A stretch of DNA of 64,000 nucleotides from Methanotrichaceae archaeon (GTDB taxonomy: Archaea; Halobacteriota; Methanosarcinia; Methanotrichales; Methanotrichaceae): positions 153,515 to 217,514 of the forward strand of contig CAWDLW010000020.1 in NCBI GenBank assembly GCA_963803145.1. Reading direction: 5' to 3'. Shown piece by piece: positions 1-64,000 of this stretch. The position numbers were made by a program, and so were the translations under genes. Each line of letters begins with the position of its first letter. Within the stretch, counting starts at the first letter, position 1. A model generated the notes under the pieces. That model ran no database searches. It was not told the origin of the DNA and saw only the letters and a program-made list of their open reading frames with translations.

Positions 1-163
1 ACGAATCTGAAGCTGTTCACCGAAATCAGGCTATTTTTATTCCCCCGCTGTCCTGGCAATATGTTCAAAACACAGGGACTGCTGATTTGAAATTCCTATG
101 TATAGTTGATCCAAGCTGGAGCGAAGACGATGAAGAGATATATGACCCTAATGGTGTTAATGC

Positions 164-1297
164 ATGAGTTCTAATCCTACATACATGAAGTCTGAAGGCC
201 TCCTTGAAGGCCTAAAGGACAGCGATGATCGCCTGAAAACTGAGGCTCTAAAGATACCTGAGGAGAGAAAGAGATTAGGGCTTGAAGGTCTTGTGGGCGG
301 TCTGCAGGCAGTGGTTATAAACACTGAGCCTGAAATGCAAAGATCTGCCGTCGAAGAGCTTTTGAGGTACACCGGCCTCCACTTTCAGGAAGCCTTTCAG
401 AATGAGGGCTTAAGAACCTGTGTTCTCGAAGTTCCAGGAGCGTCCGATTTCCGGTCTGCAGATTTCCTCATCACATCCCGGATGCAGGGGAATCCTTTTG
501 AAAAGGTAAACATAGCCCCAAAATCAAAGCACCTTCCGAACACAAGGCTTGAGACATTCATCTTCGAAACAAACAATATCGACAGGTATGTTTCAATCCA
601 GAAATCTCTGGGTGTTAAGTTCCTCACCGATGATATCGTGGATAAGGAGAACTATTCGTTCATCCAGACTGAACCTTCGCAGTTTACCGGCAACTCGATA
701 GGCCTCATTCAATGGAAAGGCAACAGGGGTGATTACAAGACGGCGGATTCAAAAGCCATCGACTGGAGACCAGAGAAGCCGGATTTCGATTATCTCAAGA
801 ACATAAGATGGATCGATCATGCAGCAACCAGGGTTAAGGCTCAGGAGAGAGATGCCAGCATAATCGAGTTTATGAAGCTGACCAACTACAAGTTCGATTT
901 TGCTATTTATGTAAAGGGCCTTAACTCCATAACAAGCGTTGCCAGGCTCTCGCATTCAGATTATGCCGCGGTCTTCACATCAGGCATCACACCCTACATC
1001 AGCGACGAGATATCCGGCCCGACAGAGAAGTTCATTCAAAACTACGGCACAAGGGTGCACCACATCGCCTTCCAGACTGATAAGATAGAGGAGACATTCC
1101 AAGCGATAAAGGATGACGGCATGAAGTTCCTGATAGAGCTTGTCGGTTCGCCCGAAGAAGGGCTTAAGCAAACCTTCTCAGAGCCCTCGAAGAATACGCT
1201 GCTGGTAAATGAGTACATACATAGATACGGAGATTTCGACGGGTTCTTCACCAAATCCAATGTGACTTTGCTGACTGAAGCTACAGGCAAGCAGTGA
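164..1297 (+). CDS. VOC/glyoxalase-superfamily protein with HPPD-like C-terminal domain
   Basis: IDHAAT, VHHIAF and NEYIHRYGDFDGFF resemble the His/His/Glu metal triad of the 4-hydroxyphenylpyruvate dioxygenase C-domain. Confidence 0.65.
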   Translation: MSSNPTYMKSEGLLEGLKDSDDRLKTEALKIPEERKRLGLEGLVGGLQAVVINTEPEMQRSAVEELLRYTGLHFQEAFQNEGLRTCVLEVPGASDFRSADFLITSRMQGNPFEKVNIAPKSKHLPNTRLETFIFETNNIDRYVSIQKSLGVKFLTDDIVDKENYSFIQTEPSQFTGNSIGLIQWKGNRGDYKTADSKAIDWRPEKPDFDYLKNIRWIDHAATRVKAQERDASIIEFMKLTNYKFDFAIYVKGLNSITSVARLSHSDYAAVFTSGITPYISDEISGPTEKFIQNYGTRVHHIAFQTDKIEETFQAIKDDGMKFLIELVGSPEEGLKQTFSEPSKNTLLVNEYIHRYGDFDGFFTKSNVTLLTEATGKQ

Positions 1298-1474
1298 GAG
1301 TAAAAAAGAGTAGAAAATGCTAGATTAAAGTGCATTCCAAAGCGGGCTCAGCGGTCTCGCTTAAGATTCCTTTTGTTTGGAAACTTAATTTTGGAGCCCG
1401 AAGAGTTACAGAACCCACAAGCGAAATATTATAATATTGGTAGCAGCCCTATTGCCGTCTTAGGAAGGCTGATT

Positions 1475-1969
1475 ATGGAGAACATTAAGATCAAAGAATT
1501 CCCGCTGCTTGTTCTGTGCATAATTATCTGCCAGGCAGCAGGCTCTATTGGCTCATTTTTCACAAACATGTCGGTCTCCACCTGGTATCCAACCCTCGCA
1601 AAGCCCTGGTTCACGCCTCCAGGATGGCTGATCGGTGTTGTGTGGTTCATCCTCTTCATACTAATGGGCATAGCTCTCTTTTTTGTTTGGCGAAACAACC
1701 TGCGTCTGCGCAATGCACTTATCAGGAACGCCATCACAATCTTCGGAGCCCAGCTTATCGTTAACATCCTATGGTCTGCCGCATTCTTCGGCCTGCAGTC
1801 GCCTCTGTATGGATTGGCAGTGATATCTATTCTATGGGTTCTGATATTGGCCACGATTGTGATGTTCTGGCGTGTATCCAGGGACGCAGCGTTACTTCTG
1901 GTGCCCTATATCCTCTGGGTGAGCTTTGCTGCTTTCCTCAATTATAATATCTGGATGCTGAATCATTGA
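1475..1969 (+). CDS. tspO: TspO/MBR tryptophan-rich sensory membrane protein
   Basis: WYPTLAKPWFTPPGW, WSAAFFG and LLVPYILWVSFAAFLN motifs; ATG 1475 preferred over TTG 1373. Confidence 0.9.
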   Translation: MENIKIKEFPLLVLCIIICQAAGSIGSFFTNMSVSTWYPTLAKPWFTPPGWLIGVVWFILFILMGIALFFVWRNNLRLRNALIRNAITIFGAQLIVNILWSAAFFGLQSPLYGLAVISILWVLILATIVMFWRVSRDAALLLVPYILWVSFAAFLNYNIWMLNH

Positions 1970-2376
1970 GGTCGATGTATTCAGCATACCCTTTACCCTT
2001 TACCATTTTTTTGCTCTCGCTTCCAAAACGATCCAATCTTTAGCGCCATTGAGACACAGCACAGTGTGGATACATCCTATAATACCACAAATAAATCCGA
2101 ATCCCAAACGATGAAGCATGATACGCAAGCAAGCCAGAGGAACAATATAGAATATAGGCCAGCTCAACTGAGCAGCAAAATTCCTAGGAATGCCATTGTG
2201 ATTGGTAGCAGAAATAGTAGCCAGACAACGCATCTGGTCTGGGAGATATTCGCGACAATGGCTCAAGCTTCCATAATCGATTATATAACTGGAACCTTAG
2301 ATAGCGAACAACAAGCGAAGTCATGGCACGAAAAAATGAGCTAGCCGCATTGTCAATCAAGCATCTAAGAGATTAT

Positions 2377-2408
2377 CGAATTTGCGGGTTTGCGAATTTG
2401 CGGGTTTG
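2377..2408. repeat. 16-bp perfect tandem duplication (CGAATTTGCGGGTTTG x2)
   Basis: Read directly; intergenic, upstream of the Cache gene. Confidence 0.85.
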
Positions 2409-2477
2409 TCTGCAAAAACCACTTTGATTTGCTGAATATTCCACAAAACTCATATATCATGAAAAATATGCACATTT

Positions 2478-3401
2478 ATGGAAGCTCTTAGAGTCTATGC
2501 AATCTTGTTCCTCCTAGGAGCGGTTATTTCTCCGGGCATCTGTGCCGCGGCCGCTTCAGGGAATAATAGCTCGAATGCTAGTATAGCGGCTGCATCTGCT
2601 GGAACCTCTCATGCAGATCTTATCGCTTTTGTAGATAATGCAGTAGCCTATGCCAAAGCTAACGGAAAAGAGATGGCCATCAAAGAGTTCAATAACAACA
2701 AATCGACTCAGTTCATTAAAGGTGAACTCTATATCTTTGCTGTTGACTTCAATGGCACAACCATAGCCCACCCATATCGACCGGATTTCGTGGGAAAGAG
2801 CCAGATGAGTCTAAATGATACAAATGGTGTTCCATTCTTTAAGAATATGGCCACTGTTGCAAATAGAGGCAATGGGTCAGTCTATTATGTCTTCGCCAAT
2901 CCTGCTCATAATAAGAAACCGGAGCTGAAGTTAACCTACGTTGAGAAGGTAGATAATACCTGGTGGCTGGGCGCTGGAACTTACCTGTCCAATATGTCGG
3001 CAAACTTCAGCCAGGCATCCAGGAATAATCTCACAAGCTTTGTCAATTCGGCTGCTAATTATGCAAAGGAGTACGGGAAAAACAAAGCCTTGAAGGAATT
3101 CAACGACAAGAATGGCACATTCTTCAAGGGAGGACTGTATGTGTTCGCCTATGACTTCAACGGCACAACACTTGCAGCCCCAACTCAGCCAAATCTATTA
3201 GGCACAAATAGGATCAATGTCACCGATCCAAATGGAGTTAAGCTCGTTAGGGACATGGGAGATCTGGCCAAAGGCGGAAAAGGATTCACCTATTACATCT
3301 ACGCCGATCCGACAAAGAATATGATGCAGAGGCTCAAGCTGAGCTGTGTCGAGAATGTGGATAATACCTGGTTCCTGGGTGCAGGCCAATACGCCCAATG
3401 A
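2478..3401 (+). CDS. Secreted tandem Cache-domain protein
   Basis: Signal peptide, then two repeats of A..EFN....F.KG.LY.FA.DFNGT..A.P...G......D.NG; no TM, HAMP or output domain. Confidence 0.85.
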   Translation: MEALRVYAILFLLGAVISPGICAAAASGNNSSNASIAAASAGTSHADLIAFVDNAVAYAKANGKEMAIKEFNNNKSTQFIKGELYIFAVDFNGTTIAHPYRPDFVGKSQMSLNDTNGVPFFKNMATVANRGNGSVYYVFANPAHNKKPELKLTYVEKVDNTWWLGAGTYLSNMSANFSQASRNNLTSFVNSAANYAKEYGKNKALKEFNDKNGTFFKGGLYVFAYDFNGTTLAAPTQPNLLGTNRINVTDPNGVKLVRDMGDLAKGGKGFTYYIYADPTKNMMQRLKLSCVENVDNTWFLGAGQYAQ

Positions 3402-3728
3402 ATTGTTGAGATACAGTTGAATAGCCCAAAGGCGCATGAGCTGCGCCATTGGCCATATTTTTGAGGAGGTTATTTCTGAACCATGAACCGCAAATGCCTT
3501 TAAAGTATTTCCCTGGGCGACCAAATATCTCATCATAGAATTCTTTTCTTATGTCTTTATGGTTTCGCATGAAAATTGGCCAATGGGCATCGATTTAATA
3601 ATTCATTATGAGGCGCAGTCTCCTAGAAGTCTTCCACTAAAAACATTCATCCAGTAACTAAGTTATTCTTAGTTTTAGGATGGCTATGTATTTAAACGAT
3701 TGAGAGAATGAAGCAACGGGAGAACAAA

Positions 3729-4067
3729 ATGAGACGACTGATACTAATAATATCCATCTTACTAGCGATAACAGTTTTATCCCACAGCCTTGCACCAGCC
3801 CAACTTAGCGGCACCGATGGCATGGCATTGCTGAAGGGCTTGACAAACAGCTCGGAAAATCTTACTATGGGCAATAACACGACGTCTGACCACTCCAATA
3901 GCAAGATACTTGTCTCGCTCAGCGGCAATAATGGCACTGCGTTGCTATCCAACTTAACGAATAACCCGGCGAACCTGTCTTGGGGCTCTAAGCCACGTAC
4001 ACCGCCTCCACCACCATCATATACTGATGCCCTGTACGCTCAGGTTATCCATGATAACCACGTATGA
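3729..4067 (+). CDS. Small secreted protein with LSGxxGxALL repeats and Pro-rich tail (paralog of 15233-15583)
   Basis: Signal peptide; start set at ATG 3729 by alignment with the paralog. Confidence 0.75.
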   Translation: MRRLILIISILLAITVLSHSLAPAQLSGTDGMALLKGLTNSSENLTMGNNTTSDHSNSKILVSLSGNNGTALLSNLTNNPANLSWGSKPRTPPPPPSYTDALYAQVIHDNHV

Positions 4068-4260
4068 TCCTTCTGATGCCGGGATACCGGACATCATAAG
4101 AATACGATAGTAGATCTTGCATCTGCTGCATTAATCTGAGAGAACCGTGGCTGGCTGCGTGGATCGGCCAGAACTAAATCTTATTTGGGCCTAAGTATTT
4201 TCAAAGGCAATAAGATTGAACTTGCAAAAAGTTATACGCTTAGAGAATCAGTTTTAAAAT

Positions 4261-4524
4261 ATGATAATGTCCATTCCATTATCATCTCCTCCTTTACTTG
4301 CCGCCACATTTTTGATAGCTTTGGGCGTAGCTTTGATTCCCTTATCGGCAAGGTACGGCATCATATGCATAGGCGCAGGAAGCATCATTATGGGCTTAGT
4401 GATGTTGGCAGATCTGCCCAAAGGATTCGAGCTTCAAGGGATTATATTGTTTGGATTAGTCATCGTGGTGGGAGCCTGGATGATAGCTGTGGGCCTGAAG
4501 AATCCTGTAAAAAAGGATCGCTGA
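4261..4524 (+). CDS. Small membrane protein (about 3 TM)
   Basis: Three hydrophobic segments and a basic C-terminus. Confidence 0.6.
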   Translation: MIMSIPLSSPPLLAATFLIALGVALIPLSARYGIICIGAGSIIMGLVMLADLPKGFELQGIILFGLVIVVGAWMIAVGLKNPVKKDR

Positions 4525-4604
4525 AGATGAATTGGGTATCTTGAGATCATACTTTATATTTGGGGCCAATACTTGTGGCTTTGCTACTAACTTAAGAGCC
4601 TGCA

Positions 4605-4713
4605 CTCTCTGGGGCTAATACTAGCGGCTTTCCTGGCGCGCTCCAACGCCCGCGCGGGCTGCCCCTAACCCCTCTACGGGGGAAGGTTTTGGAAAACGCA
4701 TGCTATAAAGTTG
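4605..4713. repeat. GC-rich arm, inverted copy of 9349-9456
   Basis: 4650-4675 CCGCGCGGGCTGCCCCTAACCCCTCT is the exact reverse complement of 9389-9414; similarity extends over about 105 bp. Confidence 0.9.
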
Positions 4714-4763
4714 GAGGGGAATGGAAACGCTATAGTCGGAGATCCTTTTTGCATTTTGCTGCA

Positions 4764-6242
4764 CTAAACTCCGTCTATTGTCTTGTCCTTCCCAAGCTCT
4801 TCATATATCGACCTGAACTGCTCCAGCGCTGTCTCCAGATTCTCCACTATTTCGGCGGCCAGCACCTCAGGCTCTGGAAGGTTATCTGAATCCTCTAAAC
4901 TCTCGTCTTTGAGCCAGAAGATGTCCAGGCTGGCTTTATCCCTCTTCATGAGATCTTCGTAGCTAAAAGCCCTGAAGCGCTCAGTCTCCTGCCTCTGATG
5001 CCGATTATCAGGGTTATAGCACTTGATGAAGTCCTGCAGGTCCTCAAGCTTGAGGGGATTGGTCTTGAGTGTAAAGTGCTGATTGGTCCTCAGGTCGTAG
5101 ATCCAGAGCTTCTCAGTCCACGGATTTTGGCTGGCAGGCTTACGATCAAAGAATAACACGTTGGCCTTGACACCCTGGGCATAGAAAACGCCAGTGGGCA
5201 GCCGCAGTAGCGTGTGTACATCGCACTCCTGAAGCAGCTTACGCCTTACTGTTTCTCCTGCGCCGCCCTCGAAGAGAACGTTGTCAGGCACGACTATTGC
5301 TGCCCTGCCATTTATCTTGAGCAATGTCTTGATGTGCTGCAGGAAGTTGAGCTGCTTGTTGGAGGTCGTGGCACAGAAATCCTGGCGGCTGTATGTTATG
5401 GTCTCCTTATCGGTTTTACCCTCGCCATTGATGATGGTGATGCTGCTCTTTTTGCCAAATGGCGGATTGGTCAGAACCAGATCTGCACGCTCGCCTCGAT
5501 CTGCGATCAGGGAATCGGCCACATCAATTGGGCTTTCCTCGCCGCCTATGCCGTGGAGGTATAGGTTCATTGCACAGAGGCGGGCGACGCTGTCCACGAT
5601 GTCTGTGCCCTTTAGTGTTTTATTCTTCAGAAAAAGCTTTTGATCTTTATCCAGGGGATTTTGATGCTGATGCTCGACATAGTCGTAAGCCGCCAGGAGA
5701 AAGCCGCCTGTGCCGCATGCCGGATCGTTGATGGTCTCGCCGGGCTTAGGCCGCATAACTTCAACCATAGCCTTGATAAGCGATCTTGGCGTGAAATATT
5801 GCCCAGCTCCACCCTTAACGTCCTCGGCGTTCTTCTCAAGAAGGCCCTCGTAGATTTTGCCCTTCACATCTATATTTAGGCCGACCCAGGTCTCGCCATC
5901 GATAAGCTTAACCAGGCGCCTAAGTTTAGCTGGGTCCTGGATTTTGTTCTGGGATTTCCGGAATATGACGCCCAGCATTCCAGGCTCTTTGCCCAAAGCT
6001 TCAAGAATATGGCGATAATGAGCCTCAAGCTCTGCCCCACCCTTCTTCAGAATGCTTTGCCAATCGAGATCCTGTGGTATTTTCGAGGGCCTGTTATAGG
6101 GAGGGCGGCTCTGCTCATCGGCCATTTTAAGGAACAGCAGGTAGGTTAGCTGTTCCACATAGTCGCCGTAGCTAACGCCATCATCACGGAGAACATGGCA
6201 GTAGTTCCAAAATCGCTGGACGATGGTGGATTCTTCGGTCAT
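4764..6242 (-). CDS. hsdM: Type I restriction-modification N6-adenine methyltransferase
   Basis: Motif I DPACGTGGFL, motif IV NPPF, GQYFTPR. Confidence 0.95.
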   Translation of the reverse strand: MTEESTIVQRFWNYCHVLRDDGVSYGDYVEQLTYLLFLKMADEQSRPPYNRPSKIPQDLDWQSILKKGGAELEAHYRHILEALGKEPGMLGVIFRKSQNKIQDPAKLRRLVKLIDGETWVGLNIDVKGKIYEGLLEKNAEDVKGGAGQYFTPRSLIKAMVEVMRPKPGETINDPACGTGGFLLAAYDYVEHQHQNPLDKDQKLFLKNKTLKGTDIVDSVARLCAMNLYLHGIGGEESPIDVADSLIADRGERADLVLTNPPFGKKSSITIINGEGKTDKETITYSRQDFCATTSNKQLNFLQHIKTLLKINGRAAIVVPDNVLFEGGAGETVRRKLLQECDVHTLLRLPTGVFYAQGVKANVLFFDRKPASQNPWTEKLWIYDLRTNQHFTLKTNPLKLEDLQDFIKCYNPDNRHQRQETERFRAFSYEDLMKRDKASLDIFWLKDESLEDSDNLPEPEVLAAEIVENLETALEQFRSIYEELGKDKTIDGV

Positions 6243-7523
6243 TGGATCAGCCTCATCTGGCGGGTATTATTATTTCTTCTGCTTCTCCTTGGAGCTTCTT
6301 TTGCGCTTTCTGCTTTGATTCTCTCCGGGAGCACGCTGGCTGGCTCATCGTTGGGGTCTTGGGGGACGAGCCTGCCTTCGAAGGCACACTTGAGGACGGA
6401 TTGGCGAAGTTTGTCTGCATAAATGAGGTTTTGGCCTAAGATTTTCTCAGACTCATCGCAGATGGATAAACGTCTCTCAACTTCACCAACAATTATTTCA
6501 TTTTCCTCATTGGGTGGTAACGGGACAGGAAATGCGCTTAGTTTTGTGAGATTGACCGATGCGAGGTTTGTTGTTTGTTTTCCCTCTTTTAGGAAGTAAT
6601 TTTTGCCGTAAGTATTCCCAAACCAGGATACAAATTTATTGGAAACTTCTTTTGAATATAACCTCGCTCTAAATACGTGATTTTGATGGATACACTCAGG
6701 TAATTCCTTTTGCCATATCCAACCTCGACCTAATTTATCCCTATCTCCGCCTTCATTAAAGAGAATATCCCCCTGTTCTAGTCGTAGTTCTGAAATTGTC
6801 TCTTCAGATGCTTCAATTTCCTTAATTTCACTCAGATCGAGATATCCACGCTGAACATTCGCTACACGTAAATAAGGAACTCTACGGCCATTTTCTACTT
6901 TGCGTTTTGTATCTTTTGTTATCCCACCTTTAAGAGAGGCTAGTGCATCTAGCCGCACCCATAGCCAAGAATCAGGAAGCTTTGGTAACCCAGTTAAATC
7001 CAAACCATTTAAACCGCTAAACGCTTTTCCCGATCTGGCTTGTTTTATAACAAGAATACGTTTTAGCAACTCATCCGAAGGCTCCACATCCGGGTGCACC
7101 TTTCGCCACTCCTCCGTGAGCCTGCCCTCCGCCGCCGCCTTGAGCACCGCCTGACGATAGCGCTTGAGCTGGGCTTTAGCCTTCTGCAATGCCTCGGCTC
7201 CGGCATCTAATCGGCTGAAAAGCTCCTCAATGCGGGCAACGATGCGATGCTGTTCAGAAAGAGGTGGAATTAGAATAGGTATATTTCCCAATGTCTTTTG
7301 ATTTATGTTTGTAATAGTTACCTGGGAGCTTCCTTCAACAATCTTTTCGCGTATTAAATTGCTTCTTAAATAATATGTTACATATTCTGGGCTTGCTAAT
7401 ATCTTCTCTAATCGAGCCCTTATGATAAAACCACAAAAAGTTATAGGCTCATTCTCTTCCATAAACAAAGCTGGCCATCCAACTCCTTCCCTTTTCACAG
7501 ATGACCTTACTATAGTTAATCTC

Positions 7524-8051
7524 CTAGCTTTTTGCACTAAGAAATCGCTCCACCCAGGACTTTGAATATCCATCCTTTTTGGAATAAAATATTTCTAAAG
7601 CGCAATCTTGGCTAGCTATAATAGCTTCATCGAAATCAGTGTATTTGGCGATCTCTCTTTTGAAATCCTTCCAACCGAATTCTATAGGATTCAAATCTGG
7701 TGAATAGGGGATATTATAAATTAAGTGAATATCGATTTCCTCAGCTAGTTTTCTAAATTTCTTGGCCAAATGAATTCTAGCATTATCTAAAAGTATACAA
7801 ATTGGCCTCATAATATTATTATTTCTTATATTTTGAGCAAATGCCATCAACGCTTCCTTCTTAGAGGAGTTGGAAACCATAACCTCATCATTGCCATTTA
7901 ATGCTATAAATCCAAAAATAGTTCTTGATCTAACCTTTCCAGGTTTATAATTTATTAAATGAGTGTTTAAGACTCTACGTGTATTAGGGCGCTGTTGTAA
8001 AGAGCTTTCATCAAGAAATCCTATAACAGGATCAGTAACAGTGGTCAGCAC
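7524..8051 (-). CDS. IS630 transposase, DDE domain (ORF B)
   Basis: FLDES, LLDNARIH and PYSPDLNPIE motifs. Confidence 0.92.
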   Translation of the reverse strand: MLTTVTDPVIGFLDESSLQQRPNTRRVLNTHLINYKPGKVRSRTIFGFIALNGNDEVMVSNSSKKEALMAFAQNIRNNNIMRPICILLDNARIHLAKKFRKLAEEIDIHLIYNIPYSPDLNPIEFGWKDFKREIAKYTDFDEAIIASQDCALEIFYSKKDGYSKSWVERFLSAKS

Positions 8052-8529
8052 TGATTTTATCCTTTTTTAAAAAACTTTCTGCATCTGCAGGCCTCTTTTC
8101 ATTTCTGATGTATGGTTTCCCATACTTAACTTTTTTCACTACTCTTAAAATTCGCCAGCCATATTTATATGAAAAATCTATACCTCTTGTATCCCTTACA
8201 TATTTTAATACGTCTTTTATCGTCATTCCTTTGTCTTCAATTTCTTTAATAACTCTATCCCATTCATCAAGAGACATCTTTGGCTTTTTGCCATTTCTAT
8301 TCTTTGGTGTCAATCCATTATAGCCTTGATTATTCCATCTGCTTAACCAATATTTTATTGTCCTCTCGCCCCTTTTTAAAATATCAGCTACCTCATATAC
8401 GTTTTTCCCTTCATATAAATGTATTATTGCCAATAACCGTTCCTTAATCCTTAGATCAGTCTCTTTTTTATATAATTTATCAAGGTCTATCTTTGATATA
8501 TGCCTAATTATTATAGGTTTTCTACCCAT
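8032..8529 (-). CDS. IS630 transposase, HTH DNA-binding domain (ORF A)
   Basis: RLLAIIHLYEG...VADIL...TIKYWLSRWNNQGYNGL HTH; overlaps ORF B across a T6A6G tract. Confidence 0.9.
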   Translation of the reverse strand: MGRKPIIIRHISKIDLDKLYKKETDLRIKERLLAIIHLYEGKNVYEVADILKRGERTIKYWLSRWNNQGYNGLTPKNRNGKKPKMSLDEWDRVIKEIEDKGMTIKDVLKYVRDTRGIDFSYKYGWRILRVVKKVKYGKPYIRNEKRPADAESFLKKDKISADHCY

Positions 8530-8837
8530 GCCTATGTATTTTCACGCATTAATTATTAAATGTATCTATAGGGCAATAAGCTCAATGATTAACTATAATA
8601 ATACATCGCCATTATTCAAATAGTAATCTTTGTTTATATCTTTATTAACTCTATATAGACTATCTTTATTTATGCCGATGCTTTTGGAGTACATGTTTAA
8701 TACATCAATGGTTAATATACCTTGATCGCTTTTTTGTTCACTCGAAAAATTAATACCGTTTTTGAATTCTGCTATTTCTTTAAAACTAGTTAACGTCCAA
8801 TTAGGAGGTAAATTATTTTGATCCTTCTCGACGTCCA

Positions 8838-8993
8838 TCATTCTGCTAGCGCCTCGTTCCGTGGATCATTTGCCCTATCCTGGAGCGATTTTGACTCCAT
8901 AAAATCCTGGATAGTCTTGTCCTTGGAATATTCTTCGATCAGGTCTATGGACTCCAAAATGTGGGCAAAGAAAATCAGAGGATCTTTCTTCAT
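8838..8993 (-). pseudogene. Truncated HepT/DUF86 (HEPN) toxin fused to a remnant of the hsdR C-terminus
   Basis: My translation: MKKDPLIFFAHILESIDLIEEYSKDKTIQDFMESKSLQD-RANDPR-NEALAE*; ATGA overlap with the MNT gene; no RxxxxH motif. Confidence 0.8.
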
Positions 8994-9277
8994 AATATAG
9001 GGACCTGCTCAGCTAATATTCTTTCTTTGAGTAGAGGATGCAAAGACCGATATGTAACAACATCAACTCGCCTATTCAGGGCATCTTCAAGCTCAATTTT
9101 TAATCCTGAGATATCCAGCAGGCTCTTTCTTCCTTCAAACTCTACCAGAAGATCCACATCGCTCTCCTCGGTCATCTCCCCTCTTACGATTGACCCAAAA
9201 AACGATGCCCTTTTTACGTCATTCCGGCGTAGGATGTCTATTATCTTTTCACGGACGGGCTGCATCTGGTCTCTCAT
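8990..9277 (-). CDS. Minimal nucleotidyltransferase (MNT) antitoxin
   Basis: FGSIVRGE...SDVDLLV and VDVVT motifs; 95 aa. Confidence 0.92.
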   Translation of the reverse strand: MRDQMQPVREKIIDILRRNDVKRASFFGSIVRGEMTEESDVDLLVEFEGRKSLLDISGLKIELEDALNRRVDVVTYRSLHPLLKERILAEQVPIL

Positions 9278-9348
9278 TTTCCTCCCCTAGAACATTGAGA
9301 TTATACCATTTTACTTTTTCTGCGTTATGCTGTTCATCTTGCTTTCAT

Positions 9349-9456
9349 CAACCTTATAGCCTATCGTTTTCCAGAGCCTTCCCCCGGCAGAGGGGTTAGG
9401 GGCAGCCCGCGCGGCGATTGAGCGCGCTAGAATAGCCGTTAGAGTTAGCGCCAGAG
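9349..9456. repeat. GC-rich arm, inverted copy of 4605-4713 and homologous to 60512-60625
   Basis: GGGGTTAGGGGCAGCCCGCGCGGCGATTGAGCGCGC versus GGGGTCAGGAGCAGCCCGCGCGGCGCCTGAGCGCGC at 60.5 kb. Confidence 0.9.
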
Positions 9457-9630
9457 AAAAGCGTAGCTTTTGAATTGTATTAGCCTGCTTTAGCGTGAAA
9501 TCAAAGCGATTCTGAATCATGCGCCCTTGAACTAAAACCTTTTGAAGATAGGTCGGCGACTACCCAGATAAGCTTAAATCCCTATTTATATATCAAAATT
9601 GGCAAAGAGTACTCAGGAGTTGTCTCAGAA

Positions 9631-10212
9631 ATGAGGATGAATTTGAGTATCTGGCTGAATCTGATGTTAATTGTGACCTTTTCCCTATTGCTCAGCGGCT
9701 GCCTTGGTAATGGGGACAATAAAATGCATGTAGCTCAGGGCACGCATCTCAAATTTATGAATATGGGGCCATATTTAGTAGAGCTGAACCTGACGGACAA
9801 TAATGAGTACTCTATTGGTGATGTAAAAATCGATAGGGGCAACGTGAAGACTGGCCCTCCGGATCGCTTCACTCCATCCAATTATACCCAATATAGCAGA
9901 GATATCATGGATAAAATGGGCGGGGAGAAGAAGTTATCTCTAAAGATTGACCATTACGATGCGAAGATAATGACCTCTAATGATAACCTTCTTCAGCTTG
10001 GCCTTTTGAAGTGGCCCTGGGATGGAAGCGCCCAATATGAGTCGCATTATTTAAAGAACTACGATTGGGTCACCGCAAAGGGGGCGCTAGATAACGAAAT
10101 TGATGCAGCCAGCTGGATTGATGATCATACTATGCTCTCGCTGAAGATGTTCAATCTCAATCAGAGCGATTCACTGGCGATATTAGATTCTGTGATGTCC
10201 AGATCCTTATAA
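9631..10212 (+). CDS. Putative lipoprotein, unknown function
   Basis: Hydrophobic leader ending in an LSGC lipobox. Confidence 0.7.
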   Translation: MRMNLSIWLNLMLIVTFSLLLSGCLGNGDNKMHVAQGTHLKFMNMGPYLVELNLTDNNEYSIGDVKIDRGNVKTGPPDRFTPSNYTQYSRDIMDKMGGEKKLSLKIDHYDAKIMTSNDNLLQLGLLKWPWDGSAQYESHYLKNYDWVTAKGALDNEIDAASWIDDHTMLSLKMFNLNQSDSLAILDSVMSRSL

Positions 10213-10357
10213 AGCCCCGATCCTTATAATCCTAGACCTGCCAGCCTGCGGCTTTCAAAGGGTCATCGATCTTCTGGCGTGCCAGCTCCCCTGGCGTAAT
10301 TGGGTTTTCCTTTTACTGGCCATCTTTATTAATAATGTATCCACTTGGAAGAAAAGC

Positions 10358-11350
10358 ATGCTCATCCTCAGCGCAGGCGACGTCCGCCAGGCCCTGCCCA
10401 TGGCCCAGGCTATTGAGGCCATGAAGCGCTCCTTCGCAGCATTATCCTCAGGCAGAGCTAAAGTGCCATTGAGATCAAAGCTCGAGATCGGCCCTTATGA
10501 GGGCACCAGCCTATTCATGCCCGCTTTCGTGCAGGATGAAGACGATATGGCTCTGGCAGTAAAGGCCGTATCTGTGTATCCCCGCAATGCCAAATCTGAG
10601 GTTCCTGTCGTGAATGCGGCCGTTCTAGTGCTTGAGCCATCCACAGGCCAGCCCATTGCCCTGGTGGAGGGCAGATCTCTCACTGCCATCCGCACCGGCG
10701 CAGCATCCGGGGCTGCCACAGATCTGCTCTCAAGGAAGGACTGCCATGTGGCGGCTTTAATTGGTGCAGGAACTCAGGGAAAAGCCCAGCTTGAGGCTAT
10801 ATGCACCGTGCGCTCTATCGCCACATGCTGGATATATGATATCGATACAGCCAGGGCCAGGGCATTCATATCCGAGATGAAACGCAAAGGCGGCCCTGTG
10901 CCATCGGACCTTCGCCTGGCACAAAGTCCCGGCCAGGCGGTGTCTGGAGCTGATATAATCTGCACTGCAACCACGTCTCGGCAGCCAGTCTTTGATGATA
11001 CCGATGTGAGACCAGGCGTGCACATAAACGGGATCGGTTCTTTCACCTCCGAGATGAGCGAGGTGCCGCCGGAGACTGTAGCCCGCGCCACAGTTGTGGT
11101 GGATTCGAGAGATGCAGCCATGGCAGAGGCGGGGGATCTGATAAAGCCCATTCACCAAGGCATGTTTGGGCCTGAAAAAATAGATGCTGAGCTTGGCGAG
11201 ATAGTGCTGGAAGTGAAGCCGGGACGGATATATAAGGGCCAGATAACGTTCTTCAAATCAGTGGGCGTGGCTTCTCAGGATGCAACCGCAGCCAGCCTCG
11301 CTTTGAGAAACGCTCTGGATATGGGCCTGGGACATGAAGTGGATTGGTAG
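10358..11350 (+). CDS. Ornithine cyclodeaminase/mu-crystallin family protein
   Basis: LTAIRTGAASG, IGAGTQG and FFKSVGVASQD motifs. Confidence 0.9.
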   Translation: MLILSAGDVRQALPMAQAIEAMKRSFAALSSGRAKVPLRSKLEIGPYEGTSLFMPAFVQDEDDMALAVKAVSVYPRNAKSEVPVVNAAVLVLEPSTGQPIALVEGRSLTAIRTGAASGAATDLLSRKDCHVAALIGAGTQGKAQLEAICTVRSIATCWIYDIDTARARAFISEMKRKGGPVPSDLRLAQSPGQAVSGADIICTATTSRQPVFDDTDVRPGVHINGIGSFTSEMSEVPPETVARATVVVDSRDAAMAEAGDLIKPIHQGMFGPEKIDAELGEIVLEVKPGRIYKGQITFFKSVGVASQDATAASLALRNALDMGLGHEVDW

Positions 11351-11377
11351 CCAGCAATAAACCCTAATCATATTGAT

Positions 11378-14152
11378 CTATCCTGCCAGCGCCTCATTCA
11401 TCTCATCCATGATCTTCCCAAACTCCTGCCCAAACAGCTTGTAAGCCCTCACCGGCCCGCCATGCTCATAAAATGGCGCAAGCTCCAGATCATCCATGCC
11501 GATAGCAAGGCTGGTGGCTATGTGATCCTTAATCATCTCCAGCCATTCATTTTGCTCTGTCGTAAACTTATGGCCGTTTCCTTCCTGCTCAGAGAGCCAG
11601 GCATCAAACCTCTCGTTCACAATCTCCGGAAATGGCCTAAGTTCCTGGCTCTCTCCAATGGCGAACCTCACCAGCGAGATTATGTTGGTGAGCATCTTCT
11701 GCGGCCCGGCATCCTTTACCTTCGACCTCTCAAGCTGCTCATAAGCCTGCCATACCAGATCGGGCGCGAGGTTGTATGGCGGCCTTTGGATGGCCTCAGA
11801 AAGCTGCTTGATCTGCTCATAAGTGAGATGTCGCTGGCCATAGGGCTTGCTGTAGATGATCTGCAGAGCGGTCAGCTCATCTTTGTTATCATCGATGAAC
11901 TGCCTGAAGCTGCTTGTGAGCTCGCTTGCCCGTTCCATCGCTCGGGAGCCGCCTCCCGCAAACAGAACCCTATCCTTGGATAGCTCATCGATGATCTGCT
12001 CGTTCTTCTTTTTGATATCGATCAGAGCATTCCTGAACTTTGGGTCATCAAATGGCAGACATGCAGCCTTGGCCAGCTCCTTGGTAGCCTTCTTGATCTG
12101 TTCCTCAGTAGGTTTTTCTGTCTTGAAGATCTCACTGGCCTTTGCCTGCTGCTTATCGGGATCGACAGCGTCCAGCAAGCTGTTCATTATCTGCTTGAGC
12201 GGCCTTCCACCCGCAGCTTTTGTCAGGTCTTCACGATCCTTCTGGCCGAGCTCCCTGTCAAACCTGGCAAGCCTGCCGGCTAACGTAGTAAGTGTTTTCT
12301 CGTTTCTCACACCCAGCGCGACAGATTTTACAAGCCTCTCGAAGGAAACGTTCTTCTTGCGCTCCAGCGGTCTTGTGTCGGTCTTGTCACGCTCGCAAAC
12401 TCCTACGGCATCCACAATGACAAAGTGAGTCTTGTTAAAGGCGTCAGGCGTCACAGCCCTGAAATCCGTCTGGGAAATTGTTCTTGTGCCCCGACCCTTC
12501 ATCTGCTCGAAATATACCTGGGATTTGACATCCCTCATGAAAATCAGGCACTCCAGGGGCTTAATGTCCGTGCCGGTTGATATCATGTCAACGGTGACTG
12601 CTATTCGAGGGTTGTAGGAGTTCCGGAAACTGGCTATCAAGTTGCTGGGCTTCTCCTGCGTTCGATAGGTGATCTTCTTGCAGAAATCGTTCCCCTTGCC
12701 GAACTCCTCTCGGATGATCCTGACTATATCCTCGGCATGTGAATCATCCTTGGCAAAGATGAGCGTCTTGGGAACTTCTGTCCTTTCAGGAAATATTTCG
12801 GGCAGCTTATCCTTGAATGTTCGGATAACAGTCCTGATCTGGTCTGTGGATACAACATCACGGTCAAGCTGCCTGGCGGTATACTCGAAGTCCTCATCGA
12901 GCATCTCCCAGCGCTTCTTCCTGGTCAGCTTATCCCGGATATCGATGTAGTAACCAGCCTCAACCTTGCTGCCCTTCTCAGAGATCTCAGTCTGAATCCG
13001 ATATACCTCATATCCCACATTGACACCATCAGCGACCGCCCTCTCATGGTTGTACTCCATCACCAGATTCTGATTGAAGAATCCTAAGGTCTGCTTGGAT
13101 GGCGTGGCAGTCATGCCGACCAGAAAGGCATCGAAATACTCCAGCACCTGGCGCCAGAGGTTGTAAATGGACCGATGGCATTCATCTGTGATCACAAAAT
13201 CGAAGGTTTCAATGGGTATTTGCGGGTTGTAGGAGATCTCAACCGGGCGGTCGCCTATCGGCGTTACATCAAAGAGCGACTGATCCTCGATCTGCGGGTC
13301 CAGGTCCGCCTCGCCCCTGAGCATGGAGTAAAGCCTCTGAATTGTTGTAATGCATACACGGCTCACAGGATCAAAGGTGTTTGAGGTTAGATGCTGAACG
13401 TTGTAAAGTTCAGTGAACTTTCTGCCGTCATCAGGCGTAACATATTGTTTGAACTCTGTTAAAGCCTGCTCCCCTAAGGTCTTCCTGTCCACCAGAAAAA
13501 GAATGCGCCTAGCGTTGGCGAACTTGATCAGCCTATAGATGAAGCTCACTGCTGCAAACGTTTTTCCGCTGCCGGTCGCCATCTGTATGAGCGCCCTGGG
13601 CTTGGCTTCGGCAAAGGATTTCTCTAAGTTCGAGACTGCCTCGATCTGGCATTCTCTTAAGTTGCCAATCATCAGGTCGGGCAGGTCTCTCAGCCTCGAC
13701 CTCAGAGTATCCTCCTCCGAAAGCCATTCTGCAAAGGTCTCAGGCTTATGGAATGCGAACGTTCTGCGAGAACGCGGTTCTGGATCTCTCAGATCCACAA
13801 AGAAAGTCTCAGCGCCCGTGCTCTCATACCCAAATGGAAGTGGATCATGAACATGTGGGATCTCATCCGGCAGACTGGTTAGGTAGCCGCCTGTCTGCTC
13901 TTCAACGCCGCTTAGTGTGATACCTTTGGGTTTGGCCTCGATTGCTCCGATGGCCTCACGGTCTATAAAAAGAAGGTAATCTGCAAAACCAGATTCCAGA
14001 GGAAACTCACGAACAGCAATTCCTAATGATGATCCCAGATTCAGGTCGTTATAATCCTGGATCTGCCAGCCAGCATCCAACAGATGTCGATCAATCTCCT
14101 TGCGGGCTTCCTCCTCTGGGGTCATGATGTTAAGCCCTGTTGTAACAACCAT
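11378..14152 (-). CDS. hsdR: Type I restriction endonuclease subunit R
   Basis: ADYLLF...IEAK nuclease motif, MATGSGKT Walker A, DECHRS, QMKGRGTR. Confidence 0.95.
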   Translation of the reverse strand: MVVTTGLNIMTPEEEARKEIDRHLLDAGWQIQDYNDLNLGSSLGIAVREFPLESGFADYLLFIDREAIGAIEAKPKGITLSGVEEQTGGYLTSLPDEIPHVHDPLPFGYESTGAETFFVDLRDPEPRSRRTFAFHKPETFAEWLSEEDTLRSRLRDLPDLMIGNLRECQIEAVSNLEKSFAEAKPRALIQMATGSGKTFAAVSFIYRLIKFANARRILFLVDRKTLGEQALTEFKQYVTPDDGRKFTELYNVQHLTSNTFDPVSRVCITTIQRLYSMLRGEADLDPQIEDQSLFDVTPIGDRPVEISYNPQIPIETFDFVITDECHRSIYNLWRQVLEYFDAFLVGMTATPSKQTLGFFNQNLVMEYNHERAVADGVNVGYEVYRIQTEISEKGSKVEAGYYIDIRDKLTRKKRWEMLDEDFEYTARQLDRDVVSTDQIRTVIRTFKDKLPEIFPERTEVPKTLIFAKDDSHAEDIVRIIREEFGKGNDFCKKITYRTQEKPSNLIASFRNSYNPRIAVTVDMISTGTDIKPLECLIFMRDVKSQVYFEQMKGRGTRTISQTDFRAVTPDAFNKTHFVIVDAVGVCERDKTDTRPLERKKNVSFERLVKSVALGVRNEKTLTTLAGRLARFDRELGQKDREDLTKAAGGRPLKQIMNSLLDAVDPDKQQAKASEIFKTEKPTEEQIKKATKELAKAACLPFDDPKFRNALIDIKKKNEQIIDELSKDRVLFAGGGSRAMERASELTSSFRQFIDDNKDELTALQIIYSKPYGQRHLTYEQIKQLSEAIQRPPYNLAPDLVWQAYEQLERSKVKDAGPQKMLTNIISLVRFAIGESQELRPFPEIVNERFDAWLSEQEGNGHKFTTEQNEWLEMIKDHIATSLAIGMDDLELAPFYEHGGPVRAYKLFGQEFGKIMDEMNEALAG

Positions 14153-14306
14153 TATTAATATTAGGCATAATCTTTAGTATGTGATACAAAATAACAATGG
14201 TAGCAGGGAGATGACTAATACCACAGGACCATAAACCAAGCTTAAGACATAATCTCTCAAAAGGCTCTTATCTGAATAGCTCATACTCATCCTGGGGATC
14301 TGGCCT

Positions 14307-15098
14307 GTGAAGTCGCTGCTGCTAAAATCGGTGCTTCTGATAATCGTATATTTCATTATCATCTCAGCTGCTATAGTGAGCTCATCAGAACCAGCAAGGG
14401 CAAGCAAAAGTCTACAAGATGCGCCGGCACATGATGGCTACAACTCTTCATATAATTCTTCATATAACAATTCCTCAATCAGTTTCGTTGGCCAAAACAA
14501 GATCGTTCAGGCTCCGACAACCATTTCTGTTGGAAGCGGTTACTATTCCTCTCATCCAATCAGCTATGGTAGTGTTATCGGTAGCCAGACCTCGATAAAG
14601 AACAAGAGATCTTCAGCTTCAATGCAGCAAGATATCAATTATGCTCATGGAGTCAATGGCCAGATGGATGTGATGGCAACAGATAGCAGCCGTAGTCGAG
14701 ATGGCTCGAAGTCCAGCGGCACCTCCACTACTCAAATGAAGGTCGATGAAAATGTTACAGAGGGCCATGTCCACATCGGAGTTCTTCAGGGAAGCGACGA
14801 TTCAAACCGAGGCACTGGATCTGATGGGACCATCAACAGCGGCACCGACCCTCTGGTTGAAGCCTGGAAAAAGCCAGCCATGGAGATCGAAGAGGACTAC
14901 ATCGGAACATATCATATCTATAAAAATATGACCATCCAGACCAGCTATAATCAGAATAAGAGAAACAACAGCTGGCTGGACTTCACTAATGGAGGTTATC
15001 CAGATATGAACTTGCCTGATCCGGTCTCTACTGATGCAGATAGTGTCTTTAACTGCAAAATTGCAAATCCCTCGAAGTTGGATGCTGAGCAGAAGTGA
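14307..15098 (+). CDS. Secreted Ser/Asn-rich hypothetical protein
   Basis: N-terminal hydrophobic leader; YNSS repeats. Confidence 0.7.
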   Translation: MKSLLLKSVLLIIVYFIIISAAIVSSSEPARASKSLQDAPAHDGYNSSYNSSYNNSSISFVGQNKIVQAPTTISVGSGYYSSHPISYGSVIGSQTSIKNKRSSASMQQDINYAHGVNGQMDVMATDSSRSRDGSKSSGTSTTQMKVDENVTEGHVHIGVLQGSDDSNRGTGSDGTINSGTDPLVEAWKKPAMEIEEDYIGTYHIYKNMTIQTSYNQNKRNNSWLDFTNGGYPDMNLPDPVSTDADSVFNCKIANPSKLDAEQK

Positions 15099-15232
15099 GA
15101 TTTTACCTTTGCAAATGCCTGAATCTTGAATAGTCCTCCTGTCGAGAGCTAAGGGGATTATTCAGAATTATGCAGCCTGGGAATAGCACAGCATATTTAA
15201 GCGATTGATGAAATCAAACATCAGGGAATGAA

Positions 15233-15583
15233 ATGAGACGACTAATGCTATTACTACTAGTTCTGCTAACGATGGCGGTTTTAGCTAATAGCCTAACAAC
15301 CGTCCATCTTAGTGGCAATGGCGGCCTAGCATTACTAAACGGCTTGACAAACAGTTCGGAAAATATGACTGATGCAAATAAAACTGGAATAAATCTTTCA
15401 ATAAGCGGGTCTTCCATTCCACTTAGCGGCAATAATGGCACTACGTTGCTAAATAATATATCAAAAGATCCTGCGAATCTATCCTTTGGGTCTACACCCC
15501 GCTCGCCTCCTCCACCTCCGACCTACGATCCTCAGTTAGAGGAAGAAATTGCGATCCTAAGGGCAAATCACGTTGGATACTGA
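15233..15583 (+). CDS. Small secreted protein, paralog of 3729-4067
   Basis: LSGNGGLALL, LSGNNGTTLL and PANLSFGSTPRSPPPPP align with the paralog. Confidence 0.75.
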   Translation: MRRLMLLLLVLLTMAVLANSLTTVHLSGNGGLALLNGLTNSSENMTDANKTGINLSISGSSIPLSGNNGTTLLNNISKDPANLSFGSTPRSPPPPPTYDPQLEEEIAILRANHVGY

Positions 15584-15611
15584 GGACATACGACCTGATG
15601 TGATGGCTATC

Positions 15612-15665
15612 ATATCGCCACGATATTGCCACGATATTGCCACGATATTGCCACGATATCGCCAT
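15612..15665. repeat. 11-bp tandem repeat ATAT(T/C)GCCACG, about 5 units
   Basis: Read directly; intergenic. Confidence 0.9.
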
Positions 15666-15890
15666 CATATCTTCCATTTATTCTCATGAGACCTGGGATT
15701 GGCTTAACGCCCCGCTCTAATCGACAGTAGCCATTTTTGGGATGCCGACTCCCTGTAGTTCACAAACTTTTGGTAGTTTCAGGCTTAAAGCAGAATTGGA
15801 TGAGTTAACTAGATAAGTGATCGGTATCTAAAAGATATAGAAAAACTTCATTCCGTCAGCATCCTAATAGCAGCGTCAGAGGCGATTTAA

Positions 15891-16778
15891 TTGGAGACAG
15901 ATCCATATCCCCAGGGCGAAAGCAAAGTTAAATGGATTTCTACTGAGTGGCTGAGCCAGCATTTGAACAGCGATGACCTCATGATCTTGGATGTCCAGCC
16001 GAACGTCCACGATTATATCATGGGCCATATCCCAGGTGCCATTTACCTGAATGAAGGGCTGCTCAGATCCGCGTGGGATCGCATGCCTGCGATGTTTGTG
16101 CTGCCTGAGAGCATCCAGCCGGTCTTTAGCCGCGCGAGCATTGATCCTAATAGGCCAGTTGTAATATACTCTGGAGCAGGCCGCTACAGTAGATGCACCG
16201 CAGGCTTGGGAGATGGCCTCGAGCAAACGATGATGGCTTACTCACTTGTTCGCTTCGGCCATAATAAAGTCTACATTCTTGACGGTGGATTAGAGAAATG
16301 GAAAGGTGAGGGCAGAGAGCTTACTAAGGTCTTTCCGAAATGGGAACCCTCGGATTTCAAAGTACAGCTGCGCAAGGAATACTTTATCGAGTATGATGAG
16401 TTCAAGAGAATAAAGGATCGAAAGGATGTGATCCTCTTTGACGCACGGCCTGCCGAGATTTATGAGGAGGGCGGCCTGTGGATTAAGAACGGCCATATTC
16501 CTGGCGCATTCAGCCTGCCTTGGAGGAGCCTGATGACCAAGGAGAACCCGAAAGCGATGAAGAGCGACGAGGAACTCCAGCAGCTTATAGGCAAATTCGA
16601 TATAACTCCAGATAAAACTCTGCTAATCTACTGTGGAACAGGACGTGAGGCAACAAATGAGTTCCTGTTCTTCAAGTTCTATAAGGGCCATGACAAGGTA
16701 AGAATCTATGAGGGATCCTTCACAGAATGGTCTTCATATCCTGAGAACCCGACTGTAACAGGAAAGAATCCGCGATAG
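15891..16778 (+). CDS. Tandem-domain rhodanese / sulfurtransferase (SseA-like)
   Basis: GHIPGA twice, catalytic YCGTG, C-terminal YEGSFTEW. Confidence 0.92.
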   Translation: METDPYPQGESKVKWISTEWLSQHLNSDDLMILDVQPNVHDYIMGHIPGAIYLNEGLLRSAWDRMPAMFVLPESIQPVFSRASIDPNRPVVIYSGAGRYSRCTAGLGDGLEQTMMAYSLVRFGHNKVYILDGGLEKWKGEGRELTKVFPKWEPSDFKVQLRKEYFIEYDEFKRIKDRKDVILFDARPAEIYEEGGLWIKNGHIPGAFSLPWRSLMTKENPKAMKSDEELQQLIGKFDITPDKTLLIYCGTGREATNEFLFFKFYKGHDKVRIYEGSFTEWSSYPENPTVTGKNPR

Positions 16779-16852
16779 ATGCGGTAGTAATGGTAGCAGT
16801 GGTTATGGTATCGATGACAGCAGTTAACCTGTAATAAAAAACCAGGTGGAAT

Positions 16853-18220
16853 ATGCTCTTCGAAAGGATTGTCTCCAAAGGGCTAGCCCACTACTCCTAC
16901 CTTTTTGGCGACAAGAACGATGCTATTGTCATCGATCCCAGACGTGATTGCGAGGCATACGTCGAGAAATCTATTGCAGAGGGCATGAGGATCAGACACA
17001 TCCTCGAAACTCACAGAAATGAGGACTACCTCATCGGATCTATCGAGATTGCCAGACGAACGGGAGCTGAAATCTGGCATGCAGACAGCCATCTGGAGTA
17101 CAAATATGGCGAAGCAGTTAAAGACGGCCAGAAATGGAAAATTGGCCGCCTGGAGATTGAAGCCATTCATGCGCCTGGCCATACTTTGGGGATGATGAAC
17201 TACCTATTGCATGATCCAGATGGAGTGCCGTGGGTGATCTTCAGCGGCGATACCCTCTTTGCAGGAGAGGTTGGACGGATCGATTTACTTGGAAAGGATA
17301 AAGAGCCTGAGATGGCAGCCATGCTCTATGACAGCATCTTTGGAAGGCTGCTTCCTCTCGGAGATGATGTGATCATCTGTCCTGCTCACGGCGCAGGCTC
17401 AGTATGCGGTGAGTCGATCGCCGAAAGACTTTGGACTACGATAGGCATAGAACGAAGGCACAATCCCCGCTTGCAGCTTAAAGATAAAGAAAAGTTTATC
17501 GCCAATCTGATGGCATCCCAGCCAGAGAGGCCGCCTTATTTCACACAGATGGAAAGGCTGAACCTCGAAGGTGCACCTCTGCCGACTCTGCCTTTGCCAA
17601 AGCCTCTTTCACCTAAAGATTTCGAGGATGCTTCAAAGGGTGCAACTATACTTGATACTCGGATGGAGCTTGGATTCGGTGCGGCTCATGTCACATATGC
17701 TCAATCAATCTGGCTGGATGGCCTGGCAAGCTTCGCCGGCTGGTTTTTGAGCTATGATAGACCAATCCTTCTGGTGAATGAGACCAACGATCCTGATGAG
17801 CAGACTAGGATTTTGACAAGATTGGGATTTGATAACCTTGCAGGCTATCTTTCAGGCGGCATGTTGAATTGGCATATGTCTGGAAAGGATAGCTGCACCA
17901 TCGGAACTATAACGGTTCAAAGATTCTGCAAGCTTTTGGATTCTAGTGAAGGTCTATGGGTCCTGGATGTCAGGAGCGATGAGGAGCTGGAGAGAGACGG
18001 CAAGATCCAGGCAGCCCATCATATCCATGTAACCCAGATACCACAACATATGGCTGAGGTTCCAAAGGATAAAACGGTGTATGTATTCTGTGGCAGCGGA
18101 ATGCGTTCGATGATTGCAGCAAGCTTTCTGCAGCGCAACGGATGGAAAGATCTGGTGGTGATATTGGGAGGAATGGCTGGATGGAGATCGAAGAGGTGTC
18201 CTATTGAACGTCAGCAGTAA
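16853..18220 (+). CDS. MBL-fold hydrolase (persulfide dioxygenase-like) fused to two rhodanese domains
   Basis: THRNEDY, PGHT, SGDTLF, PAHGAGS and C-terminal FCGSGMRS. Confidence 0.88.
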   Translation: MLFERIVSKGLAHYSYLFGDKNDAIVIDPRRDCEAYVEKSIAEGMRIRHILETHRNEDYLIGSIEIARRTGAEIWHADSHLEYKYGEAVKDGQKWKIGRLEIEAIHAPGHTLGMMNYLLHDPDGVPWVIFSGDTLFAGEVGRIDLLGKDKEPEMAAMLYDSIFGRLLPLGDDVIICPAHGAGSVCGESIAERLWTTIGIERRHNPRLQLKDKEKFIANLMASQPERPPYFTQMERLNLEGAPLPTLPLPKPLSPKDFEDASKGATILDTRMELGFGAAHVTYAQSIWLDGLASFAGWFLSYDRPILLVNETNDPDEQTRILTRLGFDNLAGYLSGGMLNWHMSGKDSCTIGTITVQRFCKLLDSSEGLWVLDVRSDEELERDGKIQAAHHIHVTQIPQHMAEVPKDKTVYVFCGSGMRSMIAASFLQRNGWKDLVVILGGMAGWRSKRCPIERQQ

Positions 18221-18276
18221 AAAGGAGCTACAAAGCTTTCTAAATCTATAGCAAAAAATATAAAAAATACAGCAAA

Positions 18277-19875
18277 TCACTCTCCATCCTCTCTAGCCAG
18301 GCGCTTATAGAGCGGCTCTTTTTTGCAGGTAACAGCGGATGGCTCCTTCTTGCCAAGACCGGCAGGCGCAAGATTGAAGACAATGGTCTTTAGATTCGTC
18401 ATTTCGTCTATGCTGTAGCCAACACCCTCACGTCCCATTCCTGAGTCCTTTATGCCGCCGAAGGGGAAGTATCCAACTCCATGGAGAGGATAATCGTTTA
18501 TGGTTACTTCACCGCACTCCAATCCTTTTGCAATATGCCACATCTTATAAAAGTTATTGGTGAAGACGCATGATTCAAGTCCATACTTCGACATCTTGGC
18601 AAATCTAAGAGCTTCTTCTTCTTTATTGAATCTCATGACCGTCACAACAGGACCGAAGGTCTCCTCCTTGGCTATCTCGGCGTAAATCGGAACATTATCC
18701 AGAACAGTAGGCTCGTAGTAGGCTTCATGATACTTTCCGCCTCTAAGAAGCTCTGCCCCGTTGTCCACAGCATTCATAACCATGGCATGAATCCGTTCAG
18801 CTGCAGCCTTGTTTATCACAGGTCCAATCGCTACAGTCTCGTCCGTCGGGTCTCCGAACTTCCATGTATCAACATCTTTGACAATTCTTTCCACCAGATC
18901 ATCCGCAATTGCCTCCATTGCCAATATAGCGCTCACAGCATCGCATCTTTGACCGGCGTATTTTAAGGATCCAAAAACACATTTATCAGCCGCCAGATCG
19001 AGATCTGCATCCTCCAGCACAAGTGCATAGCCTTTTCCGCCAAGCTCCAAGTGCAGTCTTTTCATAACAGCAAGCTGCGAAACGCGGCGACCTACTGGTG
19101 TGCTGCCTGTGAAGTTGATCATATCCAACTTCTCGTTGGTTATCAGGGCATCTCCTGTCTCATCGCCTTTGCCGGTGATTATATTCAGGCTGCCGCCAGG
19201 AACTCCTGCGCTTTCCAGAACATTCACCAGCAGAATCGCAGAAATGGGATTGGTGCTTGATGGTTTGGCTACAACGGTGTTACCTGCCAGAAGTGCAGGA
19301 GCAATCTTTGATACGGCCATATAAAGGGGATAGTTGAATGGCGTTATTGCGGCAACAACGCCCACAGGCTCACGGATAACTAAGGCAATCTTTCCGACTG
19401 TTGTTGTTGACCAATCGCCAGGCACATACTCGCCGAAGATCTTTCTGGCCTCTTCCATCGTCAACCTGAGCCTATGGATAGAAGCCTCAACTTCGCCATT
19501 GGCATCATGAGATGTCTTCCCTGCCTCAAGCTGAAGAACTCTGGCAAACTCATCTTTATGCTGCTCAAGGATGCCAGCAGCGCAGTTGAATATCTCTATG
19601 CGCTCAATTGCAGGCAGATCCCTTATACTTCTGTTCTCCTTAGCAGCATTGACCGCCTGATCTACATCGACGTGGGCGGCAAGCTGCGCCTTTGCGATAG
19701 TGCTGCCATCAATAGGCGTGTGTACATCGAATGCACTGCCATTCTCAGAGGCTTGCCACTTACCACCTATAAGCATCTTGAATGTATTTATGCTATCATT
19801 AGCATCATAAATGCCATCAAACACCCTGCTTAGCTTAAGTTCCAGTCCCTGTCCGGCCATATCATCAAACCTCAT
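18277..19875 (-). CDS. gapN: Aldehyde dehydrogenase, probably non-phosphorylating GAPDH (archaeal GAPN type)
   Basis: ITPFNYP, FTGST, LELGGK, YAGQRCDA, EETFGP and PFGGIKDSG motifs. Confidence 0.75.
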   Translation of the reverse strand: MRFDDMAGQGLELKLSRVFDGIYDANDSINTFKMLIGGKWQASENGSAFDVHTPIDGSTIAKAQLAAHVDVDQAVNAAKENRSIRDLPAIERIEIFNCAAGILEQHKDEFARVLQLEAGKTSHDANGEVEASIHRLRLTMEEARKIFGEYVPGDWSTTTVGKIALVIREPVGVVAAITPFNYPLYMAVSKIAPALLAGNTVVAKPSSTNPISAILLVNVLESAGVPGGSLNIITGKGDETGDALITNEKLDMINFTGSTPVGRRVSQLAVMKRLHLELGGKGYALVLEDADLDLAADKCVFGSLKYAGQRCDAVSAILAMEAIADDLVERIVKDVDTWKFGDPTDETVAIGPVINKAAAERIHAMVMNAVDNGAELLRGGKYHEAYYEPTVLDNVPIYAEIAKEETFGPVVTVMRFNKEEEALRFAKMSKYGLESCVFTNNFYKMWHIAKGLECGEVTINDYPLHGVGYFPFGGIKDSGMGREGVGYSIDEMTNLKTIVFNLAPAGLGKKEPSAVTCKKEPLYKRLAREDGE

Positions 19876-20075
19876 GAAGCCAACCTATATTCTATAAAAT
19901 TCATATGCAGTATTTGATTTTCTAATAGTAATAGTTGGGTTTAGTAATAAACTTTTTCTGATTGATCTAAATTACAAGATCTAGAGGCTATTTTAAGTTT
20001 GATTGTTCCAGGTTTTAGGCTGAATAGCTGTATATTTAAGAATTATAGTAGTAACAAGCAGCAATAACAAAAATC

Positions 20076-20108
20076 CCAGGATCTGAGCCGATAAGGCTTC
20101 GATCCTGG
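20076..20108 (-). terminator. Stem-loop followed by a T-tract downstream of the fasciclin gene
   Basis: CCAGGATC...GATCCTGG stem, then ATTTTTGTT on the minus strand. Confidence 0.55.
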
Positions 20109-20149
20109 AATGATATATGGATTATATTATCGATTATATTATCCTCGAC

Positions 20150-21103
20150 TCACATCCCTATTGATAGCTTCAGGGGTATCAGCACTTGGTCGATTTCGTA
20201 AATTATTCCATTGCTGTATCTCTTGGACTTAAGCACTTTAGCGCCGCCAACAATTCCTGCCTTAGTATCTATCGCAAGCGAAGACCCGTCAAGAGTCTTG
20301 ACGGATGAAGCGTCGGTATTGTTGAGGACTGCTCTGCTCTCCACTATGTGATAGCTCAGCAAGGTCATCATATTGTCTTTATTTGAGCTTATTGATTTCA
20401 TCGTTGCAGCAGGAACCTTTGAGAAAGCAGCATCGCTTGGGGCGAAGATTGTATACGGTCCTCCGCCAATAGCGCCCAGGCCGAACAATCCCTGGCCGTT
20501 GAGGTTATCGACGAGACCTGCAGACTGGATATCACCTGCGAATGTTTTTATGTCTTTCAATTTATTCGCTGCATCTACGAAGCTCATGCCTGCGCCCTTT
20601 TGCTTGGGCATCAGCACTTTATCGATGACATATATCGTGCCGTTATCGTAATTCTTGACCTGCAGCACATTTGCACCGTTCACCTTTAGGCCGCCTGTCG
20701 AGTTCAGGCTGAGGTTCTCTCCTTCCAGGGTTTCCACCGAGGAAAGACTGCTTAAATTGCCGAGAGTTCCATCATTCCAGACGACATGATAGCTCAGGAC
20801 TCTCTTCAGATCAGTCTGGTTCTCCATAAGGTTGCTCAGGTCTCCGGGGGCCAAAGCTGCAAAGGCGGCATCGCTGGGAGCGAATACAATAAAAGAGCCA
20901 TTGCCAATTATTAGAACCCCTTGGTTGTTCAAAGTCTCAGACATATTGGCATTCTGGACCGCCGTTGAGAACGTGGTTAGGTTCAGAGCCTTCGATTCAT
21001 CTAGAATGCCATTGCTCGCTGTTGCACTACCCGCTGCCGTAGCCAGGCCTGCAGAAAGCAACGCAGCTGCTAATATTAATAAAGTTACTTTGGTTGAAGC
21101 CAT
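20150..21103 (-). CDS. Secreted protein with two fasciclin (FAS1) domains
   Basis: FAPSDAAF, LSYH(V/I)V and NG.IY.ID.VL each occur twice; signal peptide. Confidence 0.92.
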   Translation of the reverse strand: MASTKVTLLILAAALLSAGLATAAGSATASNGILDESKALNLTTFSTAVQNANMSETLNNQGVLIIGNGSFIVFAPSDAAFAALAPGDLSNLMENQTDLKRVLSYHVVWNDGTLGNLSSLSSVETLEGENLSLNSTGGLKVNGANVLQVKNYDNGTIYVIDKVLMPKQKGAGMSFVDAANKLKDIKTFAGDIQSAGLVDNLNGQGLFGLGAIGGGPYTIFAPSDAAFSKVPAATMKSISSNKDNMMTLLSYHIVESRAVLNNTDASSVKTLDGSSLAIDTKAGIVGGAKVLKSKRYSNGIIYEIDQVLIPLKLSIGM

Positions 21104-21365
21104 GCTTAACCTCCACTCCTTAAATTATAGAGTAGGTAGCTTATCTAGGAAATATAAATCTTTCCACATGCGATTATGTATTATTGAATATATTCTCCTA
21201 AGCGCCCTGAGGCTTATTGGTCATATAAATCGTATTGCCAAATCTATGCTCGATTCTATAATAGAATGCATTGAAGGAGATCTCCAGCATTCTTTATTGT
21301 CTTCGTTGAGCATTCAAACGCCAAGGCCGAAATTTTGAATACCTACGCGTGCCTAAGAGATTCCT

Positions 21366-22370
21366 GTGAGGCTTTACCTAGCTATAGCGATTCTGCTGCT
21401 ACTGGCCAATATTGCACAGGCGCATGTTCCGCTGTTCCCGGAAGGGAATGAGAATATATCTTCAGCCATGCTGATATCAGATCCGGGGAAATCGTGGGCT
21501 ATCTATAGCACCATAAGCCCAGAAAGGCCGCAATATTATTCGTTTTATATGGACAAAGGCAAAGAGATTCTGCTAACGCTCCTAAAGACTGCAAACCCGA
21601 CGGAAAAGGGCTTTGAACCAAATATGGCGCTTCTTGGGCCTGGGCTTAATTCCACGGGCACGCTTCCGAGTCATGTGAATATCCCCAAAGGCTATGGAGT
21701 CATCACTGTAAAAAGCAACAGCTCTGATCAGGCCGTTTATGAGCCCTTTGGGCCTAGCAGCTACTATCAGCAATCGGATCTTGATATAGCAGCCCCCGAA
21801 TCGGGCATGTATTATGTAGCGGTTTACAGCAACAATAATAGGAGTAATGTAAGTAGCAGTATGATCGGCCATTACAGTCTGGCCATAGGCTATCGCGAAG
21901 AGTTCACCTTTGCAGAGAGGATTCTTACACCACTAAGACTTATATCAGTATATCAGTGGGAAGGACAAAGCCTGTCTACAATATTGATGCCCATACTTGT
22001 AGCTTTTCTCATAGGGTTATTCGTCATCTGGCGCAGCACCATTCGGACTCTCTTTTATAGAGCAGGCACTTTGGCTGGTTTCCTAATCCTCGGTACAGGC
22101 GCAACAGTGCTTTCCCAGATGGCCTTCAGCCTGATCCGTGCACCTGCAGGATCAGAGGTTGCTATAACAGTTCTATTGGCAATCATCCCTGTAGTTCTCG
22201 GCGTTGTTTCATTGCGTTTATCACGAGGCGAGGCAGGAATTCTTCAAAGGGTTATGATGGCGGTCATAGGAACTATAGCTCTATTGGCCGGGTCCGGACT
22301 GATAGCGGGGCCTCTGCTGGCAATAGCTGCGAGCGTGCTGCCGTCGAGAAAAAGTGAATCTGCAGCCTAA
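21366..22370 (+). CDS. Secreted beta-domain plus multi-TM membrane protein
   Basis: Signal peptide (AQA-HVP), YEPF motif and several C-terminal TM segments. Confidence 0.75.
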   Translation: MRLYLAIAILLLLANIAQAHVPLFPEGNENISSAMLISDPGKSWAIYSTISPERPQYYSFYMDKGKEILLTLLKTANPTEKGFEPNMALLGPGLNSTGTLPSHVNIPKGYGVITVKSNSSDQAVYEPFGPSSYYQQSDLDIAAPESGMYYVAVYSNNNRSNVSSSMIGHYSLAIGYREEFTFAERILTPLRLISVYQWEGQSLSTILMPILVAFLIGLFVIWRSTIRTLFYRAGTLAGFLILGTGATVLSQMAFSLIRAPAGSEVAITVLLAIIPVVLGVVSLRLSRGEAGILQRVMMAVIGTIALLAGSGLIAGPLLAIAASVLPSRKSESAA

Positions 22371-22637
22371 CTTTCATTTGACTCTTGATGTTGCTCCAAT
22401 TTAACCTATGCTTGAAATAAAATACAGGAAACATTAATAGAATTCTGAAAACATAAGCTTTAATTAGTGAGAAATTGATTGGCGATTCATGGTAGGGATG
22501 GATAGCCCAAACTTAGGCCTAGTTAGCTGGGCAGTTAAGTCTCTTATAGCTGAAATTATTTTGCCTAATCACATTCTAAGATTAGCTTGCCAAAGTACTT
22601 CCTTTGAGAGGAAAGCTATCCTTGTGAGGCGATTGGT

Positions 22638-23426
22638 TTGAGTATAGTGGGAAAGTTTTCGTTTGTCACTATAATTTACCTACTATTAATATCTTGTACA
22701 GTATTATTAATGCAATCTGGAGCCGAGAACCAAAATCAACCGCCGAATATTCTCAGCTTAAGTCCTGATATGCCGAGCCCCCAGCAGGTAGGAGCGGTTA
22801 TAACTTGGCGCGCAATAGCCTCTGATCCGGAAAACGATCCAATCTATTACAGGTTCTCAATAGACGGCCCTCAGACAGGAGGCCAATGGAAAGTTATACA
22901 AGATTGGAGCCTGAGCAACACCTGGTCTTGGAAGGCTGGAGATAGTGATGCAGGAAGTTCTAATATCCAGGTGGAGATCCGAGATGGGAAACGCGGAGGC
23001 CCCTCCGATATAGATGCATTCAAAGAATATGATAATTACCAAATTATACAAAACCGGCCTGCCAACTTGAACGTAGAAGTGGCTAACGATGTCTATTCCG
23101 ATAAGGATCGCGTTGTATACTATTGCCAGGAAGGGAAGGACTTCTACGTTAAGAACAGAATCTATCTGACCGGACCTGATCTGAATAAGGTAAAGAGCGT
23201 GAAGTACGTTCTACATCCATCCTTCCCGAATCCTGAACAAATCTCTGAAGATTCAAGCAATGATTTTGAAATATGGATATGGACCTGGGGGAAATTCCCT
23301 GTAAAGGCTATAATTACTACCAAGAGCGGCCAGCAGTTTGAGAAGGATTATGATTTTTCATTCAAATCCAAGTTTGAAGAGGCGCAAAGAATGGGAATAC
23401 CCCAAGTTAGTAATTGTGAGGATTGA
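22638..23426 (+). CDS. Secreted Ig-like plus prokaryotic YEATS-like domain protein
   Basis: ASDPENDPIYYRF...QDWS..NTWSW Ig-like domain; VKSVKYVLHPSFPNP...FEI...TWGKF YEATS signature. Confidence 0.8.
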   Translation: MSIVGKFSFVTIIYLLLISCTVLLMQSGAENQNQPPNILSLSPDMPSPQQVGAVITWRAIASDPENDPIYYRFSIDGPQTGGQWKVIQDWSLSNTWSWKAGDSDAGSSNIQVEIRDGKRGGPSDIDAFKEYDNYQIIQNRPANLNVEVANDVYSDKDRVVYYCQEGKDFYVKNRIYLTGPDLNKVKSVKYVLHPSFPNPEQISEDSSNDFEIWIWTWGKFPVKAIITTKSGQQFEKDYDFSFKSKFEEAQRMGIPQVSNCED

Positions 23427-26400
23427 TGCTCCTCAAGCTTAGTCTTTTTTCTCAAGCGAAAAGGAATTCAAAGGCTTTAGGGTTATTACTAGTTATCATA
23501 TGTCTCTTATCGATCGGTCAAGCGAATGCAACATGTTCTGTTTCGACTGATAAGTCTCAATATAACCTAGGAGAAACTGTAACATTTCAATTCTCCGTAG
23601 ATTGTGATTGTACTGCCAGTCTGGCGATTGTTTTGCCAGATGGTAGCGGCGGTGTCTTTTATTCTGAGGACGTTACTGCTGGCACACATCAAACATCTGG
23701 CACGGCCTCAGAACCATGCGGAACACACACGGTGATTTTAAAGGTATCGTGCAACGGAGGGGTTCCAAATAAACCCAAACCTAACTACTATCTCGCTGAT
23801 TCTAGCAGTTCGAACTCATGCGAAGCAGAGTGTACCTATGATGTAATTTGTCCTCAACCATCCGGATGCACAGAGACCTATCGATGCAATAATAACGTTG
23901 CCGAAAGGCTATGTTATCAGAACGGAAACCAATATTGGCAAGTCTCTGATGACTGTAACGCCTACAGCCCCCAGCGACAATGCGTTAATGGTAACTGCGT
24001 AGATGTTACTCCGCCCCAACCATCCTGTAATCAACAGGCTTGCCAAAGCAAAAGTGGCCCTATTGACCAGCCTTATATTAGAGATGGCAAAATGTACCAG
24101 AGGTACAGGGAGTGCAACTGTGTTGGAGGCAATTGTCAGTGCAGCCAAGTTGAAAAGGAGGTGCCCTGTACAGGCATAATCTCCGGCAAAGTAACAGATT
24201 CTTCAAGTGGCACGCCGATATCTGGCGCATCGATTGTTATTGGTAGTTGGTCCGGTACAACTAATGCCAACGGTGCATTCAGTAGTTACCAGGCATTCTG
24301 TCCGTCTACAACTTATGTGCTAACATGTTCGGCTCAGGGTTACGTGCCCATCAGCCAGGATGTAGTAACTGACGGAAACGGAAATGCATACGTTCCTCTA
24401 ACCCTTCAGCTGTCGTGCTCAGGCACAATCTCTGGTCATGTCTCCGATATCAATACTAAGTCTCCAATCCCTGGAGCAACATTATTAATCTGTCCAAGCG
24501 GAGGCGACTGCTGGTCTCCTCCACCTGTAGATTCAACAGGACTTTATAGCTCAGGCGGAAAGGCTTGTCCTTCAACTACCTATGATGTAACCTGCTCTGT
24601 AGAAGGCTATAAGTCATCCACCCAAACTGTAACTACGGATAATAAAGGGAATGCATGGCAGGATTTCAAACTAGAGCCCAATTGTCAAGGCGAGATCTCT
24701 GGGCACGTTTCCGATTTTGAAAATAAATCTCCTATAATAGGCGCAACCTTATTGATATGCAAGAAAGGTGGAGATTGCTGGTCTCCTGCACCGGTAGATT
24801 CAACGGGGTTATACAGCTCAGGGAAGCAGGTATGTCCCTCGACCAGCTATGATCTAACTTGCTCTGCAGAAGGCTACAATTCTTCTACCTTATCCGTAAC
24901 CACTGATGATAAGGGAAACGCATGGCAAGACTTCAAATTGAAGCGCAATTGTCAGGGCATATTATCCGGCAAGGTACTCAATTCAATCACCAATGAACCA
25001 GTCCAAGGCGCTAATCTGCTAATCTGCCAGAATGGGAAGTGTTTTGATCCAGTTATCACCGATTCTTCAGGCCAATACACCTTGAGCGGACTATGTCCAT
25101 TGACCGATTATGAGATAACCTGCTCCGCTGAAGGTTACAAGACTTATGAGAATACGGGTACAACAAAAGATGATGGAAACTCACTGCATGAGATCCTCTT
25201 AGAGCCTGATTGCCAGGGTACGATTTCCGGCAAGGTGCTTGATGCTACTACCAAAGCCACTATCCAGGGGGCTAATCTACTAGTTTGCACGAACGGAAAG
25301 TGCATGGACCCGGTTATTACTGATTCAGAGGGTCAGTTTAGCTTGAGCAAGGTTTGTCCTTCGATAAGCTACGATATAACCTGTTCTGCATCTGGTTACA
25401 TAACTTATCAGAGCACAAACACCACAGATGATAAAGGCAACTCGCTCCATGAAATCCTACTTGAGCCTGAATGCAAAGGCGCGATTTCCGGCAAAGTTCT
25501 AGATGGTCTAACCAATAATCCCGTTCAGGGAGCAAGCATAACGATTTGTCATAGTGGAAAATGCTCCGATCCAGTAACTACCGATTCAGCAGGCCAATAT
25601 AGCTTCAATAAAGGTTGTCCATCGAGCGATTATGAGATAACCTGTTCTGCTTCAGGCTATCAAACATACAAGAATACAGGCAAGACTGATGAAAAAGGAA
25701 ATTCATTACATGAAATTCTTCTGGAGAGAGAGCTAACAATTAAAGTCTGGACCGATAAAACGGAATACAAAGCAGGCGAAGAAGTAACTATCCATTACGA
25801 GACCAGCATTGAGAGCGCTGGTCGCAGGATATCCATTACTTCTACAGGGTCCCAGACACCTCCATTCAATCAGGTATTTGGGGAAAATACATTCGCAAAG
25901 GAAAAGAGCGGAACTAGAAAGTTCACCCCAAATAAGGCTGGAACATACGAGATAAAGCTTGAAGCTTGGACGGATAACGATAAAAAAGAAGATCAATGCA
26001 CGATTACCGTATGCGGTGGAACCATATCCGGCAAAGTATTGAACTCGCTTACCAACAAGCCAGTCCAAGGAGCAACGATAGCAATATGCATAAATGGAAA
26101 TTGCTCAAAGCCGATTGTTACCGATGCCTCAGGACAATATAGTTCGAACGGATTCTGTCCCGCAATCAATTACGACATAACATGCTCTGCAAGCGGCTAC
26201 CAAACTTACAAGGGATCGAGCTATACAGATGAGAGTGGAAATTCTCTGCATGAAATCCTGTTAGAGCCTGAATGCAAAGGCACTATTTCGGGCAAGGTCC
26301 TGAACTCACATACTAATAAGCCTGTTCAAGGTGCTACTATCACCTTCTGCGTTAACGATAAATGCCTAGATCCAGTAACAACTGATTCAGCAGGCCAGTA

Positions 26401-29400
26401 TAGCAAGAACGGCTGTCCTTCAACAAGTTACAATGTGACCTGCTCAGCCCCAGGCTACAAGGACAATCAGGGAGTGACTAATACCGATGGGAATGGAAAT
26501 GCAGTCTATGAGATCCAGCTTGAACCAGAATGCAAGGGTACTATATCCGGCAAGGTCCTCAACTCTTTGACTAATAATCCCGTTCAGGGGGCTAAGATAA
26601 CAATTTGCCAGGATGTATATAATAAATGTTCAGATCCAGTGATTACCGACTCTTCAGGTCAGTTCGTTTACTCAAAAGGCTGTTCTGTAATGGGCTATAA
26701 GATAACCTGCTCTGCAGACGGCTATAAGACCTATCAGGACTCGAGCAATACAGACGATGACGGGAATTCTCTACACGAAATTCTCTTGGAGCCTGAAGGC
26801 CAAGGGGCAATATCGGGCAAGGTCCTGAACTCACTTACCAATAAGCTTGTCAAGGGTGCAACTGTCACTATCTGCGTGAATGGAAAGTGCTTGGACCCTG
26901 TAACAACCGATTCGGCTGGCCAATACAGCAAAAAAGGTTACCCATCTATTGATTATGAGATAACTTGTTCTGCCTCGGGTTATCAGAACTATACTAACAC
27001 TGGCAAGACAGACGAGAAAGGAAACTCTCTACATGAGATTCTCTTAGAACCAAATTGCCAGGGTACAATTTCAGGTAAAGTTCTCAACAGCCGGACAAAT
27101 AAACCCGTTCAGGGAGCGAGCGTTAAAATTTGTCAGAGCAGCAGATGCTCAGATCCCATAACTACTGATGAAGCTGGCCAATACAGCATGAATAAGGGTT
27201 ATCCTTCGGTCGATTATAATATAACCTGCACAGCTCAGGGTTACATAACATATCAAAAGACTGGCGTAACTGACGATAAGGGTAACTCATTGCATGAGAT
27301 TCTGCTTGAACCCAATTGCAATGGCATGATCTCAGGAAAAGTGATTAATGGGCTCACAAATAAACCAATTCAAGGAGCTAGCGTCAAGATTTGTCAATAT
27401 GGAAAATGTTCAGACCCGGTTATTACCGGTTCTTCAGGTCAATATAGCTTTAATAAGGGTTGCCCATCCATAAGCTACAATATAACCTGCTTAGCTAAAG
27501 GCTATAAGGATTATAGTGATACAGGCATTACAGATGATAGCGGAAATTCTTTAAACGAGATACTGCTTGAGCCTGATTGCTCAGGCAAGATATCTGGTAA
27601 AGTTCTCGATGGCCTGACAAACAAACCTATTCAGGGTGCAAGCATCAAGGTATGTCAGAGCGGCAGATGCTCAGATCCTGTTACTACCGATTCAGCAGGC
27701 CAGTATAGTTTGAATAAGGGTTGTCCTTCCATCGATTATAATATAACTTGTACGGCTCAGGGCTATGAGACTGTTACAGAGCCAGGAAACACGGACGAAA
27801 AGGGCAATTCACCTCATGATTTCCTCCTCGAACCAATTTGTGACGGCACTATATCTGGTAAAGTGCTGGATGGCCAGACCAACTTGCCGGTTCAAAGCGC
27901 AAGTATTAAAATTTGTCAGCACGGAAGGTGCTCTGATCCAGTCATTACCGACTCTTCAGGCCAGTATAGCTTTAATAAAGGTTGTCCTTCGATCGACTAT
28001 AATATTACATGTACAGCTCAGGGCTATGAGACTGTTACAGAGTCAGGAAACACAGACAATAAGGGTAACTCGCCTCATGATTTCTTATTAGAACCTAGTT
28101 TAGCGCTTAAAATTTCGACCGATACAACAGAGTATAAAACAGGCGAAAATGTAATTATCCATTATGAGACGGGCGTTGAGAATGCCGGGCGAAGAATAAC
28201 TGTCATGGAACAGGGAACAAAAACAACGCTATTCACTAAGACATTCGGCGAAAACGACTTTCAGAAAGAGAAGAGCGGAACCAGGAATCTTACTATTGAT
28301 AAACCTGGAACTTATATGGTTAAACTAGAAGCTTGGACCAGCAAAGAACACAAGGATGCCAGCTGCAAATTCAATGTCTCAGAGAAAGATCTAGCCCTCA
28401 AGATATGGACAGATAAAACAGAGTATAAAGTGGGCGATGAGGCGACCATTTACTATCAGACTGGTGCTGAGAATGCTGGTCGCCGAATAATAGTTAGCTT
28501 AAATGGAACGCCTGTTACGACATTTGGAGAGAATAACTTCCCCAAGGAAGCAAACGGAACTAAGAAACTTACTTTGAATAAATCCGGGGCTTACACTGCC
28601 AAGCTGCAAGCATGGACCAGTAAGGAAAGCAAGGATGCAAGCTGTGAGTTCAATGTAGTTGAAAATAGGCAGCCAATCATAATCTCCATAAGCGCATCGC
28701 CTAAATCACCTCAGCAGCTATTTACCATTAAGACGATTGGCATAGTGCTAGTTCTAACTAAAGCGTCAGATCCTGATAATGACTCGTTGCAGTACAAGTT
28801 TGAGCTACGAAAGAAGGGCGAGGATTTCAAAGTAACACAGGATTTTAGCGCTATGCCATTATGGATATGGGAACCGCAAGATTCTGGAGAGTATGAGATT
28901 AGAGGAACGGTTACTGATGGTAAATCTGAAGTTAATCAGATAATAAATTATAGTATTATTAATAGGCCGCCGGTTTTCTGGATGAGCTTAGAGCCTCCAA
29001 TTCAGGCTCAAGTCGGAACAAAAGTGAACTGTTCAGTAACAGCTTTTGACCTGGATAGTGATACAATCCAATTCAAATTCTGGCTAAAAGGTCCATCGAC
29101 GAATAACCAGTGGCAGGCAAAGACTGACTGGATAAGCATACCTACTGATGGCTTTTTCAGCGATTATACATGGAACTGGATGCCAGGGCCTACAGATGTT
29201 GGGAAGAATGAGATAGACGTTTGGGTTAGAGATGGCAGCCATGCAGGCCCTGATGCATATGATGCGCATAATGTGTCTTCATATGAAATAGTAAATACGA
29301 CAGGACCAAATGGTGCTCAATTTGAAATAACTTCGCTAAAAGCATTACCACAGTCTCCGCAGGAACTATTGAAATCGCCCAAAATAATGTGTTCTATTCA

Positions 29401-31894
29401 AGCATCAAACCCTGGAAAGGATGCTCTGAGATACCAATTTGAATTGAAAAAGGAAGGTTCCGATTTCAAAGTTACCAGGGAATTTTCTGCTATGCCGATC
29501 TGGACCTGGGAGCCGAAAGAGGCAGGGAACTATGAGATTAAAGGTGTGGCTCAAAACAGCAAGGGACAGACGGCAGTCAAGGTAATCGATTATTCCATTA
29601 CTGGCAGCAAAGAGAATGAGATCAAGTTCAATGGCACATTGTATCGCAGCAATGCGCCAATGGGCTTTGCAGTTTATTACTTCAAAGTTGACAAGATTCT
29701 CGAAGGAGCCAATATCCCAGTAGGCGATCCCATTGGCGTGGACATATATGATGATTCGAAGCCGCTTGGCGAAAGAGGCCATGCTGACTCACTCCGAGAA
29801 GGAGATAAGGCAGAGGTCTATGCCAGCATCGACACAGATAAAGGCAAGTGGAATGATGGATATGAGATAGCTTGGCTAGCGGGCATAACCGGAGATAAGA
29901 AATATTACATTAATAAAATCGGATCTGGGAATGAACCTCCGAAGCTTCTCTTCTTGGAGCCGGATAAGCCCAGTCCGCAGAATCCCAATACGCAAATAAC
30001 CTGGATGGCAAAGGCGGAAGATCCTGATAATGATATCATAAGTTACAGGTTTGAGCTAAAAGGACCATCCTCTCATGATTATAAGGTGGTCAAAGACTGG
30101 TCTCAGGAGAATACCTGGACCTGGAATGCAGGAAATGATGATACAGGCAATAATACCATTCGTGTCCAGGTAAAAGACGGCAAACATGGAGACGTTGATG
30201 ACGAGGCATATGCCAATTATACAATAGAACCCAAATTGGAAGATATCAGGTTCATTGGTACCTGCTATCGTAATCAAACGGTCATAGGGTTTAGGGCATA
30301 TTACTTCAAAGCTGATAAGATCCTCGAAGGTCCAGACATTCCAAAAGATGACTTGATAGCCGTATATACATATGAGAGTAAGTATGCTCCCGATCACGGA
30401 GGCAGCTATGATGCCCTCGATCAAGGAGATCAAGCAGAAGTTTATGCTAGCATCGATACATCCAAAGGCAAGTATAACACTGGATTTGAGACGGCATGGC
30501 AATCTAGTATAGTGGAAGATAAGAGATATTACGTCAAGAAGATTACACCTGAGCTGGAAATAAATGTCTCGACCGATAAGCCAGAGTATGAAATTGGTGA
30601 TGAAGTAAACATAAATTATGAGACGAACATTGAAAACGCTGGCCGAAGGATAACTGTTAGTTCTGTGCCTGGGACACAAACGCCTTCTTTCAGCAAAGAA
30701 TTCAGTGAGAATGATTTAGCAAGCGAAAAGAGTGGAACCTGCAAGCTCGAAATGGATGAGCCTGGAATCTATGTTGTAAAACTAGAGGCGTGGATAGGCA
30801 ATGAACATAAAGATGTTGAATGCAAATTCGTAGTAAATGAGCTAAAAATAGAAGTTTCCACAGATAAACAAGAGTATAACGTAGGTGAGGAAACAACTAT
30901 TAATTATAATATTAATATAGGTGATGCTCATCGTCAAATTGTAGTAGACTCAATACCAGGGTCCCAAACCTCAGGTTTCTCTAAGACTTTTACTGATGAT
31001 ACTTTTTCAAAGGATAAGAGTGGGGCTAAAAAGCTAATTTTGAATATTCCAGGAACATATGAAGTTAAATTTGATGCGTGGACCACCAAACAAAATCTTG
31101 AAGAAATAATCGATTTCAATGTCGTTGGGAATGAAGGATCAAAACCGCCATCGCAATGGACCTACGAATTAACCAGAAACCAATACTTCTCCAAAGTAAG
31201 GGGTGATATAATCGAGATTGAACCCCTAGAGTATAACGAAATCGATGATAAGCATGTAGCGGTAGATATCAAGGTTACAAACACTAGATCAACCAGATAT
31301 AATGTGGAGACATATAAAGGTCCCTCTATAGGCGAGAATTTCTACGATAGAACGTTTACTCTCACGGAGTCTAATTCAGACACTGGTTCAAACGAAATAA
31401 CTATTCGAGCTGTTCGAGGTCTAAAATGTAGCGATCCAAGACTATCAAACAATCCGAAACTATCAAATGCATACGTTGCCACGATAGACGTCAATGTTGA
31501 TTATGGTACATATTTTTTGGAGCATGTAATTGGATTATTGGGAATGAAAGGAGTTAAGAGCTGCAAACCAACAACAGAAACGCTTGTGACGATAAAAGAT
31601 GGAATAAAAAGCGAGTCATTCCCTAATGAACCCATGTCAGATGTTAGCTTACAAGATTGGGCCTTAAAATCTAAGGATTATTTTGTAAATCATCCCGATG
31701 TTCTCGTAAAAGCAGTTGGCGAATGTGGAGTTGATTATGCAGCGGGTCAGCTGTTAGATTTATTAACAGGAACTATTTATTCTAAATTAACGGAGATAAT
31801 CGCTTTAGTACAAAATGCGGTACAATCTTTCACAGAACCTTCAGAAGAGACTGTTACGATATATTTCTACAAGGGAGACCCAAAGTTGACGTAA
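23423..31894 (+). CDS. Giant secreted Cys-rich protein: 14 carboxypeptidase-regulatory-like repeats plus Ig-like domains
   Basis: Signal peptide; 14 units of G.ISG(K/H)V...TD..GQY....CP...Y.ITC.A.GY; six TD(K/T)..Y..G(E/D) domains; two YYFK.DKILEG domains. Confidence 0.9.
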   Translation: MMLLKLSLFSQAKRNSKALGLLLVIICLLSIGQANATCSVSTDKSQYNLGETVTFQFSVDCDCTASLAIVLPDGSGGVFYSEDVTAGTHQTSGTASEPCGTHTVILKVSCNGGVPNKPKPNYYLADSSSSNSCEAECTYDVICPQPSGCTETYRCNNNVAERLCYQNGNQYWQVSDDCNAYSPQRQCVNGNCVDVTPPQPSCNQQACQSKSGPIDQPYIRDGKMYQRYRECNCVGGNCQCSQVEKEVPCTGIISGKVTDSSSGTPISGASIVIGSWSGTTNANGAFSSYQAFCPSTTYVLTCSAQGYVPISQDVVTDGNGNAYVPLTLQLSCSGTISGHVSDINTKSPIPGATLLICPSGGDCWSPPPVDSTGLYSSGGKACPSTTYDVTCSVEGYKSSTQTVTTDNKGNAWQDFKLEPNCQGEISGHVSDFENKSPIIGATLLICKKGGDCWSPAPVDSTGLYSSGKQVCPSTSYDLTCSAEGYNSSTLSVTTDDKGNAWQDFKLKRNCQGILSGKVLNSITNEPVQGANLLICQNGKCFDPVITDSSGQYTLSGLCPLTDYEITCSAEGYKTYENTGTTKDDGNSLHEILLEPDCQGTISGKVLDATTKATIQGANLLVCTNGKCMDPVITDSEGQFSLSKVCPSISYDITCSASGYITYQSTNTTDDKGNSLHEILLEPECKGAISGKVLDGLTNNPVQGASITICHSGKCSDPVTTDSAGQYSFNKGCPSSDYEITCSASGYQTYKNTGKTDEKGNSLHEILLERELTIKVWTDKTEYKAGEEVTIHYETSIESAGRRISITSTGSQTPPFNQVFGENTFAKEKSGTRKFTPNKAGTYEIKLEAWTDNDKKEDQCTITVCGGTISGKVLNSLTNKPVQGATIAICINGNCSKPIVTDASGQYSSNGFCPAINYDITCSASGYQTYKGSSYTDESGNSLHEILLEPECKGTISGKVLNSHTNKPVQGATITFCVNDKCLDPVTTDSAGQYSKNGCPSTSYNVTCSAPGYKDNQGVTNTDGNGNAVYEIQLEPECKGTISGKVLNSLTNNPVQGAKITICQDVYNKCSDPVITDSSGQFVYSKGCSVMGYKITCSADGYKTYQDSSNTDDDGNSLHEILLEPEGQGAISGKVLNSLTNKLVKGATVTICVNGKCLDPVTTDSAGQYSKKGYPSIDYEITCSASGYQNYTNTGKTDEKGNSLHEILLEPNCQGTISGKVLNSRTNKPVQGASVKICQSSRCSDPITTDEAGQYSMNKGYPSVDYNITCTAQGYITYQKTGVTDDKGNSLHEILLEPNCNGMISGKVINGLTNKPIQGASVKICQYGKCSDPVITGSSGQYSFNKGCPSISYNITCLAKGYKDYSDTGITDDSGNSLNEILLEPDCSGKISGKVLDGLTNKPIQGASIKVCQSGRCSDPVTTDSAGQYSLNKGCPSIDYNITCTAQGYETVTEPGNTDEKGNSPHDFLLEPICDGTISGKVLDGQTNLPVQSASIKICQHGRCSDPVITDSSGQYSFNKGCPSIDYNITCTAQGYETVTESGNTDNKGNSPHDFLLEPSLALKISTDTTEYKTGENVIIHYETGVENAGRRITVMEQGTKTTLFTKTFGENDFQKEKSGTRNLTIDKPGTYMVKLEAWTSKEHKDASCKFNVSEKDLALKIWTDKTEYKVGDEATIYYQTGAENAGRRIIVSLNGTPVTTFGENNFPKEANGTKKLTLNKSGAYTAKLQAWTSKESKDASCEFNVVENRQPIIISISASPKSPQQLFTIKTIGIVLVLTKASDPDNDSLQYKFELRKKGEDFKVTQDFSAMPLWIWEPQDSGEYEIRGTVTDGKSEVNQIINYSIINRPPVFWMSLEPPIQAQVGTKVNCSVTAFDLDSDTIQFKFWLKGPSTNNQWQAKTDWISIPTDGFFSDYTWNWMPGPTDVGKNEIDVWVRDGSHAGPDAYDAHNVSSYEIVNTTGPNGAQFEITSLKALPQSPQELLKSPKIMCSIQASNPGKDALRYQFELKKEGSDFKVTREFSAMPIWTWEPKEAGNYEIKGVAQNSKGQTAVKVIDYSITGSKENEIKFNGTLYRSNAPMGFAVYYFKVDKILEGANIPVGDPIGVDIYDDSKPLGERGHADSLREGDKAEVYASIDTDKGKWNDGYEIAWLAGITGDKKYYINKIGSGNEPPKLLFLEPDKPSPQNPNTQITWMAKAEDPDNDIISYRFELKGPSSHDYKVVKDWSQENTWTWNAGNDDTGNNTIRVQVKDGKHGDVDDEAYANYTIEPKLEDIRFIGTCYRNQTVIGFRAYYFKADKILEGPDIPKDDLIAVYTYESKYAPDHGGSYDALDQGDQAEVYASIDTSKGKYNTGFETAWQSSIVEDKRYYVKKITPELEINVSTDKPEYEIGDEVNINYETNIENAGRRITVSSVPGTQTPSFSKEFSENDLASEKSGTCKLEMDEPGIYVVKLEAWIGNEHKDVECKFVVNELKIEVSTDKQEYNVGEETTINYNINIGDAHRQIVVDSIPGSQTSGFSKTFTDDTFSKDKSGAKKLILNIPGTYEVKFDAWTTKQNLEEIIDFNVVGNEGSKPPSQWTYELTRNQYFSKVRGDIIEIEPLEYNEIDDKHVAVDIKVTNTRSTRYNVETYKGPSIGENFYDRTFTLTESNSDTGSNEITIRAVRGLKCSDPRLSNNPKLSNAYVATIDVNVDYGTYFLEHVIGLLGMKGVKSCKPTTETLVTIKDGIKSESFPNEPMSDVSLQDWALKSKDYFVNHPDVLVKAVGECGVDYAAGQLLDLLTGTIYSKLTEIIALVQNAVQSFTEPSEETVTIYFYKGDPKLT

Positions 31895-31955
31895 GTAAAA
31901 AAATTTGTAGAGTCTACTAAGGGCGTATTATACTACTGGCGAGAGGCGAGAGTGG

Positions 31956-32966
31956 ATGAGGCAGGACCTGAAAATGCTGATGGTTGTAGTATTGCTATTT
32001 TTTATCCGGGGAGTGACCGCAGAGGAAGTGCCAGATGGAACCATATATGGGCATGTCTATGATGCCGATACTAAGCAGCCGCTATCTCAGGCTTTTGTAT
32101 ACTGCCAGGATACCAATTGCCCTAAACAAACGACCGATAAAGATGGATATTATACCATTGCAGGGTGTTTTTCACCCTCTACTTCGTACATTATTAAGTG
32201 TACTAAGTTCGGCTATGAGTCATCCAGTAAGACGGTTGTAACAGATAAACAGGGAAAGGCTGAAGAATCTTTTTCTATTAAGAAAGCCACCGAAAAAGAA
32301 AATTCAATTAATGCGCAGTCATGGATCTCAAAAGGAGATGATTTAAACAATCAAGGCAATTATGAGGGTGCCGCTGAAGCCTATGCAAAGGCTATAGCGC
32401 TTAATCCTTCCTTAGAAAACGATCAATGGTTCAAAATAGGTTTTGCATTTCTGATGGCGAAAAAATATCAAGAGTCCATTGACGCCTACAACAAAGTATT
32501 GGAATCAGATCCATCAGATACAGAAGCATTGCTGTGGATAGGTATAGCCCTTCGCGATTCTGGCAAAAAAGACGAAGCTATAAAATATTTCGATAAAGTC
32601 ATAAATGAAAATCCACATCATTCAAAGGCTTGGAACAATAAGGCAATATGTCTAATGGAGTTAGGAAATCAGGAAGAAGCAATCCAATGCTATGATAGAG
32701 CTATCGAATACGCCGAGGATGATAGTGATGCTTCCGCTTATTCAGATAACAAAGGAAATGCTCTCTTTAAGATGGGAAGGCATGAAGAGGCACTTAAGGC
32801 GTATGATAAGGCCATTGAATTAGCTCCAAGATATGGAAATCCCCAGTTTGATAAAATTGTAGCGCTTAGAAAGCTTGGTCGAGAAGATGAAGCTAACCAA
32901 TTGCAAAATAAATATGGTTGCACTACAGAAGATTTAGAAATTTGGGAAAAGAATTGGGGATCTTAA
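31956..32966 (+). CDS. Secreted shared N-module plus TPR repeats
   Basis: DGTIYGHVYDADTKQPLS module, then TPR-like AWNNKA...EEAIQCYDRAIE units. Confidence 0.88.
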   Translation: MRQDLKMLMVVVLLFFIRGVTAEEVPDGTIYGHVYDADTKQPLSQAFVYCQDTNCPKQTTDKDGYYTIAGCFSPSTSYIIKCTKFGYESSSKTVVTDKQGKAEESFSIKKATEKENSINAQSWISKGDDLNNQGNYEGAAEAYAKAIALNPSLENDQWFKIGFAFLMAKKYQESIDAYNKVLESDPSDTEALLWIGIALRDSGKKDEAIKYFDKVINENPHHSKAWNNKAICLMELGNQEEAIQCYDRAIEYAEDDSDASAYSDNKGNALFKMGRHEEALKAYDKAIELAPRYGNPQFDKIVALRKLGREDEANQLQNKYGCTTEDLEIWEKNWGS

Positions 32967-33023
32967 CTCCTATCATTTATTATGCTGAAGAGAGGTTTGT
33001 GAGTAGTTAGGGGTTGGAATAAG

Positions 33024-33797
33024 ATGAAATTAGGCGGAATTTCTTTAGTTATGCTACTTGTCATATGTGTCAATGGTGTAGTAATTGCTGAAGATGGCTC
33101 AACATCTGGAGGCTTAATCTATGGTCACGTCTACGATGCTGATACTAAGCAGCCGCTATCTCAGGCTTGGGTGTATTGCCAAGATATTAAAACCCCAAAA
33201 GAGATAACTGATAGCCAGGGATATTATGCCATTAAAGGCGATTTCTTGCCTTCAAAGACCTATAATATCGAATGCACTAAGTAAGGCTATAAATCAACCC
33301 AAGTTAGCTCGACGACAGACGAAAACGGCAAAGCGAGGGCAGATATTTATTTGGAATCTAGTTCATCTAAAAGCGATGCTGGCGCATCAGCTTCATTTAC
33401 CTCATTACCATTGAATGTGACTCCATCAGCAAGCAGAACCCTGCCAATAAATATCACTGTACCGAATGATATCAACTTGCATCGAGATAATAGTTACTCA
33501 ATCTCAGGCAAAGTATTCGATCCCAATAGAAATGAAAATGTTGATGCTAATGATAATGGTCTTTCCGGCTGGTTGATTAATCTGGAGCAACCTGCAGGTA
33601 TAGTTATCGCTAATGCTACAAGTAACGGTGCCGGGGATTATGCTTTCAGCGGCCTGAACCCAGGGATATACGTTATCTATGAGGTTCTCCCCACAGGCTG
33701 GGCTGCGGTTATGCCTGCTGATGGCAAATATACTGTAAATTTGACGGATAGTGACTTAACGGGTCTCAACTTTGCAAATAAAGAGATATCCACTTGA
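33024..33797 (+). pseudogene. Shared N-module plus SdrD-B/Cna-B-like domain, with an in-frame TAA at 33282-33284
   Basis: ECTK*GYK versus paralog CTKFGY/CAKYGY/CTKHGY; ORFs 33024 and 33351 are in the same frame. Confidence 0.85.
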
Positions 33798-33972
33798 TTA
33801 TTCAGCAACAGGTCTATCGCTGATTCAGTGAAGCCAAGGATAATTTGCAATACTTTCAGCTAGGATCTGTAATATTATATTTTAATTATTATTTATAGAT
33901 TGTAATAACTCTGCGTATTCTTTAGAAAGGATTAAGTGCCGAGCGCTGTTTATATGATCAGAGGCTGGGCTG

Positions 33973-34743
33973 ATGAGAAAGGACCTGAAAAGGCTAATGG
34001 TTATAGTATTGCTGTTTTTCTTGTGGGAAGTGACTGCAGAGGAAGTACCAGATGGCACCATCTATGGGCATGTATATGATGCCCAAACTAAGCAGCCGCT
34101 ATCTCAGGCTTTCGTGTATTGCCAGGGGATTAATTCACCAAAGGAAACAACCGATAGCCAAGGATATTACGCAATAGAAGGCGGCTTTATAGCTTCTGAG
34201 ACGTATTTTATAGAGTGTGCCAAATATGGTTATAAATCGGATAAGAAAAGTATAACAACAGATTTGAATGGAATTGGAGAAATGGATTTTTATTTAGGGA
34301 CTGGAGATATATTTGGCAAATCACCAGAAGCTCAATCAGCATCTCAGAAAAATATACAGAATATTCAAAACCAAAAGTCAGGAGATATCAAGGGTGGATT
34401 GCCAGGAATAATGATTATTTCTCCAGAAGAGGGCTCTACAATTCCTTCAGGCAATATCATTGTCTCAGTCAGTGTCACTAACTTCTCTCTTGTGAACAAG
34501 CTAGGAGCTAGTAGTATCCCGAGAGAAGGGCATCTTCATTACTATATGGATGTCCCTGTTCCAACAACCCCGGGCAAACCAGCTGTTACCGCCACTGGAA
34601 CCTTCGCGCCAAAATATGAAACTGCATTTACATGGCCAAGTGTTGCCCCGGGCAAACACAAATTCACTGTTCAGCTTGTGAACAACGACCACACTCCAGT
34701 AATACCCCTGGTTTATGCCACGGTTAATGTTACTGTGATATAA
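33973..34743 (+). CDS. Secreted shared N-module plus His-containing beta-sandwich domain
   Basis: Module, then EGHLHYYMD...GKHKFTVQLVNNDH. Confidence 0.82.
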   Translation: MRKDLKRLMVIVLLFFLWEVTAEEVPDGTIYGHVYDAQTKQPLSQAFVYCQGINSPKETTDSQGYYAIEGGFIASETYFIECAKYGYKSDKKSITTDLNGIGEMDFYLGTGDIFGKSPEAQSASQKNIQNIQNQKSGDIKGGLPGIMIISPEEGSTIPSGNIIVSVSVTNFSLVNKLGASSIPREGHLHYYMDVPVPTTPGKPAVTATGTFAPKYETAFTWPSVAPGKHKFTVQLVNNDHTPVIPLVYATVNVTVI

Positions 34744-34802
34744 TATCAACGACGGAGTTAAAATGGCAAACCTATTCGAAGCAATATAATGGGGTAAGGG
34801 CA

Positions 34803-35714
34803 ATGAAATCTATTGCAATCAGTCTGATTATGCTTTGGATCGCTGTAATCAATACAGTGGCAGCTGAGGATCAATCCATGCCCGATGGCACCATCTATGG
34901 GCACGTATATGACGCTCAGACCAAGCAGCCATTATCAAATGCCTGGGTGTATTGCCAGGAGGTTAAGTGCCCCAAGCAATTGACAGATAGCAATGGATAC
35001 TACGCCATAGAGAATTGCTTCTCGCCTTCAAGCACTTATGTTATTGATTGCACAAAAAATGGTTATCCAACAGCTAAAAAAACAGTTGAAACGGATTCTA
35101 GCGGCAAAGCCGAAATTGATTTTATTTTAAGTAATGCGCCAAATCCTTCGCCAAACACTGAAGCAGACGATGCCTATGCCAAAACCAAGGAACCGGCAAC
35201 GACTAGCTATATCAACTTTACAAAAGAGGCCGAATTTCAATACATGCCAGCAAGCCAGAACGGCAGCAGTGAGACAAAATGGGTGCCATGTGACACCGAA
35301 TCTAATGACAGCAATGATTGGGTGAAACTTACTGACCGCAATGGAACGACATATTGGGTGAAACGTCTCTGCGTCCAGAATTATAATGTATCATCAATCG
35401 GGACTGCCATCACATCAGCGGGCTCCACAAATGCTAATGGCATCAGGTTGTTTGGCTATATACATGATGTCGAAAGCGATATGCCAATTAATGGTGCACG
35501 AGTAGTTGCAACAGATCAAGCAGGTAATAGCTTAACGGCTGTTACAGATATGAATGGATATTTTACTTTAAATCTATTGAAAAATGTCCAATATACCGGC
35601 AATGTTGGAGCAGATGGATATCTCAATCTTCCAATTGAAATAATGTTATCAAGTGCTGAATTTCCCGAAAAAGTACTAGGGCCCGAGACGATGAAGCTTA
35701 CGCCTCGGGATTAG
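34803..35714 (+). CDS. Secreted shared N-module plus a second carboxypeptidase-regulatory-like domain
   Basis: Module, then LFGYIHD...PINGARV...TDMNGYF. Confidence 0.82.
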   Translation: MKSIAISLIMLWIAVINTVAAEDQSMPDGTIYGHVYDAQTKQPLSNAWVYCQEVKCPKQLTDSNGYYAIENCFSPSSTYVIDCTKNGYPTAKKTVETDSSGKAEIDFILSNAPNPSPNTEADDAYAKTKEPATTSYINFTKEAEFQYMPASQNGSSETKWVPCDTESNDSNDWVKLTDRNGTTYWVKRLCVQNYNVSSIGTAITSAGSTNANGIRLFGYIHDVESDMPINGARVVATDQAGNSLTAVTDMNGYFTLNLLKNVQYTGNVGADGYLNLPIEIMLSSAEFPEKVLGPETMKLTPRD

Positions 35715-35956
35715 TTTACTACACATCCTGATACAGTCTGAGAGATTTGCAGCTTTGACCTCAGGATGACAACCGTAGGCAAATTGGATTCTTCGTGCTT
35801 CTGAAATGCCGATATCTTATTGATCAAGACAGACTCAGAAGGTAATTGTGAATGATTAGCTATCCCACTACCGCGAGGATTGACACCTTTGATGATAATT
35901 CCGATAATTTGATAAGCTATAAGCTAGCAAGCATTTGCCATAAGTAGGCTGGGAGA

Positions 35957-37138
35957 ATGAGGTCCGCCGCAATCTGCCTTGTATTGCTTACAATTGCTGC
36001 GATTGATCTAGTAGTAGCAGAGGATCAATCCGTGCCAGATGGCACAATCTACGGGCATGTCTACGATGCCGATACAAATCATCCGCTATCTCAAGCTTTC
36101 GTTTATTGCCAGGATATCAAGTGCTCGAAGCCGACGACCGACAGCACAGGCTATTATGCCACTGATTCTTGTTTCTCGCCATCCAAAACCTATACAATTC
36201 AATGTACCAAGCATGGATACGAAACAGCAACAAAAAGCGTAACGACGAATCAGGATGGCAAAGCTGTAGCTGACTTTAATTTGGAGCCGGAGGGTTCTAA
36301 ACCAGCTAATGTGCAAGCAAATCAAATATCACCTGATTCTGGTTTAATTACTAACCCACAAGATGCTGAAATCTGGATCAACAAAGGAAGGGATTTTGAA
36401 CGAGTGGGTAAATACAACGATTCAGTAGATGCATATAATAGAGCTATCGAGATCAATCCTAATTTAGCAGAGGCTTGGCTAGATAAAGTTGTCCCCCTTG
36501 ATAACATGGGCAAACACAGCGACGCCATGCAGGCTATAGACAAGGCTATCGAAATCGATCCCAATTTTTCAAGTGCCTGGTACTTGAAAGCACAATCACT
36601 AATTGATCAGAAAAATCCCGAGGATGCCATTAAAGCGTTTAATAACGCAATTGAAATCGACCCACGCTCTCCTCAAGCACTATCTTCCAGTATTTACATA
36701 GGTTTTGCTCTTATGGATCAGGGTGAGTATGATGAGGCCATTAAGATATACGACAAAATTATCGCGATCGATCCGAATTCTATTGAGAATATATTAGATA
36801 ACAAAGGATATGCCCTCAGTCACGTAGGCAAGTATGACGAGGCTCTGCAAGCTTTCGATCTAGCTATAGGAATCAATCGAAACAATTATGAAACTTCTGA
36901 TGCATGGGAGGGCAAAGGCGATGTATTTAGATCACAGAATAAATATGAGGATGCTATTAAGTGCTATGACGAGGCCATCAGAATCAATTCGGATAATAGT
37001 ATTGCTTGGGAAAACAAAGGATTAGCTCTTCAAAAACTTGGTCGAACTTCGGAATCAGATGCTGCCTTTGCCAAGGTCAAAGAGTTGAAACGGCTAGGTA
37101 AGTTCATGGAGGCTGACTATCAGCCAAGCTCCAAATAG
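35957..37138 (+). CDS. Secreted shared N-module plus TPR repeats
   Basis: Module, then about seven TPR units (AIEI(N/D)P...AW..K). Confidence 0.88.
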   Translation: MRSAAICLVLLTIAAIDLVVAEDQSVPDGTIYGHVYDADTNHPLSQAFVYCQDIKCSKPTTDSTGYYATDSCFSPSKTYTIQCTKHGYETATKSVTTNQDGKAVADFNLEPEGSKPANVQANQISPDSGLITNPQDAEIWINKGRDFERVGKYNDSVDAYNRAIEINPNLAEAWLDKVVPLDNMGKHSDAMQAIDKAIEIDPNFSSAWYLKAQSLIDQKNPEDAIKAFNNAIEIDPRSPQALSSSIYIGFALMDQGEYDEAIKIYDKIIAIDPNSIENILDNKGYALSHVGKYDEALQAFDLAIGINRNNYETSDAWEGKGDVFRSQNKYEDAIKCYDEAIRINSDNSIAWENKGLALQKLGRTSESDAAFAKVKELKRLGKFMEADYQPSSK

Positions 37139-37430
37139 AGATTGGGGTTATGAAGTTATTCCAGTACTAACCTCCAAATCGCAGAAATCTGAGAAAGAAA
37201 GGTTTCTTTTAGCAAGGAACCATCAGTGAGAGTACTTTGGAAAAAATACCTCGCCGATGATCAAATCGTAGGATGTATCAATGAGATTGGCGTGAGGTAT
37301 GTCATTAACTACCGTGAGAGTGTTCGCTAGGCTAGATAAGAATTATGAACACTTCCTTAGTGATGCATGTTGTGAATATCGCTCGCTCTATCAGCGAAAA
37401 CTCTTTCTACGATTTCTGCTCAAGAGTGGT

Positions 37431-38177
37431 ATGCAACAGAGCATCAATACCTGTCCTAAATCAACATCCTCCGACAGATCTCGCGCTATATATCTCTCAA
37501 CGCCCATCAATGCCCTAGTCGAAGGGATCTTCGAGGAAAATGTACCCTTTGCCGAGATAAAGCAGCACGGAGACTTCGGTCTAGGCACCTTCAATGACCT
37601 GGATGGAGAGATGATGATGCTCGATGGAATAGTTTACCAGATCAACTCTGAAGGCCATGTCAATATTATAGGTGAAGAAGCTCTCACACCATTCGCCTGC
37701 GTTACGTTCTACAGATCTGTATGCTATGATGGCATAGAACACGAAATGGATTACAATTCCTTCATCGATATGCTTAACGGTCTTATTCCATCAACCAATC
37801 TGTTTTACGCTATAAGAGCTGAAGGATTATTTTCCTATATCAGAACGCGATCTGTGCCGAAACAGGAGAGCTACCGTCCTATTGCCGAGGCCACAAAGGC
37901 CCAACGTACCTTTGAATTTCAGAACATTAAGGGAACCATTGCAGGATTCTTCACACCATCCTTCATGGCATCTCTAAATGCTCCTGGATTCCACTTGCAT
38001 TTCCTCTCTTCCGACCTCTCGCATGGGGGCCACCTTTTGGAATGCAGACCATCAAATGCAGAGATCGGCATCCAATTCATCGATAGATTGGAGCTCTCCC
38101 TGCCGATGACCCTCGATTACTTGACTCAGGATTTCAACCTCGACGTAAAGAAGGATTTGGAGAAGGCAGAAAGGTAA
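37431..38177 (+). CDS. budA: Alpha-acetolactate decarboxylase
   Basis: HGDFGLGTF..LDGEM, RTRSV, GFHLHF and GGHLL motifs; ATG 37431 preferred as start. Confidence 0.9.
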   Translation: MQQSINTCPKSTSSDRSRAIYLSTPINALVEGIFEENVPFAEIKQHGDFGLGTFNDLDGEMMMLDGIVYQINSEGHVNIIGEEALTPFACVTFYRSVCYDGIEHEMDYNSFIDMLNGLIPSTNLFYAIRAEGLFSYIRTRSVPKQESYRPIAEATKAQRTFEFQNIKGTIAGFFTPSFMASLNAPGFHLHFLSSDLSHGGHLLECRPSNAEIGIQFIDRLELSLPMTLDYLTQDFNLDVKKDLEKAER

Positions 38178-38216
38178 AATAACTTCTCCATACGACTTGA
38201 GGTTCAGTGATTAGTA

Positions 38217-39269
38217 ATGGAGCTACCTATCGTAAACCAATGGTTTTTACCTTTGATATTCGCAATTCTAGGTCTAATTGCAGGATTTCTTTTTAAAAAG
38301 ATCATTCTCCCTGCATTAAATAAGTGCTGCAACCTTGCGAAGCATGAGAACCTTGAAGTTGTAGCGGCTGTGTCGAGCCCCTACATCACACCATGGTTCG
38401 CTATCCTTGGATTCTATTTATCAGTGCAGCTTGCACCCATCGAACTGCCTATTAGAAGTATTCTGGTGGAAGCATTGTTCGTGATAGCAGTCGGATCTGT
38501 TATTCTCTTCATCGCGAGGTGCACAGCCGATCTATTCGGACTTTATACGCAGAGGCGGCCAGAAATTTTTCCGAGCACAACCATGTTCAAGAACCTGATT
38601 TATGGATTTGTGGCCGTTGTAGGCATTCTGTTTATCTTTCAATCGCTTGGTTTGAGTATTACACCAATGCTTGCAGCATTAGGGATTGGGGGCATTGCTG
38701 TTGCATTGGCAGTTCAGAATCCGCTTTCCAACTTCTTCTCAGGATTACATATCATAGCCTCGACTCAGGTTCGGCCTGGTGATTACATCAAGCTGGATAC
38801 AGAAGATGAGGGGTTGGTCATGGATATATCTTGGTATAGCACAGTCTTGAGAGCGCCATCCGGTTACGTTATTCTTGTTCCCAACTCTAAGCTCGCTTCA
38901 GCCATAGTCACTAACTATCATATGGAGATCAGAGAGATGGCGTTCTCTGTCAATGCAAAGGTCAGCTACGACAGCGATCTTGAGAAGGTACAGAGGATTG
39001 CTTTGGAGGTGGCCAGTGACGTAATTAAGAGTGTTCCAGGAAGTGTCCCTGAGTTTGAGCCGGTCTTTCTTTTTACTGGATTAAGCGATTCAGGTGTTAA
39101 TTTTTCAGTGGCTTTCAAGGCTATGGATTTCGGGAAGCGGGCTGCATTGACACATGAATTTATAAAGAGATTGTATCTGCGTTTCCAGGCGGAAGGAATT
39201 AATTTGCCCTATCCGATAACTAGCATCAAAATTAGAGATTTAAAACAACAGAATGATGAAAAAAGATAA
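38217..39269 (+). CDS. mscS: Small-conductance mechanosensitive channel (MscS family)
   Basis: LGIGGIAVALAVQ..LSNFFSG, GDYI and VPNS motifs. Confidence 0.9.
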   Translation: MELPIVNQWFLPLIFAILGLIAGFLFKKIILPALNKCCNLAKHENLEVVAAVSSPYITPWFAILGFYLSVQLAPIELPIRSILVEALFVIAVGSVILFIARCTADLFGLYTQRRPEIFPSTTMFKNLIYGFVAVVGILFIFQSLGLSITPMLAALGIGGIAVALAVQNPLSNFFSGLHIIASTQVRPGDYIKLDTEDEGLVMDISWYSTVLRAPSGYVILVPNSKLASAIVTNYHMEIREMAFSVNAKVSYDSDLEKVQRIALEVASDVIKSVPGSVPEFEPVFLFTGLSDSGVNFSVAFKAMDFGKRAALTHEFIKRLYLRFQAEGINLPYPITSIKIRDLKQQNDEKR

Positions 39270-39288
39270 ATGAGTAATGCTACAGATC

Positions 39289-39903
39289 TCAAATGTCAAA
39301 GAAGCGCTCAAGCGTAACCCCATTTTTGTTCTGTTCCACCTCAAGGCCCGCTGAATTGAGAACCTTCTTTGGCATTCGCCTGTGGAAGGCAGATATATCC
39401 TCACGTTCTGGACAGGATTGGCTGGAATAGTAAACCTTCCAGATCTCTTTTACATTTTCTCTGCCCTCTGCCTCTTCTTCAGAAATGCTTAGCTCCGACT
39501 TGATTTCATAAAGCATACTATCCAGACCTTTGCCGACAGATCTCATGACCTTCCCTTCCAGGCATAATGATATCCAGCTCTCTTTGCTATTCCCAAGGAT
39601 AATAATAGTATCATTAAACTTCATTGAAAAGAGATCGCAGATGTAGGCTCCGATCCTGTGCTGTGGCTTTAGATAGCCATAAAGAATATGAGGGCCAAAC
39701 GGCTTCAGCCTGGTGAATCCCTTCAATCTATTGATCTCGTTTAGAACGCTTCTGATCATGCGTCTTATTTGTATTATCCCAGGATCTGTTGAGATATCTA
39801 TCTCCTCTGCCTTAAGCATCCTGGCTCGAAATAGCAATTTTTCAGTGCAGCGCTCATGTGCAGAGAGATAAAAAATGAAGTTCTTTGGGGTCCTCAAGAC
39901 CAC
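39289..39903 (-). CDS. DUF4130 / TIGR03915-like partner of the radical SAM protein
   Basis: RLKGFTRL, IWKVYYSS..PER...RMPKK; overlaps the radical SAM stop. Confidence 0.8.
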   Translation of the reverse strand: MVLRTPKNFIFYLSAHERCTEKLLFRARMLKAEEIDISTDPGIIQIRRMIRSVLNEINRLKGFTRLKPFGPHILYGYLKPQHRIGAYICDLFSMKFNDTIIILGNSKESWISLCLEGKVMRSVGKGLDSMLYEIKSELSISEEEAEGRENVKEIWKVYYSSQSCPEREDISAFHRRMPKKVLNSAGLEVEQNKNGVTLERFFDI

Positions 39904-41093
39904 ATCTCCAGCGTTGTATCTCTCCAGCCATTGATTTTCAGGAAGGGAGCTGCCCTTTTGATTCTGACACCCAAGTGTGCAAGCTCTTCTTTTCCGGAGA
40001 TTCTCTTCTGCCTTCTGAAAGCTATAATTCTCTGAGCGCTTCCAGGTCCAATCCCAGGAACGTGCAGCAACTCGTCATATTTGGCAACGTTGGGATCAAC
40101 TGGTGCATCCATCAGCTCTTTAGCTATCGCCATTTTGGGATCGGAGTCTGATAAAAAGCCGTTCTCATCAAAGGCATATTTTATTTCCCGTGAAGCAAAA
40201 TGGTAGATCCTGTAAAGCCAGTCGACTTGATACAGCCTGTGCTCCCTCCACTTTGGCTGCGGCTCATTTTTCTCGAATGGTGTGCCTTTCTGCGGGCTGA
40301 AAGCGCTGAAGTAGGCGCGCCTGATGTTTAATTCATCATACTCGTAAAGAACCCTTCGAAATATTTCTTCATCGTTTTCTCCAGCGGATCCAACTACAAG
40401 CTGTGTAGTTTGGCCTGCCTGCAGCCCGATTTTATCTGAGAGGTCTCGGATATATCTTTGTCTCTGGATGATATCGTTTTCATAATCCTTTGTTGGACTT
40501 ATCTCTCTCATGTGAGAGGCAGATGGAGCCTCAATGTTTATGCTCAAGCGATCTGAAAGCTCCATCGCCTCCTTGATGTGCGAGAGAGAAGCTCCAGGCA
40601 GAACCTTGAGGTGAATATAGCCTGTAAAGCCGTACTTGAACCGCAGCAGTCTGGCAGTTTCGATCAGCCTTTCCATGATCAGATCTACATCTCTGCCTGC
40701 ACCTGAGCTCAGGAAGAGTCCCTCAATATAATTCGACCTGTAGAGCGATAAGGTTAGACTGGCGAGCTCCTCAGGTGTGTAGGAAAATATCTGCGGTCGA
40801 TCAGCACAGCTGCTGGCATTAATGCAATAGTTGCACTGATGAGAACAGTGGTTGGTATACAAAGTCTTGAAAAGGCTGATGCATCTTCCGTCATGTGTGA
40901 ATGAGTGGCAAATACCAGCAACTGAAGCTTCTCTAGGCGTGGAGGAGGCAGTGCAGATATCGTACCTGGTGCCGGCGCCAAGAGCGTTCAGCTTATCAGT
41001 GTCAATGTTTGGATTGGTATTGACAGCTTCTGGCCCCAGAGAGTCAAAGCTACAGCCAAGCGCCAGATGAGCGATCTTTTCCAGGGAGACCAT
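39894..41093 (-). CDS. Putative DNA modification/repair radical SAM protein (TIGR03916-like) with HhH
   Basis: GICHSFTHDGRCISLFK, CSHQCNYC, REHRLYQ.DWL and LLHVPGIGP motifs. Confidence 0.9.
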   Translation of the reverse strand: MVSLEKIAHLALGCSFDSLGPEAVNTNPNIDTDKLNALGAGTRYDICTASSTPREASVAGICHSFTHDGRCISLFKTLYTNHCSHQCNYCINASSCADRPQIFSYTPEELASLTLSLYRSNYIEGLFLSSGAGRDVDLIMERLIETARLLRFKYGFTGYIHLKVLPGASLSHIKEAMELSDRLSINIEAPSASHMREISPTKDYENDIIQRQRYIRDLSDKIGLQAGQTTQLVVGSAGENDEEIFRRVLYEYDELNIRRAYFSAFSPQKGTPFEKNEPQPKWREHRLYQVDWLYRIYHFASREIKYAFDENGFLSDSDPKMAIAKELMDAPVDPNVAKYDELLHVPGIGPGSAQRIIAFRRQKRISGKEELAHLGVRIKRAAPFLKINGWRDTTLEMWS

Positions 41094-41362
41094 GACATGA
41101 AAAATGATGCGGCCATCGAATAAAAATCAGTAAGTGTGCGGGGTGAAAGTATTCCCAAGCTTGAACATTTTCTTCGAAAACCTTTTGATGTCTCGAGTAC
41201 AATCTTAAATGAACTGCATGTAATGAATGATGCAGCCATCGAATGGATATGAGTTTGTCCAAGGGAGAGCATTCGGATATTGGGAAAGCTTGAAGAAGTA
41301 TAATTATTAATAGTAATATCGCAGAAAATATGAAATACAGATTAGAAAATGCAGTGAACTAG

Positions 41363-41857
41363 GTGGATCGATATATGGATATTATCAAAATGCCCTTCAT
41401 GGAGAAGTCAGAATACGATCGGCTTATTGGAGAGCAATATGTCTGCCGCATCGCCTTCAAGGGCAAAACACATCCATATATTGCACCCTTCCTCTATGTC
41501 TTCGATGGCAGGTTCATGTATTTTCTTTCAACAAAATATGGCAGAAAAGTCGAGTACTTTAAGGATAATCCTTTGGTAGCCGTTGAGGTGGAGAGGTATT
41601 CTTACGATCTCTCAAATTTTAGCTTCGTCTCCCTTTTTGGCCGCCTTATTGAGGTTGAAAATCTAAATGAAAAACAAAGTGTAAGGAAGATGTTTATTGA
41701 AATGATAAGGAGCAGAGGCCTATCTCTCAATGTGCTTTCGGCTTTAGGCCACTCTCCTGATGAGCCTTTGGAATCGATTATTTCGGAGGAAAGAAATATC
41801 ATCTGGAAACTCGTGGAAGTGAAGGAAATAATAGGTTTGAAGGATCCTGGCAGCTAA
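41363..41857 (+). CDS. Pyridoxamine 5'-phosphate oxidase-like FMN-binding protein
   Basis: CRIAF....PYIAP, GRK.EY..DNP.V.VEV and SV...G pattern. Confidence 0.82.
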   Translation: MDRYMDIIKMPFMEKSEYDRLIGEQYVCRIAFKGKTHPYIAPFLYVFDGRFMYFLSTKYGRKVEYFKDNPLVAVEVERYSYDLSNFSFVSLFGRLIEVENLNEKQSVRKMFIEMIRSRGLSLNVLSALGHSPDEPLESIISEERNIIWKLVEVKEIIGLKDPGS

Positions 41858-42589
41858 TGATATAGCGTATCTCATTAATGTCTTTGAGGATAAAGCACCT
41901 AACCAATTGCCAGACTAATATCGGCATCGTTTATAAATATGACCTTCTATTTCTTCTAAATTCGATCCTTCAGCGGATTCACCAGTCCATTATCGATATG
42001 AACAGCGATATTTTCAATCTAGATGGATGTATCATTTCCACCGTATGAGAACTACAGATTGCTATCTTGCCGGTCTATTGCTTCATGCAAAATCTGGCCA
42101 AGCCTGGCTAACCAACATCTTAAACAGATACTATCGAAATTCACCGATTTACTATTAGGCCATATAGACTAAGCACATATTGTACTTAATAATCGCCTTA
42201 GGGTGGCGATTGGGATGAAAAATAGTCCATTATAATTTGGTTTTGCTGTTCACTCACCTGATTTAAATAAAATGGTATGTATAGCAATGAGCAAAAAAGG
42301 AAAGTCTCTATGATTAAGACCAAGAATAGAAATTTATTGTGTTTATACAACCCTTTTAGATTTTTTATGGAATAAATCTCTTTAAAATCCCATACTTTTC
42401 TAATAATACCGTCTTCATTCATCATATATGATGCCTTCAATCGAAGCATGCCATCAAGCATCATAAGGAGGCTCGCCACCAAAGGATACCATAATAATCG
42501 CAAGACATCTAAAAACCGGTCGTGTATGCGTTCCGATGAAATAGTTATATGTTTATAATGATACATTCTTTAAAAGGGATGTATCAAAA

Positions 42590-43006
42590 ATGTCTGATAT
42601 TACATTGTCCGATTACTGGTGCCATCATGAAGGCTGCCAGGATTATGGCATAAACGATAAAGGCAACATAGTGATAAAAGATCACTATGGAAAGAACAAC
42701 CGTGCGCTCTTGAAGTGTAGAACATGTGGTCATTGTTTCAGCGAGACTCGCGGAACAATATTTTTCGGTTTAAGCACATCAGATGAGGAAGTCTTAGATG
42801 TCCTGGCCCAATTGGTAGAAAAAGGCAGTATTCGTGGTGTTGCAAGATCTACAGGTCATGATAAAAATACAATCTGCCGATGGCTCAAAAGGGCAGCGGA
42901 TCATTGCAAAGAGGTCAATGATTACTTCCTGAACCATCTTCATCTTACACAAGTGCAGATAGATGAAATATGGTCATTTTGTAAAAAAACAAAAAAATGT
43001 AAGTAG
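42590..43006 (+). CDS. IS1-family InsA-like Zn-ribbon/HTH protein
   Basis: C....C and CRTC Zn ligands; SIRGVARSTGHDKNTICRW HTH; QIDEIWSF. Confidence 0.88.
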   Translation: MSDITLSDYWCHHEGCQDYGINDKGNIVIKDHYGKNNRALLKCRTCGHCFSETRGTIFFGLSTSDEEVLDVLAQLVEKGSIRGVARSTGHDKNTICRWLKRAADHCKEVNDYFLNHLHLTQVQIDEIWSFCKKTKKCK

Positions 43007-43727
43007 CTATGACTCAAAAGACGTTGGTGACGTATATAGTCTGACAGCAATAAATGCTGAATCAAGGTTACTAATCTGCCATCATGAAGGTGGCCGAACT
43101 ATAGAAGATGCAACTGCCTTATTTAGTGACTTAGAACATAGACGGGCGACAGGCACACCTCTTCCGGTATTCGTTTCCGATGATTGGGATCCATTTTCCA
43201 ATGCCCTCCTTGAAGTCTACGGTGTCAAGGAGACGCCTGAATACAAAGGACTAGGCAGAAAACCAAATCCTATACTTGTTCCTCCTCCTGACCTTAAATA
43301 TGCTCAAATTGTGAAAAATAAAAAGAATGATGAAGTGGTTAACACATTTGAACGGATTGTATATGGTGACCCGAAAGATGTGCTTGAACTGCTTTGCCCA
43401 ACATCGAAAGAACATATCCAGACATCCTACGTCGAACGAATGAATCTCACTTTCAGGAATTATCTGGCCAGGTTTATACGTGAGTCTATGAACTTTAGTA
43501 AAGATAGGCAAATTCATACCGGCGCAATAGACTTTTTCCAAGCTTGGTACAACTTCGTTAAGCCGCATGATTCTTTAAAAATTGAGATAAACCTTGACAT
43601 GGAAGAAGTGGGATTCGCTCTGAATCCTAAAAAATGGATCCCTCGAACGCCTGCGATGGTTGAATTGATTACCGACCATATTTGGACTATGAAGGAGTTA
43701 ATGACTTGGAGGATCCCATTTCAATAG
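42963..43727 (+). CDS. IS1-family InsB-like DDE domain
   Basis: VSDDW, TSYVERMNLTFR..LAR, YNFVKPH and RTPAM motifs. Confidence 0.88.
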   Translation: MKYGHFVKKQKNVSSYDSKDVGDVYSLTAINAESRLLICHHEGGRTIEDATALFSDLEHRRATGTPLPVFVSDDWDPFSNALLEVYGVKETPEYKGLGRKPNPILVPPPDLKYAQIVKNKKNDEVVNTFERIVYGDPKDVLELLCPTSKEHIQTSYVERMNLTFRNYLARFIRESMNFSKDRQIHTGAIDFFQAWYNFVKPHDSLKIEINLDMEEVGFALNPKKWIPRTPAMVELITDHIWTMKELMTWRIPFQ

Positions 43728-44035
43728 GTCACATACACAACCTAAAAACCTAAGTGTAGGGATATAACTGATAATACATACCGCCACGGCTAGACATACA
43801 AAGAATATCGTCATGCTAGAGTTTGCAAATGATTCTCCCGTTCTCTTTTCTTCAATTCGGCAGGCATTTACCGAATTTGATTTTTCATTTTTTATTCTAT
43901 TTAATATATCCTTTATCTCATCAAGCCTAGCTTTCAAAATGCGATTATTTTCCATCGGAATTCCTTTGGCCAAATTTCTCTCTATTTCGACTGTTTTATC
44001 CGATCGCTCATTATCAGCCATTTGTCACCTCCCGC

Positions 44036-44647
44036 TTAATGTTTGACAATAGCAAGTAGAATAGCGTAGAACATACAAATGCAACTAACATCTAAAGATA
44101 ATCTATGAATTAAAAAGTATTTATTATTTTTTGCAATTTTAATTTGTGTTTTTATATTTTTAAATCCAAATTTGAAACATTCTTTTATATCGATGAAATT
44201 GCTTTCATTTATTGTTTGCCTAATTTCTATTTGGCATATCGAGCTTAAAATTAGTAATGCCATTGAAGTTTCAAAAAAAATTAGCACATCGGTATATCGA
44301 ATTATGCCTGGAATTGTCATCAATGTAACGGATGCACTAAGGCCAAAACCGAGTATCAGAGAACCTTCAGTAGATAATTTATCTTTAAATTTTTCAATTT
44401 CATCTTTCTCATTAAATATTCTCTCTAACTTTAGTAATTCACTTTTTATTTCTTCTAGTTCATTTATCTCTAAAGATTCAATTTTATTATTATTATTTCC
44501 TATCGTATCATTATGCAAATTTAAAGTATTGGAAGGCATAAAGGGTCGTCCCTTAATCTTAATGTTTAGGCATATTCTATAAATAAGTATCATATGTGTT
44601 AAGCGGATTTCAGCCCAAGTTCTCAAAGTGCTTGGCTGCATTACCAA
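44036..44647 (-). CDS. AT-rich hypothetical membrane protein
   Basis: Open frame with hydrophobic segments; the true start is probably downstream (MPSNT). Confidence 0.55.
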   Translation of the reverse strand: MVMQPSTLRTWAEIRLTHMILIYRICLNIKIKGRPFMPSNTLNLHNDTIGNNNNKIESLEINELEEIKSELLKLERIFNEKDEIEKFKDKLSTEGSLILGFGLSASVTLMTIPGIIRYTDVLIFFETSMALLILSSICQIEIRQTINESNFIDIKECFKFGFKNIKTQIKIAKNNKYFLIHRLSLDVSCICMFYAILLAIVKH

Positions 44648-44735
44648 GAAGATCCGATTTTCGCTAAGGCAGGAAGCTATGATATATAATAGGCTGATTC
44701 AGCTTTTCCCATATTATGATAACGATATAAGGATA

Positions 44736-45338
44736 TCAGATTTTATTCATCGGCTGTCTGATGATGGTCTTCATTTTCTCAGGTGCAGACCTTCGGGGAT
44801 CGCTCAGGTAAATCTCGTGATGCTTTCCCTGTAGGGCATAGCCATTTTCCCGAATGAAATCGTGAAGCATCTTGATCTTGGGCGCCTCTTCCGAATAGGG
44901 GCCAATATGCATTATCTGAGCCGATAAGCCTTCATGATATGCCTCGAACCTGGGGCTTAGCTTCAAATCCTTCTTTTCCTTAGCTGCATCAATGGCCATC
45001 TGCGCCATCTCTTTGCTGATGAAATCAGGCTGCAATATCATCAGAGTCCATTTCCATGCATCCTTATCTTCAGCGCTGAAGCTGCTCATATCATCCATCC
45101 AGAAGAGGCCCTCAAGAGGCATGACAGTGAAATCGTTCCCTGCTTTCTTGGCATTGAACTTAATGCCGTAGGATGCAGAGTATAATGCCTCCACAGCCGC
45201 CTGGAACTCCGGGCCATTTGGATCGCCTGAGCCGTCAGTCATCAAATACTTCATTTCATGGACATCTAAAGTCTCAACATTCTTGGCTGAAGCGCTGTAA
45301 AGGTGCTTGAGGTCTTTTTTGAGATCGATCTTGGGCAT
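44736..45338 (-). CDS. GyrI-like small-molecule-binding protein
   Basis: KHLY, G.GDPN, PLEGLFW, HIGPYSEE and HHEIYLSDPRR motifs. Confidence 0.88.
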   Translation of the reverse strand: MPKIDLKKDLKHLYSASAKNVETLDVHEMKYLMTDGSGDPNGPEFQAAVEALYSASYGIKFNAKKAGNDFTVMPLEGLFWMDDMSSFSAEDKDAWKWTLMILQPDFISKEMAQMAIDAAKEKKDLKLSPRFEAYHEGLSAQIMHIGPYSEEAPKIKMLHDFIRENGYALQGKHHEIYLSDPRRSAPEKMKTIIRQPMNKI

Positions 45339-45498
45339 AAGAATGAGTTCGACTTTCCATGCTGAAAATAACTTTGGTCAGAAGCAATCGTTCTTGACTT
45401 GCGTTTTGCGTTAATCCTTCTGGGAATTCAAATTATGATGTGTTATCGACGAAAAAATTGTGATAGCAGCTTTAATAGCAGTTCTACCTACATCTGCT

Positions 45499-46620
45499 CT
45501 ACCCACATCTGCCAGGCTCAATCGAATACGGCCTATTCTCTCTCAATGCCCACTCCATATCATCAAGCAGCGGCTTTATATCGCCCGTCTCGTGGAACTT
45601 GCGTGCCATAAGCTCCGCCAGGCTTCCCTGCTCAATTCGCTTTTCAACTATCGGAAGATAGCGTTTTTCCTCTTCAGTTGCTGCATCAAAGGCCGATCTG
45701 TAGATTCTCTCGAGCTCAGGCCGCATTCTCTCTGTTCCATACTTCATTGCATCTTCCAGCAACGCACGAAGCGCTGATTCATCCTCCTCAAGCGTGAGAT
45801 CGCTCCTGAGCAGAGCCAGTAAAAAGGCAGAGATTGCCATATCCGAGCGAAGGCACTCCTGCTCATCCACGGCCTTCAGCTCGAGGCATTTCCGCGAGAA
45901 TCGCACAATCACTCCTCGCGAGTTGACCCATTCATGGCAGAGGATTTCGGCCCCACACCGTCTCAGCTCTTCGTATATGCAATTATTTATTTTCAGATAT
46001 TCATCGACGCCGTTGATCTTTTCAGGCAAGATATTGTTACATATTTGAGGAATATTTCGCTGGTTCTCGCGGTAGTAGACTAAACGGTTATCCATATAGG
46101 ATGTCAGCTTCCCTTCAACAAAAGGCGATGACGCGGACACTGCCACAAGGTATGGAATCAGCGAGCGCATCTTATTGAACATCGAAACCAACTTTTCCTT
46201 ATTTTCATAAGGAATGTTTACCTGGAGTGCCTGTATATTCAGCCAGCCGTGCTGTCGGATATTAAATAACCTGTCGTAAGCCTCGTAGTATTCCTGCTCG
46301 TCGTAGTTCCAGTAGGTAGTCTTATCCAAAGTCAGCAGCGGATGCATCCCCAGGCCCAGAAATTTATACTCATAGTTCAATGCTCTATAAAGACTTCTGA
46401 GCCCTCCATAAAGATTCTCTTCTAAAAATGTAAGGCTGCCAGGCCTGGATGGTATCAGCTCTATTGCATGCTTCTGAAGCTCCTTTGACACCATTATATC
46501 GCTAAACTTGACTTCATCAGTAATTATGCCGCTTATCCTTCTGATTATCTCATCCGAAATTGGAAGCGGATTGAAGTCTTTATCATTTATGGAATACTCG
46601 TGCTCAGTGCCTATTTGCAT
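45499..46620 (-). CDS. Glutamate-cysteine ligase family 2 (GCS2) carboxylate-amine ligase
   Basis: GTEHEY, ELQKHAIEL, GMHP, HGW.N..ALQVN and ASSPF.EG motifs. Confidence 0.88.
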   Translation of the reverse strand: MQIGTEHEYSINDKDFNPLPISDEIIRRISGIITDEVKFSDIMVSKELQKHAIELIPSRPGSLTFLEENLYGGLRSLYRALNYEYKFLGLGMHPLLTLDKTTYWNYDEQEYYEAYDRLFNIRQHGWLNIQALQVNIPYENKEKLVSMFNKMRSLIPYLVAVSASSPFVEGKLTSYMDNRLVYYRENQRNIPQICNNILPEKINGVDEYLKINNCIYEELRRCGAEILCHEWVNSRGVIVRFSRKCLELKAVDEQECLRSDMAISAFLLALLRSDLTLEEDESALRALLEDAMKYGTERMRPELERIYRSAFDAATEEEKRYLPIVEKRIEQGSLAELMARKFHETGDIKPLLDDMEWALRENRPYSIEPGRCG

Positions 46621-47132
46621 AAAGGCCGATCCTTGAGCCTTATCTCCATCACCAGCTCAGTTTCCGGCTCCTCGATCTTCAGTATCTCAGCCAGCTCCTC
46701 CTTGGGGACCTTTTTTACAAGTTCGATTATCTTTTCCACGGCTGCCTCGAAGAGTCCGTCATAGACCTCTTTATTCTCCTTCAGAAGCCTGACCATAGGG
46801 CAAATATTCTCCTTTTTCAGATAGATTTCAAGGATCGAGCCTTTCATGTCAAAGGTGAACGGCCCTGCCACACATGTCTCAGGCTTGATTGAATGAATGC
46901 TGCATTTTCCGTTCTGAAACATCACGCAGAAGCCGTCAGGCTTTAGCTTCAGCCTCTTATATCCATCGAAGTCTATATCATCTCGGCTTGCTCCATTCGA
47001 GAGCAGAATCTCTATTCTCTCAGAGGTTAAAGGCGGCCTGGCCTCAAAGCAGCAGCCTCCGATTAGCTGGCACTCATTGCAGGCTCTACTCAAAGCATTG
47101 CATAAAGAAGCGTCCATAAGCATAAGCTCCAA
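46611..47132 (-). CDS. YkgJ-family (CxxCxxxxCC) cysteine-cluster protein
   Basis: CNECQLIGGCC...CVMF....CSIH..KPETC..GPF. Confidence 0.85.
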   Translation of the reverse strand: MELMLMDASLCNALSRACNECQLIGGCCFEARPPLTSERIEILLSNGASRDDIDFDGYKRLKLKPDGFCVMFQNGKCSIHSIKPETCVAGPFTFDMKGSILEIYLKKENICPMVRLLKENKEVYDGLFEAAVEKIIELVKKVPKEELAEILKIEEPETELVMEIRLKDRPLCK

Positions 47133-47150
47133 TCAAAAAATGTGATGAAT

Positions 47151-48179
47151 CTACTTCTCACAAAAGTCTATTTTGTAAGAGTAGACTTCGTTCTCTATAT
47201 TGGCACCGGCCTCATCCTGAACGATGATAGGCATGACGCCAAGTCCATATTCGCCCTCAAAGCCATATGGGCCATAGGTCTGAAGCTCGTCCGTTTCAGG
47301 AAGCGTATCGCCTGTCATCAGATATGAGATTATGCGCCTGAACATATCTGGGTAATGCGTATCCTCGCCACCCTCAAGCGAAGGGTTATCGTTGACCTCG
47401 ATCACATAGAGCTTTCCATTGCTCTCCTTTATATCGACGCCATACAGACCATTGCCTATCGCCTTTCCGGCAGCAATACCAAGTTCTACGACTTCAGGGG
47501 GAACCTGATCTGCAGGCACGCTCTCAACATCGCAGTAGACTATGTGTCCATTCACAGATGCCTGGATCTTGAAGGTCTCTGAGGGGATAATATACCTGCA
47601 TGCGTACAGCAGCTCGTCGTTCAGAACTCCAATTCTCCAGTCGAACCTGCTTTCGATATACTCCTGAATCGCAATCCAATCCGAGAGCTTGAAGAACCTG
47701 CGGGAAACCTTTAGGAACTCCGATACAGCTGCGACCTTCTCTACTCTGGCCGAGAAGGACGTGGAAGGCTCCTTCAGCACGAGCGGTGATCCAAGCTCCT
47801 CGAATATTTGCCTGGCACTTTCAGCACTCAGATCCTTCTGACTCAGAAACTGTGTCTTTGGCATTGCGATATCCTTCTTCATCAGATGCATGTACATGTT
47901 GATTTTGTCTGCACATACCTGGATTGAGTGCGGGTCGTCTATTACAGGTACACCATACAGGCTGGCAATCTTTGCTGCTACGTAGGTCGTGTTCATGGGG
48001 TCTGTGTGAGCCCTGATGAACAGCGCATCCAGCTTAGGTATTTTCTTAATATCCACTGGAAAGATAAACTCAACCGTATGGCCCATGCTCTCGGCTACAT
48101 CCCTGCATTTTACAAGGGCTGTAAGCTCTTCAGAGCTGCTTAAGGTCTGTCTATTGACAAAGATCCCTAATTTACTCAA
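47151..48179 (-). CDS. RimK-family ATP-grasp ligase
   Basis: VIDDP.SI..C.DK, PLVLK.P..SFS, QEYI...FDWRIG and YGVDIK...VIEVNDNP motifs. Confidence 0.9.
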   Translation of the reverse strand: MSKLGIFVNRQTLSSSEELTALVKCRDVAESMGHTVEFIFPVDIKKIPKLDALFIRAHTDPMNTTYVAAKIASLYGVPVIDDPHSIQVCADKINMYMHLMKKDIAMPKTQFLSQKDLSAESARQIFEELGSPLVLKEPSTSFSARVEKVAAVSEFLKVSRRFFKLSDWIAIQEYIESRFDWRIGVLNDELLYACRYIIPSETFKIQASVNGHIVYCDVESVPADQVPPEVVELGIAAGKAIGNGLYGVDIKESNGKLYVIEVNDNPSLEGGEDTHYPDMFRRIISYLMTGDTLPETDELQTYGPYGFEGEYGLGVMPIIVQDEAGANIENEVYSYKIDFCEK

Positions 48180-48825
48180 GGTGTTTCACCCTCGTATCCA
48201 GAAGATTCTGCAACATTTCGGTCTCTTCTTTGGATAACTGTGAATACTTTACAGGGGCCAAAGAGGAGAGGTGGTAACCGCTCTCGTCTTTGACCATGAT
48301 TATCTCCACCAAAGGCAGGCGGAAGACATCGTGAATCCTCTCAGCCAGCGATGACACATCAGGGCAGCAATTTATCGTCTTGCCGAAGATTGAGACGCAG
48401 GTTGTAACTGAGGCTGCATCGTTTATCTTCTGATAGCAGAATGGGTACTTGCCGTGGTTGGTGATGTGTTTAATGGCCTTCTTCGCCTCCTCCAGATTGC
48501 TTATCACGAAGTAGTCCGAAGGGGTTGAGAAGTAATTCAGCCCATATACTATCGCCGGCAGAGAGACGTACTGGTAAGAGATTACCCAATCGCATATTGG
48601 GATTCCAGCTAACTTAGCCTTCTCCAGGCAGATTGGGACGATGTAGGCATCAAGCACATCGCTGCTGCTCGGGACCGTATTGATGTCGTCATTTTCGTTT
48701 TTTACAATGGTGTAATAAGGCTCAGTTTTGTAGAAATAACTCTCATTAATTATATATTGAGAGTCATTGTCCTCCAATGTATACATTATATCCTTCTTAG
48801 GGATATGATCTTTACGTTTGTTCAT
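48172..48825 (-). CDS. RimK-like ATP-grasp N-terminal (RLAN) domain protein
   Basis: IINESYFYKTEPYY...VPS..DVLD and F.LPL pattern; overlaps the RimK start. Confidence 0.7.
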   Translation of the reverse strand: MNKRKDHIPKKDIMYTLEDNDSQYIINESYFYKTEPYYTIVKNENDDINTVPSSSDVLDAYIVPICLEKAKLAGIPICDWVISYQYVSLPAIVYGLNYFSTPSDYFVISNLEEAKKAIKHITNHGKYPFCYQKINDAASVTTCVSIFGKTINCCPDVSSLAERIHDVFRLPLVEIIMVKDESGYHLSSLAPVKYSQLSKEETEMLQNLLDTRVKHLE

Positions 48826-49162
48826 CTAGATCATCACCGCTGGACCAACGCCTAGGAAAATAGAAGATTTACCGAAAGAGAGACTGCTCTTATAAGGTCC
48901 ATTTCGAGGCAATCCCTTAGACGTATTTTCGTCTGTTATCCTACGGTGTCTACTAAGGCTACGGTGCCTGTCTGGATCCGTGGCGAGTTCATTCTCAGAA
49001 ATTTGGATCTCCTCAGAAAGTCCTATAATTAGTAAGTAGTATTTATCTGTGTCGACCGTAAGATCCCGACGGCATAGTCCTCCTCGTTGTGAGGTATCTC
49101 CATTCTTTTCGGCAAAAAGGTCTATGGGAGCAAAAAGATCCGAATGAAAGCTACTGAATCTT

Positions 49163-51292
49163 TTATTCTGCGCGGGTATTGGATATATCCAATAGCTCAA
49201 GCATCTTTTCAGCATCGTTCGTTGGCAGTTCACATTTATGGCCGATGCAAACGTAAGCTGTTGCTCTTCCATTCAACTGCGAAAGATCTTGGGTAAACTC
49301 CGCAATCTTATGGATTTCTTCTCCAGAGGCTACTATCACAACCTTGTTCGGCAAGAATCTCGATCTCAGGGCATCGAGCATTTTGCCTATCCCTTCTCCG
49401 CCTTTGCCATCTACAATAGCGATCTCATATGTGGGGCCAAGCGCAAAGTCCAGTGCACACATGAGCATTGTATAGCCGAACGGCTGCCTATTGATAGTGG
49501 CTGCAAATGTGCTACCGATTGCGTTAGCCCTCTCTTCGAAGGAAGGGTCTCCAATAAGATGAGACAGCTTGAGCAGGTTGAGCATTGCAACAGAGTTGCC
49601 GGAAGGCACAGCGCCATCGTATATCTCCTTCTGCCGAACCGGCAATAGCTCTCCATCATTGGGCGTAAAATACAGTCCGCCTGAAGCCTCATCCCAGAAA
49701 TGCTCGATCATTTCTCTGTTCAGCTCAAGTGCAACCTTGAGATACTGATCGTCAAAGACGGCCTCATAGAGCTCGGTCAGACCCCAAATTAGAAACGCGT
49801 AGTCATCCAGATTCCCGGCAATTCCAGCCTCATCCTTATAGCGATGAAGCAGCCTTCCATCAGACTTACGCATCTTCTGAAGAATAAAATCTGCTGCCTT
49901 CTTTGCCGCTTCAGCGTATCTTGGCTTATCAAAGATTTGTGCAGCCTCGGCAAGGGCAGCGATCATGAGGCCGTTCCAATCCGTGAGGATCTTATCATCC
50001 TTAGCTGGAGAATCGCGTTTCTCTCTGGCTGCAAGGAGTCTCTGCCTCATATCTTCAAGCTTGCTTCTCAGCTCTTCCTCAGGCATCCCAATTACGGATG
50101 CCGTGTCCTCCAAAGAAGCACGCATCCGCAGGATGTTTCTACCCTTCTCGAAATTTCCCGCATCTCGAATGTCGAATACCTTGGCGAAAAGGCTGTACTC
50201 TTCCTTATCCATGAGCTGCTTTAGCTCATCTGTGGTCCAAAGGTAAAACTTCCCTTCCTCACCTTCGCTATCGGCATCTTCGGCAGAATAAAAGACGCCC
50301 TCTAAGGAGGTCATCGCTCTCAGCACATATTCGATGATCTCGCTGGCAGTTCTTGCATAATCCTCCTTCCTCGTTGCCTGATATGCCTCAGCATATGCCA
50401 TTATCAGAAGCGCCTGATCATAGAGCATCTTCTCGAAGTGAGGAATGAACCATCCGGCATCTGTGGAATATCTATGAAATCCAAAGCCTATATGATCAAA
50501 AATGCCGCCTATGCGCATAGCCTCAAGTGTGGTCTCGACCATCTGAAGGGCGCTCGCATCCCGGCTTCTGAGCCAGTAGCGTAGCAGGAAAAGAAGGTTG
50601 TGGGGTGTAGGGAACTTCGGAGCCGTGCCGAAACCGCCGTTCTGGATATCAAAAGTTATTGAGAGGCCGCTGTAGGCTTCTGCCAGGGTTGATGCATCCA
50701 GCTTTTGCCCTGTTATCACACCCCTTTCTCGATCCTCTCCAGCTTGGGCATTCTTCAGGTTATCTATGATCGTATCTGCCGAGCTTAAAAGCTCCCCTCT
50801 CTGGTTCGTCCAGAGTCTTTTAATTGTGGGTATCAGCTCCTTCATTCCCATCTGGCCGAAGCGTCCGCTCTTTGGAATGTAGGTGGCAGCAAAGAACAGT
50901 CTCTTGTCGGGAGTCATAATAATAGTAAGGGGCCATCCGCCTCTTCCGGTCATCATCAGGCTGATAGCCATGTAGACCTGATCTATATCCGGCCGCTCTT
51001 CCCGATCTACTTTTATGCAGATAAAAGCATCATTCATCGCTTCTGCAACTGCAGGATCTTCGAAAGACTCATGGGCCATTACATGGCACCAGTGGCATGT
51101 CGAATAGCCTATTGAGAGAAAGATTGGCTTGTCCTCCTGCTTTGCACGGCTAAATGCATCATCGCCCCATGGATACCAATCTACAGGATTGTAGGCGTGC
51201 TGAAGCAGGTAGGGGCTCTTCTCGGAGATGAGACGGTTTGGTTTTCTTGACGGTTTTGATTCATTTTCATCAAAAGAATTATCTTCAGGCAT
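49163..51292 (-). CDS. Thioredoxin-domain protein, YyaL/SSP411 (DUF255) family
   Basis: [34 protein letters not shown] and PHFEKMLYD motifs. Confidence 0.93.
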
Positions 51293-51472
51293 ATGACCTC
51301 TATCGACCCCGGATAAATTGCATGTATAAAGCGCTGTACATAGCGATCCGGCGGTTCTTTTTGAAAGTCCGTAGTATAACCAAATTAAATAGTATCGCTT
51401 AAGCTTTAAAATTTCTGTTTGACCGACAGATTAGAGATTGATTTCCAGAAGAAAGGTTAAAAATATACTGAA

Positions 51473-52657
51473 ATGGCATATGGGGTTATCATGCTTGAGA
51501 CTGCAATGAAACCAGCAAAACAAGATCGGCTGTTCTTCATTGATAATATTCGCTGGCTCATGATAGTCTTTGTTATCATGGTCCATGCAGCCGTAACCTA
51601 TTCTAGTATTGGGAGCTGGTACTATATCGAGCATCTGAAGCTCGATGCCGTTTCATTTGTGTTTTTCGCGGTTTTCCAGGCCTTCATGCAGGCCTATTTC
51701 ATGGGGCTTCTCTTCCTGATCGCTGGCTATTTCGTGCCTAATGCCTTTGATCGGAAGGGGTTCTTCAAGTTCTTAGGCGATCGAACAGTACGGCTGGGCA
51801 TTCCTACTCTGATCTATATGCTTTTCATAAATACAGTAATCGTTTATTATATCCTGGCTTTCCAGTGGACCAGCCCACGTCCGCCGATAGGGCAATTCCT
51901 CCTGGGATACATCCTGAGTCTGGATTTTCTAGGCGGAACAGGGCCGATGTGGTTCGCCCTGGCCCTTCTGATCTTTTCGGCGGCCTATCCAGTCTTCAGG
52001 CTATTTTTCCATAATTTAGAAAGGCCGCAGAGAGATGGCCCCCTTCCCGGACACCTGGCGGTTATAGGACTTGCCCTTCTTATCTCAATTTGTTCATTCA
52101 CCGTTCGCTTGGTTCAGCCGATCGGCACAAGCGTAATGAATATGCAGCTAGGCTTCTTCTCACAGTATATCATACTTTTCATTATAGGAATCATTGCTTA
52201 CCGGAAGAACTGGCTGGCCCGAATTCCATATTCCTTCGGAATGATCTGGTTCAAGATTGCGCTAGTCTGCGGATCAATCTTCTTTTTTGCAATTATAGTT
52301 TTGGGAGGAGGCATTTCAGGCGATTTTTCAAGGTATTCAGGTGGCTTTTACTGGCAGAGCGCAGCTTATGCCCTATGGGAATCCTTCTTCTGCGTGGGTG
52401 TTTCTCTTGGCATAATAGTGCACTTCAGGGAACGCTTTAACGAACAGGGCAAGTTTGCAAGATTTATGTCTCAAAACTCTTTCTCTGCCTATGTCTTCCA
52501 TGCGCCAATTCTTATACTGACCTCACTGGCCATTAGGAATTTCGCATGGCATCCCATTCTCAAGTTTATGGTCGCAATAACCATAGCAATTCCACTATGC
52601 TTTCTGGTAAGCCACTTGTTGTTAAGGCGAGTTCCTTTGCTTAAAAAGGTCCTGTGA
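51473..52657 (+). CDS. Acyltransferase-3 family membrane protein (OpgC-like)
   Basis: RLFFIDNIR....H, FMGLLFLIAGYF, RLGIP and GPMWF motifs; many TM segments. Confidence 0.88.
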   Translation: MAYGVIMLETAMKPAKQDRLFFIDNIRWLMIVFVIMVHAAVTYSSIGSWYYIEHLKLDAVSFVFFAVFQAFMQAYFMGLLFLIAGYFVPNAFDRKGFFKFLGDRTVRLGIPTLIYMLFINTVIVYYILAFQWTSPRPPIGQFLLGYILSLDFLGGTGPMWFALALLIFSAAYPVFRLFFHNLERPQRDGPLPGHLAVIGLALLISICSFTVRLVQPIGTSVMNMQLGFFSQYIILFIIGIIAYRKNWLARIPYSFGMIWFKIALVCGSIFFFAIIVLGGGISGDFSRYSGGFYWQSAAYALWESFFCVGVSLGIIVHFRERFNEQGKFARFMSQNSFSAYVFHAPILILTSLAIRNFAWHPILKFMVAITIAIPLCFLVSHLLLRRVPLLKKVL

Positions 52658-52670
52658 ATGCGCCATTGCA

Positions 52671-53372
52671 TCATTCTTGCGTGTCCTCAGATTCTTCATC
52701 GGTACCCTCAGTACCCTCTCCAGTACCACCAGATGACGAGCATTCCCCCTCAATACAGTGTGCACCAGATGAACAGACATTTCCACAATCTCCGCAGTTG
52801 TTATCGTCAAAAAGTGTATCTGCACACACTCCTCCACAACAGGTTTCACCATGCTGGCAGATATGTTCTCCCGAGCTGATATTGCCGCAGCCACCGCAAT
52901 TGTTGAGATCGTTATATGTATCAGTGCATTTCCCATCGCAGCAGGTCTCATCTGGCAGACAGCACTCCCCATCACAGCACTTTTGTTCCAGCTTGCAGAC
53001 GTGATCCCCTCGGCGGGGTTTATCTGCACAGCCGCCACAGTTCAACTCTGTGCTTATATTTGTGCACACTCCATTGCACAACTCCATACCTTTCGGACAG
53101 ACGATAGTTACATTATTGGAGTCATTTACAGGTTCGCATTTAAGGCAGATTGACGGTTTTTCAGCATCACTTAGCGATTTATTAATATCCTTTTTAATAT
53201 CATAATTTTTTATGGCAAGCTGAGCATCATCCATAGGCACTTTAGTTCCTTTCTCATCTATTACTGACATGTTTACTGTTCCTGAGCAAGCAAACTGTGC
53301 ATGTGATGGAATACATGCAAACATCATCAATAAGGCGATCAATATAATATAAGTTGACAGCTTGTTTGCCAT
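52671..53372 (-). CDS. Secreted Cys-rich protein with Stig1-like repeats
   Basis: Signal peptide; three (C)C.G.C.D...D.NNCG.CG units; acidic tail; GGAGG before ATG 53372. Confidence 0.78.
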   Translation of the reverse strand: MANKLSTYIILIALLMMFACIPSHAQFACSGTVNMSVIDEKGTKVPMDDAQLAIKNYDIKKDINKSLSDAEKPSICLKCEPVNDSNNVTIVCPKGMELCNGVCTNISTELNCGGCADKPRRGDHVCKLEQKCCDGECCLPDETCCDGKCTDTYNDLNNCGGCGNISSGEHICQHGETCCGGVCADTLFDDNNCGDCGNVCSSGAHCIEGECSSSGGTGEGTEGTDEESEDTQE

Positions 53373-53690
53373 CTTCTTACCTCCTACCTCAATCTTTGGT
53401 TTCATTTTTAATTATTATACCTTTCTATTTGACAGCATATCCAATCCATTACAAAACTACACTTCGCCTTTTTTAGCTAAGCACGGAAGCTCGTTACCAT
53501 CCAAAGATATGTGACGACTAATATGTAGGCCAAAGGCAGGGTAAATAGGCTATCGGTCAATGAATGCAAATTTGATAGGGAGTATAAATATCAAACCAAA
53601 ATACTATAGTAAAATATAATGGTCGTTAATCCTTTATCATAAGCTTTATTATCCCTAAGATTATTGATCTTGAGGAATGCATAAAGAGGG

Positions 53691-54806
53691 ATGGATAATA
53701 TGTACAACAAACGAGTAATCCTATATCTTTTGCTAGTTTCTCTAGCAGCATTTAACCCAATCATCACCTCAGCGGTGGGCCAGCAATCGAATTTCAATGG
53801 CTCTCAGGGATTTATCTTCGAACTAAATGACAGCCAGGTCAACAGCACAATAGGTAAATACCCACTCTTTGCTCTTGATGGCTACGCTACTTGGTGCGAG
53901 CCATGTAAAGAAATGAACGCCACCCTCCATAATCTCTCAAGTGAGCTTCAGGGCCAAATAGTCTTCGGGACGATCGATATCGAAAATAACACTGAGACCG
54001 CCCAAAGATACAACATAACTAACTATCCAACGCTTTTGATATACAAAAACGGAACTCTTGTCGATAAGGATATAGGGTTCGGCACAGAGTCAGAGCTCGT
54101 AAATACATTCAAGATGCTGATGCCGGGGCTGAACACAAGCAGAGTCAATCTTGTCCCCCAGCCGCAGACGATTACTGCATCGCCTGTTCTAAAACAGGGC
54201 GATATACCTTTGACAAACCTTGGCACGGATAAACCTGCTCAGCCTATGAAAGTAGATGATGGCACTCTCGCGTTTGCCCTGAACAAGTATCCTTTCTTCG
54301 TGTTGATGGGTTTCGCCGATTGGTGCGGCTACTGTAAAGAGATGAACGCAACTATACTAGAGCTATCGAATGAGCTTAAAGGCCAGGTTGCATTTGGCCT
54401 TATCAATGCTGAGAAGAACAACAATACATCCACCAAATATGATATCACATCCTATCCGAGGATTCTGATATTCAAGAATGGAAGCCTCGCTCAGACTCAG
54501 AGAGGATATACTGAAAAATCGAAGTTCGTAGAAATCCTCAAAGGAGTTGATCCGAGCTTGGATACTAGCCATGTCAATATTACTGCAGTACCTCAGCCTA
54601 CAACTGCCCCATCAAAGACGTCAACGCCTGCAGTAGCTCCATCCAACGCAGGGGCTACAGTGGTGGTCAAGGAACCAGTATCTGTGGAGGATCCTGCCAT
54701 GAAATATATCGATAGAATACTAAATGATACCCAGACGAATCGCACTTCAGGTGCTACAATCAATATCTTCATAATAAACGCTTGTCCGCAAAGCCAGGTT
54801 AAGTGA
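53691..54806 (+). CDS. Secreted two-domain thioredoxin (PDI-like)
   Basis: Signal peptide; WCEPC and WCGYC active sites, each followed by a YP cis-Pro motif. Confidence 0.88.
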   Translation: MDNMYNKRVILYLLLVSLAAFNPIITSAVGQQSNFNGSQGFIFELNDSQVNSTIGKYPLFALDGYATWCEPCKEMNATLHNLSSELQGQIVFGTIDIENNTETAQRYNITNYPTLLIYKNGTLVDKDIGFGTESELVNTFKMLMPGLNTSRVNLVPQPQTITASPVLKQGDIPLTNLGTDKPAQPMKVDDGTLAFALNKYPFFVLMGFADWCGYCKEMNATILELSNELKGQVAFGLINAEKNNNTSTKYDITSYPRILIFKNGSLAQTQRGYTEKSKFVEILKGVDPSLDTSHVNITAVPQPTTAPSKTSTPAVAPSNAGATVVVKEPVSVEDPAMKYIDRILNDTQTNRTSGATINIFIINACPQSQVK

Positions 54807-55002
54807 AAGCGATGGGTTAGTGAAAATCGAGCCGTACGGATGAGCGTTGATATCAGCACTGGTATCTGCCATCCATGGCTTGATACATTTTTTTTGACAA
54901 AATCGTAACACGACAAAATCATAATATATCGTTCTTCATATCTGACATATATCTTTAAGTAGGCAGCGATATCATTATAAACGTGATCTCGAGGAGGGAA
55001 CG

Positions 55003-55599
55003 ATGCATTCAAGCAAAATGAAATTTGCTGTCCCTATTCTTATCATTGCATGGCTTTTCGTCTCCTGCGCTCTATCCCAAGATGGTTCTGAAGGTAACGG
55101 CATGCAGGGAGTCCGTTATGTAGATCAACGCTACATTGTGGGAGGCGCCAATAGTAGCCAGTATTACATGGGTGAACAGCCTTTGGATTACGTAGCATTA
55201 ACCGATATAGGCCCGGCGGATAATACTAGTGTAGGAGCACCAAACTTTGGGCTTTCCAGTACAAGCTGCTCAGTTTGGACTGATAAAAAGCGGTATGGTA
55301 TTGGAGAAACAATAACAGTCTATTACAGTGTCAGCTTCCCTTGTACGATTCAAGCGATAATCGGAAGACCTGATGGTGTAGCATCAACGCTTGGCATTAT
55401 GGATGTGTACCCAGGCACTTTCTCCCAACAGGAGATTGCATCAGGGCCTTTAGGAACATATAATGTGATATTACAGGCAGTGGATGAGGGCGTGCAATGC
55501 AATGCGGGTTGTACTTATACTGTTGAGAGACCAGCATCGTTTAACCGAACGAATGGTTCCGGCCAGAATAGCTCTCAAGGCAACAGGAGCTCTATGTAA
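55003..55599 (+). CDS. Secreted protein with an Ig-like domain homologous to the giant protein's N-terminal domain
   Basis: CSVWTDKKRYGIGETIT...PDG...G...VIL versus CSVSTDKSQYNLGETVT...PDG...G...VIL. Confidence 0.75.
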   Translation: MHSSKMKFAVPILIIAWLFVSCALSQDGSEGNGMQGVRYVDQRYIVGGANSSQYYMGEQPLDYVALTDIGPADNTSVGAPNFGLSSTSCSVWTDKKRYGIGETITVYYSVSFPCTIQAIIGRPDGVASTLGIMDVYPGTFSQQEIASGPLGTYNVILQAVDEGVQCNAGCTYTVERPASFNRTNGSGQNSSQGNRSSM

Positions 55600-55661
55600 G
55601 ATTAGAATTTTACCGGAACTAATTAGGACGACATAAATCCCCAAGAGATCATCGTTAAGCC

Positions 55662-56294
55662 TCATTCAACCCCCATCTTCAAATAGCCTGGAGCCATTGG
55701 GCTTTGATGCAAGTTGCCATAATATTTTGATAACGGGTAGTACTCAGCACCAAACTGCACTGCTCCTGCCGTCTTTTCGCCTGCAAAGCTTGCGATGAAA
55801 GCGAGCATAAGATCAATACCTGCAGACACGCCAGCAGATGACCAGATGTTTCCATCATTTACAATTCGCTCTTCAACAACAGCGACATCTCCAAGTGCTC
55901 TCAAGCGGTCAAGAGATCCCCAATGGGTCGTGGCTTTCTTTCCGGATAGCAGTCCAGCCCGGTGCAATAAAAATGAACCTGTGCACACTGATAGCACGGC
56001 CTTGCAGTTCTTTGCCTGCCCAGCTATAAAATCCACCAGTGCCTGGTTTTCAACCTCTTTACGTGTTCCCTCACCACCAGGAACAAGAAGGAAATCCAAT
56101 GCTGGGCATTGCTCGAAGGATATGTGCGGATTAACGGACAGGCCCTTTGCGCAGATTACCGGCTCAGTTGACTGGGCAACAACGAAGCGATTCTCCGGTC
56201 CGCCAGCGACCTTGCTCCACATGCCGAGTATTTCCCATGGCCCAACAAAGTCCAGCTCCTCCACATTCGGGAATACAAGAACTCCGAAATTCAT
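55662..56294 (-). CDS. DJ-1/PfpI family protein
   Basis: ELDFVGP, VPGG, SVCTG, ATTHW and SAGVSAGID motifs. Confidence 0.92.
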   Translation of the reverse strand: MNFGVLVFPNVEELDFVGPWEILGMWSKVAGGPENRFVVAQSTEPVICAKGLSVNPHISFEQCPALDFLLVPGGEGTRKEVENQALVDFIAGQAKNCKAVLSVCTGSFLLHRAGLLSGKKATTHWGSLDRLRALGDVAVVEERIVNDGNIWSSAGVSAGIDLMLAFIASFAGEKTAGAVQFGAEYYPLSKYYGNLHQSPMAPGYLKMGVE

Positions 56295-56369
56295 GCGAAT
56301 TCCTCTATCACTATCCTATCAATATCATTGGTCAAACGTTATGATCTTCAGGGAATCTGGGCTTATTAG

Positions 56370-56478
56370 CTTCACCCAGCTGGCACCCAGCTAGCATCCA
56401 ACTAGCATTAGGCTAGCATCCAACTAGCACCCGACTAGCATCCAACTAGCATTAGGCTAGCATCCAACTAGCATCCGC
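56370..56478. repeat. 11-bp minisatellite (CTAGCATCCAA consensus), 9 units plus a partial, with 44-bp higher-order period
   Basis: Units read directly: variants ending CCCAG/CCCGA, TCCAA, TTAGG, TCCAA in a repeated order. Confidence 0.92.
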
Positions 56479-56530
56479 CCGGCCTGCCAGCCCCCGATGA
56501 TGGTCGAGCGACTGGTTACATGTTATACGA

Positions 56531-56926
56531 TTATCCATCAGCATTCCTTTTTACCAGCTGTATTGTATTGCCCCAGGGGTCGCTCAAAACTATTAAGTTC
56601 TCTCCCGGCCGCTTAATAGGACACTTTTCAATAAATGCAGCGCCCCTCGATACCAGATATTCGGCTTCTTTGTCGGGATCTTCGCTTTTCAAAGCGATAT
56701 GAAGCTGCAAGTGATGGCTCATTCCTTTAGTGAGAGGCAAGACGTTTGGAATCCTCCCTAATTCAAGCATAACCTTATCGCTTCCATCAGTGAGGAATGC
56801 GGCTCCTTTCTCTTCATCCTGGGCTGAGAACTTAATATTAAACCCCAAAGTTTCCTGATACCATTTCGCCATCTCGATGGGTTTTTCGACGCAGATTCCT
56901 ATATGCTCTATTTCGTACTTTTTCAC
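56531..56926 (-). CDS. VOC/glyoxalase family protein
   Basis: IEHIGI, WY...LGF, HIAL and DPWGN.IQL motifs. Confidence 0.88.
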   Translation of the reverse strand: MKKYEIEHIGICVEKPIEMAKWYQETLGFNIKFSAQDEEKGAAFLTDGSDKVMLELGRIPNVLPLTKGMSHHLQLHIALKSEDPDKEAEYLVSRGAAFIEKCPIKRPGENLIVLSDPWGNTIQLVKRNADG

Positions 56927-57153
56927 GATTTATATCTCCGTATAACAACGCGAGTCAGAGGTGCTCGATACCGTGTACGATGGATTCGATGCTTCTGTTC
57001 TACAGACTCAACTTCCGGAGATATAAACGGTTTAGGATCTTTAAGCCGCAAGACTGCATGGACTTGAAGGCTTCCCAATACTTGAGGCTGTAGATGTCAG
57101 TTCCATTTGCTTTTGTTCAACACTTCTCTTGATCGAAGACGAACTCTCTTTAT

Positions 57154-58161
57154 TCAACTATAATATCCCTTCAAGGCCCTGAGCGCATTTAAAGTGATCC
57201 ATTTGCTGGGCCTGCCCATTTCCTCGATGTCAACCTGAAATTTCCCGTTAAATGTATTGGCCAGCTTCCAGATGCCATTAGAGTCCTGCTTGGAGACCAC
57301 CAGATCAATGGCCTCTTGCATCCTCTCATCTCTGCATCCAAGGTTTGTCAATATCCTCAATATCTCCAAGATATCTGTCCCGTACATCAAAGGAAATCCA
57401 AATCGCTGCCATCCAGGTTTGGATACCTGGGTGAGGTTGTGACTTCTCTTGTGGATATGGTGCTTGAGCAGGTATTCAGTCCCCTCTTCGATGGCATGAT
57501 GAACTTCCGAAGACCTCTTGCCTGGCGGTATTTCTGACAGAGCCTTCAGGGCCTTGACTACACCCATGTGGCAGGTGTGTCTTCCCCAGCAATCTTCATG
57601 ATTATCATAAGGCCAGCTTTGCGGGGGGTTGGCTACAGCATCGTCAAACCTCTGGTATCTCGTAATAAAGCTTATTCCTCGCTGAACCCGTAGATCGCTG
57701 AAATATCCAAGCCTGATAAGGCTCCATACCATGTTTCCTGTAAGGCATGGAATCACCTCGCCATGCCTGCCTCCGCCAGTCTTGATGCTGTTATGCATTG
57801 AAAAGCCTCCGCTTTCTAGGTCCTGGGAGCGATCAAGCATGAACTCGCAGGCCTTTTTGATGCGGTCATCCTCTCCATCGGCCAGGTGCTCGGCTAAAAT
57901 GATGAGCTGCCAAACTGTTCCTTTGTACTTGCTGGCATATAGCCTTTCAGGATTTCCCCAATAGCCCTCTTCTTCCTGTTTGGCCAGGATCTGGGGGACG
58001 ATGCCCTTTACCATGATGTCACTCTTGGCTTTCACTACATCAGGATCGTTGGTAGGCCTTTCCAGGATGTCCACTAAAGTCAAGTATCGAACTGTTGGGT
58101 TGTCCTCTGCCAAGAGCCAGTCTGTTGGATCTGCGTTTAATAACGACCTCCAATTGCTCAT
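57154..58161 (-). CDS. Prenyltransferase/squalene-cyclase-like repeat protein
   Basis: Q...G.W-type repeats, YKGT.WQL, PCLTGN and SKWITL.AL motifs. Confidence 0.7.
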   Translation of the reverse strand: MSNWRSLLNADPTDWLLAEDNPTVRYLTLVDILERPTNDPDVVKAKSDIMVKGIVPQILAKQEEEGYWGNPERLYASKYKGTVWQLIILAEHLADGEDDRIKKACEFMLDRSQDLESGGFSMHNSIKTGGGRHGEVIPCLTGNMVWSLIRLGYFSDLRVQRGISFITRYQRFDDAVANPPQSWPYDNHEDCWGRHTCHMGVVKALKALSEIPPGKRSSEVHHAIEEGTEYLLKHHIHKRSHNLTQVSKPGWQRFGFPLMYGTDILEILRILTNLGCRDERMQEAIDLVVSKQDSNGIWKLANTFNGKFQVDIEEMGRPSKWITLNALRALKGYYS

Positions 58162-58339
58162 AGGTTCTTGTTCTATATGCAGGAATTAGAAACTATCGCT
58201 GCCTAATAATCCTTGATCGAGGCCCGTAGATCTTCATCTTCATCCAAATTGGATAAAATCACTCGCTAAATTGGGAGAGTAAGTTAAATATTATATAGCA
58301 GCAACTACTTTAGATATAATCAAATGTGAGGAAGTAAGA

Positions 58340-58951
58340 ATGACAAACTCAACTGATGGAAAATTGGAGTTGCTGACCGATAAGAATAGCGTTTTGGTTT
58401 TAGTGGACTTCCAGCCCTCTATGATCAGGAGTGTGGCTTCAGGAGACAAGGCTGTAATCAGGGCAGCTGCCTTCGGTGCAGCAAAGGCTGCGAGCATCCT
58501 GGGAGTTCCTGTAGTACTATCAACCATTAATCCCAAACATAATGGAGAGTTCTTCCCGGAGATCGCTAAGCTATTCCCGAGCCAGGAGGTATTTGCAAGA
58601 AAGGTTCCTAGCTTTGATGCATTTGAAGACGAAGGGACCTGGAACGCCTTCAAGAAAACAGGGAGAAGAAAAATGGTCGTATCCGGACTGTGGACAAGCA
58701 TGTGCTTTGCGTATACCGCTATTCATGCCATAAAAGAGGGGTATGAGGTTTATGGATTAATCGACGCTGCCGGCGATTCTACTCCGGAGGCTCACGAATA
58801 TGGAATCGATAGGATGCTGCAGGTCGGAGTCGTTCCGATGACTTTAGAGACATTGGTATCGGAGTGGATGCACGACTGGAGTAACCCAAAAGCTGGGGAG
58901 CTTGTCAAAGAGGTATATTCGAAGTATGGGGCGATGATCGGGCTTCAGTGA
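58340..58951 (+). CDS. Isochorismatase-family cysteine hydrolase (YcaC-like)
   Basis: LVDFQ and GLWTSMC motifs. Confidence 0.9.
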   Translation: MTNSTDGKLELLTDKNSVLVLVDFQPSMIRSVASGDKAVIRAAAFGAAKAASILGVPVVLSTINPKHNGEFFPEIAKLFPSQEVFARKVPSFDAFEDEGTWNAFKKTGRRKMVVSGLWTSMCFAYTAIHAIKEGYEVYGLIDAAGDSTPEAHEYGIDRMLQVGVVPMTLETLVSEWMHDWSNPKAGELVKEVYSKYGAMIGLQ

Positions 58952-59041
58952 TGTCGTATAGGTGACGCCAGATATCTTAGCTTTAATGATGCATCCAGTC
59001 CCTAAGTTTAATTAATCACATGCACATACACAGGCAATGCC

Positions 59042-59269
59042 ATGGCGAAAAGGACAATCAGCATAACTGAGGAGGCATATCAGAAGCTGAAAAGCCTTAA
59101 GCGCTCTGAGAAAGACAGCTTCTCCGATGTGATCATGAAATACTATCCCCCCAGGAGAAAGCTCTCTGAAATTCTAGCGGAAATTGGAGTCGATCACGAT
59201 CTTGCCGATTCAATAGAAGCCGTCTCTAAAGAAATGCGCCAGGCTAAGTTAAGAAAGGTTGAGCTTTAG
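59042..59269 (+). CDS. vapB: Archaeal VapB-type antitoxin (orphan)
   Basis: [12 protein letters not shown]...K....SFSDVI; no intact co-oriented toxin follows. Confidence 0.85.
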
Positions 59270-59304
59270 TGCAGGTGCTCGATAATTACTGAAATGTCCT
59301 TGCC

Positions 59305-59655
59305 TTAAATTCCCATATAGAAATCTGCAGTTTGCTGGATTTCCTGAAGCTTGTCATCAGAGAGGCCTGCCAGATCTTCCTGCTTGATCCACCCTTCAGC
59401 CATCAGAAGTCCAAAGACAGATATAAGGACTGAATAACGGTAGTCGTACTTTCGGTTCATCTCCTTTCGCTTCTCTGTCAGATAATCATGAAGCTGCCAG
59501 ATGTCGGATGGCTCATGGATACCAGCCGCCATTTTGCGGACGTCATGGGCAATGGCAATATATTCACGCTCACGGGCGGCATTGAATGCTCTGCGTGCAA
59601 TCTCCTTCTCCTGTTTTGACCAACCTGTACCGCTTAACCGTTCTATTTCACTCAT
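59305..59655 (-). CDS. Fluorescence recovery protein (FRP)-like protein
   Basis: WS..EK.IAR.AF..A..RE, W.LHDYL...R.....KYDYRYS.L..VF and EDL.GL..DK motifs. Confidence 0.8.
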   Translation of the reverse strand: MSEIERLSGTGWSKQEKEIARRAFNAAREREYIAIAHDVRKMAAGIHEPSDIWQLHDYLTEKRKEMNRKYDYRYSVLISVFGLLMAEGWIKQEDLAGLSDDKLQEIQQTADFYMGI

Positions 59656-59681
59656 TGCCCACTTCTAGCCAGACAATATAA

Positions 59682-60065
59682 TCAGTATACTTTTATGTTT
59701 AGTTCCGTTACTTTAGCAATAGACTCAAAATCGCTGTCCCTGGTGATTAAGGTCTCGGCACCATTCGCCACGGCAATTCCAGCTATCAGAACATCGAGAT
59801 CATTGACAGAAATCCCAAATGTGAGAAGCCTTCCCATAATTTCACTCGACCTTTCAGCGGCTACCAGATCCAATTCTAATATCCTAATATCGGAAAAGAA
59901 CCTCCTGAAGAATCTCTCTTCGGCCTTCGCTTTACGGTGCTTTATTCCGACAAAGATCTCGTGATAATTAACGACAGTCGATGCAACATCTCCTCCTATT
60001 GCCTTTCGGATTTCCTCTCTGCCTCTAAATAGGTCGATTAGAGCACTGGTATCCAAGATAATCAA
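59682..60065 (-). CDS. vapC: VapC PIN-domain toxin
   Basis: ILDTSALID, E, D.LIAG and TRD.DF motifs. Confidence 0.92.
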   Translation of the reverse strand: MIILDTSALIDLFRGREEIRKAIGGDVASTVVNYHEIFVGIKHRKAKAEERFFRRFFSDIRILELDLVAAERSSEIMGRLLTFGISVNDLDVLIAGIAVANGAETLITRDSDFESIAKVTELNIKVY

Positions 60066-60280
60066 GTTCTATGCCTCGCCATTGCTCTTATCTTTCTCGA
60101 ATCTTCTTCAAGTTCGTCTAGTAATGGGTTATCTTTGAGGGCGCCGAAGTATTCTGATAAATCTGTTTTATCCCTTCTAAGCAATCTTTTTATAACATCG
60201 CTGAAGCTCTCTTCATCTCTTCTAGCATCTTTGAGTAATTTATATACGTCATCACTTATCGAAATGGTCTTGGATGCCAT
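60062..60280 (-). CDS. vapB: VapB antitoxin
   Basis: MASKTISISDDVY..L......ESFSDVI; overlaps the vapC start; ATG 60280 chosen. Confidence 0.88.
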   Translation of the reverse strand: MASKTISISDDVYKLLKDARRDEESFSDVIKRLLRRDKTDLSEYFGALKDNPLLDELEEDSRKIRAMARHRT

Positions 60281-60308
60281 ATATCTGTATATGCATGCAC
60301 AGATATAT
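60279..60308. promoter_or_regulatory. Palindromic putative vapBC autoregulatory operator
   Basis: Perfect 10-bp inverted repeat ATATATCTGT-N10-ACAGATATAT abutting the vapB start. Confidence 0.6.
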
Positions 60309-60511
60309 ACGGTTTTTGGATTTTGAAGCTGCAAGCTATATGACCTTAAGTGCTCCATAAAAATTGCTGCTGTCTTTGTCAGCCACCGTGATCTGATAAT
60401 TATGGGATCATCCACTACAGTTCAGATCAACAGCCCAATCACATGTAACTATCAATGGTTAATTCATGTTTTTCCTGAATCACATCAAGCCTTGAATCCA
60501 ACCGATGTAAG

Positions 60512-60742
60512 TGTTCCCCGCTTGCGGGGTCAGGAGCAGCCCGCGCGGCGCCTGAGCGCGCCCCGTCAACTGCTAGCGCGCGAGATCCCCAGACGCGCGG
60601 GTACGCCAGAAGTCTGTAGATTTTCTGCTAACAGGCTCCTGGATTCAGTACTAACGGGCAACTTCTGGGGCGAGGCAGATATAGCTACACGGGGCGCCCT
60701 CAAGGCCGGGCGGGCCCCCTGACCCTGCCTCCGGCGGGGACA
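60512..60742. repeat. GC-rich palindromic element, copy 1 (left arm plus right arm)
   Basis: About 55-bp imperfect terminal inverted repeats, plus inner CCAGAAGT/ACTTCTGG pairing. Confidence 0.88.
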
Positions 60743-60758
60743 ATTCACGTTATGGTTC

Positions 60759-61223
60759 CTACAAAGCAAAATGGTCCAACGATATCCGGCAATCAAGATC
60801 CTCTTTTGGTTCATCGGTTAATTCTATTTCATTATCCTCGCACCATTGAAGAAGTTCCTCGTTCTCCCGTTCATTCTCAAAATTATACCAGCTCTGCAGC
60901 AGTCCCTTACTTTCCAGAAGATACTTGAACGTTCCATAAGCTCCTCGGTGCCCGAAAATCTGCCGGACAGCATTGTATTCATCCGGCAAACTCATTTCGA
61001 CGAATTCAAAAACAAGCTGTTGACCTAGATCAAGATCATTTTTATGAGGGATCTGTATAAATTCATCACAATCAAGTTCATCATCTATTTCGTCCAGGTC
61101 CCCTGACTCCGAACGATAATATATTTGGCCTGTACCTTTACAGAGAACTGCTAAGTTCCCGCCTTGTGGGGCTGAGCTCACAAACGAGAACGCATCCTGG
61201 ATATCGCTGAATGTGACCATCAT
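60759..61223 (-). CDS. UPF0158-family protein
   Basis: TGQIYY, FEFVE, GAY.TFK.LL...GL...WY.FE...L.QWC.DN.I motifs. Confidence 0.8.
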   Translation of the reverse strand: MMVTFSDIQDAFSFVSSAPQGGNLAVLCKGTGQIYYRSESGDLDEIDDELDCDEFIQIPHKNDLDLGQQLVFEFVEMSLPDEYNAVRQIFGHRGAYGTFKYLLESKGLLQSWYNFENERENEELLQWCEDNEIELTDEPKEDLDCRISLDHFAL

Positions 61224-61227
61224 CCCC

Positions 61228-61563
61228 TCACTTTTTCAATGACGCCTCAAGTTCAGCCTTCCGGAGTTCAAGCTCCTCTAGCAGTTCTTTTGTTTCAGAT
61301 ATCGCCTTCTTGATTTTCCGAAGCTCCGTTTTATTCTTATGTTCAGCCAGGTATTCCTGTCCAAGCTCATCGGCAATATATTCTTCGAGTTGGCTTCTTA
61401 AAATTTTGACGTATGGATATCCCCACATCGATCCTTGGCGATATTCAAGTTTGCCGGCCTCTATACCTTTGATAACGAAATCGCGATCTACTCCGTATTC
61501 CTTCTTTGCGGTTTTATCGCTGAGGGTCGCGCCTTTCAGATTCCATTCGCCATATTTTGCCAT
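61228..61563 (-). CDS. Hypothetical protein (HTH-like plus coiled coil)
   Basis: ATLSDKTAKKEYG...I.AGKLEYR and a coiled-coil tail; closely spaced with the UPF0158 gene. Confidence 0.7.
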   Translation of the reverse strand: MAKYGEWNLKGATLSDKTAKKEYGVDRDFVIKGIEAGKLEYRQGSMWGYPYVKILRSQLEEYIADELGQEYLAEHKNKTELRKIKKAISETKELLEELELRKAELEASLKK

Positions 61564-61593
61564 AAATCCTCAGCTGATCAGATCTCATTAGGC

Positions 61594-61794
61594 TTATTCC
61601 TTGTTTTTTCTCATCAGTCTCGCTAGCTTATTCTCAAGTCTCTTCCTTTTTCTTTGTAGCCAAAATTTTTTTCCTAAAAGTTTTTTATTGATCTCCTTAA
61701 GCTCATTAAATTTTTTCATTACTTCTTCTTTATCATCATAGTTGATCTCATCCGGATCAAGATCGATTATGCTATGCTTAATAATATCTGCCAC
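61594..61794 (-). CDS. Small charged coiled-coil hypothetical protein
   Basis: Acidic N-terminal half, basic C-terminal half; GTG start. Confidence 0.5.
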   Translation of the reverse strand: MADIIKHSIIDLDPDEINYDDKEEVMKKFNELKEINKKLLGKKFWLQRKRKRLENKLARLMRKNKE

Positions 61795-61892
61795 ACCTGA
61801 ATATATATAGGATCAACTAATTATATCTTCTGGTTTTATCAATTTTATCTGAAAGCTGACGATTTTTGAACCAGACGTCAAGCTTATTTAAA

Positions 61893-62155
61893 CGTCCTCC
61901 GCTTGCGGAATCATAGGCAGCCCGCGGCACCTGAGCGTGCCCAAAACCGCCAGCACTAGCAACGCAGCATCACAGGAAAAGGCGGTAGCGTTATTTATTC
62001 TGGTTTTTGCATACCGCGTCTTAAGTTAAAAAGTCACTTTTAGCAAGGTCCATGAGTCTAATACTGAGGGCAACTTCTGGGGTGAGGCAGATATAACTAC
62101 GACGGGGCGCTCTCAGGGCCGAGCGGGCCCCCTGACCCTGCCTCCGGCGGGGACA
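61893..62155. repeat. GC-rich palindromic element, copy 2 (direct repeat of 60512-60742)
   Basis: Right arm GGGCAACTTCTGGGG...GCGGGCCCCCTGACCCTGCCTCCGGCGGGGACA is near-identical to copy 1; left arm more diverged. Confidence 0.88.
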
Positions 62156-62726
62156 TCTATATGAAGGACGCACAGATTAATAATAAAGGGATCTAGCCAG
62201 GCTTTAAGGATGCAGCCTTGATATCCTTGAAGCCTATGGTTGGTTTCTCATCAGCTAGGATGACGAATCATTCCACTCTTTTGGAATTAAGGCATTGCCA
62301 TCTCGCCAGCGCTCTACTAGATGGATATTATCAACACCTTCCCAAGCAATCTCGTCAGCATGCTCAATTACTATTATCTGTAGTTTTCCCTTTGTTCTTG
62401 TGATGCCTTCAGATAGAGCTTGAAAAATTTTCCGCGTTCGATTTAAGTCGTCGCTGTTAGGCTGTTTAATAGGCTCTTCAGGTCTTCTAGGGTTAGGGTC
62501 TAGCGGCCATCTTTCTGGGAAATAAACTTGACTGGGCTGATCGATGATTAAAAATTGGGGTACAAAGTTCTTCTGCAATGATATAAAATATTCGTGCAAG
62601 GCCAAAAGGACTGATATATGATAGCCCATCCAATTAGCGCCGCTTCCAATTTCCGGTCGTGTATGCGTTCCGATGAAATAGTTATATGTTTATAATGATA
62701 CATTCTTTAAAAGGGATGTATCAAAA

Positions 62727-63143
62727 ATGTCTGATATTACATTGTCCGATTACTGGTGCCATCATGAAGGCTGCCAGGATTATGGCATAAACGATAAAGG
62801 CAACATAGTGATAAAAGATCACTATGGAAAGAACAACCGTGCGCTCTTGAAGTGTAGAACATGTGGTCATTGTTTCAGCGAGACTCGCGGAACAATATTT
62901 TTCGGTTTAAGCACATCAGATGAGGAAGTCTTAGATGTCCTGGCCCAATTGGTAGAAAAAGGCAGTATTCGTGGTGTTGCAAGATCTACAGGTCATGATA
63001 AAAATACAATCTGCCGATGGCTCAAAAGGGCAGCGGATCATTGCAAAGAGGTCAATGATTACTTCCTGAACCATCTTCATCTTACACAAGTGCAGATAGA
63101 TGAAATATGGTCATTTTGTAAAAAAACAAAAAAATGTAAGTAG
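62727..63143 (+). CDS. IS1-family InsA-like protein
   Basis: Identical translation to 42590-43006. Confidence 0.88.
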   Translation: MSDITLSDYWCHHEGCQDYGINDKGNIVIKDHYGKNNRALLKCRTCGHCFSETRGTIFFGLSTSDEEVLDVLAQLVEKGSIRGVARSTGHDKNTICRWLKRAADHCKEVNDYFLNHLHLTQVQIDEIWSFCKKTKKCK

Positions 63144-63864
63144 CTATGACTCAAAAGACGTTGGTGACGTATATAGTCTGACAGCAATAAATGCTGAATC
63201 AAGGTTACTAATCTGCCATCATGAAGGTGGCCGAACTATAGAAGATGCAACTGCCTTATTTAGTGACTTAGAACATAGACGGGCGACAGGCACACCTCTT
63301 CCGGTATTCGTTTCCGATGATTGGGATCCATTTTCCAATGCCCTCCTTGAAGTCTACGGTGTCAAGGAGACGCCTGAATACAAAGGACTAGGCAGAAAAC
63401 CAAATCCTATACTTGTTCCTCCTCCTGACCTTAAATATGCTCAAATTGTGAAAAATAAAAAGAATGATGAAGTGGTTAACACATTTGAACGGATTGTATA
63501 TGGTGACCCGAAAGATGTGCTTGAACTGCTTTGCCCAACATCGAAAGAACATATCCAGACATCCTACGTCGAACGAATGAATCTCACTTTCAGGAATTAT
63601 CTGGCCAGGTTTATACGTGAGTCTATGAACTTTAGTAAAGATAGGCAAATTCATACCGGCGCAATAGACTTTTTCCAAGCTTGGTACAACTTCGTTAAGC
63701 CGCATGATTCTTTAAAAATTGAGATAAACCTTGACATGGAAGAAGTGGGATTCGCTCTGAATCCTAAAAAATGGATCCCTCGAACGCCTGCGATGGTTGA
63801 ATTGATTACCGACCATATTTGGACTATGAAGGAGTTAATGACTTGGAGGATCCCATTTCAATAG
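63100..63864 (+). CDS. IS1-family InsB-like DDE domain
   Basis: Identical translation to 42963-43727. Confidence 0.88.
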   Translation: MKYGHFVKKQKNVSSYDSKDVGDVYSLTAINAESRLLICHHEGGRTIEDATALFSDLEHRRATGTPLPVFVSDDWDPFSNALLEVYGVKETPEYKGLGRKPNPILVPPPDLKYAQIVKNKKNDEVVNTFERIVYGDPKDVLELLCPTSKEHIQTSYVERMNLTFRNYLARFIRESMNFSKDRQIHTGAIDFFQAWYNFVKPHDSLKIEINLDMEEVGFALNPKKWIPRTPAMVELITDHIWTMKELMTWRIPFQ

Positions 63865-64000
63865 GTCACATACACAACCCAATTTCCCAGAGGAAATCTT
63901 TCCTTTTATTATCTGATTGGATTCTCACAGTCAAGTTAATAATATCGATTAAAACTAAATCATCTGGATTTTCCACTTGAAGTATATGGGCATAGCATGG

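Follow-up and report, generated by a model that had tools for sequence, protein, structure and literature searches.

An inverted repeat pair around part of a type I restriction-modification operon belongs to a dispersed intergenic repeat family of Methanotrichaceae

The window analyzed here, a stretch of 64,000 nucleotides from contig C20 of a Methanotrichaceae archaeon, carries the genes of a type I restriction-modification (R-M) system on its minus strand. The methyltransferase subunit gene hsdM (4764..6242, − strand, 492 aa; Pfam N6_Mtase 3.9e-69, HsdM_N 2.3e-11) and the restriction subunit gene hsdR (11378..14152, − strand, 924 aa; Pfam EcoEI_R_C 4.4e-42, ResIII 3.2e-37) both give full-length Pfam matches, while hsdS is broken by an IS630-family insertion sequence (7511..8597, − strand), recognized from its Pfam matches, its terminal inverted repeats and the ends common to most of its 29 genome BLAST matches, 19 of which start at 7511 and 10 of which end at 8597. 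The element contains two ORFs, one with a helix-turn-helix match (HTH, 8032-8529) and one with a DDE_3 match (7524-8051). The larger piece of hsdS is a 444-aa ORF (6239..7573, − strand; Pfam Methylase_S 1.6e-16, in two stretches) which lacks the start of its first target-recognition domain because its upstream part was cut off by this insertion; an 82-aa N-terminal hsdS fragment (8593..8841, − strand) has no Pfam match and aligns to the 444-aa HsdS where its second recognition domain starts (E 3e-4 in a single comparison). It is followed by a 51-aa ORF (8838..8993, − strand), weakly assigned as a truncated HepT/HEPN-like fragment: there is no Pfam match even at E 1, and the HEPN label derives only from a weak match to a HepT-like paralogue, whose N-terminus agrees at 12 of 27 residues (E 0.002 in a single comparison). 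The next gene encodes an MNT-type nucleotidyltransferase (8990..9277, − strand, 95 aa; Pfam Polbeta 7.2e-17, NTP_transf_2 4.5e-16). The initial annotation had read these genes as an hsdM-hsdS-HEPN'-MNT cargo without a recombinase; the Pfam matches bear out hsdM and MNT, and the 444-aa ORF is indeed HsdS, but HEPN' is a weak assignment, and although no site-specific recombinase lies among these genes, a complete IS630-family element that was absent from the earlier list does.

This set of genes is enclosed by two inverted arms. The left arm (4607..4718, + strand), situated 46 nt downstream of the hsdM stop codon, is a copy of a dispersed repeat that covers positions 11-121 of the repeat model (nhmmer match C20:158121-158232), and the right arm (9345..9465, − strand), situated upstream of the MNT gene within the gap between hsdR and hsdS, is a second copy of the same repeat (model 2-120; C20:162859-162979). 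These positions are close to the ends originally proposed for the arms (4605-4713 and 9349-9456), and a repeat search of the window likewise recovers inverted arms at 4650-4682 and 9382-9414, with 94% complementarity over 33 nt. The exact 26-mer core is present where it had been reported, at 4650-4675 (+) and 9389-9414 (−), these being the only two matches in the window when up to 3 mismatches are allowed, and two matches were reached in none of 100 shuffles. However, the core is not special to this pair, as a genome-wide search finds the exact 26-mer 10 times. The two arms share 84% identity along about 108 nt (E 3.3e-24), but with the left arm as query the right arm comes only 15th among the 42 rows and 13 other copies are closer, so that the arms are not mutual nearest relatives. 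The proposed kinship with the repeats at 60.5-62.2 kb also holds for the GC-rich core, as judged from the repeat search, an alignment and a profile match to a diverged copy (60491..60576, − strand, model 25-112; C20:214005-214090, E 6.7e-8); the alignment places a more decayed copy near 61.89-61.96 kb. Both arms thus exist, but as two among roughly a hundred scattered copies of a short non-coding repeat, and hence they are no markers of a special invertible defence module.

In this genome the profile search returned 121 matches, 93 of which are long copies covering at least 80 model positions, counts that are slightly inflated by near-duplicate contig ends in the assembly. The element consists of a core of about 120 nt, in which two short GC hairpins flank a centre that hardly varies, and of flanking homology that extends to about 170-180 nt; in a subfamily of about 280 nt an additional half copy is present. 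The family occurs in all three genomes of the genus, while three other genera contain core fragments only (41 genomes searched), and 34 of 37 core-pattern loci fall in records titled Methanotrichaceae. The copies are intergenic, as only 3 of 93 are overlapped by an ORF of at least 120 aa, and they are clustered: 54 of the 93 have a neighbour within 6 kb, whereas 500 rounds of random placement gave 21.5 on average and never more than 42. Such neighbours are mostly co-oriented (34 same, 7 opposite), the arm pair being one of only 7 opposite-oriented neighbour pairs. On contigs C8, C15 and C23 the copies form arrays with 0.9-3.5 kb spacing, which separate small cassettes rich in toxin-antitoxin genes (UPF0175/DUF3368, HepT/MNT, MazF, PIN and DUF4258/DUF2283, along with glyoxalase, acylphosphatase and small unknown ORFs), and many other copies are solitary. 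The orientation of adjacent genes relative to the repeat is not fixed, with counts of 28 (+,+), 25 (−,−), 24 (+,−) and 15 (−,+) for 92 copies, context counts which derive from greedy ORFs rather than from a gene finder. The family is thus genus-wide, non-coding and intergenic, with some 90-120 copies in this genome; our search of literature listings returned no description of a repeat family in this methanogen lineage.

We have compared the locus with its counterparts in two congeners, G001 and G002, the genome under study being G000. The real variable unit is the stretch 4422..14273, which by BLAST is absent from G001: there, about 30 nt stand in its place and the sequences corresponding to window 4368-4421 and 14274 onward are directly adjacent, as confirmed by inspection of the junction. 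In G002, position 5456 is joined straight to 12945, so that 5457-12944 is absent and hsdM is fused directly to hsdR, and the orthologue of the left arm is retained beside the hsdM remnant. Neither of the varying stretches is bounded by the arm pair or equals 4719-9344. Related operons are compact, with hsdR-hsdS-hsdM on one strand, and do not contain the two opposite-strand genes that lie between the right arm and hsdR (9631..11350, + strand), namely a 193-aa ORF without Pfam match and an ornithine cyclodeaminase-family gene (10358-11350; Pfam OCD_Mu_crystall 1.1e-61). Since the related operons read hsdR-hsdS-hsdM, the arms split an operon and enclose only part of the R-M system, leaving hsdR outside, and the enclosed block retains its ancestral orientation relative to hsdR. 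Each arm does lie at a junction of variable content, and outside the left arm G002 has a 541-aa gene that is absent from the present genome.

At the level of the whole family the evidence for exchange is more substantial. Two repeat-to-repeat cassettes that are 8 kb apart in G000 stand directly side by side in G002, and the G002 repeat that they share changes parentage across the invariant centre. Colinearity was kept at just 2 of the 12 repeat sites for which both flanks could be found; among 108 controls placed at random it held at 82. The copies are thus enriched at synteny breaks and at the junctions of re-sorted cassettes, and their distribution relative to accessory DNA is non-random; at the hsdM-hsdS block itself no inversion was seen. 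Distances between copies are uncorrelated between element segments, even adjacent ones, the sole correlated pair straddling the centre (r 0.21), so that neither a single fixed crossover point nor subfamilies are apparent from this comparison.

The element also contains a conserved secondary structure. A 5-bp hairpin is maintained by compensatory changes, with 94.6% of cells paired: columns 48-64 hold GC in 47 cases, CG in 22, AU in 9, GU in 7 and other combinations in 4, while columns 47-65 hold CG in 75 and UA in 10. Doubly changed cells number 43, against 10.5 in shuffles, a value reached in none of 500 shuffles, and slid controls gave 2-6; the RNAalifold consensus did not pick this hairpin. 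A second hairpin is followed by a T-run. In addition, an IS110-family element inserts into the repeat at one fixed position, the repeat being its target and not the ends of the insertion sequence. A covarying stem with a conserved loop points to the recognition of a folded single strand, either DNA or RNA, by a protein. Nevertheless, when both strands of both arms were folded as DNA, an attC-like pairing of the ends was absent (z +0.68, +0.48, +1.80 and +1.05, with respectively 149, 137, 196 and 176 of 200 shuffles folding at least as well).

These observations allow weighing what the arms may be. The original proposal held that they are recombination or mobilisation sites by which a trans-acting enzyme inverts or exchanges the hsdM-hsdS-HEPN'-MNT block. 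The arms are indeed inverted and share an exact 26-nt core, other family members sit at cassette junctions and synteny breaks, and G000 and G002 differ in the DNA outside the left arm, and in this sense the reading stands in kind for the repeat family at large. For this particular block, however, we consider it highly improbable, as the variable stretches do not match the arms, hsdR of the same ancestral operon is left out, the block is in ancestral orientation, and both the 13 closer copies and the 10 occurrences of the core deprive the pair of any exclusivity; moreover, no inverted or excised form is found in G001, G002 or the other contigs compared, although contigs cannot show rare forms. 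Almost as improbable is the proposal that the copies are small RNA genes or RNA regulatory elements, the hairpin being an RNA structure. The retention by covariation of a stem with a conserved loop, the T-run after the second hairpin and an orientation independent of adjacent genes, as for free-standing genes, would agree with this, but Rfam 15 gives no match in the whole window at the gathering score (a relaxed search gives only 4 chance-level matches, E 0.13-7.1, far below it), the overall fold is no better than that of shuffles, and about 100 diverged copies serving as an insertion target fit DNA repeats better.

Two further explanations deserve more attention, even if we consider each of them rather improbable. 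In one, the repeats act as integron-like sites at which a site-specific recombinase, encoded elsewhere, cuts out circular one-repeat cassettes and inserts them again. The co-oriented arrays with their 0.9-3.5 kb spacing, a cassette content like that of chromosomal integrons, with toxin-antitoxin pairs, glyoxalase and small unknown ORFs, the re-ordering of cassettes between congeners with junctions inside the repeat and the covarying hairpin are all in line with it, as is the targeting by an IS110-family element, since IS1111-attC elements likewise target attC sites. In fact, the likeness to chromosomal attC arrays, such as the Vibrio cholerae repeats, extends to the repeat length of about 120 bp and to a cassette order that differs between relatives. 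Against this stand the absence of an attC-like fold (z +0.48 to +1.80, with 137-196 of 200 shuffles as good), the unfixed orientation of genes relative to the repeat, the many solitary copies and the lack of any sign of a fixed crossover point; furthermore, none of the 13 tyrosine-recombinase (PF00589) matches lies inside an array, no integron integrase stands beside one, and the tyrosine recombinases nearest to a repeat, a truncated 160-aa gene and a 292-aa gene, are 4.2-4.5 kb away. The other, which we regard as possible but rather doubtful, is that the repeat is a MITE-like non-autonomous transposon spread by a transposase in trans, whose copies later provide passive homology for recombination. 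Prokaryotic MITEs are comparable in size, copy number and their non-coding, intergenic nature, the copies here show no orientation preference toward genes, and the lack of subfamily structure in the segment distances is what a burst of spread would leave. The repeat differs from MITEs in having neither terminal inverted repeats nor a convincing target duplication: its ends do not pair when folded, the flanks of 67 copies show no complementary ends, and no parent insertion sequence with such ends emerged among the IS630-family, IS200-like and IS110-family elements compared, those of the IS630-family and IS200-like elements being dissimilar. One G002 copy, which corresponds to 44 nt in G000, is flanked by a 7-nt repeat, but this duplication is doubtful because one of its copies lies in conserved element sequence; at a second orthologous site, unrelated AT-rich DNA takes the place of the repeat, which does not look like a clean insertion, and a third filled/empty comparison proved to be a paralogue deletion. 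Also, the excess of co-oriented neighbours (34 against 7) is not expected from random insertion.

Whatever the nature of the repeat, the arms are very probably independent members of the genus-wide dispersed family and not the signature of an hsdMS module. One copy lies downstream of an old type I R-M operon, at a position also occupied in a congener, and the other in the insertion-ridden gap that separates hsdR from the MNT-HEPN'-hsdS-hsdM genes, their inverted arrangement being a minority outcome of where family members happen to sit. The copies may be DNA sites that are mobile or prone to recombination and that accumulate in accessory regions, and exchange at or within them could lead to the loss, gain and re-ordering, across lineages, of the short cassettes between co-oriented copies; mobility of the repeat itself is unproven, as neither a transposase, a terminal inverted repeat nor a clear target duplication was found for it. 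As a more speculative suggestion, which we advance with considerable reserve, the family might provide the junctions in an as yet undescribed, integron-like system of cassettes in Methanotrichaceae, in which mostly toxin-antitoxin cassettes would be excised, re-inserted and re-ordered at a hairpin site of about 120 nt unlike attC, by an enzyme encoded elsewhere in the genome and different from the canonical integron integrase. If exchange is driven by an enzyme, this would be a second route, alongside integrons, by which small accessory genes are stored up and reshuffled, in archaea that are important for global methane production; if it relies on passive homology only, it would still explain why the toxin-antitoxin islands in these genomes are so scrambled from species to species. 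Arrays without an adjacent integrase also recall the CALINs described in PMC9668308, on archaeal integrons, whose main text makes no mention of Methanothrix, Methanosaeta or Methanotrich*.

The presence of inverted repeats near a type I R-M locus is reminiscent of phase-variable systems. In these, hsdS half-genes are inverted via repeats inside the coding sequence, with an adjacent recombinase. Here, instead, there is one hsdS, IS-broken into two pieces on one strand, the repeats are intergenic members of the family, and between the arms there is no site-specific recombinase, only a DDE transposase. The main value of the present finding is a correction, in that the copy number of an inverted repeat pair around defence genes should be known before the pair is taken for a module boundary. 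Another parallel is found in bacterial REP/BIME sequences, which are short GC-rich hairpin extragenic repeats, clustered, present in about a hundred or more copies and associated with RAYT transposases; REP elements are specific insertion targets of IS110-family and other insertion sequences, and their stem is kept by compensatory change. The present repeat resembles them in being GC-rich, hairpin-bearing, extragenic and clustered, in its copy number of about a hundred, in its use as an IS110 target and in its constrained stem, but differs in its unit of 120-180 nt, which is not an overall palindrome, and in its archaeal host. The family thus joins REP features, namely the constrained hairpin and the targeting by IS110, with an arrangement in arrays like that of chromosomal integrons. 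No Y1/RAYT gene flanked by copies was detected among the 6 PF01797 matches, and one IS200-like element, examined with filters off, had no repeat match in it or beside it. Three of the six matches are intact, and these Y1 genes belong to identical IS200-like elements of 617 bp whose ends are unrelated to the repeat.

The segment that carries hsdM, hsdS, HEPN' and MNT lies between two inverted arms of 33 nt, at window positions 4650–4682 and 9382–9414, which a repeat scan of the window found to be 94% complementary, the right arm being located between MNT and hsdR. These contain an exact core of 26 nt (4650–4675 on the plus strand, 9389–9414 on the minus strand), and the two copies are the sole window matches at up to 3 mismatches, a number of matches reached in none of 100 shuffles. 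Using a profile built from genomic copies, the arms extend over 4607–4718 (+) and 9345–9465 (−), with 84% identity between left and right across about 108 nt. The initial annotation was correct in placing inverted arms with a perfect core at this locus, and also in relating them to the repeats at 60.5–62.2 kb, as those near 60.5 and 61.9 kb contain the GC-rich centre of the arms in diverged form. Between the arms, all on the minus strand, lie hsdM, an hsdS ORF of 444 aa, an hsdS start fragment of 82 aa, a 51-aa fragment with weak likeness to HepT, and the MNT gene. The view that this stretch holds no recombinase is valid for site-specific recombinases, but it had overlooked a complete IS630-family element (7511–8597), which interrupts hsdS and of which about 28 relatives occur in the genome. 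In the other region (60600–62160) we have also noted a second, low-copy GC-rich repeat (60656–60742 and 62068–62155, 94% alike, found at 4 genomic places), which together with the diverged family copies next to it brackets a cassette of about 1.3 kb with small minus-strand ORFs.

The perfect core is not confined to this pair: the genome contains 10 copies of the 26-mer, against 0 of the reversed control pattern. A search of the window's own genome with the left arm returned at least 42 matches (40 of 97 candidates scored), the right arm being the fifteenth among the matches listed, and a profile search at E 1e-3 or better yielded 121 matches, of which 93 cover 80 or more model positions and 67 come close to full length, these counts being slightly inflated as some contig ends are near-duplicate and the contamination estimate is 6.77%. 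The ends in question (contigs C9:1–5748, C38:42718–48041 and C17:252825–257187) are mutually 98.6–99.9% identical, owing to a redundant assembly or a mixture of strains, as the contamination estimate would also suggest. The two arms belong to a family of about a hundred copies, and the proposal that they define a defence module is not supported. The family is found in all three genomes of the genus, with at least 19 scored matches in each of the two congeners (G001 and G002), and among 38 further relatives core fragments alone are present, in 3 genera. Among species-representative genomes a 20-letter core pattern matches 37 loci, 34 in Methanotrichaceae archaeon records and 3 in bacterial records, the latter being, by our own estimate, chance matches for a pattern of this length in so large an amount of DNA. 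The pattern has no match in viral contigs, the arm has none among plasmids and phages, the repeat matches no Rfam family, and the literature listings searched gave no description of repeats in this methanogen lineage. The family looks undescribed, and looks like a variant of familiar kinds of repeats.

Analysis of the gene context, based on greedy ORF calls, indicates that the family is intergenic, since only 3 of 93 copies overlap an ORF of at least 120 aa, and that it has no preferred direction, as the four orientation arrangements of flanking genes occur 28, 25, 24 and 15 times. The copies are clustered: 54 of the 93 lie within 6 kb of another one, a figure that averaged 21.5 and peaked at 42 when placement was randomised 500 times. 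Neighbours have the same orientation in 34 of 41 cases, the arm pair at this locus being among the 7 exceptions. In arrays on contigs C8, C15 and C23 the repeats part cassettes of one to few small genes, among them UPF0175 with DUF3368/PIN, HepT with MNT, MazF, PIN with DUF2281 and DUF4258 with DUF2283, as well as glyoxalase, acylphosphatase and fragments of glycosyltransferase, with IS elements alongside. A family of genes that encode about 190 aa, each member preceded by a 74-aa ORF, is found for example at C23:47.5–48.3 kb (3482–4282 of locus L035) and at about 23 other places, its 3' end usually lying 30–170 nt from a repeat copy. Across 41 genomes it has 24 matches in the window's own genome (G000), 20 in G002, one in G001 and one in another genus. 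It matches nothing in Pfam or NCBIfam, and in the Atlas only unnamed clusters at scores of 0.90–0.91, where recognition is below the useful level; an AlphaFold model built from 6 paralogues (mean pLDDT 69.8) matches no PDB entry at an E cut-off of 0.001, the top hit standing at 0.077.

In G001 some 30 nt separate the sequences corresponding to 4368–4421 and to 14274 onward, and therefore the whole of 4422–14273 is missing there, including both arms, two opposite-strand genes and hsdR. This stretch is flanked by paralogous genes for small secreted proteins (3708–4067 and about 15212–15571, 11504 nt apart), whose DNA is 71–72% identical. G002 retains the left arm with the 3' part of hsdM (up to window position 5456), which runs straight into the interior of hsdR (12945), resulting in a type I R-M remnant (C2:399.7–402.8 kb, loci L076 and L081) devoid of hsdS, MNT and the right arm; to the left of the left arm G002 has a 541-aa gene that G000 lacks. 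Of 80 metagenome loci that contain a relative of hsdM, none has the repeat, and the closest of these at the DNA level are compact one-strand hsdR-hsdS-hsdM operons, which, together with the variation in G001 and G002, leads us to infer that the ancestral unit is the whole type I R-M operon. The gap which holds the right arm also acquired two foreign genes, an IS and MNT-HEPN', and the segment between the arms keeps its ancestral orientation relative to hsdR. Eight public sequencing runs were found, with at most 0.21 of the sampled words, and the four examined correspond to contigs of relatives, 90–99% alike and without cover of 9672–11339. No joint of inversion or excision at the arms is seen in these contigs, which break at the arms and are blind to a rare inversion; the joints 4689>7511 (side 28) and 13431>9208 belong to variants or loci other than this one. 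An invertible hsdS locus was also rejected on its defining tests.

A two-repeat cassette of G000 (L035, 12250–13542) is 90% identical to G002:C4:21192–22486, and the counterpart of L035 2884–4284, which in G000 lies 8 kb off on the other side, directly follows that cassette in G002. The repeat common to both G002 cassettes is like one G000 parent up to the invariant centre and like the other beyond it. Within 779 kb of G002 only 2 of 18 repeat sites are colinear in G000 (2 of 12 with both flanks found), against 82 of 150 random control sites (82 of 108). Among 44 G002 repeat sites examined, 40 of them distinct by our reading, both flanks lie beside a G000 repeat in 5, the repeat being the same in 2 and two different ones in 3. 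Simple pairs of filled and empty sites are rare and hard to read: at one the 7-nt duplication is doubtful, another is a replacement with unrelated sequence, and a third is a deletion between paralogues. Clearly, the repeats mark places of exchange; the suggestion that they serve as exchange sites is supported at the level of the family, but not for this module as a unit defined by its arms.

The element has a core of 122 nt, with homology among copies extending about 30 nt beyond each side, and a subfamily carries upstream an extra half copy (model positions 1 to about 64), together with some 80 nt of linker. As single-stranded DNA, using natural copies, both strands of both arms fold no better than their own shuffles (z +0.48 to +1.80), and therefore the overall element is not an attC-like or REP-like palindrome. 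In an alignment of 89 copies from the three genomes, a 5-bp stem has clear compensatory changes, with one pair being GC in 47 copies, CG in 22, AU in 9, GU in 7 and other in 4, and the adjacent one CG in 75 and UA in 10. Doubly changed cells amount to 43, compared to 10.5 in shuffles, none of 500 reaching 43, and to 2–6 with a slid partner. This stem has a conserved 9-nt loop, and a second stem, of 4 bp and GC, is almost invariant. As RNAalifold on the same alignment chose other short invariant stems without compensatory pairs, the covarying hairpin is based on the count for this named structure. The hairpin and its conserved loop argue that the folded strand would be recognised. With such covariation on one side, and the Rfam outcome and the overall folding on the other, we consider it unlikely that the family is an RNA gene.

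An IS110-family element (419-aa DEDD transposase) occupies one and the same position, behind a shared short motif, in six or more different repeat copies, the repeat picking up again on the far side each time (C8:490.2–491.9, C34:3.4–5.0, C18:150.0–151.7, C42:1.6–3.3, C27:14.0–15.6 and C23:210.3–211.9 kb of G000), which indicates that the repeat is read as a specific DNA target. REP/BIME repeats of bacteria are characterised by a hairpin, by copy number and by service as IS targets, and it is these that the family most resembles in the same three respects. Its layout is most like that of chromosomal integron arrays or CALINs, the latter being discussed for archaea in PMC9668308, whose main text does not name Methanotrichaceae. 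That likeness favours an integron-like system driven by an enzyme; beside it stand the absence of a recombinase inside the arrays examined or at their ends, the lack of a convincing candidate among tyrosine recombinases near the arrays, and the rejection of an attC site on its defining tests, so that we regard this reading as rather improbable. We are similarly doubtful of a MITE-like element whose copies later act as passive homology. The defining tests rejected a MITE as well as a RAYT-linked REP, and the ends of two putative parents, the IS630 element and an IS200-like Y1 element, are unrelated to the repeat. Pairwise distances of five segments of the element among 88 distinct copies are uncorrelated, except for the pair straddling the centre (r 0.21), and a single fixed breakpoint is therefore unsupported. 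Distances of the repeat halves and of the neighbouring genes, in 7 pairs, gave no significant correlation (proximal r 0.36, p 0.11; distal r −0.04, p 0.50). Overall, we favour a repeat that is mobile or prone to recombination and where cassettes would be lost, gained and re-ordered.

The IS200-like element is present in G000 as three identical copies of 617 bp (C13:57036–57404, C15:365000–365368 and C33:17366–17734), each with a 156-aa Y1 transposase and a GC hairpin at either end. Elsewhere in the window, tandem coding repeats of 261 nt (87 codons; up to 11 copies, 60–78% identity) at 24300–28100 probably belong to one large gene for a repeat-domain surface protein, and two arrays of 11-nt tandem repeats are found at 56362–56482 and 15603–15657. 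A direct repeat of at least 300 nt, 100% identical and with its copies 20137 nt apart (42516–42815 and 62653–62952), probably corresponds to two copies of an insertion sequence.

What the first reader, a model, noticed from the sequence alone, without database searches (positions are those of the whole stretch)
31956..37138. Five-gene array: constant secreted N-module with variable C-terminal domains
Seen: five consecutive genes behind the giant protein all start with a signal peptide plus G.IYGHVYDA.T..PLS.A(F/W)VYCQ...TD..GYY...Y.I.C.K.GY, a relative of the giant protein's repeat. They then diverge into TPR, SdrD-B-like, His-motif, second beta-sandwich and TPR domains. DNA such as AAGCAGCCGCTATCTCAGGCTT recurs in three genes, and leaders fall into two types in order A-B-A-B-B. 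Cys covary: the middle two are present together in three genes and absent together in two, implying two disulfides. Inference: a modular surface-display system in which a common docking domain attaches interchangeable heads to a scaffold, diversified by recombination between the constant 5' parts.
Basis: partly seen in the sequence, partly recalled or inferred. Interest (0 to 1): 0.75.

Follow-up and report, generated by a model that had tools for sequence, protein, structure and literature searches.

The report
Secreted archaeal proteins sharing one N-terminal module
Five neighbouring genes of a methane-producing archaeon encode exported proteins that share one conserved small domain and carry different binding domains behind it, and they form a movable gene block with a giant surface protein, probably a kit for decorating the cell surface.

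Summary
Five same-strand genes behind a 2822-aa secreted protein each encode a leader, a conserved ~85-aa module, then TPR, SdrD_B-like, DUF4399-like, a second beta-sandwich or TPR. One point was missed: gene 2 has an in-frame TAA at codon 87.

The module is not a new fold. It is a distinct, Cys-braced subtype of the Pfam CarboxypepD_reg transthyretin-like domain.

New here:
- The subtype defines a rare family: about 34 clusters among the top 150 database hits, and 5 of 392 class genomes, all in one family.
- Nearly identical N-modules (80-86%) carry unrelated C-termini, so the heads have been exchanged.
- The five are old paralogs with saturated synonymous sites. Only the g1/g3 5' ends look recently exchanged.
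- A multi-module large protein sits directly upstream in 6 of 11 loci.
- The block from the secreted pYEATS gene through the giant to the five genes (~15 kb) is missing from both congeneric genomes.

Against docking: three genomes carry a lone module gene and no giant, and the one complex prediction gave no verdict.

Verdict: a real, undescribed accessory surface-protein cassette. "Constant handle, variable heads" is supported. Attachment to the giant scaffold is only inferred.

The parts
22638..23426 (+). Secreted pYEATS protein (262 aa): N-terminal hydrophobic leader, PKD/Big_9-like domain of the type also found in the giant, then a prokaryotic YEATS domain. Its stop overlaps the giant's ATG (TGATG).
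   Evidence: Pfam pYEATS E 2e-20, Big_9 1.2e-3; sequence. A 60-61% identical pYEATS gene also sits directly before the 885-aa large protein in L033.
23426..31894 (+). Giant secreted multi-module protein (2822 aa from the ATG; the ORF listing starts it at TTG 23423). It holds a leader, an MG-like domain plus Cys-rich repeats, 14 four-Cys CarboxypepD_reg modules (about 24158-28120), MG-like and PKD-like domains, two NTR-like domains, and a unique C-terminus with no anchor recognised.
   Evidence: (PF13620 E 1e-148, 14 stretches).
29603..29947 (+). Conserved ~105-aa domain of the giant, copy 1 (aa 2061-2175). It has no Pfam or PDB sequence match and is predicted as an OB-like beta-barrel resembling the complement C345C/NTR domain.
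   Evidence: 48-67% identity to the large proteins of L024, L025, L029, L033 and L034. No hits. AF2 pLDDT 84.7. Foldseek to C3/C4/C5 C345C, E 1e-4, TM 0.53-0.60.
30227..30547 (+). Second copy of the NTR-like domain (aa 2269-2375).
   Evidence: 174 bits.
31956..32966 (+). g1: type A leader, four-Cys N-module, TPR repeats.
33024..33797 (+). g2: type B leader, two-Cys N-module, SdrD_B-like sandwich. It is interrupted by an in-frame TAA at 33282-33284, so it is probably a recent pseudogene (or an assembly or strain variant).
   Evidence: Read through with X, it aligns at 42% over 258 columns to the intact 249-aa P0069.
33973..34743 (+). g3: type A leader, two-Cys N-module, Big_7/DUF4399-like domain with a His motif.
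34803..35714 (+). g4: type B leader, four-Cys N-module, ~100 aa with no match, then a second CarboxypepD_reg sandwich.
   Evidence: (N-module pLDDT ~95).
35957..37138 (+). g5: type B leader, four-Cys N-module, TPR repeats.
   Evidence: Full-length relative P0043 at 46%.
32073..32094 (+). Shared 22-mer (codons for KQPLSQA), also at 33147-33168 and 34090-34111. It lies just 5' of the g1/g3 mosaic breakpoint.
22357..37384 (.). Approximate limits of the ~15-kb accessory block (pYEATS gene, giant, g1-g5), which is missing from the two same-genus genomes.
   Evidence: The left flank matches G001 and G002 at 83-87% up to window ~22355. The right flank matches from ~37385. No module matches in G001 or G002.

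Best explanation
The five genes are old paralogs of a small family of exported proteins. The family was found only in the window's own archaeal family, which earlier notes call Methanothrix-type.

Each protein has three parts:
- a cleavable leader;
- one specialised, highly conserved subtype of the transthyretin-like CarboxypepD_reg beta-sandwich, probably braced by one invariant and one optional disulfide;
- an exchangeable C-terminal domain, typically a protein- or ligand-binding one (TPR, adhesin-type sandwiches, DUF4399-like; elsewhere fasciclin, beta-propeller-like, transglutaminase).

The genes are co-encoded, and by spacing probably co-transcribed, with a secreted pYEATS protein and a giant secreted protein built from the same domain kit. 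The whole set forms a ~15-kb accessory block.

Proposed mechanism (inferred). All products are exported. The N-module is a common handle that places the different heads on one extracellular structure. That structure is either the giant itself or an envelope receptor shared with it. The result is a modular adhesive or matrix layer.

New combinations arise over evolutionary time by exchange of the part 3' of the module, not by ongoing recombination within the array.
For: Shown:
- Domain identity: PF13715 at 34-65 bits against a 32.2 cut-off in g1, g3, g4 and g5. Fold match to the carboxypeptidase D transthyretin-like domain 5aq0_B, TMt 0.81, rmsd 2.0 A.
- A distinct subtype. Small-protein modules form one clade apart from the giant's repeats (SH-aLRT 100). 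In every locus they score 145-177 bits against the profile, while repeats inside large proteins score <=74 bits.
- Variable heads behind near-identical modules. The g4 module is 82-83% identical to P0033, P0024 and L023b. The g5 module is 80-86% identical to L027a, P0042 and P0055. Their C-termini are unrelated and similarity ends at aa ~110-145.
- Conserved neighbourhood. A large protein is directly followed on the same strand by 1-4 module genes in L023, L024, L025(=L026), L029 and L034, as in the window. Gaps run from an overlap to 329 nt.
- The block is gained or lost as a unit.
- In this genome the module occurs only at this locus: 19 of 19 matches.
- pYEATS-to-giant stop/start overlap, and the same gene pair in L033.
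- Cys pair: both present in 34, both absent in 15, only one in 3 of 52 modules.

Inferred: export (leaders read from the sequence only), the handle function, and the role in adhesion or matrix.
Against: - No binding partner was demonstrated.
- 5 of 11 distinct loci with at least 1 kb of upstream sequence have no large protein before the module gene: L045, L046, L047, L022 and L027.
- G330, G313 and G005 (96, 87 and 99% complete) have one module gene each, with no giant-type module and no NTR-like domain at E<=1e-3.
- L033 has pYEATS plus a large protein but no module gene after it.
- L023's giant lacks the NTR-like domain, so that domain cannot be a universal receptor.
- Some larger multi-module proteins also begin with the module right after the leader, e.g. 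P0127, P0134 and P0144. This fits a generic building block.
- No anchor (TM segment or sorting signal) was recognised on any of the seven products.
- No expression data.
- One of the five genes is broken.
Confidence: 0.45

Rival explanations
1. Generic spacer. The N-module is just a stable beta-sandwich stalk or folding unit, of the kind common in secreted prokaryotic proteins, with no specific partner. The array and the giant are neighbours because both arose from local duplication and shuffling of one domain kit. Each small protein acts on its own.
For: CarboxypepD_reg, Cna-B and SdrD-B type sandwiches are widely used as stalks (established knowledge; the Foldseek list includes CnaB2 8bdw and Bap 7dm0). 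Solitary module genes exist without any giant in three genomes. There is a continuum from single-module to multi-module proteins that start with the module. The small proteins reuse PKD-like and second-sandwich domains also found in the giant.
Against: The module is far better conserved than a spacer needs to be. It shows 80-86% identity between organisms whose C-termini are unrelated, and there are invariant residues specific to the subtype. It forms a clade separate from the internal repeats. It always sits immediately after the leader. The gene order with a large protein recurs in 6 of 11 loci.
Confidence: 0.33
2. Scaffold docking in the strict sense. The N-module is a dockerin-like unit that binds repeated or conserved sites on the giant protein, making a cellulosome-like complex.
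For: The conserved giant-then-module-gene order. Two strongly conserved elements sit in an otherwise fast-changing system: the N-module, and the NTR-like domain of the large proteins (48-67% identity). The block is inherited as a unit.
Against: There are module genes without any giant. L023 has four module genes but no NTR-like domain. No cohesin or dockerin signatures appear. This reading is counted here as a special case of the best explanation.
Confidence: 0.2
3. Gene debris. The small genes are fragments of a formerly longer multi-module gene, broken by stops and on their way to loss.
For: g2 carries an in-frame TAA. The module is homologous to the giant's repeats. Mobile-element genes flank related loci: an integrase in L023 and a transposase in L022.
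Against: Each gene has its own start, its own leader and an upstream purine-rich stretch. Four of the five are intact. Full-length relatives with the same architecture exist elsewhere: g5 with P0043, g2 with P0069, g1 with P0110. pN is much lower than pS (0.21-0.28 against 0.61-0.84), which indicates purifying selection.
Confidence: 0.03
4. Polymorphic toxin or effector array: a constant N-terminal delivery domain with variable C-terminal toxins and immunity genes.
For: Only the formal resemblance of a constant N-terminus and a variable C-terminus in a tandem array.
Against: The C-termini are TPR and beta-sandwich binding domains, with no toxin or nuclease families. There are no small immunity ORFs in the 57-242 nt gaps.
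Confidence: 0.02

Closest known systems
Pfam CarboxypepD_reg / CarbopepD_reg_2 (PF13620, PF13715): the transthyretin-like domain of carboxypeptidase D/N/M (PDB 5aq0, 1qmu)
   Same: The same fold and sequence family: HMM scores above the cut-off in four genes. Foldseek gives rmsd 2.0 A over 80-81 columns at 23-29% identity.
   Different: This is a distinct clade. It has its own invariant motif (IYGHVYDA.TKQPLSQA[FW]VYCQ) and 2 or 4 conserved Cys. It is always placed directly after a leader, and it is restricted to one archaeal family among the 392 class genomes searched. No peptidase domain is attached.
N-terminal extension (NTE) domain of SusC-type TonB-dependent transporters (PDB 9hfj, 6ytc)
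   Same: A CarboxypepD_reg-like sandwich placed first after the signal peptide of a larger protein. It is a structural match (TMt 0.57-0.67).
   Different: The bacterial NTE precedes a TonB-dependent barrel in an outer membrane. Here the carriers are archaeal soluble secreted proteins with varied heads. The link is fold-level only.
Cellulosome cohesin-dockerin scaffolds (Clostridium thermocellum; X-dockerin complexes such as 5k39 and 2b59 appear low in the Foldseek list)
   Different: There are no cohesin or dockerin families. The constant module is N-terminal and homologous to the scaffold's own repeats. Binding is untested. Module genes exist without a scaffold.
MSCRAMM-type adhesins with SdrD B / Cna-B stalk repeats
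   Same: g2's C-terminal domain matches SdrD_B (E 5.9e-11). Both use prealbumin-like sandwiches in secreted adhesive proteins.
   Different: There is no ligand-binding A region, no LPXTG sorting signal and no Ser-Asp repeats. NCBIfam SdrC and SdrD scores are ~20 bits against cut-offs of 1700-2500.
Complement C3/C4/C5 C345C (NTR) domain, for the conserved domain of the giant
   Same: The predicted OB-like barrel aligns at TM 0.53-0.60, E 1e-4 to 1e-2. It sits in a protein that also has MG-like domains (weak A2M_BRD hit).
   Different: Identity is 9-15% with rmsd ~5 A. There is no thioester domain and no sequence-level match. This is a fold resemblance only.

Membership tests
CarboxypepD_reg / CarbopepD_reg_2 (PF13620 / PF13715) | HMM score at or above Pfam's gathering score | tested here: met
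   PF13715 scores: g1 41.4, g3 34.0, g4 65.2, g5 38.1 bits (cut-off 32.2). The truncated g2 ORF scores 27.4, below the cut-off.
CarboxypepD_reg / CarbopepD_reg_2 (PF13620 / PF13715) | Transthyretin-like beta-sandwich fold | tested here: met
   AF2 model of g4 residues 31-110 has pLDDT ~95. Foldseek to 5aq0_B gives TMt 0.81, rmsd 2.0 A.
Cohesin-dockerin (cellulosome-type) display | Dockerin (PF00404) on the subunits and cohesin (PF00963) repeats on the scaffold | tested here: not met
   Neither family appears among the Pfam hits of the five genes or the giant at E<=0.01.
Cohesin-dockerin (cellulosome-type) display | Specific binding of the constant module to the scaffold | not testable with these tools
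   It needs a pull-down, SEC or ITC experiment. The single in-silico attempt gave no verdict (see Tried and rejected).
Polymorphic toxin / CDI / Rhs-type arrays | C-terminal toxin domain followed by a cognate immunity gene | tested here: not met
   The C-termini are TPR, SdrD_B, DUF4399-like and CarboxypepD_reg. Intergenic gaps of 57-242 nt hold no ORF of 80 aa or more.
MSCRAMM adhesins (SdrC/SdrD) | A region, B repeats, SD repeats and an LPXTG anchor | tested here: not met
   There is only one B-like domain. NCBIfam scores are 19.5-20.6 bits against cut-offs of 1700-2500.
DUF4399 (PF14347), for the g3 C-terminus | HMM score at or above the gathering score | tested here: inconclusive
   Scores of 20.6-22.2 bits against a cut-off of 28. 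The Atlas feature search gives 0.91 to a DUF4399/Big_7 cluster, and 20 of 30 hits are in DUF4399 sets.
pYEATS (PF20305), for the upstream gene | HMM score at or above the gathering score | tested here: met
   72.9 bits against a cut-off of 26.9.
Alpha-2-macroglobulin / complement C3 family, for the giant | MG domains, a thioester domain and a C345C/NTR domain | tested here: not met
   There is only a 26-residue A2M_BRD start motif and a fold-level NTR resemblance. No thioester-domain hit.

The most novel reading that the evidence does not exclude
An archaeal counterpart of the cellulosome principle, built from a different fold. A transthyretin-like N-module would act as a dockerin, plugging interchangeable binding heads (TPR, adhesin sandwiches, propellers, fasciclin) onto a giant secreted scaffold. 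That could happen through the scaffold's conserved NTR-like domain or through its homologous modules. The whole kit would travel as a mobile ~15-kb cassette that lets filamentous acetate-using methanogens re-tool their surface for aggregation or partner contact.
Probability: 0.2. Interest if true: 0.7.

Novelty: new variant of a known kind. Interest (0 to 1): 0.42.

Why it matters
Acetate-using filamentous methanogens are the backbone of anaerobic granules and make a large share of biogenic methane. How their surfaces bind partners and matrix is poorly known.

This cassette defines a compact, sequence-recognisable family: leader, specialised sandwich, swappable head. It has a recurrent genomic partner, so the family can now be searched for, expressed and tested.

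If the module is a docking or anchoring handle, it would be a new non-cohesin solution to modular surface display in archaea, and a possible display tag.

If it is only a stalk, the locus is still a clear natural example of domain shuffling behind a fixed export module. It also adds two uncharacterised extracellular pieces: a secreted YEATS domain, and an NTR-like barrel conserved at 48-67% identity.

Tried and rejected
- Complex prediction of the giant's NTR-like domain with the g4 N-module, both given as alignments: score 0.00 and 0.00, 'no answer'. This is not evidence either way.
- The look-up of sequencing runs for 31900-37200: none was listed and no RNA holder was listed. So there are no read-level checks of the TAA and no expression data.
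- The pattern scan of genome contigs found only one relative. The viral-contig scan found none.
- PDB sequence searches found nothing for the NTR-like domain or for the g3 C-terminus.
- NCBIfam gave only sub-threshold hits, including 26-36 bits to a module of the anammox Kustd1514 S-layer model, whose cut-off is 1400.
- Cluster look-up: the window's proteins are singletons at 90% identity on one contig, and no informative names were returned. Strain comparison for swapped C-termini was therefore impossible.
- Earlier-findings look-ups by place (near) and by sequence returned nothing.
- Literature searches found no description of this family or cassette, judged from listings and abstract starts only: 'carboxypeptidase regulatory-like' with Methanothrix, Methanosaeta or sheath; 'CarboxypepD_reg' with archaea; 'pYEATS'. 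No paper was read in full.
- TAA recoding was rejected. It is a single stop at a codon where the closest paralog has TAT, and there is no other sign of an altered code.
- The polymorphic-toxin and gene-debris readings were rejected (see rivals).
- The sigma-70 promoter scan was not used, because the organism is an archaeon.

Full report
**1. What is there**

Five ORFs lie head to tail on the + strand behind a giant ORF. They are g1 31956-32966, g2 33024-33797, g3 33973-34743, g4 34803-35714 and g5 35957-37138. The gaps between them are 61, 57, 175, 59 and 242 nt.

The first ~125 residues align with 38 invariant columns of 128. A basic and hydrophobic leader ends in (V/T/I)A|E(E/D). After it comes G.IYGHVYDA.T..PLS.A(F/W)VYCQ...TD..GYY...Y.I.C.K.GY.

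- Leader type A is in g1 and g3, type B in g2, g4 and g5.
- The two middle Cys are present in g1, g4 and g5 and absent in g2 and g3.
- The 22-mer occurs exactly three times in the window, at 32073, 33147 and 34090.
- The C-terminal parts are TPR (g1, g5), SdrD_B (g2), a weak DUF4399/Big_7 with EGHLHYYMD (g3), and a second CarboxypepD_reg sandwich (g4).

One thing was missed. g2 has an in-frame TAA at 33282-33284 (codon 87), where the paralogs read F, Y, N or H. Read through with X, g2 aligns at 42% over 258 columns with an intact 249-aa relative, P0069. Its SdrD_B domain is undamaged. This is therefore a recent nonsense change, a strain variant or an assembly error. I could not check reads, because no run was listed.

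**2. What the module is**

The module is not an unnamed domain. It matches Pfam CarbopepD_reg_2 and CarboxypepD_reg above the cut-off in the four intact genes.

The AF2 model of g4 gives pLDDT of about 95 for residues 31-110. Its best solved match is the transthyretin-like domain of carboxypeptidase D: 5aq0_B at TMt 0.81 and rmsd 2.0 A, and 1qmu_A. The SusC NTE domain, Cna-B and X-dockerin modules appear lower in the list.

The giant has 14 such modules. The profile of the five N-modules hits them at E 1e-7 to 1e-16. Mean identity is 36%.

**3. A distinct subtype and a real family**

A profile search of 1.84 billion representatives gave 2587 hits at E<=1e-3 and 75 at E<=1e-30. In the top 150, about 34 clusters other than the window's own carry a single module at residues ~1-112. 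Most of the rest are multi-module large proteins.

I scanned those 34 against Pfam and aligned 32 of them. Behind the module they carry:
- TPR (P0034, P0039, P0043, P0110);
- SdrD_B (P0069, P0071);
- fasciclin (P0101);
- a transglutaminase core (P0124);
- beta-propeller-like 'WLIKTD' repeats (P0025, P0030, P0033, P0034, P0106, P0128; read from the alignment, with only a weak PQQ_2 Pfam hit, in P0025);
- PKD-like domains plus a second sandwich (P0020);
- nothing recognisable in many others.

In a tree of 52 small-protein modules and 11 giant repeats, the small-protein modules form one clade (SH-aLRT 100). The tree rests on only 84 columns, and 30 of its 56 inner branches are unresolved.

In each related locus the small genes score 145-177 bits against the profile, while repeats inside large proteins score at most 74 bits.

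**4. Distribution**

- In the window's own genome, all 19 matches lie at this locus.
- Of 392 genomes of the class, 5 (including the window's own) have a match at E<=1e-20. All are in the window's family: 4 of 104 others there, and 0 of 287 in the other seven families.
- Both same-genus genomes lack it.
- The window's proteins are singletons at 90% identity.
- One relative lies in a record titled as an uncultured Methanotrichaceae archaeon. Earlier notes of this scan call the genome Methanothrix-type. I did not verify the taxonomy myself.

**5. Link to the giant**

I read 11 distinct loci that have at least 1 kb upstream of a module gene.

In six of them a multi-module large protein lies directly upstream on the same strand:
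- the window;
- L023 (2314 aa, followed by four module genes);
- L024 (1360 aa, followed by one);
- L025, which equals L026 (967 aa, followed by two);
- L029 (1021 aa, followed by one);
- L034 (1007 aa, followed by one that is cut by the contig end).

In the other five there is none:
- L045 (G330);
- L046 (G313) and L047 (G005), where a 185-aa TPR gene precedes a protein that is the module alone;
- L022, with a transposase upstream;
- L027, with a membrane protein upstream.

G330, G313 and G005 have no giant-type module and no NTR-like domain anywhere at E<=1e-3. The link is therefore frequent but not obligatory.

The left flank of the window matches both congeners at 83-87% up to about 22355. 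The right flank resumes at about 37385. In G002 the two flanks lie 48 kb apart and are inverted. The pYEATS gene, the giant and g1-g5 thus form a ~15-kb block that is present or absent as a unit.

**6. The partners in the block**

The gene at 22638-23426 encodes a leader, a PKD/Big_9-like domain of the giant's type, and a prokaryotic YEATS domain. Its stop overlaps the giant's ATG (TGATG). A 60-61% identical gene sits 3 nt before the 885-aa large protein of L033, which also has a second copy nearby.

The large proteins share several parts:
- an MG-like domain with Cys-rich repeats at the N-terminus;
- the CarboxypepD_reg modules;
- PKD-like domains;
- a ~105-aa domain at window aa 2061-2175 and 2269-2375. 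It is 48-67% identical across L024, L025, L029, L033 and L034, but L023 lacks it.

That ~105-aa domain has no Pfam or PDB sequence match. Its model (pLDDT 84.7) resembles the C345C/NTR barrel of complement C3/C4/C5 only at fold level (TM 0.53-0.60).

**7. Recombination**

Between the five modules, pS is 0.61-0.84 and pN is 0.21-0.28. Identical residues use the same codon in 37-65% of cases. These are old paralogs under purifying selection. They are not a recently duplicated or homogenised array.

g4 and g5 have much closer relatives in other organisms (82-86%) than in the array (58-67%).

Head exchange is supported on the evolutionary scale. Within the tight g5 clade the heads are TPR, PKD-like plus unknown, SdrD_B, or unknown. 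Within the g4 clade they are propeller-like, unknown, a second sandwich, or none.

Inside the array there is one mosaic. g1 and g3 are 83% (leader) and 89% (next 72 nt) identical, but 56% identical beyond that. The maximum chi-square breakpoint falls at aligned nt 152-163, with permutation p = 0.0005-0.001. The module of g3 otherwise groups with g2. Much of this signal comes from the leader itself. Outside the leader, Fisher p ranges from 0.0007 to 0.5, depending on the third sequence.

The shared 22-28-mer lies just 5' of that breakpoint. The same 30-mer is 29/30 identical in L027, a contig from another source. I regard it as a possible exchange tract or a nucleotide-level constraint, and it remains unexplained.

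**8. Cysteines**

Of the 52 small-protein modules:
- 34 have both middle Cys, 15 have neither, and 3 have only one;
- the outer pair is present in 49.

The state of the middle pair changes at least 6 times on the tree. This fits one constant and one optional disulfide. The rows are related, however, and I could not measure distances, because model coordinates are not exposed.

**9. Mechanism and verdict**

What is shown is the architecture, the family, the head exchange, the recurrent neighbourhood and the block-wise inheritance.

What is inferred is the following. The products are exported. The module is a common handle that places varied binding heads on one extracellular structure, either the giant or a shared envelope receptor. 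The cassette serves adhesion or matrix building.

I give this 0.45. The strict 'docks on the giant' version gets about 0.2 within that figure. The main rival, a generic stalk module with no partner, gets 0.33.

No description of this family or cassette was found in three literature searches (listings only).

It is a new variant of a known kind: modular secreted surface proteins built from a known fold. It is of moderate interest.

Noticed in passing
window 22638-23426: A YEATS-type domain (pYEATS, 72.9 bits) sits in a protein with an N-terminal export leader and a PKD-like domain. It is translationally coupled to the giant gene. An extracellular YEATS domain is unexpected for a fold known as a reader of acylated lysines.
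   Followed up: partly
window 29603-29947 and 30227-30547: A ~105-aa domain is conserved at 48-67% identity in the large proteins of five other contigs. It has no Pfam or PDB sequence match. Its predicted barrel resembles the complement C345C/NTR domain (TM 0.53-0.60).
   Followed up: partly
window 33282-33284: In-frame TAA in g2 at a codon where the closest paralog has TAT. The downstream 170 codons are still open and homologous to an intact relative.
   Followed up: partly
window 32067-32096; L027 1200-1229: A 30-nt block encoding DTKQPLSQAF is 27-30/30 identical in g1, g2 and g3 and 29/30 identical in an unrelated metagenome contig, although synonymous sites around it are saturated.
   Followed up: partly
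window 22357-37384 against G002:C2: The flanks of the 15-kb block are 48 kb apart and inverted relative to each other in a same-genus genome. The locus therefore lies at a rearrangement point.
   Followed up: partly
window 21366-22370: A 334-aa protein with a leader, a ~200-aa external part and several C-terminal membrane helices. It has no Pfam family. It is conserved in both congeners and lies just outside the block.
   Followed up: no
window 20150-21103 (-): A two-domain fasciclin protein lies 1.5 kb upstream of the block. Fasciclin is also one of the heads found behind the N-module elsewhere (P0101).
   Followed up: no
window 11378-14152 (-): A type I restriction enzyme R subunit (ResIII plus EcoEI_R_C), which suggests that the wider region is accessory DNA.
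   Followed up: no
window 39289-41093 (-): An overlapping pair of a radical SAM/HhH protein and a DUF4130 protein.
   Followed up: no
L046 8980-10041; L047 2945-4033: In two related genomes a 185-aa TPR protein is followed by a protein of 125-143 aa that is the N-module alone. This is the reverse order of the g1/g5 fusion and may be a split or rearranged form.
   Followed up: no
L033 8078-9217 and 14861-15547: Two pYEATS paralogs (60-61% identical to the window's) flank the 885-aa large protein. No module gene follows it.
   Followed up: no
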